Positions 1 to 64,000 of a DNA stretch of 64,000 nt are shown here, piece by piece. The position numbers and the translations under genes were made by a program. The notes beneath the pieces were generated by a model that saw only the letters and a list, made by a program, of their open reading frames with translations, was not told where the DNA came from and ran no database searches. The number at the start of each line of letters is the position of its first letter. Within the stretch, counting starts at the first letter, position 1. Source of the stretch: Candidatus Saccharimonadota bacterium (GTDB lineage: Bacteria > Patescibacteriota > Saccharimonadia > Saccharimonadales > UBA4665); contig JAQBRY010000002.1 in assembly GCA_028286245.1 (NCBI GenBank), positions 142,779-206,778 on the forward strand, written 5' to 3'.

Positions 1-1014
1 GTGGGCACGTGCAGGCTAAAACGATATTTTTCGGCTACTGCCTGGAGTTTTTTCATATACCAGTTATCGACGTTAATGCGGTTATAGGGACGAATTGCGC
101 CCTCGGCAATTGTTAACTTGCCGTTAGGGATCACTAGTTCAGGATCAACTTCCAGCCGGTTGCCAAGTCCGGTACAAACCGGGCAAGCGCCGTGCGGACT
201 ATTAAAACTAAACGTCCGGGGTTCGAGCTCCGGAATAGCAATTTCCGGGTGATTTGGGCAGGCGTACATTAGGCTGTAGGTCCAGGTTTCGGCATTATCG
301 GCATCGAGTACCACCGCCTTGCCCTCGGCTACTTCCAGAGCCTGCTCCACCGACTGCACCAGGCGGCTGCGGCTGTCGGTGTCATTCACCAAGCGGTCCA
401 CCACAATCTCAATCCGGTGGCGGTAGCTTTTATCGAGCTCCGGGAATTCATCGAGCGCATACACCACGCCGTCCACGCGGGCACGCGCAAAGCCGGCGCG
501 CTGGAACTGCTCCGGAATGTGCTCAAAGGCACCCTTTTTATCAATAACGATTGGCGCCAGAATTAGTAGGCGTTTGTCGGCCGTAGTGGCAACAATTTGG
601 TCGATGATGGCAGTGGTAGTTTGGCGCATAACCGGCTCACCATCCACCGGACAGTGCGGCACACCTATACGAGCAAACAGTAAACGGAGGTAATCATAAA
701 TTTCGGTGACGGTAGCCACCGTACTGCGCGGGTTACGGCTGGTAGATTTTTGATCAATGCTAATAGCCGGGCTGAGGCCATCAATTTGGTCAACATCAGG
801 CTTTTCCATGAGCCCCAAGAATTGGCGGGCGTAGCTGCTCAGGCTCTCCACGTAGCGGCGCTGCCCTTCGGCGTAAATAGTATCAAAAGCCAGGCTGGAT
901 TTGCCTGACCCGCTAAGGCCGGTAATAACGACTAGTTTGTTACGGGGTATGGTAACATCAACGTTTTGTAAGTTGTGTTCTCGGGCACCTTTAACGACAA
1001 TTTCATCTGCCACA
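1..1014 (-). CDS. uvrA: excinuclease ABC subunit A, N-terminal part (gene continues past left edge)
   Basis: Not in the ORF track: it has a GTG start at 1012-1014 and runs off the edge. Minus-strand translation reads VADEIVVKGAREHNLQNVDVTIPRNKLVVITGLSGSGKSSLAFDTIYAEGQRRYVESLSSYARQFLG..., the UvrA N-terminal Walker A region. GGAGG lies 6 nt upstream of the GTG. Confidence 0.9.
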
Positions 1015-1089
1015 GTATTCCTCCATCAAGGCACCTAAGTATACAGAAAAAACCAGCTTTTATCTAGTAGCTTGGTTACTGCAAAATAA

Positions 1090-1914
1090 TTATGTTCGGA
1101 CCTGTTGCGTCCAGTTCAGACCATCCAATGCTATTTTGATACCTTGGTCGGGTATATTCTCAAAAACTTTTTCTTCCCACTCTTCGAGGAGATCTTCGGT
1201 TGAGTCACGCGGCAACCTCGCAAATGGAACGCCAACAACGAGTGGTTTATACGGATCGAGGATTTCGTTTCCAGCACCAAAAGAATTGATGGTATCGTAA
1301 ATGGCACGATTCATAACGGATAAAGCCTGCGTAACCGGATCATCTTCGTCAAAAACGAGAGCATATTCAAATGCTGGACTTCCCAGCTTAGGCACTGGTT
1401 GAACGGTTCTAATGCCATTGTCATCCGTCTCTTCATCTACCCTATCCGGTGGAGCAGATGGTTGTATGCGGACAAGATTTACGGCACGGGTCACTAGCCC
1501 TTCTCCTTCGTTATTTTTAGGTTCAATACCAAAGGCCGCTAGTGACGCTGATAATACTATAGGTAAAGGGTTAGGAACTTCTTTAGCCTCGGGCTCACGA
1601 TTTAACTTACCAGGAGCAGGCCACGTATCTGCAAGCATACGGGCAGCAACCTGCGGAAATTTACGGGCTCGTGGGTCGCCGGGTAACGCTCTTTGTTCAA
1701 AATGAGTGTAGCGATAATCTTCTGGCAAATACAATGCCGTCCTGCCGACCGGTCTATACATGCCGGGTTCGGTGCGTACTTCTGTTCTTTCGTAAAAAGG
1801 GATGACCCTATTACTCACGGCGGCAACCCTCTCGTAAAATTTGGACAACTGCCCAGACGGAGCTACATCACGGGTAGCTCGAATATAGGAATACTGGTTG
1901 GAACGAGGGGGCAT
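1090..1914 (-). CDS. hypothetical protein, 274 aa
   Basis: Long ORF with AAGGAG (1919-1924) just upstream of the ATG and TGGTATAAT (1939-1947) as an extended -10. No signal peptide or catalytic motif recognised. Confidence 0.6.
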   Translation of the reverse strand: MPPRSNQYSYIRATRDVAPSGQLSKFYERVAAVSNRVIPFYERTEVRTEPGMYRPVGRTALYLPEDYRYTHFEQRALPGDPRARKFPQVAARMLADTWPAPGKLNREPEAKEVPNPLPIVLSASLAAFGIEPKNNEGEGLVTRAVNLVRIQPSAPPDRVDEETDDNGIRTVQPVPKLGSPAFEYALVFDEDDPVTQALSVMNRAIYDTINSFGAGNEILDPYKPLVVGVPFARLPRDSTEDLLEEWEEKVFENIPDQGIKIALDGLNWTQQVRT

Positions 1915-1955
1915 ACAACTCCTTAGGCTAGCTAGGAGATTATACCATTAATTTG

Positions 1956-2903
1956 CTAAGCAGCCATAAGCATGTCTGCCCTAGGACTATGGAAGGCAAT
2001 AGGGTAAGGTGCGGCGGGCAAAATAGATGACGGCGGCATTTTGGCTTTGCTACGAGGGTCTAATGTTACAAATGCTACTTCGAACTGGGTCTCTTCGTCC
2101 TCTTCCTGAAGGAAGTGTGCAGGATTAAGTCTAAAGTGACTACACATACGACCTACTAATTCGTCACGCTCTATGTGCATCGCCCCAGCTTCGGTAATAA
2201 CAAACCCAAGCCCATGTGTGCCTACCGCTTCGGTTTCACCGGGATAAAAATCGCCCGGCTGCCAAAGAGATGCGGACCGTAGAAGCTCATCATCTTTTGC
2301 ATCAAACCGCAAACTCGTGGGTACGTCTGGAGCTGCCTGCCTGTCTTCCGCTAGCAAAGATAGTGTTGCATAGCCATGATTTTGTCCCATTGTACTGATA
2401 ATGTCATTAATCCCGCACGTAAATGCTCGAGCAGCTCTTTTCTGAGCCGCGCGGTCCGGACCTTTTGCAACTTTTGTATAGCGTTCGTTGAGCGCAGCGA
2501 CGATAGCATGTCTAGGGACATATTCAACCATCACGTCACGGAGGGGAATAGCTGTTACTCCCTCTAAAGGAGCGACTCTCCGCGACAACTCAGTATGAAA
2601 GTTGTTTATTCGGCTAGGAATTTTCTTAGCGAGCGGACGCCCGATACGCATTGCTGGCCATGGATAATACGGTGCAGGCTCACTTCGGTCGCGACTATGT
2701 TGCCTTTTTGCTCTAGAGACTGGCTTTACTTTTTGCTTTTCCACCCAGCCACCCTCAGGGCTTAAGTCATATGTAGATGCCATGTCGGCATAAAATCCAA
2801 CGCTCGGGCCTTGGATGGCGCGACTAGCAGGCCCGCCGACCGTTCTCCCATTCATAACACTAGCAGCACCAACTCTAGGCATTTCATGCGAGGCAAATCC
2901 CAT
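1956..2903 (-). CDS. hypothetical protein, 315 aa
   Basis: Long ORF with AAGGAG (2912-2917) 8 nt upstream of the ATG. No recognisable motif. Confidence 0.6.
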   Translation of the reverse strand: MGFASHEMPRVGAASVMNGRTVGGPASRAIQGPSVGFYADMASTYDLSPEGGWVEKQKVKPVSRAKRQHSRDRSEPAPYYPWPAMRIGRPLAKKIPSRINNFHTELSRRVAPLEGVTAIPLRDVMVEYVPRHAIVAALNERYTKVAKGPDRAAQKRAARAFTCGINDIISTMGQNHGYATLSLLAEDRQAAPDVPTSLRFDAKDDELLRSASLWQPGDFYPGETEAVGTHGLGFVITEAGAMHIERDELVGRMCSHFRLNPAHFLQEEDEETQFEVAFVTLDPRSKAKMPPSSILPAAPYPIAFHSPRADMLMAA

Positions 2904-3058
2904 ACAACAATCTCCTTGTTATGCTTTAATCATAGTTTTTAGTGTAGACGCTTATTAACATAAACACCACATGTAGCGTGCTGATAGGTACTGTAATATT
3001 AACAATTAGTTAACTTCTGTAAGATTAACTTTTACAGGGTGCCGTATAATAGCTCAAT

Positions 3059-3460
3059 ATGAAGATTAAACACCAGGCCAAACGAATCGCAACCGATGCT
3101 GCGGGTTATTTACTCATCGTGCTGGGTGTTGCACTAGGTTGGTTGCCTGGTCCGGGCGGTATTCCGCTTATAGTGGCCGGACTTGGGCTACTGTCTATTA
3201 ACAATGAATGGGCCGCTAAGCTCCGCGATTACCTGCTCAAACACGGTGGCGAGCTGGTACGGGTGCTCTTCCCGAGTAATAAGTACGTTCAGTGGCTATA
3301 CGATGCCGCCGTTGCCGCCCTGCTGGTGGTTGTTACTATCTTGGCCATCAGACACGCCGCCTTCTGGCAAATTTCTTTAAGTATTGCCCTGTTTTTTATT
3401 GCATTGTTTATTGCGGCCATGAATCGAGACCGCCTTGTCCGCCTTAAGCATAAGAAATAA
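3059..3460 (+). CDS. PGPGW-motif small membrane protein
   Basis: 133 aa with several hydrophobic helices and the motif WLPGPGGIPLIVAGLGLL, typical of the PGPGW transmembrane family. TATAAT (3045-3050) ends 8 nt before the ATG. Confidence 0.65.
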   Translation: MKIKHQAKRIATDAAGYLLIVLGVALGWLPGPGGIPLIVAGLGLLSINNEWAAKLRDYLLKHGGELVRVLFPSNKYVQWLYDAAVAALLVVVTILAIRHAAFWQISLSIALFFIALFIAAMNRDRLVRLKHKK

Positions 3461-3470
3461 CAATACATAC

Positions 3471-3498
3471 TTGACATAACTGCAATTTCCTGTATAAT
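3471..3498 (+). promoter_or_regulatory. sigma70-type promoter
   Basis: TTGACA (3471-3476), a 16-nt spacer ending in TG, then TATAAT (3493-3498). GAGG sits upstream of the ATG at 3522. Confidence 0.6.
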
Positions 3499-3521
3499 GC
3501 ATCACAAATCGTGAGGCACCA

Positions 3522-3719
3522 ATGGAAAAATTTATAGTACTCGGGCAAGTTCCCGGCACCGACATACAAATCACTTTTACGTTATGGCTTGAGCTCATGA
3601 CAGCCGTGATGCTGTTGGTTGTGCTGATGCTATTGTTCGTTAGTCACCGGCAGCAATTGGCCGGCGAAAATGACAGCGACCAGCGAGCACCCATGCACGC
3701 TAGGCAGTTACATCGCTAG
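3522..3719 (+). CDS. small membrane protein, 65 aa
   Basis: Preceded by a canonical promoter and a GAGG RBS. Has one clear TM helix (LWLELMTAVMLLVVLMLLFV). Its 3' end overlaps the sbcB stop region by 20 nt, convergently. Confidence 0.45.
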   Translation: MEKFIVLGQVPGTDIQITFTLWLELMTAVMLLVVLMLLFVSHRQQLAGENDSDQRAPMHARQLHR

Positions 3720-5145
3720 GCATAATAGCTTCGCCGTATAGTCGCAGCTCTTCCAATAAATACTTTTTGTTATCGTCCAAGTCGGGCTGTTGCTTAAGTT
3801 CATCGAGTCGGGCAAAATATTTTGCCAACCGGCTACTAGCACCGCCGTCAAATAATCGTTCAGCGCAGTGTACGTCCCAAGCTAACCGCTGTTCACTAGT
3901 GAGCGACTGAGGATAGTTACGTGCCACGTATAGCGGCAACAGCTCCTTAAGACGCCCATCATGGAACCGTGACTCAAACGACATGATATCAGTGGGTGGA
4001 GCCTGGCGGACAGATTTCATAACCATTTTGTCGGCATCACTAATAAACCCGCCGTCATATAGTTGGGAATCGACAGTAGTGGGCTCTTTAGGTGCCTCTG
4101 CCCGTTCCTTCTCGCTCAGTTTTTGGACCTGCAGCATCTTATCGGTCAGCTCTTTTTGGACTGCTTTGAGCTTATTGTAATTGCCTTGGATAGTCTCTAG
4201 CGGTAACTGTAAGCGTTCTTGGGCAGCGGCATCGAGGACGCCTATTGGGGCCACGGCTGGGCAGCGGTTGAACTTCATAGTCTTTACCGGGAGGCGAACC
4301 GCTTCTTTATCGGGGTTCCAGCGCCAGGCAGTCGCTAACTCCTCAATGCCCATCTTAGCAAACGGAACTGGGTCGTAACGCAGATCAAAGACGAAGGCGC
4401 TGCCGGACTGCGGATGGTCGGCCAGGTAGGCCACTGCCGTGGTGTGCTGCGTCTCACCGGGATATTTCCCAGAGGTATACACAAAGGGCTGGCCTTTGAG
4501 CACCAGTTCGGACACAACTTTTTTATTGCGAGCCTCAAACAGGTATTTAAATAGCCCAGGCTGTTTGTCACGGATGAGCTTGGCAACGGCGATGGTAGCG
4601 TAGACGTCGCTAAGGGCGTCATGCGCCTGGTAGTGATCAAGGCCGTTTAATTTGGTCATTAACTCCAGTCGGTTGGTCGGTTTACCCTCAGGGGTAAAGG
4701 GCCACTCAATTCCCTCTGGACGCAGGGCCCGGGTCATGCGGACCAGATCAAGAATATCCCAACGGGAGCAGCCGTCAGCCCATTGCCATTCGTACGGATC
4801 ATAAAAGTTACGGTAGTGCAGGTAGCGCATAAACTCATCGTCAAAGCGCACGCTGTTAAATCCTAGGAAAGTGGTATCTTTTTGCACGACTTCGTCGTAA
4901 AAGTATTTTAAAAATTCGGCCTCTGTTAAGCCCTCGCTAATAGTTTGTTGGGGGGTGATACCGGTAATTAATACGGCATCCGGTTCGGGTAAAACGTCGG
5001 CGGCTAACTTAATGTAAACATTGACTGGCTCACCGATGGGCTGTAGTGCCTCGTCGGTCCGAATACCGGCAAATTGCATAATACGAGCACCACTCGGACT
5101 AAAGCCAGACGTTTCCAGATCGTAAAAGAAATAACTTGCAGCCAT
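3700..5145 (-). CDS. sbcB: exodeoxyribonuclease I
   Basis: 481 aa. The N-terminus FFYDLETSGFSP...RIMQFAGIRTD and the later HDALSDV match the DEDDh exonuclease motifs and length of ExoI. Confidence 0.85.
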   Translation of the reverse strand: MAASYFFYDLETSGFSPSGARIMQFAGIRTDEALQPIGEPVNVYIKLAADVLPEPDAVLITGITPQQTISEGLTEAEFLKYFYDEVVQKDTTFLGFNSVRFDDEFMRYLHYRNFYDPYEWQWADGCSRWDILDLVRMTRALRPEGIEWPFTPEGKPTNRLELMTKLNGLDHYQAHDALSDVYATIAVAKLIRDKQPGLFKYLFEARNKKVVSELVLKGQPFVYTSGKYPGETQHTTAVAYLADHPQSGSAFVFDLRYDPVPFAKMGIEELATAWRWNPDKEAVRLPVKTMKFNRCPAVAPIGVLDAAAQERLQLPLETIQGNYNKLKAVQKELTDKMLQVQKLSEKERAEAPKEPTTVDSQLYDGGFISDADKMVMKSVRQAPPTDIMSFESRFHDGRLKELLPLYVARNYPQSLTSEQRLAWDVHCAERLFDGGASSRLAKYFARLDELKQQPDLDDNKKYLLEELRLYGEAIMPSDVTA

Positions 5146-5240
5146 ATGTGCTACAAGTTTATCATGCTCATCTGATAAGGCGACTTTTAAGGGCTACAAA
5201 GTAGTACTATTTAAGAATTATTTAAGGTTGTTTAAGTTGT

Positions 5241-6524
5241 TTAGTAAGGGAAGTGATGCTCCGGTCGGCCAACCACAATCTTTTGGCCTGGCTCAACACC
5301 GCGCCGAACAAGTTCGTGCAGGATGCCCATCTTTTTCATAATGTCACGCAGGCGACGAACGCCTTCTTCTTGCTCAAAATCAGTCCGGCGAGCAAACTTC
5401 TCAATTTTTTCGCCGGTGACCACAAAATGGTCACCCTCAACAACAACGTCCCACTTTTTGCTGGTGTCTTCGAGCCGCAGCACTGGAATGGCGTTTAGAT
5501 CCACGGCAGCGGCTTCTTCGACACGTGACCGCACTTCCACAACCTTATCTTTAACAGCAAACAGCATCTCCTTTAGTCCAAGACCCGAAAGAGCCGAGAT
5601 AGCTAGAATAGTGGCATCTTTTGGCGCTGCTCGACGTAGCTGATTAGTGAGGTCCTTTACGATTTCATCATCGAGGCCATCGATCTTACTCAGTACAATT
5701 ACCTCTGGTCGTTCAGCCAGCTCAGGCTGATAGGCGGCCAGCTCGGCTTTAATGGTCAGATACGTTTCGGCCACGTTTTCTTGATAGGCCTCTACCAGGT
5801 GCAAGATAACTGCGGTGCGCTCAATGTGGCGTAAAAAGTCATGGCCCAGACCCTTGCCTTCGGCCGCACCTTCGATGAGCCCCGGAATATCAGCAAATAA
5901 GATACTGCTGGCACCATCAACGTCAACCATGCCAAGGTTTGGGCGCAGCGTGGTAAAGGCATAGTCGGCAATTTCTGGACGGGCATTACTGATTTTACTG
6001 AGCAGGGTCGACTTACCAGCATTAGGCAAACCAACTAGACCCACGTCGGCAATAACTTTTAATTCGAGTGTTAGGTCGGCGATTTCGCCAGCTTCGCCCT
6101 TTTCGGCAAACTTAGGTGTCTGGCGACGAGATGACTGAAAGTGAGCATTTCCAAAGCCACCCTTACCGCCCCTGGCGATCACGGCTTCTTGGCCGTCCTG
6201 CACTAGGTCGGCAATAACTTTGCCGGCCTCGTTTGTAGCCACTGTCCCCACGGGGACAGCTACTAGTAAGTTCTTGGCTCGCTTACCATGCATTTTGGTT
6301 TTGCCACCGGGCTTACCGGGCTGTGCCTTGAGCTCTTTTTGATAACGAAAGGCTGCAAGGGTATTTTGATTACGGCTGGCCACCAAGATTACGTAGCCGC
6401 CATCACCGCCATCACCGCCATCTGGGCCACCCTTATCAATAAACTTTTCGTGTCGAAAGCTCATCTTGCCGTTGCCACCGTCACCGGCAATCGCCGTTAC
6501 CTTAACCTTATCAATAAAACTCAT
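5241..6524 (-). CDS. obg: GTPase Obg
   Basis: Glycine-rich Obg fold (GDGGNGKMSFRHEKF...GGDGGDGG). G-domain motifs GLPNAGKST and DIPGLIEGA are present. C-terminal OCT-like domain (FVVTGEKIEKF...). Confidence 0.95.
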   Translation of the reverse strand: MSFIDKVKVTAIAGDGGNGKMSFRHEKFIDKGGPDGGDGGDGGYVILVASRNQNTLAAFRYQKELKAQPGKPGGKTKMHGKRAKNLLVAVPVGTVATNEAGKVIADLVQDGQEAVIARGGKGGFGNAHFQSSRRQTPKFAEKGEAGEIADLTLELKVIADVGLVGLPNAGKSTLLSKISNARPEIADYAFTTLRPNLGMVDVDGASSILFADIPGLIEGAAEGKGLGHDFLRHIERTAVILHLVEAYQENVAETYLTIKAELAAYQPELAERPEVIVLSKIDGLDDEIVKDLTNQLRRAAPKDATILAISALSGLGLKEMLFAVKDKVVEVRSRVEEAAAVDLNAIPVLRLEDTSKKWDVVVEGDHFVVTGEKIEKFARRTDFEQEEGVRRLRDIMKKMGILHELVRRGVEPGQKIVVGRPEHHFPY

Positions 6525-6736
6525 CTAAAACTCACCGAACCCTTTTACATTTCAAATACTAATAATAACATTCTTTACCCAAAACTTCAACGCCCCGCCC
6601 TCCAGGATGAGTATGATTCTCTAGATGACGTGCAGTGTGGTTTGGAATACGAGGAGCGGAAGTAATCGTACTAAAAGTACGATGAATGAGCACCGGAGGA
6701 TTCCAGGCCGCAATGTGTGTTAGCTAGAGGGTCACC

Positions 6737-7741
6737 CTACCTATAAATGAAGTGCTGGAATTTTGCGGCCGAAACCCAATCGCTATTGCCAACTCGTCCC
6801 CAACCAGCCAACCCATTCATATCAGAGTACTTAATCATAGTGCCGTCGTCCGATACTGCCTCAATGTAGGCCACATGACCTTCGCTACCCCGGTCGGTCT
6901 GGCCGATAGCACCGGCACGCGGCGTAGTGCTTACTGTCCAGCCATCAAGTGGAGCCAAGTTATCCCACGTGTTGGCGTTGCCCCAGTTGCTTGGCACACT
7001 AATACGGTTAGCGACGTACCAGGTACAGTAACCAAAGTCGTAACCGTTGTAGCCATAAATAGCTGAGCTGCCACCAAAGGCGTAACTAGTCACATTGCTA
7101 CTGGCAGCCACTCGTGCAGCTACGGCAGGCGCAGCCTGAACACCGTTAGGAATAATAATCTTTGTGCCGGCAACCAGACCGTTGATCTCGGCGTCGTTAT
7201 AGGCAATAATTTGGTCCTTGTTGGCCTTGAACTTAGCCGCTAGCGTATCGGGGGTATCGCCCGGCTTTACAGTGTAGACAATACCGTTAACAGGGGGGAT
7301 CGTGAGCGTTACGCTGGCAGCGACGGCATCACCGCTGAGGGCGTTTGACCAGCGGATACTATCCGAAGTAACACCAAACTTGCTGGCTACACTCGGAATA
7401 GTATCCCCGGCGACAGTGGTATATGACTGAATATCGGCTCGAGACTTAAGCGCCGTAGAGACAACTTGCGGCTTGGCAATCACATTGTTGCTGGTTGGAG
7501 CCATAGTCAACTCACTAGCCTGGGAATCGGCTTGGTTAGTGATGGCTGTTGCTTCTGGCAAGTTATTAAGACGAGCAATAGTAAGGGCGATATCGGTTGA
7601 TGATAATTGGTCGAGAGGATTGACTGCGCCAGCGGTGGCTTGACGCTGCGTTACGAGCGAATTAGCAGCAACGCTGGTATTTGGGCTATGCAGCACAAAT
7701 ACCGCCACAGCACCAAGTACGACGACGTTACCAACTAACAA
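6737..7741 (-). CDS. secreted LysM-LysM-CHAP peptidoglycan hydrolase (start uncertain, frame open to about 8005)
   Basis: Two LysM repeats (YTTVAGDTIPSVASKFGV..., YTVKPGDTPDTLAAKFKA...). C-terminal CHAP-like domain (FGYCTWYVANR...GHVAYIEAV). The track start is TTG; see the finding on the N-terminal extension. Confidence 0.8.
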   Translation of the reverse strand: MLVGNVVVLGAVAVFVLHSPNTSVAANSLVTQRQATAGAVNPLDQLSSTDIALTIARLNNLPEATAITNQADSQASELTMAPTSNNVIAKPQVVSTALKSRADIQSYTTVAGDTIPSVASKFGVTSDSIRWSNALSGDAVAASVTLTIPPVNGIVYTVKPGDTPDTLAAKFKANKDQIIAYNDAEINGLVAGTKIIIPNGVQAAPAVAARVAASSNVTSYAFGGSSAIYGYNGYDFGYCTWYVANRISVPSNWGNANTWDNLAPLDGWTVSTTPRAGAIGQTDRGSEGHVAYIEAVSDDGTMIKYSDMNGLAGWGRVGNSDWVSAAKFQHFIYR

Positions 7742-8037
7742 CGAAATACGCAGTGCGCGCTTGCGAACGGCTTTTCGGTGTGTTTTTAGGATGATTCTTT
7801 GATACCACTTAGACGATTGAATGGTACGAGGAAGCGCTAAGCGGCTCGCGATATCTGTAGAAGTAATGTTACTAATAAAGGCTCCGACGTCAAAAGACGT
7901 ACACCCTAAGCAGTTAAATAATATTGGTGAATCGTTAACAAAAGTGTAGCGATTGATAGTATTTGGCTTAGGAGCAACAAAGCCAGGTAATAAACTAATT
8001 GGAAGTCAACTAGCAAATATCTGGCAGTTACCGAACC

Positions 8038-8066
8038 ATTATAGCAAAAATACCGCTTATGTTCAA
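8038..8066 (-). promoter_or_regulatory. sigma70-type promoter upstream of the LysM-CHAP gene
   Basis: On the minus strand: TTGAAC (8061-8066), a 17-nt spacer, then TATAAT (8038-8043). Confidence 0.5.
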
Positions 8067-8108
8067 GTTTTAACAACTATTTTTAACTGTTTAACTTCTT
8101 AAAATAAA

Positions 8109-9167
8109 TTAATTGCCGCACAGAGTGTGACAGTGTTTGTTGGTTAAATCTTGATGTTCTTCGATGGTGTGAGAGAAGTAGGTGGTGCCGTCATCACCGG
8201 CAACAAAGAAGAGCCAGTCGGTGGCAGCCGGGGCAGCGGCCGCTTGGAGTGAACTAGCGCTCACCGAACTAATAGGGGTGGGCGGCAAGCCTTTCTCTAC
8301 CAGGGTGTTGTACGGTGAATCGTAGGTAAGGCTCGGCGCCTTGCCGGCCGCTATCGAACCATAGTAAGCCGTTACGTCCGATCCAAGCACCATATCAGAC
8401 TTGAGCCGCTTGTAGAACACCTGGGCAACCTGCGCCCGATCGGTTGGCTTAGAGGCTTCCTGCTCAACTATAGAGGCTAGGGTAAGCCCCTGGTAGGCAG
8501 TAAGACCCTGGGCGGCAAAGGCCGCCTGTAAATCTGGAGTTAATTTCTGGGCCATCTCTTCGAGTGATTGGCGAATAATTACCGACGGTTCGGTATTGGC
8601 ATCGCGTTGGTACGAGTCCGGCCAGAGCAAGCCTTCTAGGGTGGTGACGTCCGCTGGTTTATAGGCCAGTGTTGGCAGATCGGCATACTGTCCCGGCTCA
8701 AGGGCTTTATCGACGGCATTTGGATCAAAACCATCATTAATAAGGTCAGCTCTCACTTGGTCGATGCGCCGGCCGGGGAGGATGGTCACCAGCCGGGTAG
8801 TTACCTTACCCTTGGTGAGTACGGTGATAATTTTGGTGGTGCCTTGGCTTGGCGACAAGGCATAGGTACCGGCCTGAAGCTGGTCGCCAATCTGCTTGCT
8901 GTGCACATAGAGCTCCATGGCCCAGGCACTCTTAATGAGCTTTTTTTGCTGGAGCTGGCTGGCTACCTCTTTAAAGGTACTACCCTTTTCGACGGTAAAA
9001 ATCTGAGTCTGCTGATCACTACTGACAGGCTCGAGATTTGCAGTGTAGGTGTGACGGACCACGATGGTACTCACGATACCGATTATAATCAGCAAGATTA
9101 ATACAACCCAAATACGGAAAAAACGACCCTTTTTTGGCGATTTTAAACCGGAACGATATTGTAACAT
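8109..9167 (-). CDS. mltG: endolytic murein transglycosylase MltG (YceG-like)
   Basis: N-terminal TM helix. YceG-type motifs LTLASIVEQEA and GLPPTPISSVSASSLQAAAAP are present. Confidence 0.85.
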   Translation of the reverse strand: MLQYRSGLKSPKKGRFFRIWVVLILLIIIGIVSTIVVRHTYTANLEPVSSDQQTQIFTVEKGSTFKEVASQLQQKKLIKSAWAMELYVHSKQIGDQLQAGTYALSPSQGTTKIITVLTKGKVTTRLVTILPGRRIDQVRADLINDGFDPNAVDKALEPGQYADLPTLAYKPADVTTLEGLLWPDSYQRDANTEPSVIIRQSLEEMAQKLTPDLQAAFAAQGLTAYQGLTLASIVEQEASKPTDRAQVAQVFYKRLKSDMVLGSDVTAYYGSIAAGKAPSLTYDSPYNTLVEKGLPPTPISSVSASSLQAAAAPAATDWLFFVAGDDGTTYFSHTIEEHQDLTNKHCHTLCGN

Positions 9168-9593
9168 TTAGATCGTGCTCCCATGCTCTGCTAAATAATC
9201 TTCTAAAATATAGGTCGCCGCCAGCGCATCGACATCAGCCTTTACAAACAGTTTACCACGAGCGGTCAGCTCTTCTCTAGCTTTTACAGAGGTGAGAGCT
9301 TCGTCCTGAAAGTGTACGGGCACTGTAATATGGCTGGCTAAATGGGTTGCAAATGCCCGGGTAGACTGTGTTTGCTGCGTGTCATCTCCATTTAAATTTC
9401 TAGGGAGCCCTACCACCACATGCGCCGCACCCTCATCAGATAGTAACTGAACGATAGTATCAACGGCGTGCACGTCATTAGGAATAGTGGTGAGCGGATG
9501 CGGCATCCGGGCCGCATATGATGCGGTGGCGATACCAATGCGTACCGTCCCCACGTCCAGCGCAATAACAGACTTAGGGGTTGCTTGTGGCAT
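9168..9593 (-). CDS. ruvX: Holliday-junction-resolvase-like nuclease YqgF/RuvX
   Basis: 141 aa. VIALDVGTVRIGIATAS near the N-terminus and VVVGLPRNLNGD later on, the typical YqgF pattern. Abuts the mltG start. Confidence 0.85.
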   Translation of the reverse strand: MPQATPKSVIALDVGTVRIGIATASYAARMPHPLTTIPNDVHAVDTIVQLLSDEGAAHVVVGLPRNLNGDDTQQTQSTRAFATHLASHITVPVHFQDEALTSVKAREELTARGKLFVKADVDALAATYILEDYLAEHGSTI

Positions 9594-11307
9594 TGCTCTT
9601 AGTGGCTGCCGGCGTGGGATCAGCGATAGTAATACTTATTTTGGAAGCTTTCTTGGGTACCGAGGTAACAAAGAACGGACTCAGTTTAACCTGAACATCG
9701 GTAACTCCAGGGTTAGACTCTAGGAGGCTTTTAACTTCACCACCCTTTTTACCAGCCACCTGCTGTTTAAGTTGATCGACCGTTAGGTCGGGTCCGGCCG
9801 TTACTACCGTTTGCAGTCCAAGATCAGCTTTGTCGGCTGCGTTATCTATGACCGTAAACTGCGCATTATCGAGGCCACGGCTGAGAATGTTCTGCTTAGA
9901 ACTATCAATTTGGGATTTGGCTGCGTTATCGATGACCGCATTAATATCTGACTCTTTGGCACCAAACATAGTGTAGGTAACCGTTTGGGTGACCGTAACG
10001 GTATCGGCGGTCGTACCGGCTTCAACGCTGCTGGTGATTGCCGGTGTACCCGCCAAGAATGTATCAGTGACAGCATAAAGTCCCTGATCTTGCAGCTGGC
10101 GCAGCAGTTGCTGCTTAATGGAGCTGTCGGTGGCAGTTAGTTTTTGCTTGGCAGAATCGATGTCTGACTGTGTAACGACTTTGGTTATATCGTCGGTACC
10201 GCCATCAACTGGGTTATCGGCAGTTGCCTTAACGTCCGAGGAGTTGTAATCGGTGCCGCTCACCACGGTAAAGCTGGCGCCCGCCGCTAGGTTAGAGTCA
10301 GTACCAGCCTTGATGGCTACAATTTTTGTATCCTGGCTATAGATGTTTGAGAACTGGCTTGGATTACACTTATTACCCACTTTTACACTGGTAAGCGTAA
10401 CGGCACTCTGGGTGATATAGGTTTGGCCGTTTGAGCTGACACCACTGCCGCTGGGAATAGTAACCGTATCTTTGTTACAGCCGGTGAGCGCAATAGTAAC
10501 GCTACCGCTGGCCTTGAGGCCATTATTCTTTTGGCCGGTGGCAGGAGCTGCCTGAGTGGCAGTCTTTTGCTGGGAAACAACCTTAGCCGGCACTAAGCCA
10601 TCGCTGGCGCTCACGGTGGTAGCCGCTGTGCTTAGCGTAACATTGGAGCGCACGTTAAGACTGGTAGCATTAGTAGTAACCGAGATTTGTGCCTTAGGCA
10701 GTACGTTAAAGGCTAGGACCGCGCCGCCAATAAGCAGAATCAATACAACTGCGCCCAAAATAAGTAGGAGCCGAAAGCGCTCAAAGTTTGGTATTGCTAA
10801 TTTTTTATTCTTCTTGGGCTTTTTGGCATCGCCTTTTGAGGGGACTGCGGCGGCTACCGGCGCATCATCATCGAGTTGGACCGTTTCTACATCATCGGCC
10901 GATACTGGCGCTGCAGCCAGCGCTGCGGCGGCTACCGGCGCTACTGCGGCATCAGCGTCGGATAGTTGCACGGGCTCATCTTCGTCAATGGTCTCTTCGC
11001 GGTCAAAGTCAGTTTGCGGAGCCATGGGAATTTCCGGCTTGGACTGCGGCGTTTTGGCCACGTGCAGACCAACCGCACCGGCCAGTGGCAGCAGCCCGGC
11101 TTCGCTAGTGATAAGCACTAAATTCTTTTTACTCTCGTCGGCGCTGCGCTTAAGCAGCTTCATGTTAACAATGCTTTGGAGTACGCTGGCACGCTTTGGC
11201 AACACAAGGGCCACGACCTTACCGTCGCTGGCTCGTACCTTGTCGATGATACCGGTGATTTCTTCATCGATATCTATGTAGATAGTGTCTTTACTTGTCG
11301 CTGCCAT
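9574..11307 (-). CDS. conserved bitopic membrane protein, 577 aa, function unknown
   Basis: A ~95-aa cytoplasmic N-domain, an acidic Ala-rich linker, one TM helix (FRLLLILGAVVLILLIGGAVLAF), and a ~380-aa Thr/Ser-rich extracytoplasmic region. Overlaps the ruvX start by 20 nt. Confidence 0.7.
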   Translation of the reverse strand: MAATSKDTIYIDIDEEITGIIDKVRASDGKVVALVLPKRASVLQSIVNMKLLKRSADESKKNLVLITSEAGLLPLAGAVGLHVAKTPQSKPEIPMAPQTDFDREETIDEDEPVQLSDADAAVAPVAAAALAAAPVSADDVETVQLDDDAPVAAAVPSKGDAKKPKKNKKLAIPNFERFRLLLILGAVVLILLIGGAVLAFNVLPKAQISVTTNATSLNVRSNVTLSTAATTVSASDGLVPAKVVSQQKTATQAAPATGQKNNGLKASGSVTIALTGCNKDTVTIPSGSGVSSNGQTYITQSAVTLTSVKVGNKCNPSQFSNIYSQDTKIVAIKAGTDSNLAAGASFTVVSGTDYNSSDVKATADNPVDGGTDDITKVVTQSDIDSAKQKLTATDSSIKQQLLRQLQDQGLYAVTDTFLAGTPAITSSVEAGTTADTVTVTQTVTYTMFGAKESDINAVIDNAAKSQIDSSKQNILSRGLDNAQFTVIDNAADKADLGLQTVVTAGPDLTVDQLKQQVAGKKGGEVKSLLESNPGVTDVQVKLSPFFVTSVPKKASKISITIADPTPAATKSNATSNP

Positions 11308-11374
11308 AGCCTATGCTTCCTTAGCTGATAGATAATCGATTTGACCGTTTGGTGTTAGCCTTATCATACCGTAT

Positions 11375-12706
11375 TTATACGCTTAACATTTTATCAATTT
11401 TGTCACGGAACGATTTGCTGCCACCGCTAAACTGGAGTGTGTCCATACCAACGCGCAGCAGCCCCAGTGCCGTAATAAAAGTATGGTCAGTTACTTTGCC
11501 GGTGGTATCGGTGATCCCGGCGACCTGATCCGGGCGAATGTGATGGATGGTTGGCTTACGAGTAAACGGCAGGTTTTTATACCAAGCTGCTTGCTCAAGG
11601 CGGTCGGTAAGTAAATCAAGCGACGAACCGCCTCCACACAGGAACATCCGGTGCGGCAGGTGGTCAAGTTTTGTAAATTCGGCCAGTGCCAGTTCAATAC
11701 CGGTCACCCAGGTATCGGCAGTTTTACCGAGGGCGTCTTCTATGGGTTTGCGCTTAGCGGCCGCAACTTTGTTGGTGCTCAGGCCTAGTTTGAGGTTTTC
11801 GGCTTCTTCAAAATCAACACTCAGCTCGCGCTCAACAGCACGGGTGTAGGCCCGGCCACCGATACCGAACATCTTGGTACCCTGCACGCCACCGTCGTTA
11901 ATAACAGCAATGTCGGTGGTACCACCACCAACGTCCATAAGAATGGCGCTCAAGTTTTGGTTAGGATTATTACCAATGATCGCCCGGGCCACTGCAAACG
12001 GTTCGGCGGCAACGGCCAAAAGATCAAGGTCAAGTTCCTGGGCGGTTTTTTCGAGGGCACCGATGTGGATCAGCGGAGCAAAAGCCGTGTAGAGCTGCAC
12101 CACTACGTCCTTGCCCTGGAAGCCAATAGGGTTAGTAATTGGATAGCCGTCAATTTCGATACTAACGAGGGCGCTGTTTACTAGCCGCACGTCGACGCTC
12201 TTGCCGCCAAGTTCCCAGGCCAATTCCTGCTTGGCTCGAGTTTCGGCTCGCTCTTGCACGAGGGCAATAATTTTTTCCATCTCAACCACGTCAAGGGGTT
12301 TGGTGGGCGTCTTGCGAGCCACCCGGACAGTGGTAGTAGTACCTTTAACGAGCTCGCCGGCAATACCGATAATTGCCGTACGGACGCTAACCCCGGCCTG
12401 CGTCTCGGCTTCGTTGAGCGCCTGGTCGCAGTTATCCACCACGCTGGCGATGTCGGCAATGGCACCGGCTTGCATGTCGGTAAGGCTCTGATGGGCCCGG
12501 CCAACACCTACTACCTCAATGGTGGCATCTTCTTTTGATACCTTGCCAACCAGTGCTTTTACAAACTCAGTACCGATGTCGAGAGCGACAATATATTGGT
12601 CATCGGATTTACCGGCTCGCTTTTTAACATTGGCGGAAGCTTTATTAGCACTATCGAGGGCACGCTGGGCAGCCGTGAAGCCGGCAGCTTTAAATTTATC
12701 AAGCAT
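11375..12706 (-). CDS. ftsA: actin-like ATPase, FtsA-like cell division protein
   Basis: Contains ALDIGTEFVKALVG, DVGGGTTDIAV and LCGGGS, the phosphate-1, phosphate-2 and adenosine motifs of the actin/Hsp70 fold. TGGTAAAAT lies 7 nt upstream of the ATG at 12706. Alternative ATG at 12712. The track's extension to 12823 was rejected. Confidence 0.75.
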   Translation of the reverse strand: MLDKFKAAGFTAAQRALDSANKASANVKKRAGKSDDQYIVALDIGTEFVKALVGKVSKEDATIEVVGVGRAHQSLTDMQAGAIADIASVVDNCDQALNEAETQAGVSVRTAIIGIAGELVKGTTTTVRVARKTPTKPLDVVEMEKIIALVQERAETRAKQELAWELGGKSVDVRLVNSALVSIEIDGYPITNPIGFQGKDVVVQLYTAFAPLIHIGALEKTAQELDLDLLAVAAEPFAVARAIIGNNPNQNLSAILMDVGGGTTDIAVINDGGVQGTKMFGIGGRAYTRAVERELSVDFEEAENLKLGLSTNKVAAAKRKPIEDALGKTADTWVTGIELALAEFTKLDHLPHRMFLCGGGSSLDLLTDRLEQAAWYKNLPFTRKPTIHHIRPDQVAGITDTTGKVTDHTFITALGLLRVGMDTLQFSGGSKSFRDKIDKMLSV

Positions 12707-12798
12707 ATGCATTATTTTACCATAGCTCACCTGAGGAAGTAGTAATAATGCACAGACTGATTGACTAAGAATTAATAATATTTTAATATTTAGATAAT

Positions 12799-13959
12799 AT
12801 GGCTGCTCACGAATCCGGTCCACTACCTAGTATGGCAATGTTATCCGAGATGACTCCAGAGGAGCACGCATCACTAGAAGCTATCGAACTCTATGACACT
12901 GTAGCCGGACTACTCGGGACGGGTGATACCTACAATATGAAAACTGGGCTGCCAAATCCCGACATTGTGCTAATGTTTATAGAACAGTTTCATCAAGTCT
13001 GCCGTACCAAGGCGACAGGCAGTGTGGTGATCCCCGAAATCTATGGCCTACCAGAGGATATCGCGGAAAACTGGAACCGCAGTGAACTTATTTTTCCACA
13101 GGCACTAGTAGCTTCCGACGCTACCACCATCGAATATCTACTCGCCGAAAAGGGAGCGGCAATGATACCGGCTTATAGTTTGGACTTTGAAATTACGCAT
13201 AGCCAAATACCTAATCAACCATCGGAAGCAAGCATACATTTACGCGACAAATCGAGTGGCGTCGGCATTGTCATTACCAAGGACAACAGCCGGGAAAAAG
13301 TAAGTTTTGCCATCTGTAGTGAAGCAGGCGCACCGGTCGGTTACATGCAACTCCAAGATATGATATTGCTACTCAATACTTTGATACGCGACCCTGCCGG
13401 TGATCCGGTAACCGAAAAGCCTGATGATAAGACCATCGATGCCCTGTTCGAAGAACTTGGCAGTACCCATGGCGTCTCCCGGCGCCAGTATTTAATGACA
13501 CACGATCTATACCCGCAAGACGGTGAGGACGGTGCCGAGGTTTTTGGGGCCGTGCTCTATACAGAAACCGGATCCACTGCCGAATCAGAACGATCGATGA
13601 TTGTTGAGCGTCATCGGCGAGATCATGAGCGAGATGCCGACGTAGTATCAAGGTGGATGATCAACTCCCTAAGCAGCGATCTCCAGGCTGCTAAACCGCC
13701 TTCAACCCCTGCCACCATAGCCATGCACGAAGTCGTCTCACGCCCCGCCTCGTACAACGTAGAAATGATCGACTGCTCAAAAGTCCTACCGGGCACTGCT
13801 CACCTGCTCGAACCAGATACGGCACAGCTCAAGCGCTTTGTCTCTACGCTGCAAGAAGTTATAGCTTCGGCCTGCGAGCAATTCCCGCCTCCCGCGCACC
13901 TTGTACCAGACCCAAGTCCGCCGGATGACGGGCCTTTGCTGGTCATAAAACACTATTGA
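12799..13959 (+). CDS. hypothetical protein, 386 aa
   Basis: Long ORF, acidic, with no signal peptide or recognisable motif. Confidence 0.55.
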   Translation: MAAHESGPLPSMAMLSEMTPEEHASLEAIELYDTVAGLLGTGDTYNMKTGLPNPDIVLMFIEQFHQVCRTKATGSVVIPEIYGLPEDIAENWNRSELIFPQALVASDATTIEYLLAEKGAAMIPAYSLDFEITHSQIPNQPSEASIHLRDKSSGVGIVITKDNSREKVSFAICSEAGAPVGYMQLQDMILLLNTLIRDPAGDPVTEKPDDKTIDALFEELGSTHGVSRRQYLMTHDLYPQDGEDGAEVFGAVLYTETGSTAESERSMIVERHRRDHERDADVVSRWMINSLSSDLQAAKPPSTPATIAMHEVVSRPASYNVEMIDCSKVLPGTAHLLEPDTAQLKRFVSTLQEVIASACEQFPPPAHLVPDPSPPDDGPLLVIKHY

Positions 13960-13994
13960 TTTTTATATAATAAAGTTATATAACAGGAAGAGTT

Positions 13995-15041
13995 ATGTAC
14001 GAGCACCTTTCTCCTCCTACCCATATGGATGTTCCTGCTCAGCGGCAGAGCACTGGATATCCGTTGTATGCTCCCGGAGAGCAGGCTCCTGCGGCCCAAG
14101 ATTACGCCCCACCCGTTTCCGAAGATACTGAACCACGGTCTATAGGTCGTAGGCGCTTTCTAAAACTAGCCGTTGGCGGCGCAGCAGTCTGGGCTATGAA
14201 TGACATAGTTGGAGAAGTCGTCTGGTCTGATACGGATACTGCACTCACCACAATAAATAGAGAAACAATCCCCTACTCAACTGATGAAGGTTGGGTAGTT
14301 ATACCCGGATTTGGCAGTCGACATGGGGCCGGTATGGCAGCGTTACTCAGCCAAACGCTCAATCGTAAACAACCGATTGGCTATTTTAACTACGCTACTA
14401 GCGGTCTAAAAATGGATGATATTGTGAGAGAAATGAGCATTTTTGCTGAGCCTTTCGATACCGTGAGTCTTTACGGCCACAGTATGGGCGGTCCGACAGG
14501 GCTAGAGGCTGCTCGGCAAGTTGGGAAACCTCTCAATCGCGTCATCCTTAACTGTAGCCCTTTCTCTATGTTCGATGCCCGTGGCGGAGAAATGAAATAC
14601 CTTGCCGCGCAACTGGCCAAAAAGACACATTATGAAGGTGATTTCGCTAGCACGTACTTGGGAACAGTTAAAACTGATATTGATAGGCATGGATGGAGGA
14701 GCACATTTGGCAGTGTATGGGGCGGCATTGAGAAAACAGCCCACGGGCCTTCGCCTAAACTCGTTACCAGTCAGGGAAAAATGCTAGCAGGGTTCGATTT
14801 ACGCAGCCACCAGGAATCGTATGAGCGCATCATTACTCCTCAAACAGTAGTTCGTTTTGCAGCGCCAGAGAATTTTGGCCGCGATAAGACAGTGAACGAC
14901 TATAGCTCATACATTAACTATTACGATTTCTTTGGACGATTCGGTGTAGAGGTAGAACTGATACGGTATAAGAACGGCTCCCATGCTGATACGCGCCATG
15001 CGCTTGAGGCTTTAAAACCGTATCTTAGACAGCGCTACTAA
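13995..15041 (+). CDS. alpha/beta-fold serine hydrolase with twin-arginine-like signal
   Basis: SIGRRRFLKLAVGGAAVWA (RRRFLK at 14148-14165) matches the Tat consensus S/T-R-R-x-F-L-K. Nucleophile elbow YGHSMGG. Confidence 0.7.
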   Translation: MYEHLSPPTHMDVPAQRQSTGYPLYAPGEQAPAAQDYAPPVSEDTEPRSIGRRRFLKLAVGGAAVWAMNDIVGEVVWSDTDTALTTINRETIPYSTDEGWVVIPGFGSRHGAGMAALLSQTLNRKQPIGYFNYATSGLKMDDIVREMSIFAEPFDTVSLYGHSMGGPTGLEAARQVGKPLNRVILNCSPFSMFDARGGEMKYLAAQLAKKTHYEGDFASTYLGTVKTDIDRHGWRSTFGSVWGGIEKTAHGPSPKLVTSQGKMLAGFDLRSHQESYERIITPQTVVRFAAPENFGRDKTVNDYSSYINYYDFFGRFGVEVELIRYKNGSHADTRHALEALKPYLRQRY

Positions 15042-16085
15042 TTAGATGACAATGCCGCCGCCAACTACCACGTCGTCGTCATAGAGGACGGCTGACTGGC
15101 CTGGAGTAATGGCGCGCACATCGTCCTTAAGTAGCACCACAAACTGGCCGTCGCGGGTTTCTACGCTGCAGTCAACCAGCGCTGCGCGGTAGCGGGTGCG
15201 GACTTTGTAGGCGATTCCCTCGTTGGGAGGCTGGTTGATCCAGTGCAGCGAGGTTAGATTGAGCTCGCGGTGCCAGAGGCGGTCATCTTGCAGGTCGGTG
15301 GTTACAAACACTTCATTCTTGGCCATATCTTTGCCTACGACGTAGTACGGGAGGCCGCCGCCGACGTTCAGGCCATGCCGTTGGCCAATGGTATAAAACA
15401 GCGCGCCGTCATGCTCACCGACCAATTTGCCGTGCTGGTCAATAATTGGCCCATTGGGCTGTTCGCCGAGCTCGGCCAGTAAAAAGTCCTTAATACCGAC
15501 TTTGCCCACAAAGCAGATGCCCTGGCTATCCTTTTTGTCGGCCGTAGCAAGTCCCAGCTCCTTAGCCAGTGCCCGGACGGCTGGTTTTTCCAGCTCGCCA
15601 ATCGGCATTAAGCTGTGGCGGAGGGCTGATTCGGTCACCCGATACAAAAAGTACGACTGATCCTTATTGCCATCAATGCCGGTGAGTAGTTTGCCATCTT
15701 GGCTGCGTGAGTAATGCCCGGTGGCTATCATGTCGGCGCCGTCAGCTAGGGCCGTATCAAGAAAGAGCTTAAACTTTACCTCTTGGTTACACATAATGTC
15801 CGGATTAGGAGTAATGCCCGCCTGATAGCCGGCCACCATGTAATCAACCACGCGCTGGCGATACTCGGTTTCAAAGTCATACATTTTAAAATCAATGCCA
15901 AGCTGCACTGCCACCCGCTTAGCGTCTTGGTAGTCTTCTTGCCAGGGGCAGGTAAAGCCCGGCAGGTCCTGGCTCCAGTTCTTCATGTACACGCCCGTGA
16001 CGTCATAGCCTTGCTGTAGGAGCAAGGCGGCCGTGACCGAACTATCAACACCACCGGACATACCGACATAAACTTTTTTAGACAT
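15042..16085 (-). CDS. mnmA: tRNA 2-thiouridine(34) synthase MnmA
   Basis: PP-loop VGMSGGVDSSV at the N-terminus. Full-length collinear MnmA-like sequence, including CNQEVKF and GICFVG. Confidence 0.95.
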   Translation of the reverse strand: MSKKVYVGMSGGVDSSVTAALLLQQGYDVTGVYMKNWSQDLPGFTCPWQEDYQDAKRVAVQLGIDFKMYDFETEYRQRVVDYMVAGYQAGITPNPDIMCNQEVKFKLFLDTALADGADMIATGHYSRSQDGKLLTGIDGNKDQSYFLYRVTESALRHSLMPIGELEKPAVRALAKELGLATADKKDSQGICFVGKVGIKDFLLAELGEQPNGPIIDQHGKLVGEHDGALFYTIGQRHGLNVGGGLPYYVVGKDMAKNEVFVTTDLQDDRLWHRELNLTSLHWINQPPNEGIAYKVRTRYRAALVDCSVETRDGQFVVLLKDDVRAITPGQSAVLYDDDVVVGGGIVI

Positions 16086-16121
16086 AGTTACCCTATTTTA
16101 GCAAAAATTAGGCAGTTTAGC

Positions 16122-17036
16122 CTAGCTAGCTTTACTACGACTCTTCTCGAGCTGCCTTCGCAGCGTGTAGAGCTCGTGGCGGCGACCAATAAAAAATGCG
16201 GCCACAATCAGCGGCAGCATCAGGAATAATGGCCAAATAAGTATCTTGGCCTTAGGGGTTGTGCCGCCGCTAGGCGATGCAGACCCACTACCCGACTGGG
16301 TAACTTTGCCGTTAGAAATGCCCACTAGCTGTAAGTAGGCCGTGCCGCCGTTAGCGTCGGTGATTTTAATGATAATTTTGTAAACACCGGCGGATTTATA
16401 AGAGTGTTTAATGTCAAAACTGCCGGCAAACGACTGGCTTTGTAAGTCCGGAGCACTGCCGTCTCCCCAGTCAATGCTAACAGCGTACGGTCCGGCGCCG
16501 CCACTCAAAATAATTGGCCAGGTCAACACCTGGCCAGGGTCGGCACCGCGCTTTGCATAGATACTACTTAGTGACACATGGGTACCAAACTGAATAAACT
16601 GCTGGTCATTAAAGGTCACCGTGACCGAATTAGAATCGGGCCCCTGCTGGTCCAGCGAGTCGTAAATCCGGGCTACGATTTCGTTTTGGTTACTAAAAAG
16701 ATCCACTTGTATAGAGTAACTGCCGGTTTCACACTGCGCCGAGCCCACAAATACATTGTTAGCAAATATCTTTACCAGTAGGCCCTTAGGGCAGAGGCCG
16801 GAGACGGTAATAGGTACGCTCCCAAAAACCGCACCGTTTGTAGGCGACGATATGGAGGCTGCCTGCTTGGGAGGGTCAGAAGATATCTTGCCCTCAAGCC
16901 CAATTGAGCCGGTACCCGGGTTTACGGGCGGGGTTGCGGCCAATGAACTAAGGGGCGTAATGACGAGCACGAGGGCAAGCACGCACAAACTCAACCATAG
17001 CTGCAGGCGGGACGGAGCGGGAACCAGGCGTTTCAT
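16122..17036 (-). CDS. secreted PKD-like domain protein with C-terminal membrane anchor
   Basis: Signal peptide. PKD-like YAVSIDWGDGS...YKIIIKITDANG. C-terminal TM helix followed by a basic tail. Confidence 0.65.
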   Translation of the reverse strand: MKRLVPAPSRLQLWLSLCVLALVLVITPLSSLAATPPVNPGTGSIGLEGKISSDPPKQAASISSPTNGAVFGSVPITVSGLCPKGLLVKIFANNVFVGSAQCETGSYSIQVDLFSNQNEIVARIYDSLDQQGPDSNSVTVTFNDQQFIQFGTHVSLSSIYAKRGADPGQVLTWPIILSGGAGPYAVSIDWGDGSAPDLQSQSFAGSFDIKHSYKSAGVYKIIIKITDANGGTAYLQLVGISNGKVTQSGSGSASPSGGTTPKAKILIWPLFLMLPLIVAAFFIGRRHELYTLRRQLEKSRSKAS

Positions 17037-17071
17037 AGTCTAAGCATAACCTTATTGGTAGTTAGCAGCAA

Positions 17072-18061
17072 TTAGCGGCGGCGGCTGGCTTGGCGGATAA
17101 TCCGCTGGTTGTAGCGGCGGATTAAGCGTGGGAGGCCGAATATCAGGAAGACAATCAGGGCAGCCAAAACTATAAACAGGGCTATTAAGGCAGTTGGAAT
17201 AACATAAAAGGTAGTACTGGCACTCAACAACTGACCGTTTGAACCATAGCCAAAGTTACCTTCTAATTTGTAGATACCAAATGAGCCAACCTTGTTAAGA
17301 GGGATGGTAAACTTGCGAATACTGTCCGGCAAAACGTTGCCCCGGGGAGTAGTGTTATTGATTTCGTACTGATCAAGGATTTTACCCGAACGGTTCTTAA
17401 GTAAGATTTTGCCGAAAGGCTGCTCCTGGATGTTTCCCTCGTTACGGAAACGAACAACGGCATCAATACCCTTATTGCTTGTAAACAAGCTCTTGGCGTC
17501 GTCTTTGCGGCGGGTGTCAAAACTTGCAAGATTGAGCTGGCTTTTAACATCACCGGATACTCGAACCAAGATCAAAGAACCGACACTGCCTGCCAGGTAC
17601 ACATTCTTACCGGCCGGATCGGCGTCGGCTGGCGCAAAGAGCACAGAGCCGTAGTAACCACCACCGGCAGCGTTAGCCGGGATTTTGATGGTAACCGGTA
17701 TAGAGCGCTGTTCGCCGGGCTGTAAAGAAAATTTAGGAATAGCCTGTACGTACTGGCGAAGACTGTGCTTAAGAGAAGCCGAAGCCCCGTCACGCACAAT
17801 GGCCGGCTGGCCACTTTCGTCACTGCTGGCTGCAAAGTCGTTAACAACCGCTTGCAGGTCAGATTTAGCAGTCGTGACGTTTGTAACGGTGATGTTAACC
17901 ACCTCGGACTTGCCAGGATCAATAGTAAGTTCAGTTCGGACCGGAGAAACGCGAAGGCCATTGCCACCTGCTGCCTTGGCAGTGCCGGTTACGCCACTAC
18001 CCAGTACGACGGCTAGTGTCAGCAAGAGTGCCGTTGGCCGCCATATTTTATTAAACTGCAT
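17072..18061 (-). CDS. DUF916/DUF3324-like (CscA / WxL-interacting-protein-like) surface protein with C-terminal TM anchor
   Basis: Signal peptide and two Ig-like beta modules: LRVSPVRTELTIDPGKSEVVNITVTNVT...IPANAAGGGYYGSVLF, then VVRFRNEGNIQEQPFGKILLKNRSGK. Terminal TM helix plus an RRYNQRIIRQASRRR tail. AAGGGGA RBS. Confidence 0.6.
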   Translation of the reverse strand: MQFNKIWRPTALLLTLAVVLGSGVTGTAKAAGGNGLRVSPVRTELTIDPGKSEVVNITVTNVTTAKSDLQAVVNDFAASSDESGQPAIVRDGASASLKHSLRQYVQAIPKFSLQPGEQRSIPVTIKIPANAAGGGYYGSVLFAPADADPAGKNVYLAGSVGSLILVRVSGDVKSQLNLASFDTRRKDDAKSLFTSNKGIDAVVRFRNEGNIQEQPFGKILLKNRSGKILDQYEINNTTPRGNVLPDSIRKFTIPLNKVGSFGIYKLEGNFGYGSNGQLLSASTTFYVIPTALIALFIVLAALIVFLIFGLPRLIRRYNQRIIRQASRRR

Positions 18062-18166
18062 GTCTGTTTTCCCCTTATGTTTTGCTTAGCACTATAGTAT
18101 CAAATCAGTTACTCTTTGCCAATACAGAAACCTCATAAAACAGCTTCTAAGTGCGTATGTCAAACA

Positions 18167-19228
18167 TTAAAAGTTAGCTAGGCAGGTATAGGTAACGGTG
18201 CTCACATACACGCCCGGCGCCTGAGTTTTTGGAATATTTACGATGTAACTAGCCGTATAGCGGCGAATATCATCCGGTTTATTAACGCTCACCAGCGTAT
18301 CTCCCGGCGTAAACTTATAAAAATTTGGTTGGCCGTAATTTGTTACCGGCGATGCCAGGCCGGGGCCGCCCGGATCAGTACCGCCAGCCGGCGAGCTATT
18401 AGCCCGCAGATTTAAGCCAAACTGTGAATTCCCGCTCCGCGATACATCCGCCGTATCGAGCGGGCTAATAACGTTGTTACCACTGGTAAGGGTTGTCCCG
18501 CTCACAAAAATATTGTAGCCGTCGCGCGCGTTGGTAGCAGTCAATAGCTGAGAGGTTCCTTGATTAGCATGGGTGGACGACAGCTCGCCAAAATCAACAT
18601 AGTTACCATTGGCACTAGAACAATTTAAAGAGGCAATAGTGGCACCCACACAAAAAATAATATAGGGCGGTACTTCTGCGCTAATAGCCAGGTTGGCATT
18701 AATGGCAATAACAATAGCACCGTAATCGTTGGCTACTCCCGTGCCGTCGGCAGAAGCATAGGTTTGTAAACGCACAAAATACGATCCGGTGATAGAGGGG
18801 TTGTGAATAGCATCAAAGGTGTAGCTCACCGGTCCGGCAGTTGCTGTCGCCGGCGTACGTCCGATAACAATTTTATTGGCTGTAGAACCGCTAGTAACCG
18901 TAAACCCCGTTTGCCCCGATTGGGCAGACAGACTGGCAGCGCTAGCATCCAAGCCGGTAGGAGCGGTGCACGGGTCGGTCACAAACGGACTGTTTGTACA
19001 GTATTCAACTGCAACAGAACCGAGTACGCCAATTGATGTCAGGCGAAATGATAATTTTTGACTACCCACGCCGTCAACAATACTAGTGCTCAGTGTCATC
19101 GAGCGCTGACCTAATTGGGCACCATTAACAGGGGCTGAAAGCACCCTTACCGCCAGTAGTAATACTACGAGGGCGGTAAGGACTACAACAGGCTTATGCA
19201 GCAATGTTTTGGTGAGGGGTTGGCTCAT
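18167..19228 (-). CDS. secreted beta-rich WxL-like surface protein, 353 aa
   Basis: Signal peptide. Paralogous to the 19240-20478 product (shared C-x-N-x4-D-x-C-T-x-P-T, TY(A/S), FCVG). WxL-domain-like VDFGEL...NARDGYNIFVSG...QFGLNL. Ends in YVSTVTYTCLANF. Confidence 0.6.
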   Translation of the reverse strand: MSQPLTKTLLHKPVVVLTALVVLLLAVRVLSAPVNGAQLGQRSMTLSTSIVDGVGSQKLSFRLTSIGVLGSVAVEYCTNSPFVTDPCTAPTGLDASAASLSAQSGQTGFTVTSGSTANKIVIGRTPATATAGPVSYTFDAIHNPSITGSYFVRLQTYASADGTGVANDYGAIVIAINANLAISAEVPPYIIFCVGATIASLNCSSANGNYVDFGELSSTHANQGTSQLLTATNARDGYNIFVSGTTLTSGNNVISPLDTADVSRSGNSQFGLNLRANSSPAGGTDPGGPGLASPVTNYGQPNFYKFTPGDTLVSVNKPDDIRRYTASYIVNIPKTQAPGVYVSTVTYTCLANF

Positions 19229-19239
19229 TCATTCGTAGC

Positions 19240-20478
19240 CTAGAATTTGCCAGTAGCAATCAAGTCGATGTTGGCCGTGTAAATACCGGCTGGGGTCGTC
19301 AGTGAGGCGACAGCTGCAAAGGTGTAGGTGCTGTCCATACGGTAGAGCGGAGCGGTTGAAGAAGCCACTGGGTCTCCAAAGGTACCGATCACGCTGCCGG
19401 TATCACCAGTAGTTTCGGTATCCATCCCGTAAGTGTTAGCTCCTGTAGATTTGTAGTTTGCGTCTGCAGTCAGAGTTCCTGTGCCATTGGTGTCTGGTGT
19501 ACCGTCGCCAGTCGACATGCCAAATGCGGCCGTACCAATAACCATGGTACCTATTACATAGCCTCCGGTACCGATTGCCGGGATGTCACAGCTAGTACCA
19601 CCGTTGGCACTGAGGCCACCACAAGTAGTGTTACTGTTACGCATCGCAATGGTGGCGCCAGCCGTAGCGTTGGTAGAAATTTGGGAATATACGCTGCCGG
19701 TATCAATCGCCGTAGAGTCCAAGGTAGGGGTCGGGGTGCCATGACCGAGCGTCAAGGCGGGAGCATCTGCAGCCTGTGTAGAATCACAACCGTGCGTTGT
19801 CCATGAGCTGTGGATGGTGCCAGAGACACAGAACGTTAGTTGTTCCTGAACACGAGCCGTAATGGTAATGATTTGGTTAGTACTGAGGGCAATACCGCCA
19901 TAATCTTTGTAGTTACCAGGAGCGGTTGGCAGCGTATAGGCTGTAGTGCTAGAACCAAAAGTTGCATCTGAATAGGTATAAATACGAGCGTAGAAGGTAC
20001 CGAGGGTGCTGGTATTAGTTATGCCGGTCAGGTTAAATGACTGAACGCCTGCCGCCGCCGTAGAGCCTGAGCCCTTAGCGAGTTCGATGTGGCCGGCAGA
20101 TGCCGAAGTAGCTGCCCAACCCGGGCTGGTAATATCACCCGACACACCGGCTAAGCCTACGCCGGAAGTAACCATGGCAGTTGGGACGGTACAGGTATCA
20201 CCAATAATTGGGTTCTGGGAACAGAAGTCTATTATAAGGCTGTCGGCGGCCGTGGTAGTTGTAAACTTCACTTGGTAAGTAACGCCGGTACCACTACCGA
20301 CGCCGGTAGTAATAGTACCGCCACTTACGCCGGAGTCACTCAGCGTAATGCCGCGAAGGAGCAGCTGAGCAGCAGAGGCTGTCTTAGGCCGAAAGACCGG
20401 ATAGGCCACTCCTACCAAAAGTGCAACTGCGGCCATCGTGTAGCCGACCCGTTGCAATACACGAAACTTAGTTATCAT
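19240..20478 (-). CDS. secreted beta-rich WxL-like surface protein, 412 aa
   Basis: AAGGAG RBS and a signal peptide. Paralogous to the 18167-19228 product. Ends in YTANIDLIATGKF. Confidence 0.6.
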   Translation of the reverse strand: MITKFRVLQRVGYTMAAVALLVGVAYPVFRPKTASAAQLLLRGITLSDSGVSGGTITTGVGSGTGVTYQVKFTTTTAADSLIIDFCSQNPIIGDTCTVPTAMVTSGVGLAGVSGDITSPGWAATSASAGHIELAKGSGSTAAAGVQSFNLTGITNTSTLGTFYARIYTYSDATFGSSTTAYTLPTAPGNYKDYGGIALSTNQIITITARVQEQLTFCVSGTIHSSWTTHGCDSTQAADAPALTLGHGTPTPTLDSTAIDTGSVYSQISTNATAGATIAMRNSNTTCGGLSANGGTSCDIPAIGTGGYVIGTMVIGTAAFGMSTGDGTPDTNGTGTLTADANYKSTGANTYGMDTETTGDTGSVIGTFGDPVASSTAPLYRMDSTYTFAAVASLTTPAGIYTANIDLIATGKF

Positions 20479-20592
20479 TGAATTTCTCCTTGAGTATTTT
20501 TGTTTATTGTTTTTGGTTTTAGATATTTCTGAGGCTATCGTAACACGCTTATGTTAGGGCTGCAAGCAAAACATTAAAAAGTTATCCACAAG

Positions 20593-21330
20593 TTAATAGG
20601 TCGCGGTAGCAACGAGATCGTGTTCCAGCGAGTAGGTTCCGCCCGGCGTTACGTTACTAATATTAAATAAGTAGGAGATCGTGTAGTTAGTGTAGCTGCT
20701 GCTGGCAGTGGACAAGGCTATGGTGTCATCTTTTACGTACTTATATATGTTAGGACTACTGTAATCCACTGCCACCTGGCCAAAACCAAAGGACGTATCA
20801 GGGCCCTGCGTAGGATCGGCACCAAAGGTAGTTGGCAGGGTATTGGCCACTAGGTTAATACCGAACTGCTCGGTTCCCACCTGTGAGGCAGATGGAATGG
20901 TAATTGCCGCCATATGATAGGTGTTGTTCTTAGGAGTATCAGATGTAGAAGTAACCGTATAGCCATTTGACAGGTACGATTTAACGCTAAAGGTGGCCGT
21001 TGTCGTTTTGGTGGTAGTTGGTGTCATGGTTCCCAGGTCTACGTTTGTAGTACCAACGGTAAATTCGATGTAGGGTTCCCTATTTGTATTAAAGCCACCC
21101 TGGGCCTGAAAATTAGTGCTCGCCGTATTGCCTACCGCTGTTTCACCGGCCGACTGCTTAGAGCAGTAGCTTCCTGAACAGGCATTGAGCTCGCCGCCGC
21201 TACCAAAAAAGACCTCGTTCACTTGATACGAATTGGAGGATGACTGAGCAGCAAAAGTTATTGCTGGGGTGAGTACTACCACGAGCAATCCAAAAAAGGC
21301 TAGTTTTACTGTTTGTTTCCAGACACGCAT
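20593..21330 (-). CDS. secreted beta-rich WxL-like surface protein, about 245 aa
   Basis: Signal peptide MRVWKQTVKLAFFGLLVVVLTPAITFA from the ATG at 21330. Contains NGYTVTSTS...EQFGINLVANT. Ends in YSLEHDLVATATY. Confidence 0.6.
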   Translation of the reverse strand: MRVWKQTVKLAFFGLLVVVLTPAITFAAQSSSNSYQVNEVFFGSGGELNACSGSYCSKQSAGETAVGNTASTNFQAQGGFNTNREPYIEFTVGTTNVDLGTMTPTTTKTTTATFSVKSYLSNGYTVTSTSDTPKNNTYHMAAITIPSASQVGTEQFGINLVANTLPTTFGADPTQGPDTSFGFGQVAVDYSSPNIYKYVKDDTIALSTASSSYTNYTISYLFNISNVTPGGTYSLEHDLVATATY

Positions 21331-21431
21331 AATACTAGGTATATTTTGCCGTAAAACCAACAAAATGGCAATCCGTTTACGGTTACAAGGTTTTTAAAGT
21401 ATCATAAGACTACTTATAGACGCAGTAAATT

Positions 21432-22418
21432 ATGGACTCCACTAACCCAACACCACCAGAAGAAAGCCAAGCCGACCCCGATGCCGATGCCGACGCCCTA
21501 GAACGCACCGACACAGAAAATGCTGAGGCAGAAAAAGCTACAACACCGGTAGCACCCGTCGCGCCGCCAAAAAAAGGCGGTATTATGGGTATTGTTAAAC
21601 GATTTAACATTTACCTTATGCTGTTCCTTTTTGTACTGACTATCGCTGTGGCAGTTATTATTGTGGCTTACTTTCAGAGCCAAAAGGGCACCACAAAAGC
21701 TACCGTTACTACACAGGATCTTAATCAGGCGGCCCTCGATCAGCTGGCTAATAGCGACGCCTCTGTGGGCGATCCTAAACAGTTACTGAATGTTCAGTCT
21801 AATGCCGTTTTTGCCGGCCAGGTACTGGTGCGAGGCTCCGCGGAGATTGCCGGCGGCCTCCAAGTAACGGGTAGTACTGTTCTGGTAAACCTTACCACCT
21901 CCGGCCCCGCCGTGTTTGATCAAGCGCAGGTTAATAAAACGCTGAGCGTCGCCGGCGACACCACCATACAAGGAAGCCTGGCAATTCAAAAAGGCATTCA
22001 AGTAAATGGCGGCGGTAGCTTTAGCGGGCCGGTAACCGCCACCCAGATCACTACAAATGCCTTCCAGCTGGCAGGCGACCTGACACTGACTAGCCACGTG
22101 GTAGCCGGCGGCTCAACTCCTACTCGGGTCAATGGCCCGGCGCTCGGCAGCGGCGGCACTACCAGCGTAAGCGGCTCCGACACTAGCGGCACCCTAGCCG
22201 TGAATACCGGTAGCGGACCCTCAGCCGGTTGCTTTGCCACCATCACCTTTGCTCGTAAATATAACGCCGTTCCGCACATTACCGTCACGCCGGTTGGCTC
22301 AGATGCCGGCGGACTAGCCTACTATATTACCCGCACCGCAACCACCTTTAGTATCTGTTCCGCCTCCCCGGCGCCTGCCGGCTCATCCTTTGCTTTTGAT
22401 TACTTTGTCGTGGAATAA
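21432..22418 (+). CDS. membrane-anchored beta-helical repeat protein
   Basis: Acidic N-terminus, then one TM helix (IYLMLFLFVLTIAVAVIIVAYF). Degenerate G/T/V-rich repeats follow (VLVRGSAEIAGGLQVTGSTVLV...). The C-terminal ~90-aa beta domain may be lectin-like. Confidence 0.6.
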   Translation: MDSTNPTPPEESQADPDADADALERTDTENAEAEKATTPVAPVAPPKKGGIMGIVKRFNIYLMLFLFVLTIAVAVIIVAYFQSQKGTTKATVTTQDLNQAALDQLANSDASVGDPKQLLNVQSNAVFAGQVLVRGSAEIAGGLQVTGSTVLVNLTTSGPAVFDQAQVNKTLSVAGDTTIQGSLAIQKGIQVNGGGSFSGPVTATQITTNAFQLAGDLTLTSHVVAGGSTPTRVNGPALGSGGTTSVSGSDTSGTLAVNTGSGPSAGCFATITFARKYNAVPHITVTPVGSDAGGLAYYITRTATTFSICSASPAPAGSSFAFDYFVVE

Positions 22419-22457
22419 TACTGACCAGTAACATCAGATATGATATAATACATAGCC

Positions 22458-23993
22458 ATGACAACGCCTATAGCTACCAACACAAATGAAAAAATCGGCC
22501 AGTTAATCGCCCGTATCCGTCAGGATAGGGGCCTAACCCAAGCCGAGTTTGCCGACCGGCTTAAAACCTCCCAGTCAGCCGTAAACCGGATTGAACACGG
22601 CCGGCAAAACCTAAGTTTAGAGATGTTAGGACGCATTAGTGACGTCTTAAATAAGCAGCTGATCAGCGTGAGTGGTGGTGCAGTAAACCTAAGAATTGAA
22701 GGCGGCCACGAGCTGCACGGCGAAATTGACCTCAAAACCAGTAAGAATGCTGCCGTTTCACTATTATGCGCCAGCCTTCTCAACTATGGTGTTACCCGCT
22801 TTAAATCATTTCCACGTATCGAGGAGGTAAACCGCATTATTGAAGTGCTCGAAAGCATCGGCGTCCAGGTAAAATGGCTGCCCGGCAATGATCTGGAAAT
22901 CCGCCGTCCAGAAGTTTTACAACTCGACAAACTGGACGCCAAAGCGGCCCGTAAAACTCGTTCGGTCCTGATGTTGATTGGCCCGCTTATGCACGACCAC
23001 CAACTATTCAAAATTCCGTTTGCCGGTGGTTGTAAGCTCGGCACACGCACAGTGGCTCCCCACTTTTATGCGCTCGAAGAACTCGGCGTTAGCATTGTAG
23101 CTACCAAAGGCAATTACGAAGTAGCGGTTAATAAAAAATCAGCCGACAGAATTACCCTGTACGAACCGGGTGACACCGTTACCGAAAACGTTCTCATGGC
23201 TGCCGCCCGCACCACCGACCAGGTGTTTATAGAGTTTGCCAGTGCCAACTACATGGTGCAAGAAATGTGCTTTTTCCTGCAAAAACTCGGCGTCGAGATC
23301 AGCGGCATCGGTACCAGCAAGTTAACCGTAAAAGGCGTACCATTTATAAAAAAGAACATTACCTACGCCCCGAGCGAAGACCCCATTGAGGCCATGTTCT
23401 TTGTGTCGGCCGCGGTCACCACGAACTCTGAAATCACTATTAATCGTGTGCCAATCGAGTTTATGTCTATGGAGCTTCTTAAGCTCAAAAAAATGGGGCT
23501 TAGCTACGACGTAACACCTCGTTACAAAGCCCTCAACGGCCAAACCGATCTGGTAGACCTAACCGTTCATAAACACGACGGCAAACTACGTGCTGTGGCC
23601 GATAAAATCCACTCCCTGCCCTTCCCTGGCCTCAACGCCGACAACCTGCCCTACTTTGTGCCAATTGCCAGCGTCACCCGCGGCCGCACGCTTATCCACG
23701 ACTGGATGTATGAAAACCGGGCCATCTACTACACCGAAATGACTAAGATTGGTGCCCAAATTGAACTGGCCGACCCGCACCGTGTATTCATTACCGGCGC
23801 TACTAAATTTACTCCCGCCGATGTGGTTTGTCCGCCAGCCCTCCGGCCAGCTTCACTACTGCTCATAGGCATGCTCGCCGCCAACGGCATCAGCATCCTG
23901 CGTAACATCTACACTATTCAGCGCGGCTACGAAGACCTGGCCGAACGACTCAACAGCCTCGGCGCCGACATTACCGTCCTCCACGAGATCTAG
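22458..23993 (+). CDS. murA: XRE-type HTH domain fused to UDP-N-acetylglucosamine 1-carboxyvinyltransferase
   Basis: N-terminal IARIRQDRGLTQAEFADRLKTSQSAVNRIEHG (HTH_3-like). The rest is collinear with MurA/EPSP-synthase fold proteins (KTSKNAAVSLLCASLL, active-site-loop Cys in FAGGCKLGTRTV). TATAAT (22444-22449) ends 8 nt before the ATG. Confidence 0.85.
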   Translation: MTTPIATNTNEKIGQLIARIRQDRGLTQAEFADRLKTSQSAVNRIEHGRQNLSLEMLGRISDVLNKQLISVSGGAVNLRIEGGHELHGEIDLKTSKNAAVSLLCASLLNYGVTRFKSFPRIEEVNRIIEVLESIGVQVKWLPGNDLEIRRPEVLQLDKLDAKAARKTRSVLMLIGPLMHDHQLFKIPFAGGCKLGTRTVAPHFYALEELGVSIVATKGNYEVAVNKKSADRITLYEPGDTVTENVLMAAARTTDQVFIEFASANYMVQEMCFFLQKLGVEISGIGTSKLTVKGVPFIKKNITYAPSEDPIEAMFFVSAAVTTNSEITINRVPIEFMSMELLKLKKMGLSYDVTPRYKALNGQTDLVDLTVHKHDGKLRAVADKIHSLPFPGLNADNLPYFVPIASVTRGRTLIHDWMYENRAIYYTEMTKIGAQIELADPHRVFITGATKFTPADVVCPPALRPASLLLIGMLAANGISILRNIYTIQRGYEDLAERLNSLGADITVLHEI

Positions 23994-24016
23994 CATCCGG
24001 ACACTACCAGTTCTAT

Positions 24017-24034
24017 GGTATAATCACCTCTGTT
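24017..24034 (+). promoter_or_regulatory. conserved tRNA promoter block GGTATAATCACCTCTGTT
   Basis: TATAAT at 24019-24024, with TG at the extended -10 position. The identical 18-mer recurs at 34666-34683 upstream of tRNA-His. It abuts the tRNA-Gly 5' end. Confidence 0.65.
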
Positions 24035-24109
24035 GCGGGATTAGTACATCGGTTAGTATGTGAGTTTTCCAAACTCGAGAGACCAGTTCGACTCTGGTAT
24101 CCCGCACCA
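24035..24109 (+). tRNA. tRNA-Gly(UCC)
   Basis: Hand-folded cloverleaf. Acceptor GCGGGAT/ATCCCGC. Anticodon arm TGAGT-TTTCCAA-ACTCG. T-arm ACCAG-TTCGACT-CTGGT. CCA is encoded. Confidence 0.9.
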
Positions 24110-24121
24110 TCATTACGCCGC

Positions 24122-24198
24122 GCCCTGGTAGCTCAGTTGGATAGAGCAGGAGACTTCTAAGCTCAAGGTCATTGGTTCGAATCCAATCCGGGGCACCA
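24122..24198 (+). tRNA. tRNA-Arg(UCU)
   Basis: Acceptor GCCCTGG/CCGGGGC. D-arm GCTC-AGTTGGATA-GAGC. Anticodon loop CTTCTAA. T-arm ATTGG-TTCGAAT-CCAAT. CCA is encoded. The anticodon stem has only 3 Watson-Crick pairs (GGAGA/GCTCA). Confidence 0.8.
24181..24198 (+). repeat. attL-like direct repeat ATCCAATCCGGGGCACCA (3' end of tRNA-Arg)
   Basis: Perfect 18/18 match to 29509-29526 in the same orientation. Confidence 0.85.
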
Positions 24199-24475
24199 GA
24201 TAGAACAGGTGGTCAGTCTCACTGATTTTACCAATCATCTGGTACACGGCAGCGGTACGCAGTACCACCTGCTCGTCATAGATGTCTTCGGCAGCCATTA
24301 TGTACAACTGCTTTGCGGCTGTCTTCGCACCAGCCGTTTCATCGTAGGTCAGAATCACGTTCAGCCAATATATCGCTTCTCTGATGCGACCAATTTTTAT
24401 CTCCTTACGGAGCGAACTGATTACCTCAAAAAAGTCGTAAGCCCCAAGCTTCTTTTGATAATAGCCAGCACTCAT
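24199..24475 (-). pseudogene. RarA/MgsA C-terminal-domain-like fragment
   Basis: YDFFEVISSLRKEIKIGRIREAIYWLNVIL...AKQLYIMAAEDIYDEQVVLRTAAVYQMIG resembles the MgsA_C helical domain. There is no AAA+ part. The ORF has no stop of its own and runs into the antisense of tRNA-Arg (track end 24113). Confidence 0.45.
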
Positions 24476-24665
24476 ATTTGTAGTAAATCCATACTACTAA
24501 TTCTGACTTAGCCATGCTGCAAGTCAAGTTATTTGTATCTGTTAAGCACTACTGGTATGCAGGCTGTTAGAGCGTCTATTTCATATAAAGTGTGGGTTTG
24601 GATGTTTAGCCGGTGGGAACGCAGTGAGCGGCATATATGCAGGCTCCATCCTGTAATCCATATCC

Positions 24666-25304
24666 TCAGGAAGTTGCATATTCAATAAACTCTTTACCAA
24701 ATGCAGTTACTCGCACGAAGGGGGCAGGATAGCCCTCAGTGATACGGTTATCACTGAATTGGCTGAGTAATCCAAGATGAGTCAGGTTGTATATGTTGTC
24801 CTCGTTTTTATCGGTGCTGCCGTATATCTGGTAGCTTTTATCTTGCCTTGAAAGGTCAACGTCTTTGAGTGTTGCGACATCAATGTTGCTGAGTTGCTGT
24901 GAAGTCATGAGCAGCCTTTCCAGAGGGAACTCTTCATGGTCGCCAGTTGCCACATACCCAAGAAATACGTTCTTGATGTACTGCCTTTTTTCTTCGTTTC
25001 GCTCTGCAAGGTACTGCTCTACACAATAGACAAAGCCATCTTGGAATGTTTCAGTTGCAAGAACATCCTCTGTAAATATCTCTGGATTATCACGAATAAG
25101 TTCGACCCATTCAATGGCTCGTTTCTCACGAAGCTTCAAAGCATTACCAAAGATTGCCTTCGTAAGTCCCCAAGCCGTTCCTAGTCCGACTACGGAAAGG
25201 GCGATTTTATCGGCTCCACTCAAAGCGGTGCCAGCAGCAGAAACCGCCTGATCAGCGACAACCGCGGCGGAGGCTTTTAATAACTCTTTATCACTATCTT
25301 TCAT
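24666..25304 (-). CDS. hypothetical protein, 212 aa, with Gly/Ala-rich hydrophobic N-terminal segment
   Basis: ATG at 25304 with TATAAT (25311-25316) 6 nt upstream, 40 nt after the stop of the nuclease-fold gene. Hydrophobic segment AVSAAGTALSGADKIALSVVGLGTAWGLTKAIFG. The track's start at 25454 was rejected because it overlaps the upstream gene. Confidence 0.55.
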   Translation of the reverse strand: MKDSDKELLKASAAVVADQAVSAAGTALSGADKIALSVVGLGTAWGLTKAIFGNALKLREKRAIEWVELIRDNPEIFTEDVLATETFQDGFVYCVEQYLAERNEEKRQYIKNVFLGYVATGDHEEFPLERLLMTSQQLSNIDVATLKDVDLSRQDKSYQIYGSTDKNEDNIYNLTHLGLLSQFSDNRITEGYPAPFVRVTAFGKEFIEYATS

Positions 25305-25344
25305 AACACTATTATATGTCGTCTTTCTGCTTACGGCTCTTAGT

Positions 25345-26874
25345 TTATTGCTCTTCGTCAACAGTAACTGTGTATGCGTCCTGTAAGTCTCCCCCGAAGA
25401 CGTATTCGTAATGTTCCAGTTCATCACGGAAGTTGTTTCGTAAAAACGTCGCATACTCCCAGCCAGCGGTTAGGCGGTCACTGACGTATGGCTCAATCAG
25501 CTCTGATAGCGGATGCGACTTTGCTAGAAATGCCAGTTCTTCCATATCATCAATCGAAGCCACGACATACGGCGATTCATCAATGATTTCGACTGGCAGA
25601 CCTGCGTTGACGACCTTTTCCTTAACGATTTCGTGCAGCATACGGATTTGCTCACCCATCAAGTACCATTTCTCAAGAGTCGTCACACATATGTACGCCT
25701 TCTTTTCAGCCGCCAGCGTAAAGGTAGGGTTGCGATATGTGCCGTCACGATATGCCTTGAGACTCAGATATGCTTGAGTGACCGCATCTCCAAGCAAGCC
25801 CAGTTGCTCGAACAGTTCCTTATCGTCTAATAGCGATGTTTTTGCTCCCATCGTAAGACGCTTTGTCTTGCACTCATCGATTAAGCATTGGTCTGGCTGG
25901 TCGATAACCCAGTCGCAGCGGTTCGGGCTTGTAGCGGTATTCTGTTCGCCAGGGTAAATACCGATACCACTTCCATCGAATGTTTTGGCGAGCATGGAGC
26001 CGACATACTCCTCAAAAGCTTGACCAAATACATTGTCGAAGCCCTTTTCTCTGTATAAATCGTAGTAAAGTCCAGAGGTAAGACGCCAATAAAGTAATCT
26101 GGGCAACGGACAGACATGTGCTGGTCTGCCGTTGATTTCCGTAAAGATGATTGGGTAAGTGTACAGCGAATGATGCCCATAAAAGAACTGGTCGTCCAGA
26201 TGTCGCTCTGATGGATTTGTGAGCATCGCCTTAATTTCATCCAACGGCTTCGAGTACAAACTCATAAACTGGTCGTAGTCAGCCTGGGTTATGCCAGTAA
26301 GTGACAGGTCTTCGAGCGGATAGAACATGCCAATGTACTGGGAGTAATTACCAAACATTGAAGTACCGAGGGTGAATAACTGTTTTGGCTCCAAACCAAG
26401 CTTCCGTTTCACGATGGGAATCATTTGCGGATGACCGAATATCTTGGAATACCGAACCATGCTTTCATTGCTTGGTCTGTCGGTCTGATATTTGAATTGA
26501 CGATGGGCGAGCCGTACCGACACTTCATGCATGATGTTCTTCTGACCAATATGGTGCTTTGCGATGAACTCTTCAATAGCCTTCATTTTATTGATGACAC
26601 TACCCATGCTGTTTGCTCGCTTGAGCGTATTGCGTGGTGATGGGCTTGGCTCACATACGATTACCACTTCTCGTGCCAGTGTCTCCAACTCCCAGGGCAA
26701 AAACGCATTCGGTCTATCAATCCAGGGGTGAACTTCAATATCATTCGGCATTGCAGGTGCCGCTCGCAACGCATCGTGTACAGAATAAGCCCTGATAACG
26801 CCAAGAGTGTCGATAATATCGAGTGTATTCAGATAATTGCGAAGTGGCTTCCATGCGTCATAAACATCGGTCAT
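25345..26874 (-). CDS. PD-(D/E)xK nuclease-fold protein, about 509 aa
   Basis: GQAFEEYVGSML...RCDWVIDQPDQCLIDECKTKRL (D...ExK at 25867-25917). The first ~300 aa are unrecognised. CATACT (26881-26886) lies 6 nt upstream of the ATG at 26874. The track's TTG start at 26919 is less likely. Confidence 0.65.
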   Translation of the reverse strand: MTDVYDAWKPLRNYLNTLDIIDTLGVIRAYSVHDALRAAPAMPNDIEVHPWIDRPNAFLPWELETLAREVVIVCEPSPSPRNTLKRANSMGSVINKMKAIEEFIAKHHIGQKNIMHEVSVRLAHRQFKYQTDRPSNESMVRYSKIFGHPQMIPIVKRKLGLEPKQLFTLGTSMFGNYSQYIGMFYPLEDLSLTGITQADYDQFMSLYSKPLDEIKAMLTNPSERHLDDQFFYGHHSLYTYPIIFTEINGRPAHVCPLPRLLYWRLTSGLYYDLYREKGFDNVFGQAFEEYVGSMLAKTFDGSGIGIYPGEQNTATSPNRCDWVIDQPDQCLIDECKTKRLTMGAKTSLLDDKELFEQLGLLGDAVTQAYLSLKAYRDGTYRNPTFTLAAEKKAYICVTTLEKWYLMGEQIRMLHEIVKEKVVNAGLPVEIIDESPYVVASIDDMEELAFLAKSHPLSELIEPYVSDRLTAGWEYATFLRNNFRDELEHYEYVFGGDLQDAYTVTVDEEQ

Positions 26875-26955
26875 GTACATAGTATGCTCTTGGTGCTGTG
26901 ATGATGACAAAACTTCCAATATATATACAGTGCTACTCTGTTCTACAATAGCTGT

Positions 26956-27954
26956 ATGCAGGCATTACAAAAGAAAGTCATTCTACCAGTAAGCATTAGT
27001 ACCGTCCCCGAACTACTGGGAATGGAGTTTGATATTTCATTTCGGAAAATCAATGCCAAAATACACTTTCCAATATCAAGTAAGCACAATGACAAAGTCG
27101 GCATTAACGCTCCACTTTTACCGCCAGCACCTTATGATACAGGCGTATTGAAGATGATGGATAAAGGCTTGGCTGGCGGATGGCTCCAATGGGGTGCAAA
27201 CTCGTCTATTGAAAACGGCTCACTTTCTAGTGTAAGCGTTGGAGGCATCATTTTAACTCTCGATGGCGACTTTGAAACTAGAGATGAAGCTCGTACAACC
27301 CTTAACGCTATAGAGAGTAAGTTTCTGGAATGGTATCGAGTATTTGGAGCATGGCTAGACCTTCTTTCATGCCAAGACTTGAATACAGCTGAACCTGATA
27401 GCTTCATATCAAAAAATACGATGAACGATTTGTGGTCGGTACGAGTTGGCAAGGAATGGAGCAATGCAGGTCCAGACGTCATATACCTCACCACCGATAT
27501 AAAGTCGAAAAAGCTCATGATAAATGAAGCAATGGTCAGGGAGGCGATTAAGCGAGCCGATAAAGGCGACGATGTTAGCACAGAAAACAAACTCCTAATG
27601 GATGCGAGGCACCGTTTTAATCGTGAGGACTACAATGGCAGCTGCCTATATTACGGTCAGTACATCGAGGTGACCGCAAGGCGTAAGATTATTGATTACT
27701 TCGATAGCCAAGAGATTGGTGTCGAAATATCTAATGCTTTCCTTGAGAACAAAGCTATTTATGATTTACTCGATAGCTGTAAAAAGTTCTCAATCGACAT
27801 AAATCTCACCAATAAACAGCGAGGGGAGGTGTGTAAAATACGAAACCTTACGGCTCATGCTCGTCAGAGCTTAACTCTGCACTACGCACAGGAAATGGAG
27901 ACTTATGCTAACAAAGTATTTGAGGTTAGTCAGCCTGCTGACTTGTATGTATAG
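26956..27954 (+). CDS. HEPN-motif protein, 332 aa (putative RNase)
   Basis: The helical C-terminal region contains KIRNLTAHAR (R-N-x3-H at 27841-27858). The first ~190 aa are unrecognised. TACAAT (26944-26949) lies 6 nt upstream of the ATG. Confidence 0.6.
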   Translation: MQALQKKVILPVSISTVPELLGMEFDISFRKINAKIHFPISSKHNDKVGINAPLLPPAPYDTGVLKMMDKGLAGGWLQWGANSSIENGSLSSVSVGGIILTLDGDFETRDEARTTLNAIESKFLEWYRVFGAWLDLLSCQDLNTAEPDSFISKNTMNDLWSVRVGKEWSNAGPDVIYLTTDIKSKKLMINEAMVREAIKRADKGDDVSTENKLLMDARHRFNREDYNGSCLYYGQYIEVTARRKIIDYFDSQEIGVEISNAFLENKAIYDLLDSCKKFSIDINLTNKQRGEVCKIRNLTAHARQSLTLHYAQEMETYANKVFEVSQPADLYV

Positions 27955-28189
27955 TATGTAAAGGTTCTAATACAGCTGGGTAGTATTTATATAGAGTAGC
28001 CAACAGGTGCCGTAGTCATTTGACTGAACAGTTCGTCCCAACGCACCAGTTCAGACTTGATGCGGTTCCAATTAGCGACCTTGAAGCCGCACCATTCCTA
28101 CGAAATAACATTTGCAATCCGTACAAATAGTTTGATGCCGCAATATCCGCATTAGATGCTCAACCCAAATATACTGATATACTCAAACC

Positions 28190-28750
28190 ATGTCCACAGT
28201 AGTCTCGGTTGAATACGCACACATTTACACCAATCAACACATTTCGGACGAGCATCGGCTTTCCCTCAGTGTTTTAGGTGATGTCGTCAAACAGAACAGT
28301 GCAGACGGTAAACAAACATCTTTAGTGGTCATGGTAGATGATTATTCGTTTCCTGATCCAACATTTGATTACGAAAAATTTACAACCTGGCTCGATCATC
28401 AAGGCTTTAAGCCAGATCTAGTTTTCAGGGAGTCGCAGCTGATACCCGTCTGTGATCAAGTTTTAGGGCTCATAAATAATGCTAAACTACGGCAGCAATT
28501 AACAGACTACATTAAGGCTAAGAAGTATCCGTGCTCACTATTTATCGCCGCCTGGTATTTACTAAGGCTTGGTAAGCTTAAATCACCGCTATACCCAGAA
28601 GTATTACGTGCTGACCAGTTATACAACATACTCCCCGAAAGTTTTAAGCCATTTGAAGACAAGGGGCTAGAGATAATTGGAGCCACACTTTACCATGATA
28701 GTCTTGAGTCAATTAAATATAAGTTTGTGGCTGGTCGGCTGATAGCCTAA
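28190..28750 (+). CDS. hypothetical protein, 186 aa
   Basis: ORF with TATACT (28178-28183) 6 nt upstream of the ATG. No motif recognised. Confidence 0.5.
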   Translation: MSTVVSVEYAHIYTNQHISDEHRLSLSVLGDVVKQNSADGKQTSLVVMVDDYSFPDPTFDYEKFTTWLDHQGFKPDLVFRESQLIPVCDQVLGLINNAKLRQQLTDYIKAKKYPCSLFIAAWYLLRLGKLKSPLYPEVLRADQLYNILPESFKPFEDKGLEIIGATLYHDSLESIKYKFVAGRLIA

Positions 28751-29351
28751 ACACGAGCTCACTATATGAGTTGTCAAAATTCGAATTTTGGCCATCAATC
28801 GTAAAATTTATTTGTTTTTCGAGGGTAAACCCAAGTGCCTCAAAATACTTAATCTGCCTGGATGCAACTGGTACTTTTTTATCTTCACGAATGACGTGAA
28901 TCGCGCTATCAATCAGTAGCATGCCTGTGTCTGCAATCAAATGCCGTAGAGTCATCGCGTAATGTGGGCTTAGGGGATCGTCACCAAACCAGTTAAACGG
29001 TAGACTTGTGTATATATAGTCATATTTGTCGTCGAAAAACAGTTGTGTCATATCACCAAGCTTAGTTATTCCGACCCCAAGTCCTCGGGCCGTGAGTGAT
29101 GCCGCCTCTTCACTAGAAATTTTAAAGTTATTCGCATCAATGTCACAAGCATCAACTTGAGTAGCCCCGAGAGTTCTTAGCACGCGAGGAATGGTGTAAG
29201 CCCCACACGCCGGATCAAGGCCAAGTAAACCGTTATGGGTCAAATCATACTCATTAGCCATCCACATAACAACGCTATCAGGAACGATGGTGCGTGTATC
29301 ACCAGTGAAGCCGCGAGGAACATAAAAATCACCGGGAACATGAACAATCAT
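28713..29351 (-). CDS. class I SAM-methyltransferase-like protein with degenerate motifs
   Basis: LGLDPACGAYTIP (motif I-like), DACDID (acidic end of beta-2) and IYTSLPFNWF (a degenerate (D/N/S)PP(F/Y) motif IV). TGTATAGT lies 7 nt upstream of the ATG at 29351. The 3' end overlaps the convergent 186-aa ORF by 38 nt. Confidence 0.5.
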   Translation of the reverse strand: MIVHVPGDFYVPRGFTGDTRTIVPDSVVMWMANEYDLTHNGLLGLDPACGAYTIPRVLRTLGATQVDACDIDANNFKISSEEAASLTARGLGVGITKLGDMTQLFFDDKYDYIYTSLPFNWFGDDPLSPHYAMTLRHLIADTGMLLIDSAIHVIREDKKVPVASRQIKYFEALGFTLEKQINFTIDGQNSNFDNSYSELVFRLSADQPQTYI

Positions 29352-29508
29352 TATCATAACTATACAGTCTACTGATAATTAATAGTACTTAGCCTACAGG
29401 CAGCTCGGCAAAGCTGGGCTGTTTTTTGGTATTTCGTATTGGACTAACAGAACGTTCGGTCGTTAGTCACAGCCCCCAGCGTAGCGGGCGGCTGGATTAA
29501 CGTGCGCT

Positions 29509-29526
29509 ATCCAATCCGGGGCACCA
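29509..29526 (+). repeat. attR-like direct repeat ATCCAATCCGGGGCACCA
   Basis: Perfect copy of the tRNA-Arg 3' end with no tRNA body upstream. Confidence 0.85.
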
Positions 29527-29576
29527 CAATGCTTATACTTTACACTATAATCTTTTTGTGTTATAATCGGTTTGTT

Positions 29577-30173
29577 ATGAATTATTTGGGTAAATTCCAA
29601 CCTCCCTCCGCCGAAGATATAGCAACTCTCGACCCTGCTGAACGTGCAGATATGGCCGCGGCCTTATTAGAGGGTCTTGAGCCGGGTCGGCAGCCACTCA
29701 ACTTATTTAAACAGCTGGCTCGTTTGACTGTAGTTTCAACAGTTGAGGTAGTGCCCATTCGAACCGTCAAAAAACAACCAGAGATCTGGCTGGGTAAACG
29801 AAGCGAGAATGATCCATGGTGGCCTAATAAATGGGCGCTACCCGGTGTCGTAGTTCTACCGAGCGACACACATGATAATCAGAATACTCTCCTTGGGCCG
29901 GTAGCACGGTTGTTTGAATCTGAATTGCGCGGCATTCGGCAGATTGATGACCTATATCAACTACCGAGCCAGTTTCGTTTTGATGATCGAGGCAATGAAG
30001 TAACTACACAGTATTGGACTCATGTTGAGACGGACGAAGAGCAGTATGACGGACGCTTTTTTGCCCTCGATGATATACGAGACGCAGAACTTGATGGCAG
30101 CTTACTCAAGGAAGGTTTGATTACGATTGACCGCGCAATCGCCGACTACCAAATACGCCGCACTCAAGCGTAG
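29577..30173 (+). CDS. Nudix-fold protein with degenerate Nudix box
   Basis: KWALPGVVV...LLGPVARLFESELRGI resembles W-x-LPGG...G-x5-E-x7-REUXEEXGU, but the REXXEE is imperfect. The ATG at 29577 follows TATAAT-like hexamers. The track's GTG start at 29502 overlaps the att repeat and was rejected. Confidence 0.5.
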   Translation: MNYLGKFQPPSAEDIATLDPAERADMAAALLEGLEPGRQPLNLFKQLARLTVVSTVEVVPIRTVKKQPEIWLGKRSENDPWWPNKWALPGVVVLPSDTHDNQNTLLGPVARLFESELRGIRQIDDLYQLPSQFRFDDRGNEVTTQYWTHVETDEEQYDGRFFALDDIRDAELDGSLLKEGLITIDRAIADYQIRRTQA

Positions 30174-30202
30174 TAATTTTGCGGTTAATGAGTGATCAAA
30201 AC

Positions 30203-30220
30203 AGTTCGAACCTCAGCTGG
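30203..30220 (+). repeat. AGTTCGAACCTCAGCTGG motif, copy 1
   Basis: 17/18 identical to 30839-30856. Contains the 8-nt palindrome GTTCGAAC. Lies 30 nt after a stop codon. Confidence 0.6.
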
Positions 30221-30351
30221 CACCCTGTACCAAGGCAAGCAGCTTTACTTGCAGAAGTTCAAGCAATAGAAGAACTGTAGGCAGACATTTAAATGAACGC
30301 GGACACTGCTCGATAATACTATATACTAGACTGGTTCTCACTTAATTCACT

Positions 30352-30840
30352 ATGATAATAACCTTTGACGATTTAGCGGGCTTGCGGGCCCAGTATGCAG
30401 ACAAGAAGCTTGTCTTAAGTAGCGGCACGTTCGACTTACTGCATGTTAATCATCTTCACTATCTGAAAGCACTGCGAGATTACGGTGATATTGTCATTGT
30501 GATGGTCGCTGGTGATGCGAGAGTTGCCGCCTCGAAGGGCTCTGATCGACCCATCATTCCGGCTGCCGACCGTGCCGAACTGCTGGATGGGCTCAGAGCT
30601 ATCGACTACGTCTTTGTAGAGCCTGGCGCGAGCAAGCGTGGCGAGGTTGACCCTGTGTACGCCGATGTTTTTGCCCGCCTTCAACCCGACGTCTTCGTAA
30701 CCGCGAATGAAGACTGGAATAATTTTAAACAGATAATGGGCAACACAGAGCTCGTTATTTTACCGCGCATCACACTTGGTGCTTATGAGTCGACTTCCGC
30801 TATCATTGCACGAGCAAAATCTGTAGTCGACGATAAATAG
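30352..30840 (+). CDS. cytidylyl/adenylyltransferase-family nucleotidyltransferase
   Basis: SSGTFDLLHVNHLHYL matches the G-x-F-D-x-x-H-x-x-H signature of the cytidylyltransferase-like family. 162 aa. Confidence 0.75.
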   Translation: MIITFDDLAGLRAQYADKKLVLSSGTFDLLHVNHLHYLKALRDYGDIVIVMVAGDARVAASKGSDRPIIPAADRAELLDGLRAIDYVFVEPGASKRGEVDPVYADVFARLQPDVFVTANEDWNNFKQIMGNTELVILPRITLGAYESTSAIIARAKSVVDDK

Positions 30841-30856
30841 TTCGAACCTCAGCCGG
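30839..30856 (+). repeat. AGTTCGAACCTCAGCCGG motif, copy 2
   Basis: Overlaps the TAG stop of the nucleotidyltransferase gene. Confidence 0.6.
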
Positions 30857-30915
30857 AGCTCGGCACAAAACCGCTAAAGCTTGTAATTTTAAGATGAATA
30901 TGTTATTATCATACT

Positions 30916-31827
30916 ATGACATTTTCTGTAAATGGCCAAGAAACTCTACCCGTAGACCCGCAACGATTGTTAGGTGTGGAGCTGCCGGAGATTCAGACGC
31001 CACTCACGGTAACCTACTTAGCTGCCGTACATAAAGATCGGCGGGATTTTGATCCTAGTTGGGACAGAGTAATTGCAGAGGCAGACACAGTTCTGCACGA
31101 AGAAGCAGGTTGGCGTCCAGAGAATAGACTCGCCCTTAACCGAGTTGCAAATGGCACGAGCAAAGATGCCCGCATGTGGGCTCCAGATACAAAATCATAC
31201 TTTCGCCGGCGATTGGATGCTATCACCGGGACACGGGTTACACAAGGATTTTGGGATGTCTCCGCTTCTCAAATGCAGGAACTCGGGCTCAGTGACATGC
31301 TAAATAGCTACCATGCCAAATACGTAGAGGCCGAGGATTTACTAAAACAAGGTGATACAGACACCGCCTTAGATGTGATGGCTTCCGCACATATGCAATT
31401 AGCCACGTACGATACAGCTCGCGATTCAATCGGTCTGCAAACGGTGGCTGACACATTAAAAGACATAGGGCAGGACAAATCCGATGAGCCCGCTAAAATT
31501 GTAGTTATGGCAGGCTTAGCACACGTTTACCAAGCGGCGGCTCTAAGCCGAAAGCTTTCAGGCCAGGCACAAGACGTACGGGTTAAATCTTTGATAACTA
31601 ATCCATTCGGAGTAGGCCACATTAGCTACGCACGTTATCTGTCTCACGAAGATAGTACGCGCGAAGAAACCGCTAAACAATGGTTAATTAACTTGCTCCA
31701 TCAACATGAAGCAGCTAAGTCATCATACCTATCTGCAACTAACATTTTTAATGCAGTACAGGCTAAGGTCGAATCTATATCGGATGACGAGGCTGTAGCG
31801 ACATTATTGCGTACCGCAAAGCCTTAA
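30916..31827 (+). CDS. hypothetical protein, 303 aa
   Basis: Long ORF. TATTAT (30904-30909) lies 6 nt upstream of the ATG. KIVVMAGLAHVYQ is faintly reminiscent of TraB/GumN-type proteins (weak). Confidence 0.5.
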   Translation: MTFSVNGQETLPVDPQRLLGVELPEIQTPLTVTYLAAVHKDRRDFDPSWDRVIAEADTVLHEEAGWRPENRLALNRVANGTSKDARMWAPDTKSYFRRRLDAITGTRVTQGFWDVSASQMQELGLSDMLNSYHAKYVEAEDLLKQGDTDTALDVMASAHMQLATYDTARDSIGLQTVADTLKDIGQDKSDEPAKIVVMAGLAHVYQAAALSRKLSGQAQDVRVKSLITNPFGVGHISYARYLSHEDSTREETAKQWLINLLHQHEAAKSSYLSATNIFNAVQAKVESISDDEAVATLLRTAKP

Positions 31828-31869
31828 GCTGCAGCGTTAAATATACCTAGGATATGGTATAGTTTTGCA

Positions 31870-32655
31870 ATGATTACATTTGCTAAAGTGCAGGGTGCTA
31901 TTTACGATCTTGACGATACGCTGCTTGATAACGGGCCGGCGGATCAGCCGGCGCTGTGGCTTCACTCGCGTTCACGTCTTGCGGCCGTGCACCAAGCTGC
32001 TAAGATCCATAATATTCCGGAACTGCTTACCCTAACCGGCCAAGAAAACGGCCTGGCTTTTATGACCGCCACCGAACATTCCCTAAATGGCGCAATTTGG
32101 AATATTTTTTACCTTAAAGGGCTTACCCCGACTAACGAGGTCCAGCTTGATGGCACGCTCGTTGACCTAGCCCAAGAAATTGCTGAGCGCAAAAATGAAC
32201 TGCATGAAGTAATTTTGCGAGAATACGGCGTGGAATTTCCGGGCGCCTCGGATTTTATAAAACGGCTCGGCTCAAACGGTCTGTTTGGTAGGCAAGCCTT
32301 GGCGACTTCGGCCATTCAGCGCGACATTGACATCTTTTTAGATAAGTACAGCCTGCACGAGCAGCTGCCACCAGAACATATTATTTCTAACGAAAAGGTA
32401 ACCAAGCCTAAACCGGATCCAGAGTGTTTTGATCTAGCATTTCGGTCTTTAGGCCTGCCCGATTCGGCTCGTCGATCCGTACTGGCCTTTGAAGATAATC
32501 CTCGCGGTATGCAGTCCGCAAAAGAGGCCGGACTATTTCTATGCGCCATAACTACCCGGATGAGTGCTGATGATCCATTATTACTGGCACTAAAACCTGA
32601 CCTGGTAGCCGGTTCTTATGCAGAGTTTGCCCGATTGCTGGGCGTGCCCAACTGA
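31870..32655 (+). CDS. HAD-superfamily hydrolase (subfamily IA-like)
   Basis: Motif I IYDLDDTLLDN. Motif IV-like AFEDNPRGMQSAKEAG. TGGTATAGT lies 6 nt upstream of the ATG. Confidence 0.7.
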   Translation: MITFAKVQGAIYDLDDTLLDNGPADQPALWLHSRSRLAAVHQAAKIHNIPELLTLTGQENGLAFMTATEHSLNGAIWNIFYLKGLTPTNEVQLDGTLVDLAQEIAERKNELHEVILREYGVEFPGASDFIKRLGSNGLFGRQALATSAIQRDIDIFLDKYSLHEQLPPEHIISNEKVTKPKPDPECFDLAFRSLGLPDSARRSVLAFEDNPRGMQSAKEAGLFLCAITTRMSADDPLLLALKPDLVAGSYAEFARLLGVPN

Positions 32656-32667
32656 TCAGCTTGGCTA

Positions 32668-33027
32668 CTATTTAAGCGGCTCCAACCGCCCTTCATAGGT
32701 TCTAAAAACGAATAGGCCAAGCTGATACCGCGTCCAATACTCAGCAGCTTCCTGCCTGCCGGCTACCCAGAGGGCGTGCACAGCCTCAATGCCAGCCACG
32801 CCTATGGGCTCGTCAATGTCGCGTACCTCTCCAGTAAGTATGTCAGGGAATCGAACCGCCAGTCGGCCAATCTGCGATTGACGTACCGGCAGCGGCACGT
32901 CAACCCACTGCTGTTTGATGTGTTCAGGCGCCCCGCTCTCAGGAACCTGCGTAGGTGTAAAATGAGCCGCAACTGGGCCGTACTGTTCGTGTAAGATTCG
33001 TATGGCACTGATCGGAAAACTGTGCAT
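32668..33027 (-). CDS. hypothetical protein, 119 aa
   Basis: ORF only; no motif recognised. Confidence 0.4.
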   Translation of the reverse strand: MHSFPISAIRILHEQYGPVAAHFTPTQVPESGAPEHIKQQWVDVPLPVRQSQIGRLAVRFPDILTGEVRDIDEPIGVAGIEAVHALWVAGRQEAAEYWTRYQLGLFVFRTYEGRLEPLK

Positions 33028-33143
33028 ATATTACTCCTCTCAGTGTTGCAATGATACTGGGATTATAGCATGCACTTATCCAGGCAGTCGTTGAGATATA
33101 TCACTGTCGGCACTCGTAACACGTGGGTGTTGTATACGAAAGC

Positions 33144-34034
33144 TTATCTGCCGGCGAGGACAAGTCGTTCTAGGGCAACGGCAGCACCATTATAATGGTA
33201 AGCTGGGGCTATCAAGTCAGCTGCCTGCAAGGTTTTTGGGACAGCATTTTCGAGCGCCACACCAACGCCGGCAATTTTTAGCATGAGTTCGTCATTAGGC
33301 CCATCGCCAACGGCCATTACCTGCGCCGGGTTAAGGTTCTGCATTTGTAGCGCTTCAATTAATGCTGCCTTTTTGTTAGTGAGCAAGTTGGTAATAAATA
33401 CCTCAAGAGTTCCATCAACGTTCTCGTGCACGACGCGTGCAACAGTTGTTTCGGCTCCGTGATCAGCAACAATCTCCCGTACGTCAGGCAGGCGATCTTT
33501 GGGCACAGCATTCGTGGCTATAACAAATGGCTTCAGGGGGTTATAGGCAGCGGCTGATTCGTAGCCCAAGATTGGAAACCATATATTCTTAGGCGTGGCA
33601 TAGAGCGGTGACCCTTCTACCCATGTGTAGTCTCGCCCGTTATCTTGCACTGTGTGGGCTATATCCTCTGCACGGAGCACGCCGAGGAGTGTCTGGGTCT
33701 CATCCGTGCCAATGACCGTTTCACGGACCATAGATTCTGTTTTGGCGTCATAAAGCTGGGCCCCATCACTGAGGATTGATATACCCCGGGCACCAATGGC
33801 ATCCATAATGCGAGATGCTTTTTCTAGGGGGCGAGCCGTTGCTACTGCCAGTGTTACGTACTCGCCCGCGCGCTGAGCAGCTGCGCAAAAACGCTCAGTA
33901 GGAATGCCGGAGTTATTATTAGGAACGAGCGTATTATCAATATCAAAGTACACTGCTCGTATACCGTATTCAGCTTCGGCTTGGAGCACAGATGGAGGGA
34001 CGCACACACGATTCATCCCCTGTTTATACGACAT
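33144..34034 (-). CDS. HAD-superfamily phosphatase, Cof-type (IIB)
   Basis: Motif I VYFDIDNTLV. C-terminal AVGDGPNDELMLKIAGVGVALENA is typical of Cof-like phosphatases. Confidence 0.75.
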   Translation of the reverse strand: MSYKQGMNRVCVPPSVLQAEAEYGIRAVYFDIDNTLVPNNNSGIPTERFCAAAQRAGEYVTLAVATARPLEKASRIMDAIGARGISILSDGAQLYDAKTESMVRETVIGTDETQTLLGVLRAEDIAHTVQDNGRDYTWVEGSPLYATPKNIWFPILGYESAAAYNPLKPFVIATNAVPKDRLPDVREIVADHGAETTVARVVHENVDGTLEVFITNLLTNKKAALIEALQMQNLNPAQVMAVGDGPNDELMLKIAGVGVALENAVPKTLQAADLIAPAYHYNGAAVALERLVLAGR

Positions 34035-34104
34035 ATCGGTAAATTATTCAAGCAGTAGCGTCTTGGGTATTGCTGACCGACGGAAATCTGCCATACTATT
34101 TTGA

Positions 34105-34650
34105 ATGACAAAGTTTTACTTAGTAACGGGCAATGCCGGGAAACTTGCCCAGTATAAGCGGCTCTTGCCAAGCGACATAGAGTTTGAACCCATTGATTTG
34201 GACTTGCCCGAGATACAGAGTCTGGATAGTGAGGTACTTATTACAGACAAAGCTAAACGGGCCTATCAAATTGTACAAAAGCCAGTCGTCATAGAAGACG
34301 TGGCTGCCGGCCTAACGGCATTAAACGGCCTGCCCGGCCCCTTTATAAAATTCTTCGAACAGAGGCTTGGCGCTGATGCCCTAGCCCAATTAGCCACCAC
34401 ACAGCCTGCACAGGCCACCGTAAGCTGTACAATTGGCTTTTACGACGGTAGTTCACTCCTAATAGCCCGCGGCACCGTAAAGGGCACGGTAGTACCGGCC
34501 CGCGGTAGCAATGGCTTTGGGTTTGATAGTTGTTTTGTCCCTGATGGCCAGACTAAAACCTTCGCCGAGATGACTAACGGCGAAAAAGATGCCATCAGCC
34601 ATCGTTCCCTGGCAGTTTTAGACTTACTGGCACGACTAAAAGATTTGTAA
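34105..34650 (+). CDS. rdgB: non-canonical purine NTP pyrophosphatase (HAM1/RdgB family)
   Basis: FYLVTGNAGKLAQY...GLPGPFIKFF...GFGFDSCFVP...EKDAISHRSLA matches the ITPase signature order. Confidence 0.85.
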   Translation: MTKFYLVTGNAGKLAQYKRLLPSDIEFEPIDLDLPEIQSLDSEVLITDKAKRAYQIVQKPVVIEDVAAGLTALNGLPGPFIKFFEQRLGADALAQLATTQPAQATVSCTIGFYDGSSLLIARGTVKGTVVPARGSNGFGFDSCFVPDGQTKTFAEMTNGEKDAISHRSLAVLDLLARLKDL

Positions 34651-34665
34651 TACAGTGGTGTCTAC

Positions 34666-34683
34666 GGTATAATCACCTCTGTT
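34666..34683 (+). promoter_or_regulatory. conserved tRNA promoter block GGTATAATCACCTCTGTT
   Basis: Identical 18-mer to 24017-24034. TATAAT at 34668-34673. Lies 15 nt upstream of tRNA-His. Confidence 0.65.
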
Positions 34684-34697
34684 CTTTAGATAATTAT

Positions 34698-34775
34698 GGC
34701 GAGCTTAGCTCAGTTGGTTAGAGCGCCGGGTTGTGGTTCCGGAGGTCGTGGGTTCAATTCCCATAGTTCGCCCCA
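34698..34775 (+). tRNA. tRNA-His(GUG) with encoded G-1
   Basis: G-1 at 34698 pairs with C73. Acceptor GCGAGCT/AGTTCGC. Anticodon arm CCGGG-TTGTGGT-TCCGG. T-arm GTGGG-TTCAATT-CCCAT. CCA is encoded. Confidence 0.9.
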
Positions 34776-34792
34776 GGTCTTGAACACTATAA

Positions 34793-34818
34793 AGAGACCC
34801 AGCAATGGGTCTCTTTTG
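34793..34818 (+). terminator. rho-independent terminator after tRNA-His
   Basis: 8-bp stem AGAGACCC/GGGTCTCT, 6-nt loop, then a T-run. Confidence 0.7.
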
Positions 34819-34850
34819 CTATAATGGTAGTAAATGGTAAAACAAAAAAC

Positions 34851-35396
34851 ATGCTAGATCATTTCGTGACAGCGCAAATAGTTGGCATTGTTGCAGTAAC
34901 TGTCTCGTTACTCTTATTCCAGTTTAATGATCGCCGGAAAATGCTCAACATTGGCGTCTGCTCGGCATTATTATGGACGCTGCACTTTTACCTGCTCGGT
35001 GCATACACCGGATCCGCCATGAATGGCATTAGCGCCATACGCGATCTTACGTTAGCTAGGACCAAACCAACCAGTAATAACCTGTGGATTTTAGGAGCGA
35101 TTATGCTGCTAGCGACGGCCGCGACGATCATTACATGGCACGGTATAGTTTGTATTTTGCCGCTGATTGCCTGCGGACTAAATGCTGCATCATTCTGGAG
35201 CACTAATACTAAAAGAATCAGAAGATTTTATTTGCTAGTGCCGCCGCTATGGTTTACTTATAACTTTTTCTCACATTCATATCCAGGCATGGCTATTGAA
35301 CTCATACTTGTGATCTCAAATATTGTCGCTCAATTTAGATTTGACCGCAAAAAGACCTCAAGGCGCAAACTGGCGACTAAGCTGCAGACATCATAG
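34851..35396 (+). CDS. YgjV-like inner membrane protein
   Basis: About 180 aa with 5-6 TM helices in the YgjV family style. The ATG at 34851 follows TATAAT at 34820-34825. The track's ATG at 34824 overlaps that -10. Confidence 0.55.
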   Translation: MLDHFVTAQIVGIVAVTVSLLLFQFNDRRKMLNIGVCSALLWTLHFYLLGAYTGSAMNGISAIRDLTLARTKPTSNNLWILGAIMLLATAATIITWHGIVCILPLIACGLNAASFWSTNTKRIRRFYLLVPPLWFTYNFFSHSYPGMAIELILVISNIVAQFRFDRKKTSRRKLATKLQTS

Positions 35397-35400
35397 TTCC

Positions 35401-35409
35401 AGTTCGAAC
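35401..35409 (+). repeat. AGTTCGAAC motif, copy 3 (core only)
   Basis: Lies 5 nt after the TAG stop of the YgjV-like gene. Confidence 0.4.
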
Positions 35410-35445
35410 ATCGTCCACTACTGCGCCCCGAGCATTAGTACATTA

Positions 35446-35472
35446 GAGACTCCTAGGAGTCTCATTTATTTT
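35446..35472 (+). terminator. rho-independent terminator
   Basis: Perfect 8-bp stem GAGACTCC/GGAGTCTC, 2-nt loop, then ATTTATTTT. Confidence 0.7.
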
Positions 35473-35553
35473 GCCCACATGCTACGGTAGCTATCCAGTA
35501 TTAGTCGATCCATGGTATAAATAAGATTAACTATTTAATGCGAATGAAGATCT

Positions 35554-36057
35554 ATGACTGATAACGAACTTCGTGATGTGCTCAATGCTTCGTTTAAAGA
35601 CCTCAAGGTTGGTATACACATTTATCAGCTGCAGGATATTAGTGACGACAAATCCCTGCGCATTGTTTATGCCAACGAGCACTCACAAACGTTAATCGGT
35701 CAAAAAATAGATGAAATGGTCGGCAAAACTATTGATGAATGCTTTCCGTCTATCCGCAGTAAGGGCGTGCCGGAAAAATATGCGCTGGTAGCACTAGGCG
35801 GCGATGCTATAGAGCTAGAAGATGTTTCGTATGAGGATTCACACATTCAAGGAGCCTTGGCAATTAATGCCTACTCCCTTCCCCACACCTGCGTTTGTGT
35901 AATGTTTGCCAATATTACCGCTCGAGCCCAGACCCAAGACGATATAAAAAAGCGCAACGATGAGCTGACGGCCCTGAACGAAATTATGGTTAACCGCGAG
36001 CTAAAGATGATTGAGCTAAAAGACCAAATTAATAAGCTAAAAATGCAGCTCAAATAA
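35554..36057 (+). CDS. PAS-like domain protein ending in an MVNRELKMIELK coiled coil, no output domain
   Basis: 167 aa. PAS-like core (IVYANEHSQTLIGQKIDEMVGKTIDECFP...). C-terminal LNEIMVNRELKMIELKDQINKLKMQLK (motif at 35986-36021). Confidence 0.65.
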   Translation: MTDNELRDVLNASFKDLKVGIHIYQLQDISDDKSLRIVYANEHSQTLIGQKIDEMVGKTIDECFPSIRSKGVPEKYALVALGGDAIELEDVSYEDSHIQGALAINAYSLPHTCVCVMFANITARAQTQDDIKKRNDELTALNEIMVNRELKMIELKDQINKLKMQLK

Positions 36058-36088
36058 ATTACAGCAACACTCAGTAATAAGCTGGCGG

Positions 36089-36490
36089 CTAGCTCGTTGA
36101 AGGTACATCGTTACGAGTGTAACCGGCAGTAATTTCTTCTACCATGTCGGCGATCTGCTTTGGATCGTATTCACTCTTAATGATGTACTTTACGGCACCC
36201 TTGCTGAGCGCGGTTTCAATATCATTTTCACCGGCAAGGTTAGATAACATAATGACGGGGATTGCTTTGGTAGCGGGATCAAGTTTTAATTTTTCCAGGA
36301 CTTCGATACCATTCATGACTGGCATCATCACATCAAGCAAAATGATGGTAGGCGAAACGGTCCGAGCCAATTCCAGTCCCTCCTGGCCATTGGCAGCCAG
36401 TACTACTTCGAACTTCTCGAAAGTAAATATTTTTTCATACATTCTCTGTATGAGTTGATCATCTTCTATAATTAGTACTTTTTTAGACAT
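36089..36490 (-). CDS. single-domain response regulator (receiver only)
   Basis: KVLIIEDD, ILLDVMMPVMNG (phospho-acceptor Asp), PVIMLSN, and K in VKYIIKS. No output domain. Confidence 0.9.
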   Translation of the reverse strand: MSKKVLIIEDDQLIQRMYEKIFTFEKFEVVLAANGQEGLELARTVSPTIILLDVMMPVMNGIEVLEKLKLDPATKAIPVIMLSNLAGENDIETALSKGAVKYIIKSEYDPKQIADMVEEITAGYTRNDVPSTS

Positions 36491-36552
36491 ATTTGATCTC
36501 CATCTGTTTAGTTATTGTAGCACTCTTAGTAGCAATACATCTAGCATACCTC

Positions 36553-38448
36553 TTATGCAGCAGGTAGTACCAGACTAAATGTTGAACCTTTACCAAGCTC
36601 AGACTTTTCGAGCTGGACAGTTCCATTCATCTGCTCGGTCATGAGCTTAGTAATATACAGCCCGAGCCCCGTGCTCCGGCTATCATCACGAGTAAGGATG
36701 TTGTCTGTGGCCTGCTGAAATTTCTGGAACAGCAGATGCTGATTGTCTACACTCAAACCCTTGCCCGTATCGGTCACTCTAAAGGTGACGGTCTTGCCGG
36801 TATTTTCTGCCGAGACTACTACTGAGCCCTCGTCGGTATATTTGATGGCGTTCCCTATCAAGTTTGTCAGAACTCCCTGGAGACGGCTCTTATCGGCAGT
36901 GACTTTATGAATGTCTTTAGGAATAGCAAGCGAAAGTGCCAGCTTTTTGTCACTTGCCATCAATTCCATATCGCTTACGACGCCCTTGATGACATCGGCC
37001 GTATCAACTGCCGTAAACTCAAAGACCGTCTTCTTTTGCTCGAGCCGCGACGTCGTCAGGAATTGATTAACAATACTTATCAGCCGAATCACCGAGTCGG
37101 TAATATCATCCATCATTTCGCTGGTTTCCTTGTCCTTGAACTTGTCCGCATGGAAAAGGCGGAGGAGCGACAGGTTGCCTCGTATGGCCGTTAGCGGCGT
37201 CCTGAGCTCGTGAGAGGCAATAGAAACAAACTCGTCCTTGCTCCTTTCGAGCATTTTTGATTCTGACATATCTTCGACCAAGAGCACCACACCAAGCGAA
37301 GAATGATCTTTTCTCATTTGAATAGACGAACCAAGGATACGTATATACCTTCCATTTATCATGAGGTTGTCAATTGTAAAAGGGCTACCTGTTGCCAGAC
37401 ATTTTTTTACAGACGCTTTAAGGTTACATGATGCTTTTAATTGGTGGGCAAGTTGGCTAAACAGATCAGCATGACGATTGCCCGCCAGCTCTTCGAAGCC
37501 GCATATCTTTAGGAAGGCCGGGTTGGAGAGGATCGAGCTACCATCACTCAGTGTCATCAAGAAGCCGAGGTCCAAGGTATCAATAGAAGCCTGCAGGCGA
37601 GCCTGCTCTTCGGCCAGCTCGCGGGTTCGCACTTCAATCTTTTTTTCAACATTGGCCTTCTCGTGCTTGAGTTGCTCTTGCAGGTCGTTGCTATCTTCGA
37701 GAATATTGGTGAGTGCAAACCTAGAGTTTTGTAGAAACTTATTGTTTTCCTCAGTGTGCTTAATAGTATCCTGTAATTGGAGTGTTAGCTGCTCCTTGCT
37801 TTTGAGCTCTTCAACAATCTTTTTGTTAGTTGCTGCCAGCAGCAGGCTCTGCTCCCGTACCACTCTTTGCGAGGCCTGCAGCGCGGCATCAAAAATACTA
37901 AGCATTATTCCAGTCAGGATAACTATGAGGCCGCTCTGTGCAAGCATAGAAGGGTCAACACTGAGCTTTATATAACCTAAATGTGCTGCGCCATAAATAG
38001 TAAATGTGGTTATCAGCGTAATAATACTCCAGACAATGCCGCCCAACCGTCCGAGCAAAAAGTGTGCATAGATCAGAACTAGCGGAGCGGCCAGAATGGT
38101 CTGTTGTGCCGAGGGACCGATATAACCTAGAAAAATATTAACACTCATTGCTGCAACATCCACATGGAATATGAGCCGATATTTACCGGTTGAACGCGAA
38201 ACAATTATAAGCGTAATGAATACTACTAATAATAAGGAGTTCCCAAAGATCGAAAGCGTGTCATGCTTAGGGATATGAATGGTAAATAGGGTGACCGCGA
38301 TAGCCAGGACGACTGCAAATAGAATTGCGGTAACAAAACGAAGCTTGCCAATAGTTTCGGGCGTATTATCGGGGTGGCCTTTTTTTACGAGCAGATTCAT
38401 AACAGGACGAATGGCGCGCAGCAGCCGATTTTGCGTCTTTACTTTCAT
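36553..38448 (-). CDS. membrane sensor histidine kinase
   Basis: About 6 N-terminal TM helices, a long coiled coil and a PAS-like segment. H-box SHELRTPL. N-box NLIGNAIKYT. G1 DTGKGL. G2 GLGLYI. Confidence 0.9.
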   Translation of the reverse strand: MKVKTQNRLLRAIRPVMNLLVKKGHPDNTPETIGKLRFVTAILFAVVLAIAVTLFTIHIPKHDTLSIFGNSLLLVVFITLIIVSRSTGKYRLIFHVDVAAMSVNIFLGYIGPSAQQTILAAPLVLIYAHFLLGRLGGIVWSIITLITTFTIYGAAHLGYIKLSVDPSMLAQSGLIVILTGIMLSIFDAALQASQRVVREQSLLLAATNKKIVEELKSKEQLTLQLQDTIKHTEENNKFLQNSRFALTNILEDSNDLQEQLKHEKANVEKKIEVRTRELAEEQARLQASIDTLDLGFLMTLSDGSSILSNPAFLKICGFEELAGNRHADLFSQLAHQLKASCNLKASVKKCLATGSPFTIDNLMINGRYIRILGSSIQMRKDHSSLGVVLLVEDMSESKMLERSKDEFVSIASHELRTPLTAIRGNLSLLRLFHADKFKDKETSEMMDDITDSVIRLISIVNQFLTTSRLEQKKTVFEFTAVDTADVIKGVVSDMELMASDKKLALSLAIPKDIHKVTADKSRLQGVLTNLIGNAIKYTDEGSVVVSAENTGKTVTFRVTDTGKGLSVDNQHLLFQKFQQATDNILTRDDSRSTGLGLYITKLMTEQMNGTVQLEKSELGKGSTFSLVLPAA

Positions 38449-39620
38449 GGTTTGTCTCCTGCTAGTTTTGCTTTTAAATCCTTTATTTCTTGTTTGAGTT
38501 CGATCATGCGGAGTTCACGGTTTACCATCAGTTTGTTTATAGATTCGAGCTCATTGGTGCGTCGCTCTAGCGCCTTACGGGCATCGTCAGTTTGTTTTAC
38601 AGAACTTGAGAGCCAGGCCTTTTGTTGCTGAGCAGTCACCAGTAAGTTTGCTATTCTGCCAAACTCCGTCTGCTGTTTAAGCAGCTGCTTGAGCTGGGTG
38701 ACTCTGCCTGTAAGCAGTGCATCGTAGACACGTCCTAATGGCCGCAGTACCCTGAGGTAGATCAGACCAAATATCAGGATGCAGAGTAGGGCGAATGTTC
38801 CAATCAACACATACATCTGGATATAAACACTCTTAAAGACAGTGCTCTGCGCCGAGTTGTCATACCTAACATAGTACTGGCCTTGTAGCGTACCGTCATA
38901 GGACCGGAGATCCCTGTAGAACGCCACAACGCCCTGCTGGGGCGTAAACTGCGTAGGCAGACTGCCTGGAGTGGCCGTGCTCTCTAGTGTCACCTGGTTA
39001 CGAGTATCGGTGCTGAGCTGCGCAAGGTAATCCTTGTCGATAACTCTCCCCACCATAAAATAGCCATAGGGCGGCCGGCTGTGAGCAGCATCGCTTGGGG
39101 CGTACACCACAACGCCAAATACTTCTATTAATCCGGCGTCCGTCTGTTTGTAAAAATGGGTGTAACTACTTTTTGCAAATATCGCCTGCACGTCCGTTGG
39201 GCTTAAGCTAAGGTCAAGCTGTTTATTACCTTGGGTAAAGTCATTGGCATTGCTGATAAGTTTATAGGCGGTATTATAGGTCCAAATCGCGTCAGCATGA
39301 TTGGACCGTATAGTTGCGTCGAAAAGGTCCTTAATATAGGCGTCCGGTGGTTTTTGTATAAACCGGGCCATATCACCCGCATACATAGGTTCAATGGTTG
39401 CCACCTTTAGCTGCTCGCTTTCAAGCTGACTTATCGTGTCAAAACTGTGCTGGCGCGCAACCGTTCGATCCTCATAGAGTAAGCTGCTACTGCTTTTTGT
39501 TTGGTGCACCATCACCAAGTAGGTAGCAAATAGTACTGCCAAGATAAGCACTGAAGCTGACAGCGTTCTAAAATTTGCCGTCCGCCATAACGGAAGTTTT
39601 TTGTAGGAGGGTTCCTGCAT
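38445..39620 (-). CDS. bitopic membrane sensor-like protein ending in an MVNRELRMIELK coiled coil, no output domain
   Basis: TM helix, a ~240-aa extracytoplasmic domain, a second TM helix, then a cytoplasmic coiled coil ending INKLMVNRELRMIELKQEIKDLKAKL (motif at 38493-38528). ATGA overlap with the kinase gene. Confidence 0.65.
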   Translation of the reverse strand: MQEPSYKKLPLWRTANFRTLSASVLILAVLFATYLVMVHQTKSSSSLLYEDRTVARQHSFDTISQLESEQLKVATIEPMYAGDMARFIQKPPDAYIKDLFDATIRSNHADAIWTYNTAYKLISNANDFTQGNKQLDLSLSPTDVQAIFAKSSYTHFYKQTDAGLIEVFGVVVYAPSDAAHSRPPYGYFMVGRVIDKDYLAQLSTDTRNQVTLESTATPGSLPTQFTPQQGVVAFYRDLRSYDGTLQGQYYVRYDNSAQSTVFKSVYIQMYVLIGTFALLCILIFGLIYLRVLRPLGRVYDALLTGRVTQLKQLLKQQTEFGRIANLLVTAQQQKAWLSSSVKQTDDARKALERRTNELESINKLMVNRELRMIELKQEIKDLKAKLAGDKP

Positions 39621-41227
39621 TATTCGACCTGTCTGACAAGATTCCTGGTTACAAAGTATACTGGCACAATACTCACTATCAGCAGGGCCGCAGTTAAGAT
39701 TCGGGTAAGCTGTACCGACCTCCCTGCTGTTTCGAGCAGGGAACTTTCTGTTTTATCAACAGACAATATGGCTACCGGCACCCCATCCGGATCGAGGATT
39801 GGTACAAATGCGCCGACCAGCTCCTGGTTGGCAAATGCCAAGCTCCCGCTATATACCTTATCTTTATGAAGCACTTGATTAACGATAGTCTTATTTGTGA
39901 GCACGGCGCCTACGGCACTATTTTTACCATCCGCACTGGTGCGAGTGGTTGCCGCCAGAACGTCTCCGGCATACAGCGAACTATCCAGCCCGGTTGCCCG
40001 CTTAATACCGCCAACAAAGGCCGTATCAAGGTTAAGACTGGTCGTGACCGTGCCTAGCAGCGTTCCGTCAACGGCCCGCACCGCCGCTACACTTCGTACC
40101 TGCAGCACCGGAATCGTAATTCCGTGTTCTACGATCACACCAGACTTATCGATACCCAGGAGGGCGCGCTTAACCAGTGGGTCACTGGAAACCGAGTCGC
40201 CCCAGCGGTCTGTATCAATCGCACGCAACAGCACTTGGCCGGCGTCGTCGGTAATCATTAAATCGGATTGTTTTTTAGATACCAGGTAATTTTTAGTGAG
40301 CGCAACGAGCGCTTGATGGTCTTTGTTGGTAACAGCGGCAATAATTTGTGCCGATCCGGCAACTTGCTCGGCGGCGCCGGCCGCCTCAGATTGCTTAGCT
40401 TCAAAAGCATAGCCGAGCACCTGCGTAGAGACCTCGAGGTTTGCCTGCGCATTGTGATGGATATCCCGTAATAACAGAGAGGTAAAGCCAACACTTACTA
40501 TTAAAAATACTGTGCCAATCGCTAGGATAAATATCATGAGTAATTGGCTAAAGAAACGCTTGGTTAAGTACCCCCACACCCAGTTACCGAGTAAGATTGC
40601 CCCGGCTAAAAGCACTACTTGCTGAATAACCCAGATCGGCCCAAATATTCTCACCCAGCTGTAGAGCGTTGGGTTACTGGTATCGTGCAGGCTTGTTAGC
40701 AGCGCTAACGCGTCCGATACGGCAAAGGCGGCAAAGGCATAGGCCACTTTTTTATAGTGTCGTTCCAACCCCTTGGTAGCACGGTTGTAGTACAACCACG
40801 CAATGTATCCACAGACGATGGGTAAGAGCCACTTGGCGCCTAGGCTCAGCGGAGCATACCAGGCTGTAGATTTTTTGGGCACTTCGGTTTCTTGCGGGCC
40901 ATACAGGCCAGTGAGTTTTGGTACTGGTTGGAGAGGGTCTATAAGCTGTGCGGCAACGATAGCCAAAAAGCCTGCGGCGCGGAGTACGGAAGCAGCAGTA
41001 TCGTACGGGCCGCTGAGAAGATCTTGATTAACAATCAGGGCCTGTATCAGGAATGAAACACCGACGCCTGCAAAACCTGCCCACTTTAATAGTTCTTTGG
41101 GAGCTCGTTTGTTCGACCACGCATCAAAATATAACCAGCTAACAGCAAAGAAGACCAGTGCCACAAACATATACAGTGCAAAATGTATATTCTGTTCAAA
41201 AAATTGTAACCACATACCACCACCCAT
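39620..41227 (-). CDS. polytopic membrane protein with Cache-like extracytoplasmic domain, no output domain
   Basis: About 7 N-terminal TM helices, a ~270-aa extracytoplasmic alpha/beta region and a terminal TM helix. TAATG overlap with the downstream gene. Confidence 0.6.
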   Translation of the reverse strand: MGGGMWLQFFEQNIHFALYMFVALVFFAVSWLYFDAWSNKRAPKELLKWAGFAGVGVSFLIQALIVNQDLLSGPYDTAASVLRAAGFLAIVAAQLIDPLQPVPKLTGLYGPQETEVPKKSTAWYAPLSLGAKWLLPIVCGYIAWLYYNRATKGLERHYKKVAYAFAAFAVSDALALLTSLHDTSNPTLYSWVRIFGPIWVIQQVVLLAGAILLGNWVWGYLTKRFFSQLLMIFILAIGTVFLIVSVGFTSLLLRDIHHNAQANLEVSTQVLGYAFEAKQSEAAGAAEQVAGSAQIIAAVTNKDHQALVALTKNYLVSKKQSDLMITDDAGQVLLRAIDTDRWGDSVSSDPLVKRALLGIDKSGVIVEHGITIPVLQVRSVAAVRAVDGTLLGTVTTSLNLDTAFVGGIKRATGLDSSLYAGDVLAATTRTSADGKNSAVGAVLTNKTIVNQVLHKDKVYSGSLAFANQELVGAFVPILDPDGVPVAILSVDKTESSLLETAGRSVQLTRILTAALLIVSIVPVYFVTRNLVRQVE

Positions 41228-41236
41228 ATTTTTTAT

Positions 41237-43516
41237 TTAATTTTCCACATATTTTACAATTTCAGCTTCGGACAACACGCCAACGACTCTCTTAGTAATC
41301 AGCCCGCTTTTATTAACAAAGTAATGTGTCGGGAGATACGAAGCGCCCAGTTTATTCAAGAATTCATTGGTGGTATCGGTGGCAACAGGCACACTATAGC
41401 CAGCAATTGAACTTACCGCAACCAAGTGAGCTAAGCTTTCGCCTGAGCTAACTGGGATTACTTTAAGTTCCGGATAGTGCCGTGCAGTGTCAGCTAGAAT
41501 TGGCATCTGGTCCTGTGATGCCGGTGACCAAGTAGAGACCAGGCTGATAACCGTAGGGTGTCCGAAGGTATCCACCAGGCTTACCATGCCCCCGTTGGTA
41601 AGTTTAAGCGAGAAATTCGGCAGGCGGAGCGGTACAGGATCCGAGGCCCGGTGTGTTCCACTTGCCTTCTGGGCAAGGCTGATCTCGGTGGTGCCAAAGT
41701 GGGGCATAGCAATGTGCGCACCAGCAATAGAAATCTCGTGGGCTGGCTTCATGGGTATATCGCTGCTCACGGGGCCGGGCGTGCGCAGGGTAAAGCTCTG
41801 CGTCACTGCCTTTTGATAACCGGGTTTTTCAGCCTTTAGATAGTACGTGCCAGCCGGTAGGTATAAGCTGTACCCGCTATTAGTAGTCGAGGTGAGCGGG
41901 TTGGATTGCCCGTAGGCATCGGCTGCCCAGGCTTGCCAATTGAGCGTGGCTGGATCGCGGGCATAAACAGAAATTTTTGCAGCCACCGATTTGCCACTAC
42001 TCGTGTCGATAGTTTTGCCCTTATTGTTAACGTAGATTGTGCCAATTGCCCGCTTAGTCTGGTTGCCAGCTCCGTCGAACGCCTTAACACTGAGCTGATA
42101 AATGCCGCCATCAGTAAAGCTGAGAGCGCCTGTCCATAAGCCGGTAGAAGGCGACCTCGCTAGGACAAATGAGTGAACGGTTGTACCGACTGCCTGTTTA
42201 GCAGAAGCTTCGATAGTAATATTGAGCGGGCCGCCAACAGCGCTTAAAACAATTCGTTCATCCACACCGGCTAGAGCGTGCATAGTACCGTCTAAATCGG
42301 GTCGGATAATCTGTGAGCCAATACTAACAGTGCTGCCGCCGACCGTTGGTGGCAGCCGGTCGATTACAATTTCGCCCAGTACTTTTACCGCCTGGTTGCG
42401 TGAGGTATCAGAGACACGAACAAGGAGTTGGTAGTTACCGTCGTCAAGGTTCTTTGGTGTAAAACTAAAGCTAACAGCCTTGGTGCCGAGCCCGGTTGTT
42501 TTGTCGGCCAGCAGCCAGTCCTGTCCGGCATCGGTTGAGTATTCAACCAGCGCCACGCCGGTATTATCGGTAGCGGTACCGGCGATGGTGGGAGCATCTT
42601 TATATACCTTAGAAAGCGTCGTGGTTGCCCCGATCACCGGTGGAACAGTCTCGGTAGGCTTAGCCTGAAAAAAGACGCTATGAGCGGTTTTAGGCTCAAC
42701 GGTCGTAGACGATGAGTTAGAGGTGCCTGTTGATACATTATTTTGTATTGTAATGATTGTAGGTGCCAGCGGTGCCTCAGGCGTTACAAAGGTATTATCA
42801 TCAGAAAAATAATTATTGCCGTTCTCGTCCGAGCCGGCAACTTTATAATGGTATACCGTATTGGGTGTGAGCCCCGACAGTACCACGCTGTGGCCACTAT
42901 CAGTACCGGCTACCGTCACCGTTCGGCCGTAACTGGCATCAGTACCGTAGTACACATAGCTGGTGCTGGGAGCCACGCTCGTCCAACTAATAGTTGCCGT
43001 GGTGGCACTCAAGTGCGTCAGACCGACGTTTGATTCACCATTAGGTGAAGGCGGTGCCTGGGGATTAGCAATCGTGGTTGTAATCTGTCCTCCGCAAGAA
43101 ACGCTACCGCTGCCATCACCGGTTGAGGAGGTACTAATTCCCCAATCGGCAGCCGGTTCTTCGCTGGGCCCGGTTTGCATGGCCAGTTGCAATGAATAGG
43201 TATTGCCCGGTGCCAGGCTTGAACCGGTCAGCGTGGTACCCGTTTCGCTGGTAGCATCAACCCAATTATCCTGCGATATACCGTTAACACTGTAGTTGAC
43301 ATCGGGCTGGTTAATTTGTATCCAGTTAATTGCCTGTGAGCCAGTGTTCTGAATATCAAACTGCAGAACCACTTCGGTGCCTGGTGGGACGTTATCGGGG
43401 GACACCACAGCATTACAGCCAGTTGCGGCTAAGGCGGCATGCGGAAACACACTTATTATAAGCACCGCTGTAATAACATACGGCCCACACCGACGTAGCC
43501 ATGTAATCATTAGCAT
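41237..43516 (-). CDS. large secreted multidomain protein: FN3/Ig-like/carboxypeptidase-regulatory-like domains plus a Cys-less TlpA/thioredoxin-like C-terminal domain
   Basis: Signal peptide from the ATG at 43516. FN3-like ISWTSVAPSTSYVYYGTDASYGRTV...LTPNTVYHYKV. YSLYLPAGTYYLKAEKPGYQ. The C-terminal FSLKLTNGGMVSLVDTFGHPTVISLVSTWSPASQDQMPIL carries WSPAS (41516-41530) in place of WCxxC. Confidence 0.7.
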   Translation of the reverse strand: MLMITWLRRCGPYVITAVLIISVFPHAALAATGCNAVVSPDNVPPGTEVVLQFDIQNTGSQAINWIQINQPDVNYSVNGISQDNWVDATSETGTTLTGSSLAPGNTYSLQLAMQTGPSEEPAADWGISTSSTGDGSGSVSCGGQITTTIANPQAPPSPNGESNVGLTHLSATTATISWTSVAPSTSYVYYGTDASYGRTVTVAGTDSGHSVVLSGLTPNTVYHYKVAGSDENGNNYFSDDNTFVTPEAPLAPTIITIQNNVSTGTSNSSSTTVEPKTAHSVFFQAKPTETVPPVIGATTTLSKVYKDAPTIAGTATDNTGVALVEYSTDAGQDWLLADKTTGLGTKAVSFSFTPKNLDDGNYQLLVRVSDTSRNQAVKVLGEIVIDRLPPTVGGSTVSIGSQIIRPDLDGTMHALAGVDERIVLSAVGGPLNITIEASAKQAVGTTVHSFVLARSPSTGLWTGALSFTDGGIYQLSVKAFDGAGNQTKRAIGTIYVNNKGKTIDTSSGKSVAAKISVYARDPATLNWQAWAADAYGQSNPLTSTTNSGYSLYLPAGTYYLKAEKPGYQKAVTQSFTLRTPGPVSSDIPMKPAHEISIAGAHIAMPHFGTTEISLAQKASGTHRASDPVPLRLPNFSLKLTNGGMVSLVDTFGHPTVISLVSTWSPASQDQMPILADTARHYPELKVIPVSSGESLAHLVAVSSIAGYSVPVATDTTNEFLNKLGASYLPTHYFVNKSGLITKRVVGVLSEAEIVKYVEN

Positions 43517-43605
43517 AATGTTACCTTGAAAACAGGAGTGAAACAAGCATGTGAAACGGCACGTAACAGATTAACTAATGATTGTGTGATCTGCTTCACT
43601 AAAGT

Positions 43606-44055
43606 TTACTGATTACCTTCCAGCGGGGTTATTTCCACAGGGCCCACATCAACGATTTTATCAATACTTGGCCGGTAAATAATAACCCGGCTATTCTTCT
43701 GATATATCAATAATTTATCACCGGTTTGGGTCTTTTTTAAGAATTTTGTCGTAATTTTTGAAGGGTCGGTAATAGTCGCCAAAGCGGGATCTTCATCAGT
43801 CGGTAAGAGGTAGTGTTTACTGACAAGGTTGATGACCGTGTGTACATCATTCATGTTACCGGCTTTTTTATGCGTCAGTGTTACAACAGTGATTACAGTG
43901 ATAGCCAGCACGGCAATGACCGCCACAGTAAGGCCCAGCCGGCGATTAAACCGATGTTGTGGCTTAGGCTTTTGCGGTACCATGTTTGGCCTTGGGCTAG
44001 AGCCTTTAATATCCATACTGCGTGGTGCAGGCCGAGTACTAGGGAGCTGACTCAT
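43606..44055 (-). CDS. small bitopic membrane protein, 149 aa
   Basis: Basic N-terminus, one TM helix (LTVAVIAVLAITVITVVTL) and a ~85-aa external domain. ATGA overlap with the upstream fibre-like gene. Confidence 0.55.
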   Translation of the reverse strand: MSQLPSTRPAPRSMDIKGSSPRPNMVPQKPKPQHRFNRRLGLTVAVIAVLAITVITVVTLTHKKAGNMNDVHTVINLVSKHYLLPTDEDPALATITDPSKITTKFLKKTQTGDKLLIYQKNSRVIIYRPSIDKIVDVGPVEITPLEGNQ

Positions 44056-46316
44056 CGGTCAGACTCAACATACATGCGCTGGAACGAAAAGCTTCTGGCA
44101 GCGGCGCTAATTGGGGCAATAATTACCATGGGCTTCATGGCGACGGTAGCAGTAGGCAGGTTAGTAGTTTTAGAACCAGTGAGCGAAACAGTGCCGTCCG
44201 TGAGATTATCAATGCGGTAATACACCGTTGTGTCACGGGGTTTCATGTAAATATAAAAATCGTAAGTTTTGCTTGAGGCAAGCGTCAAGGTAGTGCTTGC
44301 CACTGTCTGGGTAGTACCGTCACGGGTTGTAAACTGCATAACGCCCCCATCGCGCGATGGAGCAAACTGGAAGCCGGCAAAGTTACCCGTTGGCGTGTTT
44401 GATGCGCCCATAACCGCCATTGTTTGGTCGGTCATTCCAAAGTACAGGCGGGCGCCTGTTGTGGTACTGGTGTAGTTCGCCAGCGTTGCATCAGACAGGT
44501 TAACGCGAGCAAAGTAAAAGAAGCCGTCAGCACCATTGGCCACAGAACCGCGGAAGTACTGGTTGTTTGCGCCGGCGAAACCAGCGGGCGTACCGGCAGT
44601 TGCGGCGCTGGTGTAGCTAGCCATGCCACCGGCCGCTTCGGTCCCGGCAATACTAGTACTAAGCGTACCGGTAGTGGTAGTTTGGCCGCCGGTAACGTTC
44701 AGAGTGGCTGCTGCCGTGCCGCCGGGCGTCACCAGCATGACATTTTGCTGGAAAAGACTTGGCTGAAAGGCATAACTCACTCCACTGCTGCTTAGTTGGC
44801 TTAGCATGGAACGTCCTGATACTACGCGGCTGTACACACGTAAGTTGCCTGCTGCTGGAGTTGTCGGATCGGTAGACATATCGGCCATCTGGATACCACC
44901 GGATTGCAAATCGAGACCTATATCCCAGCCGGTCGCAACTTCAACAGCTACCTCATTGCCCGCTCCCTGAGATGTGGGTCCTTCTAGCTTAATTCCGTAG
45001 CTATTCACACCGGCAACAGCGCCGGTTGCACCGGCGACAATCCGCATACCGCTCCAGGTACCACCGCTGGTTGTGCCAGGAGCATAATCAATCCGTACAC
45101 CGGCTGATTCTACGGCGGCAGCGCCACCCTTGTAGTTAACATTCAAAGCATTAACACCCGCCGTTGTAACACCGGATGAACTGTTATTTGCAATAGTTAC
45201 CTGGTCGGCAGTTGGGACATTGGTACCAGAGTTAATAGCGAGGCCACCAGGCGCAGAGGTAACCACGCCAAATTTACCGAGCGTGAGGGCATTGGCCGTT
45301 CCGGTTCCCAGGCTTAGGGTTGCTGCCGATGAGGTATCAACGAGTGGGGTAAGCACACTAGTTGACGCCGAGGAAGACCCGGTAACACTAGTGCCACCAG
45401 CCGTAACGATAAAGTAGCTTGTACCGCCGCCATTATTGGCCACCGAGAAAAGACTCCCCACCGTGCTGGCAGCGTCTTGAATTTCAAAGCCACCATTAGC
45501 AGCCGACAGAAGAATCTGTGGGCTAGTGACACCCGAACCGTTATAACTGGTCTGGAGCGTACTACAGGTACCAAATACCAGCAAACTCGCGGTGCTGGCG
45601 CCGGCTTGCAAACACTGATTTATGGTAGGGGCAGCTGTTGGCAAGGTTAGACTATAGCTGGCAGCCAGCGCTGCCACATTGAGCGTAACTGTACGGTTGT
45701 TGACGGTGCCATCCTGGAATAAAATAGCTCCCACATTTGTAGTGGAGCCCAGCGTGACTGCATTAGCGCCCTGCACCGCCAGCGTGCTGCCTGTAGTAAT
45801 TGAGCCGCTGACGTTAATGGTACCGGTCTGCTGGCTTCCTGGGGTGAGCTGCACCAGCTGCGCAGCGGTCAAGCCACCGACTTTTTCGGAGTTAAAGGCG
45901 TAGGGGCTGGCAGTAAATCGTACACGCGGCGTCATTTCTGCATCGGTAGTAACTTTTATACCCAAATAGAGCGCGCTGCTATTAAAATCTACGCTGCCGG
46001 GAAGTGCCGTAGTGTCGCCCAGTGCCGTCTGAAATATACCATCCGTGATGGTAACCGATTTGGTTTCTTCCCACTTACAGGTGTTAGCAGCACAGGTGTT
46101 TGTGGCGTCAGCCGTAGGGTCAGTATAGAGGCGGAAACGAATACTATAGCTGTTATTAGCGATGTTAGTGCCGTCGGGGTTCGTGATCTTGCCCTGGAAG
46201 CTGATTTGGGGGTTGATAGTAGCGCTGGCTTTGGCCGGTAAAACGTTGCTAAAAAAGACGAAAGTGAGTGCAAATAGCACCAAGCTTAAGAAACTTTTTT
46301 GCACCCCGTGTTTCAT
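44052..46316 (-). CDS. large secreted fibre-like protein, 754 aa
   Basis: Signal peptide. N-terminal module ISFQGKITNPDGTNIANNSYSIRFRLYTD...KWEETKSVTITDGIFQTALGD...LYLGIKV...SPYAFNSEKVGGLTAAQLVQL. Long Gly/Thr/Ser/Ala-rich beta region. C-terminal jelly-roll-like domain. Confidence 0.65.
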   Translation of the reverse strand: MKHGVQKSFLSLVLFALTFVFFSNVLPAKASATINPQISFQGKITNPDGTNIANNSYSIRFRLYTDPTADATNTCAANTCKWEETKSVTITDGIFQTALGDTTALPGSVDFNSSALYLGIKVTTDAEMTPRVRFTASPYAFNSEKVGGLTAAQLVQLTPGSQQTGTINVSGSITTGSTLAVQGANAVTLGSTTNVGAILFQDGTVNNRTVTLNVAALAASYSLTLPTAAPTINQCLQAGASTASLLVFGTCSTLQTSYNGSGVTSPQILLSAANGGFEIQDAASTVGSLFSVANNGGGTSYFIVTAGGTSVTGSSSASTSVLTPLVDTSSAATLSLGTGTANALTLGKFGVVTSAPGGLAINSGTNVPTADQVTIANNSSSGVTTAGVNALNVNYKGGAAAVESAGVRIDYAPGTTSGGTWSGMRIVAGATGAVAGVNSYGIKLEGPTSQGAGNEVAVEVATGWDIGLDLQSGGIQMADMSTDPTTPAAGNLRVYSRVVSGRSMLSQLSSSGVSYAFQPSLFQQNVMLVTPGGTAAATLNVTGGQTTTTGTLSTSIAGTEAAGGMASYTSAATAGTPAGFAGANNQYFRGSVANGADGFFYFARVNLSDATLANYTSTTTGARLYFGMTDQTMAVMGASNTPTGNFAGFQFAPSRDGGVMQFTTRDGTTQTVASTTLTLASSKTYDFYIYMKPRDTTVYYRIDNLTDGTVSLTGSKTTNLPTATVAMKPMVIIAPISAAARSFSFQRMYVESDR

Positions 46317-46407
46317 TTGATCTAAGTATACGTAATTTACGCATAATACTCAAGCTTATTCACGGTGTAATTACAGATTAGACAGTAGGGGATAGAATGT
46401 TTGTGAC

Positions 46408-47559
46408 TTACTTCACTTGCTGCCGCTTAGAGTCCGCCCGTACCGGCACCACATGGGCTGCTTGGTCTGCAGAATTTGTGCCGCTCACAGCTATCTTTTT
46501 AGCAGCCTTAGGAGTTCCCGAAATAGGGTTTTGCGATTGTACTTTTGTGGGTACCTTAGCTGCCTTTTTTATTGCTATTTTTGGTGCCTTTTGCAGGTGT
46601 ATTTTTATAATTCGGCGTCGTTTTGGATGCATGAGCCAGACTACAAAACACACAACAATCAAGGCAGCCAACAGGCCTATTTTTGGAACATACCAAAAAT
46701 ATACAGTCGTCGACTGAACCGTGTCCTGACCGTCATAACGATAAACAACGTGCAGTGAATATCTTCCTGGTAAAATTGGCTGTTTGTATTCGGTCAAATC
46801 GGTTTGCAATTTAATTTTTTCGGCAGGAAAAAGTGGAATAGACTGATTATTTATAACGCCCTGTGCATAGATGGTGCCTGCCTTTTTATTGTCAATGGTA
46901 ATAACACCGCGCGGTACGGAATAAACATTCCCGGGATTTGAAAATGTAACGTTTACGGCTTTGGGCAAGCTCAATAAACTTCGCCTTGGGCTGACGCTAG
47001 TTACTAACAAATTACGGACTGCGCCATCTTCTTTAATAACATATATCGTTGCACTAATAGCTGGTTCCAAGGACAGTTGGCCGGCGCTGCTTGCCGTGGT
47101 ACCGGTCTGCGTTAGTAACAATGATACGTAATGTCCGCCCGGCGAGAGACTGGCTGAGTTTTTTATGGTAACTGCCACATTTATTGAACGGCCGGCCGGG
47201 ATCGTAAATGCAGCCGGTGTAATAACGGTATTGGCAACCAAGGCAGCATCGGCTTTGGTAGACGGGGTGAGGCTGTTATTTTGGACGCTGAGTCCACTTA
47301 AAGCAGCGGTCATAGTAATAGACGCCGCGTAGTTATTACGAACGCCGACCGAAAAACTGGTTTGTGGCTGCAACGCACCAACCTGAGCCACTGAATAGGC
47401 CGGAGCCACGGTAATATTGCCGGCAATCTGAGCAGCCTGCGCTCCAGATACCGAGTGAGACTGCACTACTGCCACCAGGAGCACTGCTATTAAACCGAAC
47501 GCCCAGCCAGACTGAGCATAACCCCGTAGCCTTTTACTCACTACGCTTGCGGCGCCCAT
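46408..47559 (-). CDS. DUF916/DUF3324-like surface protein with C-terminal TM anchor and Lys-rich tail
   Basis: Signal peptide. FTIPAGRSINVAVTIKNSASLSPGGHYVSLLL, then VTFSNPGNVYSVPRGVITIDN...PGRYSLHVVYRYDG. TM helix, then a ~70-aa Lys-rich cytoplasmic tail. Confidence 0.55.
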   Translation of the reverse strand: MGAASVVSKRLRGYAQSGWAFGLIAVLLVAVVQSHSVSGAQAAQIAGNITVAPAYSVAQVGALQPQTSFSVGVRNNYAASITMTAALSGLSVQNNSLTPSTKADAALVANTVITPAAFTIPAGRSINVAVTIKNSASLSPGGHYVSLLLTQTGTTASSAGQLSLEPAISATIYVIKEDGAVRNLLVTSVSPRRSLLSLPKAVNVTFSNPGNVYSVPRGVITIDNKKAGTIYAQGVINNQSIPLFPAEKIKLQTDLTEYKQPILPGRYSLHVVYRYDGQDTVQSTTVYFWYVPKIGLLAALIVVCFVVWLMHPKRRRIIKIHLQKAPKIAIKKAAKVPTKVQSQNPISGTPKAAKKIAVSGTNSADQAAHVVPVRADSKRQQVK

Positions 47560-48586
47560 GTCGTGAATGCTTCCCTAAGCGGAAAAAGAATTTAATAGTG
47601 GCAACAATTCCTATCAACAGTATTATTAACGCCACCAGCAGACCAAGTACAATCTTCCAGGGGAATACCCAAAAGCTAATTTCTGTTTCCAGCGGCACAT
47701 CACGTTGCCCGTTATTGTAAATGACCACAACGCGTGCCACATACCGCCCGATTCTAAACTGTGAGTCACGCCAGTGCCATTCCAGGTGTTGCTTTGGGGC
47801 GGCATTTGCTACGTCTTGCGTAGAAACACGCACGGGCACGCCATCTGCCCAGCTGAGCGGATATTCTCGTGTTATACCGGGTAACAAATACAGCGAGCCG
47901 GGATTTACCGGTAATATGGTGAGCGGCTTATTACTATTTGATTTACGCTGGATATAGACATTGCCGGCTGGCAATAAGAGCGAGTTGCCGTTGTTACGAA
48001 GTTTGAGTGTAAAGGTGGCCGGTAAGTACTCGTATACTTTGTGTGCGGACGTCAGGCTGGTAATTTGCAGTGACTTTTTAGCACCTGGCCGATCAACATT
48101 CAGTAGTGTAAACGAAGCCACCGAGCCTTGAATTGCAGTTTGCCCCTTGACTATCTTGGGAGCGGTTTGCCGACTGATTACCATCGCAAAGGAGTAACTA
48201 AAACCGGCCGATGCTGGCGTATCCACATTTATAAGTTGCGTGGTACGCTCACCCGGTTTTATAGAAAAGGTTGGGTGCACAAAGCTTACCCAGCCGGCAA
48301 CCTCAGAGGGCTTACTCGGCTCAAGCGTCACCTTACCAGTGTCGCTGGCTACCTTAAAGCTTTGCACCTCTATCTTTAGGTTTTCCTGGGTAGTACCGCC
48401 GTTATACACCTTAAGTTCAAGGGTTTTATGTTCGCCCGGTTTTACCGTTTCGACTATGGGAGAGGGGCTAATTTCTAATGATATGCCTGGATCAGACGGC
48501 GTAGCGGCTTGAGCCAGTGGAATCATTAGCAGGTTTGCGGCTAGGATTCCCAGGCTAATAAGTGGAAGGAATTTTTTTGTAAGCAT
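47534..48586 (-). CDS. DUF916/DUF3324-like surface protein with C-terminal TM anchor
   Basis: The ATG at 48586 follows TGGTATACT. Signal peptide. ISLEISPSPIVETVKPGEHKTLELKVYNGG, then FTLKLRNNGNSLLLPAGNVYIQ. TM helix plus a basic tail. Confidence 0.6.
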   Translation of the reverse strand: MLTKKFLPLISLGILAANLLMIPLAQAATPSDPGISLEISPSPIVETVKPGEHKTLELKVYNGGTTQENLKIEVQSFKVASDTGKVTLEPSKPSEVAGWVSFVHPTFSIKPGERTTQLINVDTPASAGFSYSFAMVISRQTAPKIVKGQTAIQGSVASFTLLNVDRPGAKKSLQITSLTSAHKVYEYLPATFTLKLRNNGNSLLLPAGNVYIQRKSNSNKPLTILPVNPGSLYLLPGITREYPLSWADGVPVRVSTQDVANAAPKQHLEWHWRDSQFRIGRYVARVVVIYNNGQRDVPLETEISFWVFPWKIVLGLLVALIILLIGIVATIKFFFRLGKHSRHGRRKRSE

Positions 48587-48649
48587 CTTGTATTCGTAGT
48601 ATACCAGGCCCATAACTGTTACCAGCGGAGGACTTATGCCAACAAGCGG

Positions 48650-49681
48650 CTAGAAGGAGGCAGCGCCAACAACGGTAATAGTGTCCGTGTAGTCGGTGGC
48701 AGCTGGTGTTGCACCGGCGACAGCGGCGTTGGTAGTAAGCGACAAGACGTGGCCGGTAGCTGTTCCGTTAGCCGAAGCCATAGAGGCAAATGAGGTGTTA
48801 AGCCCACCGCCCTTGCCGGCTGAGCCGCCAACGAATGGTGCCGTAACGGTGATAACCCCAGTTCCACCACCGTTTGCCGATGTGACACCGGTGTTGTAGC
48901 CTTCGGTACCGGCTGAAAGCGTGCTGTTTGTGCCCGGAGTGGTAGAAGCGATTGTCTTGGTAGCGCTGGCGGAGAGCAAGCCAGTATTGACATCACGGGC
49001 CCAGAGGTTCCAGCCGCTGGCAGCGTTGGTGTTTATGGTTACCGTACGTGGTGTTGGGCTTGATGAGACTGCACCGCTGGCAAGTGCGCCAAGGTTATCT
49101 GTGTTGCCGCTAAGTGCAAAGCTGAATGCCTGCGGCACTGATGCGGTGACTACAATCTGGTCATCGGCAATACTAGCCGTGCTAAAAGGAGAAGAATCTA
49201 GCAGAGTTGGACCGGCTATATATGTTTCAACGGTACCGGTATTGTTGGCAGTAGCACTTGCTTTAACAGTTACAGCCACTGGGTTCACCCAGTTAAAGCA
49301 GTAGAGTACTCCTACGGTAAGGTCACCACTTGGAAAGGTTACAACCTGACCGGTAACATTAGTAGCGGTAGCAATACCGGGCCAGGCGGTACCACCGGTA
49401 GGCCAGGCGGTGTTAGTAGTGCCGACGGTAAAGGTCGAAGCGATTCCAAGCGTATAACCGGTTGGGAAAGTAACTAGAGTAGTTGCTTCCGTACCCGCGC
49501 TAGAAGGCTTAGCACAAACGGTGCCAGTGGTGGTGGTACTGATCTTCATACGATCAAAACGAACAGAAACTTGAGACAAAGAGGCAGCATTTGCTACGCT
49601 CGCGAGCACAACAGGAGCAATTATAGCGATGCCAAACACGGCCACCAGTGACCTTGCAATTAGTTTGCGATTGATTGGCAT
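48650..49681 (-). CDS. secreted beta-rich WxL-like surface protein, 343 aa
   Basis: CAGGAG RBS and a signal peptide. FSFALSGNTDNLGAL...TVTINTNAASGWNLWARD retains a literal W-x-L. Ends in YTDTITVVGAASF. Confidence 0.6.
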   Translation of the reverse strand: MPINRKLIARSLVAVFGIAIIAPVVLASVANAASLSQVSVRFDRMKISTTTTGTVCAKPSSAGTEATTLVTFPTGYTLGIASTFTVGTTNTAWPTGGTAWPGIATATNVTGQVVTFPSGDLTVGVLYCFNWVNPVAVTVKASATANNTGTVETYIAGPTLLDSSPFSTASIADDQIVVTASVPQAFSFALSGNTDNLGALASGAVSSSPTPRTVTINTNAASGWNLWARDVNTGLLSASATKTIASTTPGTNSTLSAGTEGYNTGVTSANGGGTGVITVTAPFVGGSAGKGGGLNTSFASMASANGTATGHVLSLTTNAAVAGATPAATDYTDTITVVGAASF

Positions 49682-49763
49682 TGTATGCTCCTGAAGAATG
49701 ATTCTTTTATTGTTTATATTGTGAACTAATGACAGTATGCATAACCATTATTAATTATGCAAA

Positions 49764-50819
49764 TCAAAATGACATGGCAGTGATAATAGTCACCTTATCG
49801 GAATAGTCAGTAGAGGCGGGTGTGATAGAAGTTGTCTTAGCCATAAAGGTAATTTGACCGCTGCCCGTAGTAACAGGGCCGGTCGTTCCAAATAATTGCT
49901 GCAGGCTGGTGCTCAGCGCTCCAACGTTATTAGCGGAGCCGTTATAAGGGCTGCTAGCGGTCAGAGGACCGCCGCTAGCCTGCGAAAGGCTGGTTATCTG
50001 ACCCCCGTAGCCGCTGGCGGCGGCAGTAAGGTCAGCAGTAGCAGAGCTTATAGTACTATTTTTGGCGGTACTAAATAATCCGTTACTGGTGTCTTTTATA
50101 TAGACCCCTCCGCCAAAAACGGCATTAGTACTAACGCTCACCAGCGCTCCAGCATTTGCCGAGAAGACGCTGTTTGGCGCTAAACTAGTAAAACCCACTG
50201 TAAAGGGCGGCGTTGCATTAGCGGTAGTTGCAACGGCAAAACTAACCGACGGTGCTGCCGTTGCTACCCCTGTTGAAACTGGACCAAAAGCCGAACCCGT
50301 AAAACCGCCCTGCAGGGCACTTACTTTTACGGTGTAGGTGGTGCTCGGCAAAAGACCCAGCACATCAATACCGGTAGAACTCCCCCACAAAGCATAGGTC
50401 TGATAATCCTCTATCCCGAGTACTGCCCCGACGCTATTGTCATTTTGAATATACTTAGTGGTCGCAAATCCGTCGGAACTAATAGCGATTGCAAATTTTG
50501 TATCGGTTGGATTACTACCATTATTAATAACTAGGTGCAGCTTATTATAGGTGTTAGCCGGGTTACTTAAGGTGGCTGCCGGCGGCACGTTCGCGGTCTG
50601 GCTCGACTGCTCACCAGGTTTCAAAATTGTTATACCGTTGGTTGCCGAGGCACCCGTCTGCGAACCGGACGTCCCGTTTAAGGCGTACGAGCTGCTTGAG
50701 CTGCTGCCACCGCCAGTACCAAAATCGTAATTCCTGAGCGTAAAGTTGGTACTTGCCGGTGATGCTGCAAATAGACTGATAAGCCCTGTGGCACTAAAAG
50801 CCATGAAGGTTTTAAACAT
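49764..50819 (-). CDS. secreted beta-rich WxL-like surface protein, about 351 aa
   Basis: Signal peptide from the ATG at 50819 (MFKTFMAFSATGLISLFAASPAST). Ends in YSDKVTIITAMSF. Confidence 0.6.
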   Translation of the reverse strand: MFKTFMAFSATGLISLFAASPASTNFTLRNYDFGTGGGSSSSSSYALNGTSGSQTGASATNGITILKPGEQSSQTANVPPAATLSNPANTYNKLHLVINNGSNPTDTKFAIAISSDGFATTKYIQNDNSVGAVLGIEDYQTYALWGSSTGIDVLGLLPSTTYTVKVSALQGGFTGSAFGPVSTGVATAAPSVSFAVATTANATPPFTVGFTSLAPNSVFSANAGALVSVSTNAVFGGGVYIKDTSNGLFSTAKNSTISSATADLTAAASGYGGQITSLSQASGGPLTASSPYNGSANNVGALSTSLQQLFGTTGPVTTGSGQITFMAKTTSITPASTDYSDKVTIITAMSF

Positions 50820-50924
50820 ATACACTAATACTACCATTTTCACGAGGATTCGAGGCGCAGCTTTATTGATGCCCCAGAGCAGTGCACACTGCTATACTGG
50901 TGAAAAGATAATTGGGAGAAGGTA

Positions 50925-52760
50925 ATGCAACGGATTTCGCACTTTTTGCGTGAGTATAAAATGTTTAGCTTGGCGGCAATTGCTGCACTCGTTGGACTGG
51001 GGCTACAGCTAAACGGCTATCACACCGCTGCCCGCTGGGTGGTCAGCGTCGTGGCTCTCCTGCAAGCAATGCCCCTTTTATGGGATATGATCCAAGAAGT
51101 CCGGGCCGGTAAATACGGTATCGACATTTTAGCCGTCACCGCCATTGTGGTATCGGTTATCCTCGGTGAATACTGGGCAGCAATCGTGGTCGTTATTATG
51201 CTTACCGGCGGCGAATCGTTAGAAGATTACGCCGAACACCGAGCCAAGCGCGAACTTAACAGTCTCCTCGAAAAAGCACCGCAAAAAGCCCACCTTATTA
51301 AAAGCCGTAAAGTTGTTGACGTTCCGGTAGCCAAATTGGTCATAGGCGACAAAATCCTGGTTAAACCCGGCGAGCTCGTTCCCGTGGACGGCATTATTAT
51401 CGAAGGTACCGCCAGTTTTGACGAGTCCAGCCTTACCGGCGAAAGCCTCCCGGCCGTCAAAGATATCAAGGATATGATTGTCAGCGGCAGCGTAAACCTG
51501 GATGGGGCGGTAACGATTCGCGCCACCGCCACTGCCGAAGATAGTCAGTATCAACAGATTGTAAAGTTGGTCAAGAGCGCCGCTGCCAGCCAAGCACCGT
51601 TTGTACGCTTGGCCGAACGCTACAGCGTTCCCTTTACGGTCTCAGCCTTTGCCATCGCTACCGCCGTCTGGGTGTTTAGTGGCGACCCGGTACGCTTTTT
51701 ACAGGTAATTATCGTAGCAACGCCTTGTCCGCTTCTCCTAGCCGCCCCAATTGCCCTCGTAAGCGGCATGAGCCGCGCCAGTAAGCAAGGCATTGTCGTC
51801 AAATCCGGTTCAGCGCTGGAGCGACTGGCCGAGGCCCGTACCATTGCTTTTGATAAAACGGGCACGCTTACTACCGGCGTACTGAGCGTGTCAGAAATTT
51901 TTGCCTACCATGGCCACAGCAAAGACTCGGTCCTTAAACTAGCAGCTAGCCTGGAGCAAAAGTCTAATCACGTTGTGGCGCATGCCATAACTACTGCGGC
52001 AATCTCTCAAAAATTGGCACTTACAAAAGTAAAGAATATCCAAGAAATCTCTGGACTTGGCTTAAGTACGAGCGTGGCCGGTAAGAACATCCTTGTGGGT
52101 CGACACAGTCTAATGAAGACCAACAATATTACTATGCCGAGTGCATTTAAACTCAGTGACATTAAGGGCACGGCTGTCTACATTGCTGATGGCCAAGAGC
52201 TGGCCGGCATTATTACCTTTAGCGATGACGTCCGACCGGAAAGCAAAGGCACGCTTGAGCGACTACGCAGCCTTGGTGTTCGCAAATTACTCCTCATTAC
52301 CGGTGACAATACGCTCACCGCCAATAGGGTTGCCAAGCAGCTCGGCATCACCGATATATACGCCGAACAACTGCCAGCAGATAAGCTCAGAGTTATAGAT
52401 GCCCTGCCCGATCGACCGGTTGCGTTTGTGGGCGATGGCGTTAATGATGCCCCCGTATTAACTGCCGCCGACATTGGTATTGCCCTGGGTGCTCGCGGCT
52501 CAACAGCCGCTAGTGAATCAGCCGACATGGTTATTTTGCAGGATGATGTCAGTAAAGTTGCGGTCGCTTATAGCATTGCCCGCCGAACCTTTTCTATTGC
52601 CCGTCAGAGTATTTTTGTGGGTATTGGCTTAAGTCTTGTATTGATGGCGGTGTATGCAACCGGCAAATTCTCGCCGCTGAGCGGCGCGCTACTGCAGGAA
52701 GTGGTTGATATCGTGGTTATCTTTAACGCTCTACGAGCGCTTTCGGGAAAAGACGTTTAA
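50925..52760 (+). CDS. P1B-type heavy-metal-translocating ATPase without N-terminal metal-binding domain
   Basis: DKTGTLT, TGDN, GDGVNDAP, and a transmembrane ATPCPLLLAAP (T-P-C motif). GGGAGAAGG RBS. Confidence 0.9.
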   Translation: MQRISHFLREYKMFSLAAIAALVGLGLQLNGYHTAARWVVSVVALLQAMPLLWDMIQEVRAGKYGIDILAVTAIVVSVILGEYWAAIVVVIMLTGGESLEDYAEHRAKRELNSLLEKAPQKAHLIKSRKVVDVPVAKLVIGDKILVKPGELVPVDGIIIEGTASFDESSLTGESLPAVKDIKDMIVSGSVNLDGAVTIRATATAEDSQYQQIVKLVKSAAASQAPFVRLAERYSVPFTVSAFAIATAVWVFSGDPVRFLQVIIVATPCPLLLAAPIALVSGMSRASKQGIVVKSGSALERLAEARTIAFDKTGTLTTGVLSVSEIFAYHGHSKDSVLKLAASLEQKSNHVVAHAITTAAISQKLALTKVKNIQEISGLGLSTSVAGKNILVGRHSLMKTNNITMPSAFKLSDIKGTAVYIADGQELAGIITFSDDVRPESKGTLERLRSLGVRKLLLITGDNTLTANRVAKQLGITDIYAEQLPADKLRVIDALPDRPVAFVGDGVNDAPVLTAADIGIALGARGSTAASESADMVILQDDVSKVAVAYSIARRTFSIARQSIFVGIGLSLVLMAVYATGKFSPLSGALLQEVVDIVVIFNALRALSGKDV

Positions 52761-53380
52761 TTTAGCACGAGCAGGCCGGCAACCAGGAGCGGAACAAGAA
52801 TATTGTCCATACCCTGCACACCGATATTTTCAATAAAGGTAGCGCTGAGTGCCGTCACAAGCAGCAGGCCAAAACCAATCGGCGTAGCCAGCATGTCGTA
52901 GCCGGCCAGTAGCACCACAGATACTACAAAAAAGGTCAGCGAGCCGGCCACACTTTTGGCCTGCCCAAACACGTAGTAGCGCTGACTCTTACCAAACTTG
53001 GTCCCCATAACTGCAGCCATGCCATCCGCCAGACTCATCTGGAGTAGCGCTACCGCATAGATGTATTTATCATGCGTTACGATGGCAATGAGCCCCACTG
53101 CTAAGGCAAAAAATACCTCTCCGTAGGTTGGTCGCTGCACGCTGTGGATAGCCTTAAAGAGTTTAAAATATTTAGAGACTGCCACCACCAGCAAAAAAGC
53201 GATGCTTAAAACACCAATCTGCACCCACGACAAAAAGAAGGGCCAAAAGGCCACAAAGCTGCCCACGGTAATGTGTATAAACTTACGACTGAACTCGCCA
53301 TGTTTGGCGTGCTTGCGCCAAAACAGCTCATTCACCACCAGCAAGGTGCCAATGGCTAGGATGGTCAGGATAAATGTCAT
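52757..53380 (-). CDS. CTP-dependent lipid kinase / CdsA-superfamily membrane protein (SEC59/DGK1/VTE5-like)
   Basis: 207 aa, polytopic. LADGMAAVMGTKFGK resembles the D-x-x-A-x3-G-x3-G-x-x-K signature. Its stop overlaps the ATPase stop (TTAA). Confidence 0.55.
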   Translation of the reverse strand: MTFILTILAIGTLLVVNELFWRKHAKHGEFSRKFIHITVGSFVAFWPFFLSWVQIGVLSIAFLLVVAVSKYFKLFKAIHSVQRPTYGEVFFALAVGLIAIVTHDKYIYAVALLQMSLADGMAAVMGTKFGKSQRYYVFGQAKSVAGSLTFFVVSVVLLAGYDMLATPIGFGLLLVTALSATFIENIGVQGMDNILVPLLVAGLLVLN

Positions 53381-53449
53381 CTCTAAATTGTACGCTACCG
53401 AGCATAATTTTTTACTGTCGTCTACATTAAAAGCCGCTATTATTTGGCA

Positions 53450-54556
53450 ATGCCCGCTACTGCAACTCCTACCAGTCAGACCCTGAGCGACCTTTATGCT
53501 GATCCCCTCAGCTGCGCAAAATCCATTGGCCTAGCATACATAGAATCCCCCACCAGCGGTGTCACCAGACAGCGCCGTGGCAAGGGTTTTCATTACGAAC
53601 ACATTGGCAGCAGCAAAGCAGTCGATGCCAAAACCAGGCAACGCATCGAAGCGCTGGTTATACCGCCGGCTTGGCAGGACGTTTGGATCCACCCAACCGG
53701 CAACGGCCACATCCTTGCTACTGGCGTCGATGAAAAAGGCCGTAAACAATATATCTACCACCCAAAATGGCGAGCCATGCGCGACGGCATTAAGTTTTAC
53801 CGAATGATTATGTTTGCTGGCGGTCTGCCTAAAATTCGCCGCGATATCAAAAAGAATTTACAGCTTAAAAAATTAAGCCAAGGCAAGGTCATGGCCATCA
53901 TGCTCTGGATACTGGACAGCGCTTACATTCGTATCGGCAACGACAGCTACTTTCAAGCTAACGAATCAGTCGGCCTCACCACGCTCACCGACCGAAATAT
54001 TGTTATTGCCGGGCCAGTGGTGACGCTTGCCTTTAAAGGCAAGTCCGGGAAAGACCAGCAAATCACCTTCGAAAATGCCGGCATCGCTAAGGTGCTCAAC
54101 CAACTGCGCCAGGTTAAAGGTGCCCGCCTGTTCCGGTATCAGGACGCTGCTAACGACTGGCATGAGATTGATTCGGACGAAATTAATAAATATCTCCACG
54201 AACTCACTGGCCTGCAGATCTCAGCCAAAGACTTTCGGACCTGGGGCGGCACGCTAATGGCCTTTATGCACTTGCTGAGCGAACGGGCTGCAGAGGAGGA
54301 CAAAAAATCAGAAAAGGTGATCATAGAAGCGGTCGACCAAGCCGCGGCCGTGCTAGGTAACACCCGCAGCGTCGCCCGCTCGTCGTATGTCCACCCTCAC
54401 ATGCTCGATATCTACGGTTCCAAGGACTTCGAAAAGTACTATGCCCGCAGCGTCAAAGCGCGCAAAGTCGCCGGCCTGGACAGAAACGAATCCGAGCTCC
54501 TCCACTTCCTGGAACAACTCTTCGAGCAGGAGTTCAGGACTATCAAAACCAACTAA
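53450..54556 (+). CDS. DNA topoisomerase IB
   Basis: KGFHYEH...IEALVIPPAWQDVWI, AKDFRTWGGT, and the C-terminal RSSYVHP with the catalytic Tyr. TATTAT (53438-53443) lies 6 nt upstream of the ATG at 53450. The track's TTG at 53444 is less likely. Confidence 0.85.
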   Translation: MPATATPTSQTLSDLYADPLSCAKSIGLAYIESPTSGVTRQRRGKGFHYEHIGSSKAVDAKTRQRIEALVIPPAWQDVWIHPTGNGHILATGVDEKGRKQYIYHPKWRAMRDGIKFYRMIMFAGGLPKIRRDIKKNLQLKKLSQGKVMAIMLWILDSAYIRIGNDSYFQANESVGLTTLTDRNIVIAGPVVTLAFKGKSGKDQQITFENAGIAKVLNQLRQVKGARLFRYQDAANDWHEIDSDEINKYLHELTGLQISAKDFRTWGGTLMAFMHLLSERAAEEDKKSEKVIIEAVDQAAAVLGNTRSVARSSYVHPHMLDIYGSKDFEKYYARSVKARKVAGLDRNESELLHFLEQLFEQEFRTIKTN

Positions 54557-54615
54557 CGATAACCGGCAGGGCGGTATGTTACTACCCCAGTATCATAAGA
54601 GGATGGCTGTAAATT

Positions 54616-54641
54616 AAAAAGAACCCGAAGGGGTTCTTTTT
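54616..54641. terminator. bidirectional rho-independent terminator
   Basis: AAAAA-GAACCC-GAAG-GGGTTC-TTTTT, between the convergent topoisomerase IB gene and tRNA-Pro. Confidence 0.75.
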
Positions 54642-54661
54642 AATTGGGTGATTTTCGATGC

Positions 54662-54738
<77 letters not shown>

Positions 54739-54849
54739 TTTTCTAAAAAACGGGTCCTACCAGGTTAATTAGGCCAACTAAGTTAACCGAGCTAACAGAT
54801 GATGATTATAGCTTAGTCTCGGGTAAAATTCCAGTAATAGCCCCTATAC

Positions 54850-55644
54850 CTACAAAATAATTCTGATTTGTTCAATGCTATCGGCCAAACCGGCTTGATT
54901 GGACTGCACGAGTACCGCGTTAAATTGGCGCGCGCCCTGCACTTCTAGGACGTTTCGGGTGAGTTTTCCATCGCGCCAGCGCGGGATCACACTGGTGTAC
55001 GACACGCCCAAACTGGCGTCCAGCGCCCCGCACATACCTACATCGCTAATGTGCGCCGTTCCAGCCGGTAGCACCCGGGCATCGGCTGTAGGAACATGCC
55101 AGTGGTCGCCGACCACCAGCGTAGCCCGGCCGTCCAGGTAGTGTCCGATTACCACCTTTTCACTGCTGTAGTCACCGTGAAAATTAACCACGGTGGCTAC
55201 TTTTTGCGTATCACGCTCACGCTTGAGGATGGTATCTATGACCTGCAGAGGGTTATCGACGGGTTTGTCGGCGTCCTTACCTACTATTTGGCCGAGCAAG
55301 CTTACAACCAGCACTGGGCCAGCACTGGTAATTACATACTTATACCCAGCGCCAGCTGTGCCCTCCGGGTAGTTGGCCGGGCGTATAACCGGTTGGTTAG
55401 GGTCGGCCAGAGCCGCAAAAATATCGGGATTATGGAGAGTCCAGTTGCCGCCGCTGCAAAAGTCGACACCCATTTTTCTAAGACGGGCAAAATCGGTTCT
55501 GTCCAGGCCTTTGCCGTCCGTGACGTTTTCTGCCTGGGCAATAACTAGGTCGATTGAGCGTTCGTTACGTAGTCTGGGCAGCAGCTCTTCGACCGTTTTT
55601 AGGCCCAGCTCGCCCATAATGTCGCCGATATATAAAATATTCAT
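54850..55644 (-). CDS. ymdB: YmdB-type metallophosphoesterase (2',3'-cyclic-nucleotide 2'-phosphodiesterase family)
   Basis: MNILYIGDIMGELG...AQAENVTDGKG...GNWTL...NFHGD..., the calcineurin-like motif order of the TIGR00282 family. Lies directly downstream of rny, as in Bacillus. Confidence 0.85.
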   Translation of the reverse strand: MNILYIGDIMGELGLKTVEELLPRLRNERSIDLVIAQAENVTDGKGLDRTDFARLRKMGVDFCSGGNWTLHNPDIFAALADPNQPVIRPANYPEGTAGAGYKYVITSAGPVLVVSLLGQIVGKDADKPVDNPLQVIDTILKRERDTQKVATVVNFHGDYSSEKVVIGHYLDGRATLVVGDHWHVPTADARVLPAGTAHISDVGMCGALDASLGVSYTSVIPRWRDGKLTRNVLEVQGARQFNAVLVQSNQAGLADSIEQIRIIL

Positions 55645-55659
55645 GCCTGGGTCATATCC

Positions 55660-57168
55660 CTATTTGGCAAATTCGACAGCGCGGGTTTCGCGGATGACAT
55701 TTACCTTAATGGTGCCGGGATATTGCATGGTCGATTCAATCTTAGTGGCGATGTCACGGGCCAGCTTGATGGCACTCAGGTCGTCAATGTGTTGCGGGCG
55801 TACAAACACCCGGACTTCGCGGCCGGCACTAATGGCATAGGATTTTTCGATGCCGGGGAAACCGTTGGCGACGTTTTCGAGGTCGCGCATGCGTTCCGAG
55901 AAGTTTTCGGCACTCACATTACGAGCACCCGGGCGTGAAGCACTGATGGCGTCCACGACGCGTACCACGAGCGCTTCTACGCTAGTTGCTTCCACGTCGT
56001 CATGATGCTGCTCAGCCGCCAGGGCAACCTCTTCCGGCGCGCCGTACTTGCGCAGCATCTCACCGCTAATGTGGTGGTGCTTGCCTTCCATCTTATGCGT
56101 CAGGGCCTTACCAAGGTCGTGGACCAAGGCAGCATATTTAGCCGTCTTTACGTTGGCACCAATTTCTTCGGCAATCATGCCGGCAATATGTGCCATTTCG
56201 GTGCTGTGCTTAAGCACATTTTGACCGTAACTTGTACGGTATTTGAGCTCTCCGAGCAGGTGCAGGATCTCTTTTGGAATACCAATAATACCAACTTCAC
56301 GGGCAGCGTCTTCACCGGCCCGAGCCACGTCTTTTTCGACGTTCTTTTGGGCTTTTTCGACGATTTCTTCAATGCGGCCCGGGTGGATACGGCCGTCCTT
56401 CATGAGCATCTCCATAGCTTGGCGGGCGACTTCGCGCCGTACCGGGTCAAAGCTGCTCAGTACCACGTAGCCTGGGGTATCATCAACCATGATGTCGACG
56501 CCGGTGGCGCGCTGCAGGGCCTGTATGTTGCGGCCCTCTTTACCGATGATGCGGCCTTTCATATCTTCGTCTTCCAGTTTCACGCTGGAAATGGTTCGTT
56601 CAGCCGTAACTTCGCTGGACATGCGCTCCATTGCCGACGTAATAATAAGCGCCGCCTGCTCCTCAGCCGTCTCGCGGGCTTCGTTTTGTAGCTTACTAAT
56701 AAGACCGGTCAGGTCATTACGGATATCGCGCTCCGTCATTTGCAGCAGCTTGTCGGCGGCATCAGCCTTAGACAGCTTGGCGATCTTTTCTAATTTTTCC
56801 TGTTGGCGGCCACGGATTTCGCGGATTTCGTTTTTGAGCTGCTCCAGCTCATCTTCGCCCTTGCGGAGGTTTTCGTTGCGCTTATCGAGTTCGTCGAGCT
56901 TGCGGTCGAGCGTTTCTTCGCGGGTAATTAACCGTCGCTCTAGGTCTTTGAGCTCATTGCGCCGGCTCTGCTCTTCTTTGCGGCCGGCGTCGATGGCCTT
57001 GTTTGATTCTTCTCGAGCTTTATCAATCAGCGCACTGGCTTCTTTTTTAGCTTTTTCTAATTCTTTTTGGGCTTTTACTTCGGCTGAACCTTGGCGCTGC
57101 TTCATGACAACCGTGTTAGCGCCAAATCCAATAAGTAGCCCAAATACAGCAATGACTGCCTCTATCAT
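55660..57168 (-). CDS. rny: ribonuclease Y
   Basis: N-terminal TM helix, a long coiled coil, a KH domain (GRIIGKEGRNIQAL) and an HD domain (HSTEMAHIAG...LVHDLGK). Confidence 0.95.
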   Translation of the reverse strand: MIEAVIAVFGLLIGFGANTVVMKQRQGSAEVKAQKELEKAKKEASALIDKAREESNKAIDAGRKEEQSRRNELKDLERRLITREETLDRKLDELDKRNENLRKGEDELEQLKNEIREIRGRQQEKLEKIAKLSKADAADKLLQMTERDIRNDLTGLISKLQNEARETAEEQAALIITSAMERMSSEVTAERTISSVKLEDEDMKGRIIGKEGRNIQALQRATGVDIMVDDTPGYVVLSSFDPVRREVARQAMEMLMKDGRIHPGRIEEIVEKAQKNVEKDVARAGEDAAREVGIIGIPKEILHLLGELKYRTSYGQNVLKHSTEMAHIAGMIAEEIGANVKTAKYAALVHDLGKALTHKMEGKHHHISGEMLRKYGAPEEVALAAEQHHDDVEATSVEALVVRVVDAISASRPGARNVSAENFSERMRDLENVANGFPGIEKSYAISAGREVRVFVRPQHIDDLSAIKLARDIATKIESTMQYPGTIKVNVIRETRAVEFAK

Positions 57169-57339
57169 GGGATATCCTTTCTGATGCGTTCAGGCTGGCC
57201 TAGCAATCGCTATCACTTCACTAGCTACGGAACAGTCTGTTTGCGAAATATTGTACGTTTAAGAAATGTAATTTTAGGAATAGTCGCATCTAAATGCAGT
57301 TAATCCTACCCTAAATATACGCCCAATGGTAATTGGCGG

Positions 57340-58365
57340 TCAAATTTGGACAGAGAAGACCATGGTTCGCATAGTGTATTCTCCGGCATTTTTGTCGTAC
57401 GGGCCGCCACAGGTAATCAAATTAAGACCGGGCACGCCCGGCTGTACTGATCGCAAACCAAGGCCCAGATCGAGTGTTTTGGCGTCATAATCTTGCACTT
57501 TGACTACTTTGTATTGGAAGACAGTGTCATCACCGCGGGTAATTTTTATGATGTCACCGGCTTTGAGTTTCTTAATTGCCACAAAAACACCGGGCAGAGT
57601 AGGTCCGTGAACGTGGCCGTCTATAAGTATGGCTCCATTCCCGGCCGAATCACCCGGCTTGGCGCTGGCGTTATACCAACCGGCGTCGTAAATACTGTAG
57701 GGTGCCTGCAATTCACCGTTTGCGGTAATTCCCATTGGCTTAATCCGGGCGTTATTAACACCTATCGAATTAATAGTAATTAGTTTTGGTGAACCTGGTG
57801 CAACTTGGTAGGGCGCACCATTGGCTGGCGGCTTTGCTTCTGAAGGTGGTTGCCCGGGACTTAGGGCCGTTACCTCACCGGTACTGTCTGCCTTTTTTGA
57901 GCTTAGAGCGGCCACTTGTGCCTTGGTACTACTATTCGTTTGCAAGGTAATTAAGCTAACTATGAGACCAACAAAAAAGATAAAGCCTGCCATACCTACC
58001 AAAGCTATTTGCGGCCGGGAATACCGCGACCAGCGGCTCTGGTGCTTCTGCTCTAATATCGGTGCCGTAACGGCTTGGCGCTGCAGAACGTGTGAGGTCT
58101 GCTGCTTGTGTTGGGCTGGCCGGGCATAGGCCTGGGGCTCAACAATTGCCAACGGCGCGCTTGGTACCGCTACTAAAGGAGGCGGAGCCACTGGCTTTGG
58201 CGCCATGTGCTTTTGTGGTGGTGAAACAAAACTCGGATCCCGCACAATCTGGGCACGACTGCGGTTCACAATAGGAGCACGTACGGAGCGCGCCGCCAAA
58301 TTTGGCTGGCGCAATCTCCCGTAAAATGCTGGATTATCGAGACCGATTCGTGCGCGGTCGGGCAT
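57340..58365 (-). CDS. membrane-anchored sortase
   Basis: Pro-rich N-terminal region and one TM helix. The catalytic domain has ILIDGHVHG (His), LNLITCGG (TLxTC-type Cys) and a downstream Arg (YTMRTMVF). Confidence 0.8.
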   Translation of the reverse strand: MPDRARIGLDNPAFYGRLRQPNLAARSVRAPIVNRSRAQIVRDPSFVSPPQKHMAPKPVAPPPLVAVPSAPLAIVEPQAYARPAQHKQQTSHVLQRQAVTAPILEQKHQSRWSRYSRPQIALVGMAGFIFFVGLIVSLITLQTNSSTKAQVAALSSKKADSTGEVTALSPGQPPSEAKPPANGAPYQVAPGSPKLITINSIGVNNARIKPMGITANGELQAPYSIYDAGWYNASAKPGDSAGNGAILIDGHVHGPTLPGVFVAIKKLKAGDIIKITRGDDTVFQYKVVKVQDYDAKTLDLGLGLRSVQPGVPGLNLITCGGPYDKNAGEYTMRTMVFSVQI

Positions 58366-58393
58366 GTTTGTTTCCTTTGTGTTTTGTACCGTT

Positions 58394-60031
58394 TTAACGG
58401 CGAGTTGCAGGCTTTAGGCGGCGGGCTGCAATCAGCAGGCCGAGGCCGGCAATGGCTGAGGCACCGAAGGCCATCATTGGGTGGGCAGCAATCAGCTGCA
58501 TACCAGTGTCAGGTGTTTTTGGAAGTATAGCTGCATCTACTGCTGCAGTCGTCAGGACAACATCGTTGCCATCTCCACCCTTGTAGGTAATGTTGTACGT
58601 AACACCGCCAAGCGTTACTGCGGCGCCTTCGTCAAGGCCCGTAAAGGTGCCGGTAACGGCATCACTGCCATCATTATCGATGATGGTGTAACTCTGGCCA
58701 GTTTTTGGTACAAAGCCATTGTAGAGACTAGGCGTTAGTGTACCGCCCGTAACATCAACCGTACCTGTTACCTTGACTTGGTCGTAGCCGGTACAAGGAT
58801 CGGTGCCGCCAATTTCTTCTTGAAGTGTACCAGACAGTGTAAAGTTGCCAGTCGTCAGACAGCCAGGGCTGTTACCGGGAGCAAGGATAGCACCAGCGCC
58901 AACGTAGAGTACACCAACTGTACCGTGGCCTTTCAGTGTACCACCGCTGCTAACACTGACATCACCACGCTTACCATCGATGGTAACCACGGCTTTGTCA
59001 TTAATTTGAACTGAAGTACTCGCCAAATCATCACTTAGTGTTGTAGTCGACGCTGTAGGGCTGTACGTACCATTAGCGATACCGGAGGTGTTGGCGCTAC
59101 TGTTAATTACCAAGTCACCGCCATAGGAGTCAGTAGGCATTAGGAATGTAAAGTTACCGGAAAGGGCACCCGTAATCGTGGTTACCTTTGAGACACCACC
59201 AAAGGTTACATCGGCGCCAAGCGCAATTGCGCCAGTAAGCGTGGTAGCATCGTCAGATGTACTATACACGCCGTACGTCACATCGGAGCCACCACCGCCG
59301 CCGCCAGCACATGTTGCGCCGGTCTCAAGCTTACGCTCAGAAGGAGCACCAGCGCCATTGAGGTTTAGGTTTTCGGCCACTGTCAGTGGGCCACTACAGC
59401 TACCAACATCGAGGGTGGCACCATCATTTACTGTTGTTGCGCCGGCAGTTGTTCCTAATGCAGTATTCGTGGAAGCAATGATTACACCAGCACTAAGTGT
59501 TAGGGAGCCAGTAAAGGTATTAGCCCCGGTCAAGTATAAATAACCAGCACCGGTTTTCGTGAGAGCCCCGCTACCGCTAAGTACACCACCGAGGGTAATG
59601 TAGTCATCCGTACCAACGTTAATCGTCTGGGCACCACTAAAGGCAATATTAACGTTAAGGCTAGCGCCGGCCGAGGTGCTGTCAACAATGCCGCCGGTCA
59701 AGGTGATGTCATTACCAGTTACCGAGTAATAGGTTGACTCGCTGACGCCTAGCGTACCCGAAAAGGTAACACTTGCAAAGCTAGTACCTGCGGTCAGGTC
59801 GTTGACAGCCGTTTTGTTGGTAACCGAAGCTCCGTACGGAAATACAAGATCAGAGCCCGCAGCAGGAGCGGTGCCACCGGACCAGTTTGCGCCGGTGCTA
59901 AAGTTTCCGTCGCTGCCGCCGCCGGTCCAGGTTTTGGTCGCGGCACTCGCCAAAGGAATGCTAAGCGTTAGTAGTGATGACACGCTGACTAGCGTGGCGA
60001 GGCCCATTCGAGCCAATTTTGTGATTTTCAT
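58394..60031 (-). CDS. secreted beta-helical repeat (autotransporter-associated beta-strand repeat-like) protein with C-terminal cell-wall sorting signal
   Basis: Signal peptide. Repeated G-x-L-T/L-x-G-x-N-T-F/Y-x-G units. C-terminus LPKTPDTG (58502-58525), a hydrophobic helix, then ARRLKPATRR. Confidence 0.7.
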   Translation of the reverse strand: MKITKLARMGLATLVSVSSLLTLSIPLASAATKTWTGGGSDGNFSTGANWSGGTAPAAGSDLVFPYGASVTNKTAVNDLTAGTSFASVTFSGTLGVSESTYYSVTGNDITLTGGIVDSTSAGASLNVNIAFSGAQTINVGTDDYITLGGVLSGSGALTKTGAGYLYLTGANTFTGSLTLSAGVIIASTNTALGTTAGATTVNDGATLDVGSCSGPLTVAENLNLNGAGAPSERKLETGATCAGGGGGGSDVTYGVYSTSDDATTLTGAIALGADVTFGGVSKVTTITGALSGNFTFLMPTDSYGGDLVINSSANTSGIANGTYSPTASTTTLSDDLASTSVQINDKAVVTIDGKRGDVSVSSGGTLKGHGTVGVLYVGAGAILAPGNSPGCLTTGNFTLSGTLQEEIGGTDPCTGYDQVKVTGTVDVTGGTLTPSLYNGFVPKTGQSYTIIDNDGSDAVTGTFTGLDEGAAVTLGGVTYNITYKGGDGNDVVLTTAAVDAAILPKTPDTGMQLIAAHPMMAFGASAIAGLGLLIAARRLKPATRR

Positions 60032-60142
60032 TGTTAACCTTTGTATGTATTTTTATTTGTTTACACGTTCTAGGAATAACTATAAGCAGAACCGTAGTAT
60101 TGTCAACAGCTTTTTGGTAGCACTACCATAAACTGTGGATAA

Positions 60143-60535
60143 CTACTTTCGTGGCGCGGTTATGTGAGGCAGCGCACCGTATTCAGGGGTGACTATCTCG
60201 TCACTCTGCTGGTTTAGTAACCGGTTGATGCCCTGCTCGACCCAATCATCGCCCATTGTGCCGACAATAGGGGTAGCCTGGCTTTCGGCCAGCGCATTGG
60301 CCACGGTCAGCCCAATTCTTAGCCCGGTAAAACTGCCCGGCCCCTTAAAAACCACAATGCCCTGTACGTCGTTAAGACTAAGGCTCTGCGCCTGCAGTTG
60401 TTCTTGTAGCGTTAGGTGCAGCGTTTCGGCAAGTTCGCGGTGGGCCTGCCAGGTGTAATATGTAAGTTGGGTGGCATCATTATATATGCCGATTTCCGCC
60501 GTAGGGTTATCGGTGCGAAGTGTCAAGATAATCAT
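60143..60535 (-). CDS. tsaB: short TsaB-like protein (t6A biosynthesis, N-terminal half only)
   Basis: 130 aa. GIVVFKGPGSFTGLRIGLTVANALA is the TsaB/YeaZ signature. Adjacent to tsaE. Confidence 0.7.
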   Translation of the reverse strand: MIILTLRTDNPTAEIGIYNDATQLTYYTWQAHRELAETLHLTLQEQLQAQSLSLNDVQGIVVFKGPGSFTGLRIGLTVANALAESQATPIVGTMGDDWVEQGINRLLNQQSDEIVTPEYGALPHITAPRK

Positions 60536-60554
60536 AGTTATAAGTATACCCGTT

Positions 60555-61022
60555 TTAGAGACCAGTGGGCAGCAAATAACTTAATTCGTCACTGGCCGTA
60601 AAGTCGTAGCTTCGACTGTTTTCGGACGAGGCCGTAATAGCTATCCGCAGACGATGCTCCGGCAGCACATCAGCTACAATTCCGGCCCATTCCACAATTA
60701 CGACACTCTTTGGGTCAGACAGTACGTCGAGTAGCTCCTGCTTCATAATCCCGGCATCCGGGAGACGATAAAAATCCATGTGGTGAATCGTTAACTCACC
60801 GGCACGATATTCGTTGCTAATAGTAAAGCTCGGACTGCTGACGTGCTCATTACTACCAGCCCCCCGAACGATGCCCTTAGTAAAGGTGGTCTTGCCACCA
60901 CCCAGGTCACTCGCCAGCTCAATTACTTCACCACCGCACAGCTTAGCTCCCAGCGTCTCCGCCACGTGTAAGCTTTGTTCTAAGTCGATTGAATCGATGT
61001 GCCAGGTCTGCTCGGTACTCAT
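60555..61022 (-). CDS. tsaE: tRNA threonylcarbamoyladenosine biosynthesis ATPase TsaE
   Basis: SDLGGGKTTFTKGI (Walker A), SPSFTI and HMDFYRL. The ATG at 61022 is preferred to the track start at 61061. Confidence 0.85.
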   Translation of the reverse strand: MSTEQTWHIDSIDLEQSLHVAETLGAKLCGGEVIELASDLGGGKTTFTKGIVRGAGSNEHVSSPSFTISNEYRAGELTIHHMDFYRLPDAGIMKQELLDVLSDPKSVVIVEWAGIVADVLPEHRLRIAITASSENSRSYDFTASDELSYLLPTGL

Positions 61023-62349
61023 ATACTCCGTATAGTAGCGCGCCAGAGGCAACCATGGCAACTACCCAACCGTGAATCGGCCTTACCGAAAGGCTGCTTT
61101 GGCTTGCTGGCAATTGTGCCGCCGGGCTGTTTGGTTTAGCGTTAGCTGTGGTGCCGGACTTACTCGTCTTGGCTGCTGTTTTTGATTTGCTGGTTGTAAT
61201 AGCTTGCTTAATTACGTTTGCCTTTGAGGGAGTGGGTGTGGTGGTCCAATACCAAGCGCCCTTTGCCAGCGCCCAGGCCTGCCCATCTTTTGCATTGCTG
61301 TAATTAGCCGTTGTATACATAACCGTACCCAGCGGATCGACCAGCCGTACTTGGCCGCCGGTGTTACTGAGGGTTAGGTTGGTGGCCTCAGAATAATACG
61401 TTACAAAACTTTTGGGCTGGATTACGACATCGGCCGCAAAAACATAACTGTGCGTAATGGTTGTGCCGGTTTTAAACGCATATCCGCCGAGTCGGAATGG
61501 AGCACTATTCGGATTATAGAGTTCGATGAATTCATCAGTTGCATCGGTGCCCGTGCCAATGGGGTTTGGCAACAGCTCAGTAATTTCCGGGCTCAGCAGC
61601 CCAATGTTAGTTGATGGAATACTGGGAGCAGGCGGATCAGTCGTTGCCGCAATGCTCACAATACTTGAAGGAGCCACGTCAGACTGCTGAGCAGGCGTAA
61701 CATCCACCGCTTGGCGAACGGTAGTGCTACCGCTGATAATTACCGCATTGATTTGGCACTGACCTGTACTACTCACTTCTGCCAGCTGCCATTTATAGCC
61801 TGCCGGCCCGGCGTAGCGATAATACAGCGCCTGCGGGCTCTTAGTGGATGAGGGTACATTCTGAATAACACCGCTCGCACCGCTGTTCCAGCTCACCTGA
61901 TCTTGGGGTGTTTGCTGAATGGCACCATTTTGGTCTTGCGTCATTTGGGTGAGCTGCAAAAAGCCACTACCATCCGTAAGGCTAACACCTAGGTTACCGG
62001 CAATCCCCGCACCGCATGTGGCCTTAGCGTCACTACTAAGCAGCAGCGTCTGCCCTGCCCTAAGTGGAGTAGGCGGCAGTTGCTGCGAGCTAGTAGTGAC
62101 CCCCTTGGCAAGCGGGCTGGTACTGTTAAAACTTTGGAGCCAGAAGCTGCTTAGATCATCTATATCGTTGCCGCTATTATTTTGGAGTACTAAAAATTCA
62201 TCACCAGTCATTTTTATTTGAGCAATCGCCAGTGTCTGGGGCGTAGCTATTGGCGGTGGTAGGCCGTCCGCACCAGCACTTACGGCCTGGCTCATTGCAA
62301 TAATTATTGTTAGCAACAGCCCGGAAATTGATTTGGAAATGTATTTCAT
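60943..62349 (-). CDS. secreted protein with two lamin-tail-like domains and C-terminal TM anchor
   Basis: Signal peptide from the ATG at 62349 (MKYISKSISGLLLTIIIAMSQAVSA). IAQIKMTGDEFLVLQNNSGNDIDL and ITELLPNPIGTGTDATDEFIELYNPNSAPFRLGGY (LTD signature). C-terminal TM helix. The 3' end overlaps tsaE by 80 nt. Confidence 0.65.
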   Translation of the reverse strand: MKYISKSISGLLLTIIIAMSQAVSAGADGLPPPIATPQTLAIAQIKMTGDEFLVLQNNSGNDIDDLSSFWLQSFNSTSPLAKGVTTSSQQLPPTPLRAGQTLLLSSDAKATCGAGIAGNLGVSLTDGSGFLQLTQMTQDQNGAIQQTPQDQVSWNSGASGVIQNVPSSTKSPQALYYRYAGPAGYKWQLAEVSSTGQCQINAVIISGSTTVRQAVDVTPAQQSDVAPSSIVSIAATTDPPAPSIPSTNIGLLSPEITELLPNPIGTGTDATDEFIELYNPNSAPFRLGGYAFKTGTTITHSYVFAADVVIQPKSFVTYYSEATNLTLSNTGGQVRLVDPLGTVMYTTANYSNAKDGQAWALAKGAWYWTTTPTPSKANVIKQAITTSKSKTAAKTSKSGTTANAKPNSPAAQLPASQSSLSVRPIHGWVVAMVASGALLYGVYEYRADLAHRFNRLRTKLTRGGDAGS

Positions 62350-62469
62350 AATGCCAGGATTGTAGGGGCAGCTGCGGCTACCGGCAAGCACCAGCACTTT
62401 GAATCTGCTCTAAACATTAATTTAGTTAATATTTGAGCGTAGATCCAGCCGCCGCGCTATACTAGGAGC

Positions 62470-62988
62470 ATGTTGCAACTCAGTGCTGCCTTACTCAATA
62501 AATCCGTTATGTCCCTGCGGACCGGTATGCCTATTGCTACCGTAACAGCTCCCATTTTTAATCCGGATAATCTCAAAATTGAAGGCTTTTATTGCCAAGA
62601 CCGCTTTGATAAAAAAGAATTGATACTACTGTATCAAGATATCCGTGAAACGCTCTCTCGGGGATACGTCGTGAATGATTATGAAGTTTTAGTGGAACCA
62701 ACTGAGCTCGTCCGGCTCAAAAAGATTCTGGAGCTCGACTACGAAATCATTGGCAAAAAGGTAGTAACCGTTAGCAAACAAAAGGTTGGTAAGGTGTCCG
62801 ACTATGCTACCGAAACCGAAACCATGTTTGTGCAAAAGATTTATGTGTCTCAGTCGATTCTAAAAAGTTTAACCGGTGGTAGTTTGAGCATAGATAGAAC
62901 GCAAATAAATGAGATTACCCCTAAAAATATCATCATCAACGAGCTTAGCAAAAAGGCTCCAGCCGGCGTACCGGCAGCTGTTGTCTGA
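62470..62988 (+). CDS. tandem PRC-barrel-like domain protein
   Basis: LLNKSVMSLRTGMPIATVTAPIFNPDNLKIEGFY and IIGKKVVTVSKQKVGKVSDY fit the PRC-barrel pattern twice. TATACT lies 6 nt upstream of the ATG. Confidence 0.55.
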   Translation: MLQLSAALLNKSVMSLRTGMPIATVTAPIFNPDNLKIEGFYCQDRFDKKELILLYQDIRETLSRGYVVNDYEVLVEPTELVRLKKILELDYEIIGKKVVTVSKQKVGKVSDYATETETMFVQKIYVSQSILKSLTGGSLSIDRTQINEITPKNIIINELSKKAPAGVPAAVV

Positions 62989-62991
62989 TGG

Positions 62992-63606
62992 CTAAGAGTC
63001 ATTATCGACGCTAAGCGCCGACTTAATATCATCGTAGCTAAAACCCTGACGTGCTAAGTACTGCATAAGCTTAGTGTCATCTTGGTATTTAGATTGGCGG
63101 CGTTTGCGCTCTATGAGCGTGGTCAGCGCTGTCCTGTCATCAGACTCGTCATCTCGCAGCGCCGCTTCTATGGCATCGTTGGCCACGCGCTTTTTGCGTA
63201 GTTCGGCCTGCAGCTTACGCCGCGAGGTTGCACGTAGCAAGCGCCGGTCGCGTACAAAAGTCTCGGCAAACTTGTAGTCATCCAGCAGGCCAATAGCTTT
63301 AAGCTTTTCTATACTCTGTTCTATAAAACCCGGGGCTGCTTCTTTGCGTTGCATGTAAAATTCGGTCTCCCAAACACTGCGCTGGCGCATGGCAACATAA
63401 CGGAGGACCTTGTTATAGAGCTTGTCGTCTGCCGAAAGTTTTTTATAATCCTCTACCTGGCGAGTGTCCAGCTCCTGGCCGGAAGTAATTTGCGTCTGAA
63501 TTAAAACACTTTCCGACAGCGAAAAGCTGTACTCCCCTTCTACGAATACTGAGTACCTACCGGCAGTTTTTATTTGCTGCTTGATACTAGTAATTTTCAT
63601 GGGCAC
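62992..63606 (-). CDS. recX: recombination regulator RecX
   Basis: 204 aa of helical repeats. Lies immediately downstream of recA. Typical RecX features (YSVFVEGEYSFSL..., LRYVAMRQRSVWE, YLARQGFSYDDI). Confidence 0.85.
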   Translation of the reverse strand: MPMKITSIKQQIKTAGRYSVFVEGEYSFSLSESVLIQTQITSGQELDTRQVEDYKKLSADDKLYNKVLRYVAMRQRSVWETEFYMQRKEAAPGFIEQSIEKLKAIGLLDDYKFAETFVRDRRLLRATSRRKLQAELRKKRVANDAIEAALRDDESDDRTALTTLIERKRRQSKYQDDTKLMQYLARQGFSYDDIKSALSVDNDS

Positions 63607-63684
63607 TCCCTGCTTTCACGCAGCCTATTGGCCCAGCTCAATGGGAGTCGGGCCAAAGGCTTAGTAAAAGCTGCAAACATGGAT

Positions 63685-64000
63685 CTAGACTTTTGCATCT
63701 CCAGCGACGGAAGCAAGTGGTTTAACTACTGGGGCCTCTTTGGAGGCCTTGCTATCTTCGGCAGCGGCAGCTTTTTTAGCCTTTTCGGCTTTATCGGCAG
63801 CAGCAACTTCTGCATCGCTTGGTTTCTTCTCGGTGTCCATCACCTTAACGGCAATTTCTTCCATAACATCAGGGTTTTCTTGTAAGTACGCCTTAGAAGC
63901 TTCGCGGCCTTGGCCAATCTTGGCACCATTGTAGGCGTACCAGGCACCGGCTTTTTCGACAATGCCACGGGCGGCTGCCAGGTCTAGGATGTCACCTGAC
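63685..64000 (-). CDS. recA: recombinase RecA, C-terminal part (gene continues past right edge)
   Basis: Not in the track. Minus-strand translation reads SGDILDLAAARGIVEKAGAWYAYNGAKIGQGREASKAYLQENPDVMEEIAVKVM..., followed by a Lys/Ala-rich tail and a TAG stop at 63685-63687. Confidence 0.9.
   Translation of the reverse strand, partial: SGDILDLAAARGIVEKAGAWYAYNGAKIGQGREASKAYLQENPDVMEEIAVKVMDTEKKPSDAEVAAADKAEKAKKAAAAEDSKASKEAPVVKPLASVAGDAKV

Follow-up and report, generated by a model that had tools for sequence, protein, structure and literature searches.

A probable Pam pilus operon in a Saccharibacteria genome and the DUF916/WxLIP kinship of its chaperone-like protein

Five co-directional genes on the minus strand (16122-21363) of a 64,000-nucleotide stretch of a Saccharibacteria (CPR) genome, referred to here as the window, raise the question of what kind of surface structure they encode. 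A preliminary description had likened the cluster to the WxL/Csc operons of Firmicutes, had regarded such clusters as undescribed in this lineage, and had suggested HMM searches, structure modelling and a phyletic survey as checks. The claim of novelty is outdated, as a CPR Pam pilus operon has been published and its families are now represented in NCBIfam (NF058578, NF058579 and NF058581). The operon was described in Ca. Mycosynbacter amalyticus (Troman et al., 2026 preprint, bioRxiv 10.64898/2026.03.03.709456), where Pam pili are described as thin fibres on the cell surface, presumed to extend to the host cell, and where PamA/PamB filaments solved by cryo-EM display donor-strand exchange. 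We consider it very likely that the present cluster is a Saccharibacteria Pam pilus operon, consisting of pamT, a PamA-like pilin, a PamE-like pilin, a PamD-like chaperone and pamR.

Gene order and surroundings of the locus

The five genes encode, in gene order, proteins of 256, 412, 353, 329 and 304 aa, with intergenic gaps of 114, 11, 105 and 35 nt. A hydrophobic signal-like segment is present at the N-terminus of all five proteins, and those of 329 and 304 aa end, in addition, in a hydrophobic helix followed by a basic tail. Three of the products are secreted and beta-rich, and two are anchored, one of which has two Ig domains and a membrane anchor at its C-terminus; both the open reading frames and the hydrophobic segments agree with the preliminary description in this respect. 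The phyletic survey found the order T-A-E-D-R, with the 412-aa gene in second place, in 55 of the 80 related Saccharimonadia loci fetched. Because this order recurs so often, the cluster is far from a chance assembly. A relative of the chaperone is encoded in 292 GTDB species genomes.

A consensus scan gave a weak promoter-like site 5' of pamT in the divergent intergenic region (TTTACT-17-TATGAT, 21401..21429, minus strand, 9/12 matches) and, just past the pamR stop, a weak terminator-like hairpin with a 5-bp stem and a T-run (16109..16124, minus strand). On the plus strand, the divergent neighbour (21432..22418) encodes a 328-aa protein with an N-terminal TM segment and a beta-rich, fibre-like body, for which only weak Pfam matches were found. 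A homologue of this neighbour divergently adjoins pamT in 45 of 58 pamT-containing loci. A "tail fibre-like protein" is reported beside pam operons (Troman et al., 2026), and the 328-aa protein is possibly the same; its membership of the system is uncertain.

Two further observations were made in the window. A second, divergent chaperone/pilin cluster is located at 46408-50843, 25 kb from the operon. At 57340-58365, about 36 kb from the operon, a gene resembling class F sortases (98 bits against a cutoff of 166, and so under it) adjoins a gene for a 545-aa beta-strand-repeat protein.

Pam families among the pilins and PamR

The first gene, pamT (20593..21363, minus strand), encodes a putative tip pilin, a single-domain protein with a signal peptide, a cysteine pair (C62/C67) and a Pam pilin C-domain. 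It scores 296.6 bits against the PamT equivalog NF058579 (cutoff 240), over profile positions 6-241 of 241, and 142.5 bits against the pilin C-domain family NF058581 (cutoff 55). It also aligns with the C-domain of the 353-aa protein (hhalign 99.8%). The 256-aa open reading frame begins with TTG, and an ATG at codon 12 (21330) yields the 245 aa given in the preliminary description. This ATG is likely the true start, judged by its better fit to the 241-position PamT profile.

The last gene, pamR (16122..17036, minus strand), encodes an RbmA-like, two-domain anchored protein of 304 aa, which reaches 405.9 bits against the equivalog NF058578 (cutoff 300). A strand follows its signal peptide near the N-terminus, and a C-terminal TM segment at about 261-285 precedes the basic tail. 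The protein had been called PKD-like and anchored; the anchor is present, but the Pfam PKD score of 19-20 bits is below gathering. Its N-terminus has weak CscD-type similarity (NF053819, E 0.042; hhalign P 0.034). We propose that PamR is the terminator and anchor of the fibre.

The second and third genes encode the two large pilins of 412 aa (19240..20478, minus strand) and 353 aa (18167..19228, minus strand), which are assigned to PamA and PamE, respectively, by position only. The 353-aa protein scores 154.9 bits against NF058581, and the 412-aa protein, at 34.8 bits, is short of the cutoff of 55. Their paralogy, asserted earlier, is borne out by both halves of the proteins: the N-domains match by BLASTP (E 1e-15) and HMM (E 1e-22), and the C-domains by hhalign (98.5%). 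Pam-type pilin C-domains are common to three genes of the operon. Of the motifs said to be shared, FCVG is found in the 353-aa protein (192), but the 412-aa protein reads FCVS (216). The cysteine motif is present in both and had been slightly misquoted; one of them has C-x-N-x5-D-x-C-T-x-P-T, its paralogue C-x2-N-x4-D-x-C-T-x-P-T.

In the 353-aa protein, the signal peptide is followed by an N-domain (38-180), a linker (183-199, AEVPPYIIFCVG) and a C-domain (200-353). The 412-aa protein has a signal peptide, a putative N-terminal beta-sandwich, a linker strand containing LTFCVSG, a divergent C-domain and six cysteines. Within the pilin family, conservation peaks in the linker (3.15 bits), ahead of the C-domain (2.85 bits) and the N-domain (2.5 bits), and the Pam preprint reports the same of the donor strand (Troman et al., 2026). 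Residues 183-199 of the 353-aa protein are a putative donor strand. The AF2 model of this protein (pLDDT 88.2) has two all-beta domains; a PDB fold search with the full-length model returned generic two-Ig-domain matches only (TM<0.26), which included MSCRAMM adhesins, integrin calf domains and RbmA.

The chaperone-like protein and its candidate partners

The fourth gene (17072..18061, minus strand) occupies the PamD position. Its 329-aa product, a membrane-anchored chaperone-like protein, consists of a signal peptide, a DUF916 Ig-like domain, a second Ig-like domain and a C-terminal TM helix. It had been grouped with DUF916/DUF3324 (CscA) proteins, and the motifs quoted in support, FRNEGN...GKI and IPANAAGGGYYGSVLF, are located in it. 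The DUF916 part of the claim holds: PF06030 matches at 30.6 bits (gathering 27.3), the family aligns with 25 Firmicute WxLIPs by hhalign (Prob 96.4%, E 1e-9; N-domains alone 97%, 9e-11), and an HMM of Firmicute WxLIPs ranks the protein first among the 188 ORFs of the window (E 3.6e-6). The DUF3324 part is undetectable by sequence, the second domain having no match to PF11797 at E<=1 and an hhalign P of 0.08. NCBIfam gives zero matches for the protein, and NCBI already annotates its Saccharibacteria orthologues as DUF916 proteins.

The AF2 model (pLDDT 83.8) comprises two Ig-like domains and a helix at 290-328. Its top PDB matches in Foldseek are the crystal structures of E. faecium WxLIP, 9i1y_A and 9i25_C (E 1e-11, TM 0.49-0.55), with alignments of 273-277 columns that span both domains; 9i25 is the solved structure of a complex between a WxLIP and long WxL. 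After the WxLIPs come the chaperone-usher chaperones CfaA, CsuC, Caf1M, FimC and DraB (TM 0.45-0.53). This second likeness is at fold level only, as no operon protein matches Pfam PapD_N or PapD_C. By AF2 and Foldseek, the 329-aa protein has the character of a membrane-anchored PapD/FimC-like chaperone of the PamC/PamD kind, a role that is itself an AlphaFold prediction in the Pam preprint (Troman et al., 2026). Profile comparisons and the predicted model, taken at their respective levels, place the protein in the DUF916/WxLIP (CscA) family. This kinship between WxLIPs and the Pam chaperone is new here, the connection being absent from the pilus preprint.

The same kinship, seen by Pfam, hhalign, HMM and Foldseek, is an argument for reading the locus as a WxL/Csc-type complex, in which WxL proteins would be held non-covalently on peptidoglycan by a DUF916/DUF3324 protein for non-filamentous adhesion. 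The operon grammar is alike as well, as a TM-anchored two-Ig protein comes after secreted proteins that bear C-terminal domains, and colinear blocks can be matched by eye at corresponding spacing: FGE, then Q-x9-G-[WY]-x-[LI], then a C-terminal G-x-Y-x4-T-[WY]. A WxL-domain-like core had been claimed for the secreted proteins, and the quoted VDFGEL (211), NARDGYNIFVSG (233) and QFGLNL (269) are all found in the 353-aa protein. However, none of the three secreted proteins matches the WxL domain PF13731 at E<=1, and their CPR orthologues lack even "faint" precomputed matches to it. The Trp-x-Leu motif is absent from all three mature proteins, and the 353-aa protein has no Trp residue at all. Comparisons of the secreted proteins with WxL alignments stayed at noise level (hhalign P at least 0.046), one of 60 column shuffles equalled the real score, and a merged superfamily profile gave no signal, whereas small-WxL against large-WxL, the positive control, reached 97.6%. 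The WxL-domain identity of these proteins is not supported, given the missing PF13731 match, the missing W-x-L and the hhalign noise despite a working control. None of the five proteins carries an LPXTG sorting signal, so that a small LPXTG-anchored protein of CscD type is lacking in the cluster, and the M. amalyticus orthologues build long filaments (Troman et al., 2026). A WxL/Csc complex is thus an unlikely reading; what survives of the Firmicute link is the anchored WxLIP-type protein, not the secreted WxL proteins.

The genes might also encode Ig- or fibronectin-like surface adhesins that are independent of one another and share no more than a transcript, without any chaperone in their assembly. 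The adhesin-type fold matches of the pilin model agree with this, as does an operon with no ATPase, usher or sortase. Such independence is very improbable given the strict five-gene order, the C-domains common to three genes, the inter-domain linker as the best-conserved pilin segment, the match of the anchored protein to strand-donating chaperones in Foldseek, and the cryo-EM filaments known for orthologues. The distant class F sortase-like gene and its beta-strand-repeat neighbour could suggest a sortase-dependent pilus of Gram-positive type, a reading with hardly any probability, as the sortase lies outside the operon, C-terminal LPXTG-type sorting signals occur in none of the five proteins and the anchors are plain TM helices.

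Comparison with known systems and a proposed assembly

The Pam pilus reading is best judged against the M. amalyticus operon (Troman et al., 2026), which comes from the same lineage, Saccharimonadia. The two share the T-A-E-D-R gene order (preprint accession order), PamT and PamR equivalogs and a pilin C-domain above NCBIfam cutoffs, pilins with paired cysteines and, as far as the model here predicts, two domains joined by a linker strand that is conserved, a TM-anchored two-Ig chaperone and a TM-anchored PamR. They also differ. The PamA-position pilin, with 412 aa, is far smaller than its counterpart of about 55 kDa and is under the pilin-domain cutoff; pamR is followed by mnmA, without pamB-pamC; in the window, ATP synthase genes are absent from the flanks of the operon; and the divergent chaperone/pilin cluster 25 kb away is extra. 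Filaments have been shown by cryo-EM only for the PamA/PamB of M. amalyticus.

The WxLIP/CscA proteins of Enterococcus, Listeria and Lactiplantibacillus (PDB 9i1y, 9i25) resemble the 329-aa protein in size, in architecture including the C-terminal TM helix, in DUF916 homology, in fold over both domains, and in a last or near-last place in an operon of secreted proteins with a C-terminal partner domain. Binding of a WxLIP to its partner domain has been predicted as well as solved in a complex: a WxLIP strand completes the partner's sandwich, and in AF2 models a hairpin strand fills the gap in the WxL sandwich (Hassan 2023). In contrast to WxL/Csc clusters, the partners here are Pam pilins, and a TM-anchored PamR stands in place of the LPXTG CscD. 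WxL complexes are also described as peptidoglycan-bound, not as fibres.

The chaperone-usher pili of Gram-negative bacteria (Pap/Fim, CFA/I, Csu, Caf1) share with this locus the fold of the chaperone and, with the Pam orthologues, polymerisation by donor-strand complementation and exchange. They differ in that the two-domain pilins here would donate an internal linker strand and not an N-terminal extension, in the membrane anchor of the chaperone, and in the lack here of an outer membrane. No outer-membrane usher is encoded among the five operon genes (245-412 aa), and the source organism is a CPR bacterium that we take to be monoderm.

Considering the M. amalyticus orthologues, on which the inference of filaments, of the order of assembly and of contact with the host is based, we propose the following assembly. 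All five proteins would be exported by Sec, and a C-terminal helix would keep the 329-aa protein tethered in the cytoplasmic membrane. In the manner of PapD or FimC, this protein could cap the presumably incomplete Ig-like C-domain of each pilin by insertion of a beta-strand. The conserved linker strand (VPPY-I-x-F-C) supplied by the following pilin would then replace the inserted strand, in donor-strand exchange, so that a linear fibre can grow without an usher. PamT would take the tip position, and PamR, with its N-terminal strand placed in the last pilin, would fasten the fibre to the membrane. Initial contact with the host bacterium is probably made by this fibre, and the earlier nomination of these proteins as candidates for host attachment is in line with the Pam preprint (Troman et al., 2026). 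Since the chaperone falls in the DUF916/WxLIP (CscA) family, Pam pili and WxL clusters share at least the chaperone component, and Pam pili and the WxL clusters of Firmicutes may use one common mechanism of chaperone-assisted strand complementation.

Layout and identity of the operon

Five consecutive ORFs lie on the minus strand at 16122-21363. From first to last they encode proteins of 256, 412, 353, 329 and 304 aa (the first is 245 aa long if translation begins at its first ATG), with intervening gaps of 114, 11, 105 and 35 nt. The first gene is preceded by a promoter-like site, and the last is followed by a weak hairpin resembling a terminator. A hydrophobic signal-like N-terminal segment is present in all five proteins, and a C-terminal hydrophobic helix with a basic tail is present in the 329- and 304-aa proteins. 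The N-domains of the 412- and 353-aa proteins are paralogous (BLASTP E 1e-15), and the three secreted proteins have a C-terminal domain in common (hhalign 97.9-99.8%). The 329-aa protein is 100% identical to the JWM81_400 protein of a 'Candidatus Saccharibacteria bacterium' MAG. The cluster thus exists as in the preliminary description, which took it for a WxL/Csc-like operon, and the motifs quoted there were found in the proteins with slightly corrected spacing.

Pfam is nearly silent on the cluster, the exception being PF06030 on the 329-aa protein; the last protein has sub-threshold PKD matches. With NCBIfam release 20, the first gene is a PamT equivalog (296.6 bits, cutoff 240) and the last a PamR equivalog (405.9 bits, cutoff 300). 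The Pam pilin C-domain model (cutoff 55) is matched by the 353-aa protein at 154.9 bits and by PamT at 142.5 bits, and the 412-aa protein scores 34.8 bits, below that cutoff. At the level of sequence models, this evidence argues decisively for a Pam identity. With the cluster assigned as a Pam pilus operon, the headline of a non-Firmicute WxL operon is therefore untenable as stated.

The NCBIfam Pam models originate from a 2026 preprint (bioRxiv 10.64898/2026.03.03.709456), in which cryo-EM was used to solve the structure of thin filaments from the CPR parasite Ca. Mycosynbacter amalyticus. The filaments are built from PamA and PamB, pilins with two domains each that are linked through donor-strand exchange; the other operon products are PamE, the tip pilin PamT, the RbmA-like anchor PamR and the membrane-anchored PapD/FimC-like chaperones PamC and PamD, and the accessions give the order T-A-E-D-R-B-C (10.64898/2026.03.03.709456). 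Compared to that operon, the window has pamT, genes in the PamA, PamE and PamD positions (the 412-, 353- and 329-aa proteins, equivalent in position only) and pamR, followed by mnmA. Searching the PDB by sequence with the 353-, 412- and 329-aa proteins, or with the profile of the 353-aa family, yielded no useful match, and the cluster could not be identified anywhere in the Cell 2023 Saccharibacteria Tn-seq paper.

Conservation and neighbouring loci

When GTDB species genomes were scanned with two conserved chaperone peptides, a chaperone relative was found encoded in 292 of them. All but a few of the best 80 of these 292 are Saccharibacteria/Saccharimonadales MAGs; the exceptions carry generic labels or probably incorrect ones. 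The five genes keep the same strand and order in 55 of the 80 loci, and the loci with an incomplete order are mostly interrupted by contig ends. The most conserved segment of the 353-aa family is the linker between the two domains (183-199, AEVPPYIIFCVG). Since this agrees with the report that, in the pilins, conservation is highest in the donated strand and the site that binds it (10.64898/2026.03.03.709456), the 'FCVG' motif of the preliminary description is most likely the donor strand. In about one-sixth of related Saccharimonadia loci, pamR is followed by another PamR-like gene of greater length, 345-407 aa (fetched loci L001, L002, L003, L005, L006, L009, L013, L018, L021, L028, L034, L039 and L046); the window is without it.

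The plus-strand gene at 21432-22418 encodes a 328-aa protein that has an acidic N-terminus, a single TM segment and a beta-rich, fibre-like body; its H_lectin and bactofilin-type matches are weak. It lies immediately upstream of pamT, in divergent orientation, in 45 of the 58 pamT-containing loci among the best 80 of 292, and may be the 'tail fibre-like protein' of the Pam preprint. The gene at 22458-23993 (plus strand) has an unusual architecture, an N-terminal Cro/C1-type HTH (HTH_3, E 1e-13) fused to a MurA/EPSP-synthase-family enzyme (E 3e-42). At 24035-24198, tRNA-Gly(tcc) and tRNA-Arg(tct) precede approximately 6 kb of lower G+C (0.44-0.47 vs ~0.50 elsewhere), and the region 24035-30000 may be an element integrated at a tRNA site.

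A second Pam-like cluster is found on the minus strand at 46408-50843. It encodes two DUF916-type chaperone paralogues, each with a C-terminal TM helix, at 47534-48613 (359 aa, HMM E 3e-18) and 46408-47559 (383 aa, HMM E 3e-14), and, upstream of them, paralogous secreted beta-rich proteins at 48650-49681 and 49764-50843 (mutual E 2e-13). The latter two have no Pfam or NCBIfam match and end ...ITVVGAASF and ...VTIITAMSF, respectively, resembling Pam pilin C-termini. The second cluster may correspond to the PamB/PamC half of the system. Directly downstream, at 41237-46316 (minus strand), are genes for a 769-aa protein with fn3/Big-type Ig domains and a C-terminal AhpC/TSA-redoxin domain, and an adjoining 754-aa secreted protein with a weak N-terminal match to 'mosaic adhesive trimer' (a Bdellovibrio-type fibre protein). 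At 57340-60031 (minus strand), a gene resembling a sortase (98 bits with the class F model, under its cutoff of 166) adjoins a gene for a 545-aa autotransporter-type beta-strand-repeat protein, which could be a separate sortase-dependent surface protein.

The secreted proteins and the WxL domain

The preliminary description also placed a WxL-like core in the secreted proteins. Pfam WxL does not match the Pam pilins at E<=1, nor was any match, even a faint one, recorded on the CPR orthologues, and the pilins have no Trp-x-Leu motif. Pilin profiles were compared by hhalign with WxL sequences from five Firmicute loci (11 small proteins and the C-termini of 4 large ones), full-length and trimmed, in local, low-mact and global modes, with the linker added and with the three C-domain families merged, against reversed and 60 column-shuffled nulls. 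In all variants, including those against the large-WxL C-termini, P was >=0.046; the real score of the 353-aa family was reached by 1 of the 60 column shuffles, and the merged superfamily profile gave no signal against WxL. HMM searches of ORF sets between pilins and WxL proteins, in both directions, were also at noise. The positive control, small against large WxL domains, gave 97.6% and P 3e-12, so the method works. From the Pfam, motif and hhalign negatives, the pilins therefore do not qualify as members of the WxL family.

Three colinear blocks with matched spacing can be aligned by eye without statistical support, namely FGE, Q-x9-G-[W/Y]-x-[L/I] and a C-terminal G-x-Y-x4-T-[W/Y], and these are evidently what the preliminary description had picked up. 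Because every pilin-WxL comparison is at noise, they are reported as a lead only. The AF2 model of the full-length pilin (pLDDT 88.2) gave generic two-Ig-domain matches in Foldseek (TM<0.26), and the 50 matches listed did not include 9i25_A, the WxL chain; a sequence search for 9i25_A with an Enterococcus large WxL protein found no match. It is plausible that the secreted proteins work like WxL proteins.

The anchored chaperone and the WxLIP family

The anchored Pam component, the 329-aa protein, belongs to the WxLIP/CscA (DUF916) family, and this part of the original interpretation was correct. Its match to PF06030 (DUF916, now 'WxLIP_PGBD') scores 30.6 bits, above the gathering score of 27.3. 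For comparison, 120 Firmicute WxLIPs were retrieved with a consensus-like synthetic bait; the bait itself is not evidence, and the retrieved proteins are real, NCBI-named database entries with PF06030 and PF11797 from Listeria, Enterococcus, Bacillus, Lactococcus and Carnobacterium. In profile-profile alignment, the Saccharimonadia chaperone family matched 25 Firmicute WxLIPs with a probability of 96.4% and E 1e-9 over the DUF916 domain (97% and 9e-11 with N-domains only). The C-terminal domains gave P 0.08, which is not significant, although the alignment is colinear. A Firmicute WxLIP HMM ranked the 329-aa ORF first among the 188 ORFs of the window (E 3.6e-6).

The AF2 model of the protein (pLDDT 83.8) has two Ig-like domains and a TM helix, and its top PDB matches are 9i1y_A, 'WxLIP from Enterococcus faecium', and 9i25_C, 'WxLIP ... 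bound to long WxL' (E 1e-11, 273-277 aligned columns, TM 0.49-0.55), followed by the chaperone-usher chaperones CfaA, CsuC, Caf1M, FimC and DraB. A tblastn search of plasmids for an annotated Firmicute cluster with the 329-aa protein returned only noise.

The link between the CPR pilus chaperone and Firmicute WxLIPs is a new point and absent from the literature searched, in which no connection of WxL or DUF916 to CPR or Saccharibacteria and no publication describing 9i1y/9i25 was found. WxL, DUF916 and DUF3324 are never mentioned in the text or searched supplement of the preprint, where the Pam pilins are said to have no homologues outside CPR (10.64898/2026.03.03.709456). Hassan et al. (2023) predicted that a hairpin strand of WxLIP fills a gap in the WxL beta-sandwich, which is the same principle as donor-strand complementation by a chaperone.

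The best account of assembly in this organism starts with Sec export; the later steps draw on the M. amalyticus work and on the fold and sequence relationships. The membrane-tethered DUF916 chaperone would cap the pilin C-domains, and the fibre would grow by donor-strand exchange, in which the next pilin contributes its linker. PamT would form the tip, PamR would serve as terminator and membrane anchor, and the fibre would make the first contact with the host cell.

It is conceivable, if rather doubtful, that CPR Pam pili and Firmicute WxL/Csc clusters are two branches of one ancient monoderm system, in which the incomplete beta-sandwich at the C-terminus of each subunit is capped by an anchored DUF916 chaperone, and donor-strand exchange links one subunit to the next. 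Homology of the chaperones is shown here; that of the Pam C-domain and the WxL domain is not detectable by sequence. In Firmicute loci, small WxL and small LPXTG (CscD-like) proteins (e.g., 3940-4287, 3467-3802 and 4117-4443 of fetched loci L083, L084 and L085, from the set L082-L085) have a common module (hhalign 86.9%, P 4e-6) of signal peptide, short 'S-x-a-x-I-x-F' strand and Pro-rich linker. Hassan and Williamson described the N-terminal strand as covering the WxL platform in monomer models. We hypothesize that this module has the look of a donor-strand system in which CscD would be the wall-anchored terminator, the counterpart of PamR, whose N-terminus bears a weak likeness to CscD (NF053819 E 0.042; hhalign P 0.034). 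If the two systems are indeed one, Firmicute WxL proteins would be not merely peptidoglycan-bound but strung via the conserved N-terminal 'S-x-a-x-I-x-F' strand, and the string would be tethered by the small LPXTG protein CscD, parallel to the anchoring of the Pam fibre by PamR.

A cultivated CPR parasite bears Pam pili as abundant surface fibres, and these are likely its host-capture device. The window shows that a soil-type Saccharibacteria MAG also has a Pam operon, and the survey finds the five core genes in this order widely across Saccharimonadia. Recognition of the DUF916/CscA relationship connects the chaperone of the CPR pilus with a Firmicute family that has been characterised structurally, through crystal structures, including a complex with a WxL protein, that appeared in 2026. 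Contrary to its presentation in the preprint, the assembly chaperone is not an orphan resembling only Gram-negative PapD/FimC, and the statement that the Pam system has no relatives outside CPR is open to question. Firmicute WxLIP offers an experimentally tractable model for the CPR chaperone step, and the link suggests that the 20-year-old WxL/Csc 'cell-surface complex' might be reinterpreted as a chaperone-assisted strand-complementation system.

Follow-up and report, generated by a model that had tools for sequence, protein, structure and literature searches.

Five secreted proteins with a common C-terminal strand in a Saccharibacteria contig are probable subunits of a Pam pilus

Two gene clusters of the 64,000-nucleotide stretch analysed here (the window), which belongs to a Candidatus Saccharibacteria MAG, encode five secreted proteins, and the locus raises the question of why all five should end in the same strand. 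All five open reading frames (ORFs) lie on the minus strand, and translation of the window recovered in each the terminal Y-x11-[FY]-COOH that the original prediction had assigned to them (Table 1). The geometry agrees with that prediction as well: the Tyr occupies position -13 in every tail, the final residue is F or Y, and positions -13, -9, -7 and -1 are hydrophobic or aromatic in all five, while positions -5 and -3 hold small residues in four tails and T and M in that of the 359-aa pilin (49764-50843). Among the 131 six-frame ORFs of at least 80 aa in the window, the combination of Y(-13) and a terminal aromatic residue occurs in these five and in one spurious 80-aa ORF (5792-6034); no further real gene in the window carries such a tail. 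Signal-peptide-like N-terminal segments were read directly from all five sequences. Since the five proteins are paralogues, the agreement of their tails reflects common descent under constraint, and not five independent events.

Table 1. Features of the two clusters, with positions in the window
Feature	Position	Strand	Basis
PamR, RbmA-like membrane-anchored terminator/anchor, 304 aa	16122-17036	(-)	NCBIfam NF058578 equivalog, 405.9 bits (cutoff 300)
PamD-like membrane-anchored chaperone, WxLIP/DUF916 family, 329 aa	17072-18061	(-)	Pfam PF06030, 30.6 bits (cutoff 27.3)
G1-like strand of 329-aa chaperone	17558-17602	(-)	VYLAGSVGSLILVRV, after a disordered loop
PamE-like two-domain pilin, 353 aa	18167-19228	(-)	NF058581, 154.9 bits (cutoff 55)
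Tail of 353-aa pilin	18170-18208	(-)	YVSTVTYTCLANF-COOH; translation, AF2, conservation
Putative donor (linker) strand of 353-aa pilin	18671-18697	(-)	ANLAISAEV; coil, pLDDT about 79 in the monomer model
PamA-like two-domain pilin, 412 aa	19240-20478	(-)	N-terminal domain related to that of the 353-aa pilin; synteny
Tail of 412-aa pilin	19243-19281	(-)	YTANIDLIATGKF-COOH; translation
Putative donor (linker) strand of 412-aa pilin	19849-19878	(-)	NQIITITARV; aligns with the linkers of the other pilins
PamT, single-domain tip pilin, 256 aa	20593-21363	(-)	NCBIfam NF058579 equivalog, 296.6 bits (cutoff 240)
Tail of 256-aa protein (PamT)	20596-20634	(-)	YSLEHDLVATATY-COOH; translation
Conserved, divergently transcribed pamT neighbour, 328 aa	21432-22418	(+)	Same-position homologues in L069 and L071
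Tail-fibre-like secreted protein, 754 aa	44052-46316	(-)	Downstream of cluster 2; NCBIfam Bdello_MAT_N, E 3.3e-7, below cutoff
Cluster-2 anchored chaperone paralogue, 383 aa	46408-47559	(-)	blastp against 329-aa chaperone, 1.4e-8 over 326 aa
Cluster-2 anchored chaperone, 359 aa	47534-48613	(-)	blastp against 329-aa chaperone, 1e-9
Major-type pilin, 343 aa	48650-49681	(-)	1737 homologues; colinear hhalign with the 353-aa family
Tail of 343-aa pilin	48653-48691	(-)	YTDTITVVGAASF; translation
Linker of 343-aa pilin	49136-49162	(-)	DQIVVTASV
Pilin with PamT-like N-terminus and fn3-like middle, 359 aa	49764-50843	(-)	C-terminal domain, blastp against 343-aa pilin, 1.7e-10
Tail of 359-aa pilin	49767-49805	(-)	YSDKVTIITAMSF; translation

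The five proteins very probably serve as subunits of the Pam pilus, a filament that CPR bacteria assemble by donor-strand exchange, with the tail and the chaperones serving assembly in the manner proposed below. The Pam pilus was first described in 2026 as a surface filament of these ultrasmall bacteria (bioRxiv 10.64898/2026.03.03.709456, hereafter the preprint). According to the preprint, cryo-EM of Ca. Mycosynbacter amalyticus showed that its pilins polymerise by donor-strand exchange, the C-terminal domain of PamA and PamB taking up the linker strand of the subunit next to it; these two proteins were the 2nd and 9th most abundant and formed long filaments, the linker and the binding site in the C-terminal domain were the most conserved pilin regions, and the anchored PamC and PamD were predicted from AlphaFold and Foldseek to be assembly chaperones. 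The system is already known, and the window holds another Pam locus. The original prediction had proposed strand complementation in a monoderm with a tethered chaperone; it was essentially right, because the tail-sharing proteins are Pam pilus subunits, and the PamT and PamR equivalogs and the Pam C-terminal domain found here match the reported pilus.

Judged by its profile matches and gene order, cluster 1 is the pam operon. PamT also scored 142.5 bits against the model of the Pam pilin C-terminal domain, NF058581 (cutoff 55), and alignment with the other pilins showed no hydrophobic linker strand ahead of that domain. The 412-aa pilin reached 34.8 bits, under the same cutoff; a blastp match (4.9e-14) relates its N-terminal domain to that of the 353-aa pilin, and it is syntenic with proteins of 455-474 aa in other Saccharibacteria whose tails read ...PAGIYTANLDLIATGTF and ...PPGIYTASYTLVATGTF. 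The 353-aa pilin, with which the other pilins are colinear in alignment, holds the PamE position within the conserved operon. Its AF2 model (pLDDT 92.8) comprises two beta domains joined in the monomer by an unstructured segment, the linker, at residues 178-189. The candidate donor strands are internal to the proteins, at residues 178-186 of the 353-aa pilin and 174-182 of the 343-aa pilin. The order PamT, PamA-like pilin, PamE-like pilin, chaperone, PamR and MnmA recurs in other Saccharibacteria (loci L069 and L071), where it lies beside ATP synthase, an arrangement that the preprint describes too; in this window ATP synthase does not adjoin the operon. M. amalyticus likewise belongs to the Saccharimonadia, and PamT and PamR equivalogs are common to both systems. 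They further share the pilin architecture of signal peptide, beta-sandwich, linker and incomplete Ig-like C-terminal domain and the two-domain, transmembrane-anchored chaperones; the pilins of M. amalyticus are PamA, PamB, PamE and PamT, and its chaperones PamC and PamD. The PamA-like protein is shorter here, with 412 aa against 55 kDa in M. amalyticus.

Cluster 2 contains a more divergent pilin pair and two further anchored chaperones. M. amalyticus has a single contiguous operon, whereas the genes of the window form two clusters separated by about 27 kb; cluster 2 contributes a pair of chaperone paralogues and another tip-like pilin. Across the five proteins, NF058581 scored two above its cutoff of 55 and one below it, and did not match the other two; the NCBIfam Pam models detected neither the 343-aa nor the 359-aa pilin of cluster 2 nor any of the three chaperones. 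In this the cluster-2 pilins differ from the Pam system of M. amalyticus, and the only links tying them to Pam pilins are an hhalign E-value of about 2e-4, shared motifs and homologous chaperones. More precisely, hhalign of the 343-aa against the 353-aa family gave E 2.9e-4 over the full length and 2e-4 with the C-terminal domain alone (probability 40-46%), and the 343-aa pilin is probably PamB-like. The similarity of the N-terminus of the 359-aa pilin (49764-50843) to PamT is weak, and this protein is a possible second tip subunit.

Conservation of the C-terminus across orthologues, raised with the original prediction, was found to be nearly complete. In the 353-aa pilin family Q-18, G-15 and Y-13 are present in all 120 orthologues and F-1 in 119, the remaining one having Y; in the 343-aa family D-14, Y-13, D-11 and F-1 are each present in 120 of 120. 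The motif is also retained by the PamT orthologues in L069 and L071. When used as a profile, the C-terminal domain matched 2280 representatives in a library clustered at 50% identity (E<=1e-3), and 144 of the best 150 of these have both Y(-13) and a terminal aromatic residue, the six exceptions being four truncated fragments and two proteins with a final Leu. Full-length relatives stop exactly at the terminal aromatic position, with no extension past the tail. AF2 models tail residues 345-351 of the 353-aa pilin as a strand, with pLDDT of about 96. The conservation pattern of the preprint recurs in the family of this pilin, in which the linker end VPPYIIFCV (186-194), adjoining ANLAISAEV, ranks second in conservation among 9-residue windows, and GVYVSTVTY (339-347), with which the tail starts, ranks third. 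It might be supposed that the tail is a mere core strand of a closed beta-sandwich, conserved through folding alone as a common Ig-like G-x-Y...aromatic pattern and without a role in assembly. We consider this unlikely: folding does not need the strict protein end seen in those 144 of the 150 best relatives (WxL proteins tolerate 0 to about 15 residues past the last strand), tail and linker are among the three most conserved segments, and in the preprint conservation peaks at the site where the C-terminal domain binds its partner strand. The features that do suit a core strand are the small, core-type residues at -5 and -3, the similar tails of WxL proteins and of 187-aa proteins in two other loci (L073 and L074), and the Foldseek search with the 353-aa pilin model of a PDB copy that lacks the PamA and PamB structures, which returned generic two-Ig-domain matches alone (TM-scores 0.15-0.26).

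Membrane-tethered Ig-fold proteins had been predicted for each cluster, and three paralogues with C-terminal transmembrane segments were found, the 329-aa protein being modelled by AF2 as two beta domains followed by a transmembrane helix (290-328). In the 359-aa chaperone (47534-48613) the transmembrane segment precedes a basic tail and the WxLIP_PGBD match is weak; the 383-aa chaperone (46408-47559) has a long basic tail after its transmembrane segment. The label "DUF916-like" given to the anchored 329-aa protein was accurate, as it falls in Pfam DUF916/WxLIP_PGBD. PF06030 matches 121 of the 122 members of its family, and hhalign with Firmicutes WxLIPs reached 98.3% (E 2e-14) over 227 columns across both domains. 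The first Foldseek matches of its model are the WxLIP structures 9i1y and 9i25, which show WxLIP by itself and in complex with a long WxL protein; the chaperone-usher chaperones Caf1M, CfaA, CsuC and FimC follow, DraB also being matched (E 3e-8 to 6e-7 for such chaperones). PapD_N was weakly matched by 18 of the 122 family members (best E 0.0089). The Pam chaperones can thus be firmly regarded as homologues of the Firmicutes WxL-interacting proteins (DUF916). Conservation within the chaperone family is highest in two windows, an A1-like and a G1-like strand; LAGSVGSLI, in the G1-like region, ranks second. In the 329-aa model pLDDT drops below 50 at residues 150-159, just ahead of a strand at 161-168. 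This G1-like strand corresponds to the WxLIP hairpin that is predicted to insert into WxL (PMC10599100).

The tail itself had been predicted to occupy the place of the second WxL motif. Profile-profile comparison of the C-terminal 45 columns upheld this, aligning the pilin tail with the second WxL motif (YxxxLTWxL) at E 3.6e-5, a score reached by none of 100 shuffles; HMM-versus-sequence search yielded nothing. Pfam WxL had no match in the five proteins (E<=1) or in 120 relatives (E<=10), and the WxL HMM scored Pam pilins no higher than reversed decoys. At both motif positions the similarity between Pam and WxL consists of profile-profile local matches alone. The two motifs are 109-115 residues apart in Pam pilins and about 106 in small WxL proteins, and in Pam pilins Y, V, L or I mostly stand in place of the tryptophans. 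A relationship of the tail to the second WxL motif is suggested, but not proven, by these alignments. Neither this alignment nor the chaperone-WxLIP homology is given in the preprint, which mentions neither the C-terminal motif nor a WxL/DUF916 link (bioRxiv 10.64898/2026.03.03.709456).

Comparison with the WxL/WxLIP clusters of Firmicutes (Csc, Elr; PMC10599100, PMC9772566; PDB 9I1Y, 9I25) extends these similarities. The anchored protein is a true homologue; in WxLIP and the Pam chaperone alike, a hairpin strand is predicted to insert in parallel into a gap of the partner's sandwich; and both kinds of cluster combine one domain-only protein with larger ones in which the common domain is C-terminal. 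The two motif strands of WxL domains are neighbours and lie under a mobile N-terminal strand or the WxLIP hairpin, the Pam tail aligning with the second of these strands. Membership of the chaperone in Pfam WxLIP_PGBD, its best structural matches, the alignment of the tail and the parallel make-up of the clusters would all suit a non-polymerising surface complex of wall-associated WxL-like proteins, merely held by the anchored DUF916 protein as proposed for Firmicutes WxLIP. Such a complex is nevertheless quite improbable here, given the equivalog-level NCBIfam matches to Pam proteins, the long cryo-EM filaments and high abundance of the homologues, the failure of Pfam WxL to match and the largely missing tryptophans. 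In contrast to WxL proteins, those of the window lack a Pfam WxL domain and any residue past the last strand; PamR, with its transmembrane helix, is the anchor instead of a small LPXTG protein; and WxL proteins, unlike Pam pilins, have been taken to bind peptidoglycan and not to form filaments. It is conceivable, although we regard it as rather doubtful, that the incomplete Ig-like C-terminal domain of Pam pilins is homologous to the Firmicutes WxL domain, just as PamC/D are to their WxLIP/DUF916 partners. If so, the widespread WxL/Csc/Elr clusters of enterococci, listeriae, lactobacilli and bacilli would be chaperone-subunit donor-strand systems and not simple peptidoglycan binders, short WxL fibrils with a small WxL tip, a large WxL body and an LPXTG anchor would be possible, and the Y-x3-[LIV]-T-aromatic last strand would be a common docking strand for chaperone and donor in one monoderm-wide assembly pathway.

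For the Pam pilus of the window we propose the following mechanism. Each subunit would be exported by Sec. The tail would be the last strand of the C-terminal domain, beside the strand with the TNAxxG[YW]x[IVL] motif, and the two strands most likely form the hydrophobic floor and edge of a groove that is open in the monomer. Before assembly, this groove would be occupied by the G1-like strand of one of the anchored two-domain chaperones (17072-18061, 47534-48613 and 46408-47559), and during assembly the linker strand of the next pilin would take the place of that strand. PamT, consisting of the C-terminal domain alone, would cap the tip, and PamR would anchor the base in the membrane. The C-terminal strand is thus most likely part of the acceptor groove, and the donated strand would be the inter-domain linker, as known from cryo-EM of the M. 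amalyticus homologues; by the same analogy with the preprint, NQIITITARV is the putative donor of the 412-aa pilin. We infer where exactly in the groove the tail lies, as well as its pairing with the donor strand and the anchoring of its carboxylate. Amphipathic alternation and a terminal position would formally also fit a tail that moves out of its own domain to complete the fold of the following subunit. That the tail is itself donated is, in our judgement, highly improbable: the linker is the donor in the cryo-EM structures of the homologues, the text of the preprint implies that the tail stays within its own subunit, the monomer model shows a confident intramolecular strand for the tail and an unstructured linker, and PamT, the expected non-donor, has the tail but lacks the linker.

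The proposed mechanism resembles that of chaperone-usher pili (Pap, Fim, Caf1, CFA/I, Csu), in which an incomplete Ig-like pilin is likewise completed by a donated strand, a two-domain chaperone has conserved A1- and G1-like strands, and a conserved, F-strand-like C-terminal strand terminates the protein. Near their C-terminus, chaperone-usher pilins conserve a Gly and a penultimate Tyr, and Arg8 and Lys112 of PapD hold their carboxylate. The Pam tail corresponds to their C-terminal F strand, and a free carboxylate held by the chaperone in the same way would account for a protein end at exactly this residue. In PamD-type chaperones R37 and R42 are each conserved in 118 of 122 members and K/R167 in 104 of 122. 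The conserved Arg residues of the A1-like strand are absent from both cluster-2 chaperones; therefore, carboxylate anchoring is not general. The earlier likeness to a terminal G/F strand thus survives for the F strand, on the acceptor side, and not for the G strand, the donor being the linker in the solved homologues. The Pam chaperone is transmembrane-tethered in contrast to the soluble periplasmic chaperones of the PapD family, and the Pam pilins are two-domain proteins with an internal linker as donor in place of an N-terminal extension. No usher-like gene is present in either cluster, no significant sequence similarity of the window pilins to chaperone-usher pilins was found, and this group of organisms has no outer membrane (bioRxiv 10.64898/2026.03.03.709456).

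Other donor-strand complementation filaments of cells without an outer membrane include TasA, the archaeal bundling pili AbpA (PMC9245690) and cannulae. These differ from Pam in having a terminal donor strand and no dedicated chaperone, and no sequence or operon similarity of the window system to them was found.

One protein of the window, about 7 kb from cluster 2 (57340-58365), is sortase-like, with an LITCGG motif, and is the sole one of its kind there; a substrate-like protein with a hydrophobic-basic tail lies at 58394-60031. Outer-membrane-protein beta-signals end in Phe, as do tails in our set. It is nonetheless extremely improbable that the five proteins are sortase-assembled pilins of Gram-positive type or carry an outer-membrane-protein-style C-terminal Phe sorting signal: all five stop at the aromatic residue and lack LPXTG-type signals, transmembrane segments and basic tails; sortase and barrel-assembly genes are absent from both clusters; and the models are soluble Ig-like domains. 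Downstream of cluster 2, the tail-fibre-like protein (Table 1) is of a kind described as a conserved Pam neighbour (bioRxiv 10.64898/2026.03.03.709456).

The window encodes a Pam pilus system, to which the five secreted proteins very probably belong. In NCBIfam, whose Pam models derive from bioRxiv 10.64898/2026.03.03.709456, the 256-aa protein is the PamT equivalog and the product of the gene following the chaperone is the PamR equivalog. The cutoff of the Pam pilin C-domain model is passed by the 256-aa and 353-aa proteins, and the 412-aa protein falls short of it. The same preprint reports filament structures of Ca. Mycosynbacter amalyticus at resolutions of 2.8 and 3.6 Å and identifies PamA and PamB. 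Both consist of an N-terminal beta-sandwich domain, one linker strand and an Ig-like C-terminal domain, which is incomplete and receives the neighbouring subunit's linker. Its authors used AlphaFold and Foldseek to propose PamC and PamD as membrane-anchored PapD/FimC-like chaperones, PamT as a domain-only tip pilin, PamE as an adaptor and PamR as an RbmA-like anchor. The Pam system is already known from this 2026 publication and the curated models, and the window is a further example; the original prediction, monoderm strand complementation with a tethered DUF916-like chaperone, was essentially correct. Pam pili are thought to let ultrasmall parasitic CPR bacteria reach and hold host cells, and are the first reported donor-strand-exchange pili with membrane-tethered chaperones and without an usher. 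Of remaining interest, and added by the window, are the division of the system into two clusters, which include a second tip-like pilin; the signature Y-x11-aromatic-COOH at the very end of the pilins; and a connection with WxLIP and WxL proteins, which is firm where it links Pam chaperones with Firmicutes DUF916/WxLIP proteins.

The source is a Candidatus Saccharibacteria MAG (locus tags JWM81_400, 401 and 430). Cluster 1 follows the order PamT, PamA-like, PamE-like, chaperone, PamR, MnmA, which is identical in two other Saccharibacteria, there with ATP synthase directly upstream; the GenBank numbering in the supplement of the preprint implies a single contiguous operon, PamC-B-R-D-E-A-T. Cluster 2 holds a pilin pair and two anchored chaperones. 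Two other genomes encode, after their orthologue of the 343-aa pilin, proteins of comparable size with comparable basic C-termini, presumably the same chaperone pair.

Coordinates of the Pam genes, their neighbours and related genes at other Saccharibacteria loci
Feature	Position	Strand	C-terminus
256-aa protein (PamT)	20593-21363	-	YSLEHDLVATATY
412-aa protein (PamA-like)	19240-20478	-	YTANIDLIATGKF
353-aa protein (PamE-like)	18167-19228	-	YVSTVTYTCLANF
Cys349 codon of 353-aa protein	18182-18184	-	
PamD-type chaperone	17072-18061	-	
PamR	16122-17036	-	
343-aa pilin, cluster 2	48650-49681	-	YTDTITVVGAASF
359-aa pilin, cluster 2	49764-50843	-	YSDKVTIITAMSF
Cluster-2 chaperone	47534-48613	-	
Cluster-2 chaperone	46408-47559	-	
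328-aa protein	21432-22418	+	
Same gene position, locus L069	6676-7674		
Same gene position, locus L071	6473-7561		
511-aa protein	22458-23993	+	
754-aa tail-fibre-like protein	44052-46316		
Sortase-like protein	57340-58365	-	
545-aa protein	58394-60031	-	
187-aa protein, locus L073	18553-19116	-	
187-aa protein, locus L074	16899-17462	-	

Translation of the five minus-strand open reading frames recovered every tail as first quoted, with Tyr at -13 and an aromatic residue at -1 in 5/5 (counting back from the last residue) and hydrophobic residues at -13, -9, -7 and -1. Among the 131 six-frame open reading frames of at least 80 aa in the window, Tyr(-13) with a terminal aromatic is found only in these five and one spurious 80-aa frame. 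PamT and the 353-aa protein have a C-terminal domain in common (3.7e-11), as do the 343-aa and 359-aa proteins (1.7e-10), and the 353-aa and 412-aa proteins have an N-terminal domain in common (4.9e-14); the profiles of the 353-aa and 343-aa families are colinear end to end (E 2.9e-4, 40.6% probability), their C-terminal domains alone giving E 2e-4 and 46%. Judged by these alignments the five proteins are paralogues, and the agreement among their tails is therefore inherited.

The motif proved conserved well beyond the window. Across 120 orthologues of the 343-aa protein D-14, Y-13, D-11 and F-1 are all invariant; the 120 orthologues of the 353-aa protein all have Q-18, G-15 and Y-13, and 119 of them have F-1. 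A mixed C-terminal-domain profile (alignment A4), searched against 1.84 billion 50%-identity representatives, matched 2280 proteins at E<=1e-3, of which 872 reached E<=1e-10; Tyr(-13) and a terminal aromatic occur in 144/150 of the best matches, the exceptions being four fragments and two proteins with a terminal Leu, and in the best-matched proteins the chain ends precisely at the terminal motif residue. Orthologous pilins at four other Saccharibacteria loci keep the motif, and the signature also picks up pilins missed by the curated model. A C-terminal strand of purely structural function would leave this strict terminal position unexplained, and the tails exclude both sortase pili and a signal of the outer-membrane-protein type. 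Elsewhere in the window, a sortase-like protein with an LITCGG motif adjoins a 545-aa protein that has a glycine-rich repeat-like region and ends in LPKTPDTG, a hydrophobic segment and a basic tail; the two resemble a sortase and its substrate, with no relation to the Pam clusters.

Cys349 of the 353-aa pilin is an odd fifth cysteine at tail position -5. In relatives this position is about half Cys and about half Ala or Gly, so Cys349 is probably a buried small residue; an intermolecular disulphide was rejected on the grounds of this alternation and of the absence of Cys from the chaperone and from the N-terminal strand of PamR, both read directly. Near PamB-type clusters at two other Saccharibacteria loci lie 187-aa secreted proteins ending in AGSYNVSITYTAVAINE or AGTYQVDVAYTAVAENQ, which have a similar last strand, though with Tyr at -14 and without the terminal aromatic; no counterpart was seen in the window.

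The AF2 monomer model of the 353-aa pilin (pLDDT 92.8, pTM 0.56) has two beta domains, with the linker (178-189, ANLAISAEVPPY) as coil of reduced confidence and the tail as a confident strand at 345-351. Conservation in the family peaks in three 9-residue windows: QFGLNLRAN (269-277), VPPYIIFCV (186-194, at the end of the linker) and GVYVSTVTY (339-347, where the tail starts). This agrees with the preprint, which names the linker and the C-terminal domain's binding site as the most conserved parts of the published pilins (bioRxiv 10.64898/2026.03.03.709456). PamT is devoid of the amphipathic linker and retains the following strand and the tail. A reading of the tail as donor strand conflicts with the preprint, the monomer model and PamT alike. 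Most likely, the tail is the counterpart of the F strand of chaperone-usher pilins, lying within the acceptor groove and covered first by the G1-like strand of the chaperone and later by the linker of the next subunit. Filament formation and linker donation have been demonstrated for the homologues only; that the anchored proteins act as chaperones, and where the tail lies, is inferred.

The 50 Foldseek matches listed for the full 353-aa model were all generic two-Ig-domain adhesins at low TM-scores, including the chaperone-usher proteins CfaE, PapG and FimH, and the WxL chain of 9I25 was not among them. A PDB copy that did not contain PamA or PamB gave no relevant match by sequence, either to the pilins or to the two family profiles. 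In the PamE-like family of the 353-aa pilin, the N-terminal domain (residues about 55-165) matches Pfam DUF2808 in 35/120 members; the best score, 25.4 bits, lies just above the gathering score of 25.3.

The anchored PamD-type protein of cluster 1 is DUF916-like, as had been predicted: it exceeds the Pfam gathering threshold for WxLIP_PGBD/DUF916, 121/122 of its relatives match that family (18 match PapD_N weakly), and its family aligns with 55 Firmicutes WxLIPs over both domains (98.3% probability, E 2e-14). Its AF2 model (pLDDT 85.8, pTM 0.72) comprises two beta domains and a transmembrane helix (290-328); the best PDB matches are EfmWxLIP1 alone or with a long WxL protein (9i1y, 9i25; E about 6e-12), followed by the chaperone-usher chaperones Caf1M, CfaA, CsuC, YadV, FimC and DraB. 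A disordered loop (145-160) leads to strand 161-168, and conservation in the family is highest in two windows, GNGLRVSPV (A1-like) and LAGSVGSLI (G1-like, directly behind the loop). This loop corresponds to the WxLIP hairpin, which in AlphaFold2 predictions becomes ordered, pairs in parallel with a long WxL strand and fills a gap in the WxL sandwich (PMC10599100). R37 and R42 are present in 118/122 PamD-type chaperones and K/R167 in 104/122. A conserved Arg anchoring a carboxylate is plausible in these proteins: as each pilin ends at its tail, a free carboxylate would be exposed beside the conserved basic residues, a detail that is tentative because both cluster-2 chaperones have none of the three.

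The original placement of the tail at the second WxL motif found support in a C-terminal sub-alignment. The WxL sample, gathered with a degenerate pattern for NQIDKxxxYFDLK in genome contigs, comprised 69 small WxL proteins from 68 Firmicutes loci (tail example ...VPAGNIGGSYSSTLTWTLANAPA); a tblastn of the chaperone against plasmids, as a route to WxL loci, gave no matches. Pfam WxL did not match the Pam pilins, the WxL HMM scored Pam sequences no higher than reversed decoys, and hhalign against WxL was non-significant for full-length pilin families (probability 0.7-13%) and for C-terminal domains alone or the mixed alignment (0.1-1.9%). Matches above shuffled and reversed controls came only from a more diverse profile and from the C-terminal sub-alignment. 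The former gave TNAxxGYxI on DxRGxxGWxL as best local match (score 25.5; 11.0±2.1, maximum 19.4, in 150 column shuffles; 11.7 reversed). The latter, the last 45 Pam columns against the last 50 WxL columns, reached E 3.6e-5, 71% probability and score 22.6 (shuffles 7.7±1.8, maximum 13.9; reversed 8.6), aligning Y(-13) with the Tyr of YxxxLTWxL and residue -7 with its Trp. The two motif strands lie side by side and antiparallel in WxL models, where they form a buried platform under a loosely attached N-terminal strand (PMC9772566). The comparison suggests, short of proof, that the Pam pilin C-terminal domain is homologous to the WxL domain, and likewise supports, without proving, a position of the Pam tail on the floor or at the edge of the acceptor groove. 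The preprint (bioRxiv 10.64898/2026.03.03.709456) mentions neither WxL nor the C-terminal motif. If the pilin-WxL link is true, it would change the view of a large class of Gram-positive surface-protein clusters, some of them tied to virulence. A non-polymerising WxL-like surface complex is an unlikely alternative in view of the Pam equivalog matches and the filaments formed by homologues.

Residues 12-63 of PamR weakly match NCBIfam EF0750_LPXTG (E 0.042), mostly over the signal peptide. This family comprises the small sortase-anchored proteins EF2685/EF0750, which lie in enterococcal WxL clusters, and the match is a hint of possibly corresponding anchor subunits in the two systems.

Beyond the signal peptide, the N-terminus of the 359-aa pilin resembles that of PamT (S-x-N-[YF]-x-[VL]-x-N-x-x-F-G-[ST]-G-G), with a similarity score reached by 7/500 shuffles; it has an fn3-like middle region, only a weak linker and an uncertain GTG start codon. 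It may be a second tip subunit and, if so, the two clusters would therefore build separate pili.

Divergent from pamT, in a position kept at two other Saccharibacteria loci, lies the gene for a 328-aa protein. Its N-terminus is acidic, a transmembrane segment and a beta region rich in repeats are present, and an F-x-F-D-Y motif is conserved at the C-terminus; the protein shows weak similarity to the 754-aa tail-fibre-like protein in the C-terminal half of the latter (Smith-Waterman 94 vs shuffles 52.7±8.8). The 511-aa protein appears by eye to be an unusual fusion of an N-terminal XRE-type helix-turn-helix and a MurA/EPSP-synthase-like enolpyruvyl transferase domain.

Follow-up and report, generated by a model that had tools for sequence, protein, structure and literature searches.

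tRNA-associated genomic and defence islands that lack an integrase are known, both as anchored islands and as cryptic integrative elements, and in other bacteria recombinase-less islands are known to be mobilized in trans. LSR-driven integrative elements form a further group, which includes phiC31-type prophages, SCCmec and Tn5397, and in SSV1-type archaeal viruses attP lies within the integrase gene, which is split on integration. Pipolins, like other defence islands that tRNA repeats flank, are integrative platforms with exchangeable defence cargo (PMC11551731). GAPS1, a single-protein anti-phage system that is set off by a capsid protein and has the catalytic residues D313 and K328, is carried by GMT islands (bioRxiv 10.1101/2023.03.28.534373).

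Here, we describe a 64-kb stretch of a Saccharibacteria genome (the window), in which positions 24199-29508 are likely to be the immobilised remnant of integrative cargo islands that entered a Candidatus Saccharibacteria chromosome at the 3' end of tRNA-Arg(TCT). Like the anchored tRNA islands, this island adjoins a tRNA gene, lies between direct repeats of the tRNA 3' end, has a foreign composition and holds accessory defence-type cargo with no working recombinase. In contrast to them, it has a Saccharibacteria (CPR) host, and the loss can be reconstructed from the stump of an integrase-linked gene, an att look-alike and an LSR tail. With pipolins, it shares the repeat-flanked integrative platform and the exchangeable defence cargo, but it has no primer-independent PolB and a different recombination module.

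The 18-mer ATCCAATCCGGGGCACCA occurs in two exact copies, at 24181-24198 (the 3' end of tRNA-Arg(TCT)) and at 29509-29526, and no third copy was found in the window with up to three mismatches allowed (Table 1). The first copy comprises three nucleotides of the T-loop, the 3' strand of the T-stem, the acceptor strand, the discriminator base and the CCA, and the island starts at 24199, one nucleotide past this CCA. Two matches of the 18-mer were obtained in 0 of 100 shuffles, and an anchored test of the repeat gave 0 of 2000. The two copies are identical over exactly 18 bp and no further, and the second is not preceded by a tRNA body. The initial annotation, made from the letters alone, had proposed an att-like direct repeat of the tRNA-Arg 3' end, the lack of a tRNA body before 29509-29526 and the att footprint of an integrative element; all three are borne out, and site-specific integration into the tRNA-Arg 3' end is supported. 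The AT-rich composition that it had reported agrees with a composition profile, in which the interval is the 5.3-kb window of lowest GC (44.5%, against 49.6% for the whole window; 0 of 480 non-overlapping 5.3-kb windows were as low) and the top tetranucleotide outlier (distance 0.295, against 0.151 +/- 0.022 elsewhere, with a maximum of 0.230), making it the strongest compositional outlier of the window.

Table 1. Features of the island and its borders (positions in the 64-kb window)
Feature	Position	Strand	Remarks
tRNA-Gly(TCC)	24035-24109	+	ARAGORN and Rfam
tRNA-Arg(TCT), intact, integration target	24122-24198	+	ARAGORN and Rfam
18-bp repeat copy 1, attL core	24181-24198	+	within tRNA-Arg 3' end
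Probable deletion junction	24186-24204		tRNA 3' end ATCCGGGGCACCA fused to mid-gene RarA-C-like sequence
RarA-C-like gene stump (MgsA_C, PF12002-type)	24200-24475	-	first 92 of ~211-214 codons
Conserved region upstream of RarA-C-like gene, proximal edge of cargo slot	24476-24559	-	L095 identity
Cargo gene, 212 aa	24666-25304	-	start at Met51 of longest ORF
Gene for divergent GapS1-superfamily PD-(D/E)xK protein	25345-26919	-	likely true start Met16, at 26874
Rare cargo gene, 332 aa, putative HEPN-like motif	26956-27954	+	invariant RNLxAH (R296-H301)
LSR gene relic	27957-28094	-	last 35 codons (27987-28094, WCGFKVANWNRIKSELVRWDELFSQMTTAPVGYSI and stop) and 30 nt of conserved trailer (27957-27986)
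Internal att-like core CCGCACCAT	28087-28095	+	last 8 nt of tRNA-Gly and 1 nt; GCACCA common with tRNA-Arg 3' end
Cargo gene, 186 aa, predicted HUP/Rossmann nucleotide-binding fold	28190-28750	+	AlphaFold pLDDT 96.8
Putative SAM-dependent methyltransferase gene, 214 aa	28713-29357	-	weak similarity to methyltransferase part of Mad2
Terminator-like hairpin and T-run, just inside right end	29398-29424	+	consensus match only
Inverted repeat GACTAAC / GTTAGTC, 7 bp	29442-29468		not significant
18-bp repeat copy 2, attR core, displaced tRNA-Arg 3' end	29509-29526	+	exact repeat
Promoter-like site TTTACA-17-TATAAT with TG, best of the region	29539-29567	+	host flank

Searches of the 64 kb by phmmer with XerD, lambda Int and resolvase queries (E<=10) returned no intact tyrosine or serine recombinase, and the integrases and LSRs of the element family described below gave no intact match in the window (tblastn, E<=1). 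The statement in the initial annotation that a recombinase ORF is absent therefore holds for intact genes, but it missed a 35-codon LSR fragment at 27987-28094 on the minus strand. An in-frame stop lies immediately upstream of these surviving codons, and the body of the LSR gene is absent from the window. The relic (27957-28094) is 95.7% identical at the nucleotide level to positions 24-161 of the family contig L095, and its translation is 74% identical to the C-terminus of a broken LSR in L086 (E=3e-10).

The gene that abuts the tRNA is a RarA-C-like stump, transcribed toward the tRNA as in relatives, whose reading frame continues through the tRNA antisense. It is 97% identical over 93 aa to a full-length homologue (P0129) and shows 59-72% identity with the full-length counterparts in L082 and L084-L091; it matches the RarA profile NF011289 (E=1.4e-3), and several of the 101 RarA-C-like homologues carry PF12002. 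The missing C-terminal 120 aa were found nowhere in the window, from which the tyrosine integrase whose gene overlaps the RarA-C-like 3' end in the relatives is also absent. Stump and upstream region together (24186-24559) share 95.2% nucleotide identity with L095 1222-1595. At the junction, the intact L095 gene reads ATCCGTGCCACCA, identical at 11 of 13 positions to the tRNA-Arg 3' end (the intact gene has CTGGTGGCACGGAT, the tRNA antisense CTGGTGCCCCGGAT), and because it carries this look-alike precisely there, the crossover can be placed in the common CACCA. Both recombinases were probably lost when about 6 kb was deleted between the att core and the look-alike; for the extent of this loss and for the ancestral sequence, the guide is an element of another metagenome with 95% identity and not this lineage. 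An immobilised or trans-mobilised element had been suggested at the outset. The former agrees with the lack of a working recombinase, but as the tRNA-abutting gene is the stump of an integrase-linked gene, the absence of an integrase points to deletion and not to a design for mobilization in trans.

The element family, characterised by a RarA-C-like gene, a tyrosine integrase and an LSR, was defined here from L082-L096. In seven of seven independent Saccharibacteria contigs (contexts L082 (partial), L084/85, L086, L087/88, L089, L090/91 and L095/96), a PF00589 tyrosine integrase directly follows the full-length RarA-C-like gene with an overlap of 4-8 nt. An LSR lies further downstream in five contexts (L084/85, L087, L089, L090 and L095); L082 and L091 end before its position, and in L086 no intact LSR ORF was called there. 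In intact relatives, the LSR (523-561 aa; Resolvase, Recombinase and zinc-ribbon) is the terminal gene at the att site and lies directly against the 3' end of tRNA-Lys, tRNA-Glu or tRNA-Trp, toward which the backbone genes are transcribed. Starting at the distal end, the backbone consists of a repeat of the tRNA 3' end, an LSR tail, variable cargo, the RarA-C-like gene, the tyrosine integrase, a few small ORFs and the tRNA-abutting LSR gene. Distal repeats of the tRNA terminus (9-11 nt; p ~0.01-0.03 each) were found in L084, L086, L087 and L090, in three of which the native tRNA terminator follows the repeat, and in-frame homologous LSR tails adjoin the distal repeats. In the intact relatives attP lies within the LSR gene, and integration therefore swaps the C-terminal residues of the enzyme: the last 26-37 codons are split from the body and moved to the other end of the element, in exchange for 13 codons of tRNA antisense. 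Because only this short tail is exchanged, the enzyme probably stays active.

From this backbone, the window retains only two end pieces, namely the LSR tail with the att-like core (27957-28095) and the RarA-C-like stump with its upstream region (24200-24559). The two matches to L095 (24186-24559 and 27957-28094) are colinear and flank different cargo. The cargo itself is mosaic, with genes common to the window and other family members: the 212-aa protein shares 80% identity with a 210-aa cargo protein in the L090/L091 element, and copies of the GapS1-like protein are found in other islands (86% in L082 and 64% in L083). Homology thus assigns the tRNA-proximal 3.9 kb (24199-28095) to this Saccharibacteria family. 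With LSR-driven elements, the intact relatives share the terminal Resolvase, Recombinase and zinc-ribbon gene at att and identity cores of 9-11 nt. They differ from them in targeting the extreme 3' end of tRNA genes, in adding a tyrosine integrase coupled to a RarA-C-like gene and in having attP within the 3' coding region of the recombinase gene, and the window differs further in retaining 35 LSR codons only. The parting of the last 26-37 recombinase codons from the body recalls SSV1, but here the enzyme is a serine and not a tyrosine recombinase, a short C-terminal tail is exchanged, and the arrangement is seen in the relatives.

Homology to L095 stops exactly at the internal core, which sits where L095 has its TGGTACG repeat copy, and the tRNA-Gly 3' end CCGCACCA and the next T make up the sequence repeated at 28087-28095. 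Because an LSR tail with a core marks the distal end of an element in this family, the island is probably composite, made of two stacked remnants whose boundary at 28087-28095 is probably the distal junction of an L095-like element. The L095-like element would probably span 24199-28095, and an older remnant (28096-29508) would probably own the 18-bp repeat. This two-element reading is based on the LSR tail and on a 9-nt core whose match has p ~0.02 when taken alone. As the family repeats are 9-11 nt long, the 18-bp repeat is not confidently assignable to the L095-like element.

An integration left the 18-bp duplicate of the tRNA 3' end at 29509-29526. In the history that we propose, the distal 1.4 kb with its two genes is what survives of it, and an L095-like element would then have landed at the regenerated tRNA end, resulting in tandem accretion. 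The single deletion described above would have taken what followed the stump in the RarA-C-like gene, together with the tyrosine integrase, the small ORFs and the LSR body, and joined the tRNA/attL core to the same-orientation look-alike within the RarA-C-like gene, either by short-homology illegitimate recombination or through a recombinase acting on a pseudo-site. With neither a recombinase nor an intact attL arm, the cargo (a GapS1-like PD-(D/E)xK nuclease, the 332-aa protein with its HEPN-like motif and three further proteins) would be fixed in the chromosome. For such islands, losing the recombinases is an ordinary fate.

A Gly-Arg tRNA pair downstream of murA is also present in relatives, and the left flank (15042-23993) is common to the three closest of 80 relatives. 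To the right of tRNA-Arg, nothing in the neighbourhood is common with those three, so that the core genes first claimed for both sides are confirmed on the left and lack a counterpart on the right. Near murA, right-flank genes were seen in 0 of the 80 related genomes, and the island genes are likewise missing there. The predicted empty junction was not found in metagenome contigs, the first right-flank protein has no detectable relatives in the metagenome contigs searched, and none of the collections searched contained an empty site. The interval between tRNA-Arg and tRNA-His varies in length, from 3.1 kb in L001 and 6.4 kb in L004 to 10.5 kb here. None of the intact family members observed occupies a tRNA-Arg(TCT). 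This tRNA is an integration hotspot, with L013 as a second case, in which it is also occupied and an unrelated tyrosine integrase abuts it.

Instead of two stacked elements, the whole 5.3 kb may have arrived in a single integration event, from which the 18-bp repeat would result. The LSR tail and the 9-nt core would then be an internal relic that an earlier recombination or an imprecise excision had left while the element was in a previous host, and the recombinase module would have been deleted later as proposed above. This would fit the presence of just one exact long repeat pair and the low GC throughout the interval, and also an internal core whose match with tRNA-Gly (8+1 nt) exceeds that with tRNA-Arg (6 nt), which is unexpected for a second integration at tRNA-Arg. 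We nevertheless consider it unlikely, since in every member with a resolved distal end the LSR tail lies at the very end of the element, beside the repeat, since L095 homology halts exactly at the internal core, and since the family repeats do not reach 18 nt.

An intact non-autonomous element, which either had no recombinase from the start or has come to need none, and which is moved in trans by a recombinase that is encoded elsewhere in the genome and recognizes the two 18-bp copies, would account for the perfect repeats at both ends; recombinase-less islands of this kind have precedents in other bacteria, and the examined stretch covers 64 kb, against 474 kb for the contig of this genome. 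However, the tRNA-side core adjoins the middle of the truncated RarA-C-like gene and not an element end, so the recombinase-binding left arm is gone. The circular junction was not found in the viral collection, a second copy of the unit was seen nowhere, and the only contig with the same genes represents the same locus, all of which makes this explanation very improbable. Scarcely credible, in our view, is an origin without any mobile element, in which the second 18-mer would be left over from a tRNA that was partly duplicated or from a tRNA gene that decayed, and the interval would be a fast-evolving host region. The failure to find an empty site and the variable tRNA-Arg to tRNA-His interval among relatives would be compatible with it, but the sharp end of the identity after 18 bp, the absence of a tRNA body before the second copy and the extreme composition of the interval are not what it predicts, and three genes of the interval, together with two segments that are non-coding or relics, have counterparts of up to 97% identity in integrase-bearing islands elsewhere.

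Among the cargo, the GapS1-like protein matches NF047931 (E=1.2e-9) with 37.6 bits, far below the NCBIfam cut-off of 320, and is in this respect very divergent from GAPS1; the same profile is matched by 36 of the 37 members of the GapS1-like family (best E=3e-31). Like GAPS1, it consists of one large protein whose C-terminal part bears the PD-(D/E)xK motif, and it is encoded on mobile islands with a patchy distribution (84 homologues, scattered over phyla). D336, E349 and K351 are invariant across the 37 sequences, with a D336/K351 spacing of 15 residues equal to that of D313/K328 in GAPS1. In contrast to GAPS1, the island is of another kind, without the GMT trio. By homology with GAPS1, this nuclease is most likely a single-protein, phage-triggered growth-arrest defence. 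The 332-aa protein has only six homologues, which are solitary in other contexts, and gave no match in Pfam, PADLOC or PHROG; its structure model (pLDDT 43) is unusable. RNLxAH, which follows the Rx4-6H pattern and is invariant in six sequences of this family, may be a HEPN-like motif, as judged from its residues. The 212-aa protein matched no family in Pfam, PADLOC or PHROG.

In its AlphaFold model, the 186-aa protein has a fold that resembles the catalytic core of class I aminoacyl-tRNA synthetases (Foldseek against the ArgRS, CysRS and MetRS cores, E=2e-4, query-normalised TM-score 0.65), and several of its 310 relatives are fused to small-molecule methyltransferases (NNMT/PNMT/TEMT) or to a GNAT. 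The initial annotation had listed orphan or defence-like ORFs only; at least one defence-type gene (GapS1-like) is indeed present, but the class-I-aaRS-like fold and the methyltransferase-fused relatives of the protein encoded at 28190-28750 do not fit this description. The 214-aa protein is matched by the PADLOC mad2 profile with partial coverage (E=3e-10) and by Methyltransf_25 below the cut-off (E=5e-3), with no sequence match in the PDB.

No description of such islands in Saccharibacteria (CPR) was found in the literature searched. We suggest tentatively, as a possibility that we hold to be more doubtful than not, that the intact relatives are an undescribed class of mobile defence islands in these bacteria, in which an LSR targets the last 9-11 nt of tRNA genes with attP within its own gene and a RarA-C-like protein coupled with a tyrosine recombinase borders the cargo slot; on this view, the window would preserve, as a fossil, two of these elements stacked at a single tRNA. 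If this is true, the swap of the C-terminal 26-37 LSR residues for 13 residues of tRNA antisense could switch between integration and excision states, and the conserved slot borders (the LSR tail and the RarA-C-like upstream region) would let defence genes be exchanged.

Near the right end, the 7-bp inverted repeat pointed out earlier is real (29442-29448 / 29462-29468), although its position was off by one base and it is not significant; it carries no weight because the window has 1.6 such perfect 7-bp repeats per kb when loops of 3-20 nt are counted. The promoter-like site at 29539-29567 lies in the host flank, 13 nt past attR and upstream of the first flanking gene (29577-30173).

The stretch downstream of tRNA-Arg(TCT) is a decayed tRNA-integrated genomic island of a known kind; it is an ordinary case of recombinase loss, and to regard it as a novel type of mobile element that does without an integrase would be mistaken. 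The 18-mer ATCCAATCCGGGGCACCA, which forms the 3' end of the tRNA, has one further exact copy at the far end of the island and no third match in the window with up to 3 mismatches allowed; 0 of 100 shuffles gave two matches, identity between the copies stops sharply at 18 bp, and no tRNA-body-like sequence lies 5' of the second copy. The GC content is 44.5% in the island vs 49.6% in the window (0 of 480 non-overlapping 5.3-kb windows have a value as low), and in tetranucleotide usage the island lies at a distance of 0.295 from the remaining window, compared with 0.151 +/- 0.022 elsewhere. The AT-rich interval and the exact repeat of the tRNA-Arg end described in the initial annotation are thus confirmed, and so is the absence of an integrase: no intact tyrosine or serine recombinase was detectable in the 64-kb window, as phmmer searches with XerD, lambda Int and gamma-delta resolvase queries (approximate sequences) gave 0 matches at E<=10 and tblastn of the window with the integrases and large serine recombinases (LSRs) of the related elements gave none. 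The island therefore lacks the intact recombinase by which an active tRNA-integrated island is recognized. A 7-bp inverted repeat near the right end, also pointed out at that stage, does exist but carries no meaning, because such repeats occur 1.6 times per kb in the window, without enrichment; the RNA fold around it has a z-score of -1.4.

Features of the island and the adjoining tRNA genes (window coordinates)
Feature	Position	Size	Description
tRNA-Gly(TCC)	24035-24109		ARAGORN and Rfam
tRNA-Arg(TCT)	24122-24198		ARAGORN and Rfam
18-mer, tRNA copy	24181-24198	18 bp	exact
RarA-C-like stump	24200-24475 (-)	92 codons	adjoins tRNA-Arg
Cargo gene	24666-25304	212 aa	unknown; 80% identical to L090 cargo protein
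Cargo gene	25345-26919	524 aa	divergent GapS1-superfamily protein; NF047931 E=1.2e-9, below cut-off
Cargo gene	26956-27954	332 aa	rare; RNLxAH invariant; six homologues
LSR tail	28094-27957		encodes WCGFKVANWNRIKSELVRWDELFSQMTTAPVGYSI
Internal core	28087-28095	9 nt	CCGCACCAT on plus strand
Cargo gene	28190-28750	186 aa	class-I aminoacyl-tRNA-synthetase-like nucleotide-binding domain; confident predicted fold
Cargo gene	28713-29357	214 aa	small SAM methyltransferase; partial Mad2 similarity
Inverted repeat	29442-29448 / 29462-29468	7 bp	GACTAAC/GTTAGTC
18-mer, distal copy	29509-29526	18 bp	exact

The ORF adjoining tRNA-Arg is no orphan but the 5' stump of a conserved gene, and covers the start of a protein of ~211-214 aa with an MgsA_C/RarA C-terminal-type domain (RarA-C-like; 101 homologues, several with PF12002). 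The missing 120 residues are nowhere in the window, the reading frame continues into the antisense of tRNA-Arg, and the stump is oriented relative to its tRNA as is the full-length gene in all seven contigs compared. These contigs are independent of one another (L082, L084/85, L086, L087/88, L089, L090/91 and L095/96), and in each of them a PF00589 tyrosine integrase of 306-314 aa comes after the full-length gene on its own strand and overlaps it by 4-8 nt; in L082 only the N-terminus of the integrase is present, as the contig ends within the gene. Where the contig is long enough and the gene intact (L084/85, L087, L089, L090 and L095), two to five ORFs come after the integrase, and then an LSR of 523-561 aa with Resolvase, Recombinase and zinc ribbon domains, whose 3' end adjoins a tRNA 3' end (Lys-CTT, Glu-TTC or Trp) and overlaps the tRNA by 41-42 nt. 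No intact LSR was called at the expected position in L086, where a broken one lies further upstream; it is split into three consecutive ORFs (5832-7598; 184 + 171 + 202 aa) inside another island and retains an unsplit C-terminal tail. Upstream of the recombination module the family carries variable cargo, including SMODS/CBASS, type III-like restriction-modification, ThsB_TIR, PIN and methyltransferase/HNH genes.

No tRNA repeat of at least 12 nt was found in the related loci, and distal repeats were detectable only with a search anchored at the tRNA CCA end. This search, run upstream of each locus, returned intergenic copies of 9-11 nt of the tRNA end, 10-14.6 kb away, in L084, L086, L087 and L090 (each matched by 18-67 of 2000 shuffles) and none in L083 or L089; a 12-nt TAACAGATGAGA repeat in L083 was set aside as chance, with ~10 such pairs expected in 18 kb by our estimate. 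In L084, L086 and L087, the displaced tRNA fragment is followed by a hairpin and T-run, which is the original terminator of the tRNA. Beyond the distal repeat the LSR frame stays open for 26-37 codons and encodes a shared motif (WRATVDAIRT in L087, WRAIVELIRT in L084, WQGYVDAFQT in L090), and attP therefore falls within the LSR coding sequence, in its 3' part. The relatives are integrated at tRNA 3' ends; integration shifts the true LSR tail to the opposite extremity of the element, the enzyme gaining 13 residues of tRNA antisense in exchange, which may amount to an integration-dependent change of the enzyme. No description of this combination of RarA-C-like protein, tyrosine integrase and LSR was found in the literature searched, and the Saccharibacteria family, characterized by a RarA-C-like gene with a coupled tyrosine integrase, a terminal LSR whose gene contains attP, short cores drawn from tRNA ends and exchangeable defence cargo, appears undescribed.

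An intact, nearly identical counterpart of the island is L095, a 7.7-kb contig whose gene order is an HTH regulator on the opposite strand, a 173-aa protein, the 214-aa RarA-C-like protein (P0129), the tyrosine integrase, four genes and the LSR. The stump is 97% identical to P0129, and two colinear segments match at nucleotide level, L095 1222-1595 with window 24559-24186 (95.2% identity) and L095 24-161 with window 28094-27957 (95.7%). At the breakpoint, the intact L095 gene reads TTCTATCTGGTGGCACGGATG and the window reads TTCTATCTGGTGCCCCGGATTGG, the antisense of the tRNA-Arg 3' end; the intact gene therefore holds, exactly there and in the same orientation, an 11/13 look-alike of the att core, which is absent from other members of the RarA-C-like family. 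If the attL core recombined with this look-alike, through short homology or by a recombinase acting on a pseudo-site, all sequence between them would be deleted, a predicted loss of ~6.1 kb on the L095 scale comprising the remainder of the RarA-C-like gene, the tyrosine integrase, small ORFs and the LSR body. L095 begins 23 nt before the distal repeat and stops 21 nt into tRNA-like sequence, so the assembly breaks at both att junctions. It was considered as a circular contig, for which there is no terminal overlap, and reads better as an integrated element broken at those junctions, the pattern predicted for a sample in which occupied forms occur alongside empty (or circular) ones. Between borders that are 95% identical to L095 (window 24476-24559 and 27957-27986), the cargo is wholly different, with the HTH regulator and 173-aa protein in L095 and three other genes in the window, which suggests a cassette-like exchange of cargo via recombination in the conserved borders.

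The second scar lies inside the island. The peptide WCGFKVANWNRIKSELVRWDELFSQMTTAPVGYSI, preceded by an immediate in-frame stop and running to its own stop codon, is an LSR C-terminal tail: it shares 74% identity with the end of the broken L086 LSR, and its counterpart in L095 is the tail lying at the distal extremity. It starts at TGGTGCG, where L095 has the repeat copy TGGTACG; on the plus strand this is the 9-mer CCGCACCAT, which is identical to the end of the neighbouring tRNA-Gly with one further base and has GCACCA in common with tRNA-Arg. Window 24199-28095 is read as an L095-like element with other cargo that has lost its recombination module and kept both extremities: at one end the distal tail and core, at the other the proximal stump and the region upstream of that gene. 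The two genes of 28096-29508 lie beyond the distal end of this element and are closed by the 18-bp repeat, and they are read, at about even odds, as an older remnant at tRNA-Arg onto which the L095-like element was later stacked. A single composite element is a comparably probable reading, since the internal core by itself is a 9-mer (p ~0.02) that fits tRNA-Gly better than tRNA-Arg, and the repeats of the RarA-C-like family itself are shorter than 18 bp. With one element or two, the island is most likely fixed in the chromosome because it has neither a recombinase nor an arm beside the tRNA-side core.

Saccharibacteria are ultra-small episymbionts, and to our knowledge neither their phage defences nor their mobile elements are well mapped. 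The island is of value as a worked example in which both scars can still be read, the truncated gene beside the tRNA and the remains of a recombinase at the opposite end. Its breakpoint illustrates how a sequence within an element that resembles the att core by chance can cause loss of the recombination module and so trap the cargo in the chromosome. Beyond this, the island draws attention to a two-recombinase, tRNA-targeting family in Saccharibacteria with GapS1-like, TIR-domain (ThsB_TIR), restriction-modification and CBASS-associated (SMODS) genes, and this parent family is a more interesting lead than the remnant itself.

Among the cargo, the 524-aa protein is best placed by its relatives, as 36 of 37 homologues match NF047931 (best 3e-31). 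D336, E349 and K351 are invariant in the family, and the 15-residue spacing from D to K is that of D313 and K328 in GAPS1, both essential there (bioRxiv 10.1101/2023.03.28.534373). Its 84 homologues are dispersed over phyla, and copies at 86% and 64% identity are located in other islands. The 332-aa protein, recorded as JWM81_409 in a Candidatus Saccharibacteria MAG, carries a motif that suggests a HEPN RNase; no profile supports this assignment, and the structure model (pLDDT 43) was unusable. The 186-aa domain looks like an uncharacterised family of small-molecule enzymes, with 310 relatives (P0193, P0209, P0213, P0221, P0242 and P0201 among those noted), repeated fusions to NNMT/PNMT/TEMT-type methyltransferases and one to a GNAT acetyltransferase. 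The idea that this protein and the adjoining methyltransferase mirror the fusion proteins was rejected, the neighbour being dissimilar to the fused methyltransferase domains. Of the six island proteins, only the methyltransferase drew a match from Pfam, PADLOC and PHROGs, a partial one to Mad2; the other five drew none. Describing the cargo as defence-like, as was first done, is justified for one gene and plausible for a second, and is unsupported for the rest.

The empty site was sought in 80 murA loci of GTDB species genomes. MurA (22458-23993) has an N-terminal Cro/C1-type HTH (PF01381) and 218 relatives, every named one from Saccharibacteria, of which the 80 kept are 71-88% identical; the HTH-MurA fusion is kept in these loci (L001-L080), with alignments beginning at query residues 1-10. 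The conserved frame consists of murA, tRNA-Gly, tRNA-Arg, tRNA-His and a P-type ATPase with variable intervals, the distance from tRNA-Arg to tRNA-His being 3.1 kb in L001, 6.4 kb in L004 and 10.5 kb in the window. The left flank (15042-23993) is found in no relatives but the three closest, none of the 80 has genes of window 24.2-34.0 kb near murA or right-flank genes within 10 kb of it, and many have homologues of the genes at 34105-34650 or 50925-53380 at most 10 kb after murA. Because the stretches between the frame genes vary among relatives, the empty site was not found. Exact searches of metagenome contigs gave no match to the predicted empty junction (tRNA-Arg followed by CAATGCTTATAC), and the first right-flank protein has no relatives there; an exact-protein look-up returned the same locus alone, the circular junction (GTGCGCT, the 18-mer and GATAGAAC) is absent from viral contigs, and IMG/VR holds no match for the RarA-C-like or the 332-aa protein.

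After tRNA-His (34699-34775), there is a 16-kb block (34800-50850) that is missing at this place in relatives; in L011 the Ham1 homologue is directly followed by the ATPase homologue. Window 34.5-39.8 kb is the second-strongest compositional outlier, with genes for YgjV, PAS, response-regulator, histidine-kinase, CHASE4 and Cache proteins. A second island at tRNA-His was rejected, as the tRNA-His end is not repeated and the genes there are for signalling proteins. At tRNA-Arg(TCT) itself, the last 14 nt are repeated ~70-145 nt downstream of the gene in three relatives (L016 15301, L058 13173 and L069 12584), possibly as traces left by elements that were excised or have decayed. In L013 (MurA identity 78%), a classical tyrosine integrase (12337-12801), unrelated to those of the RarA-C-like element family, reads into the 3' end of tRNA-Arg(TCT); a second kind of element therefore uses the same tRNA, which is a recurrent target.
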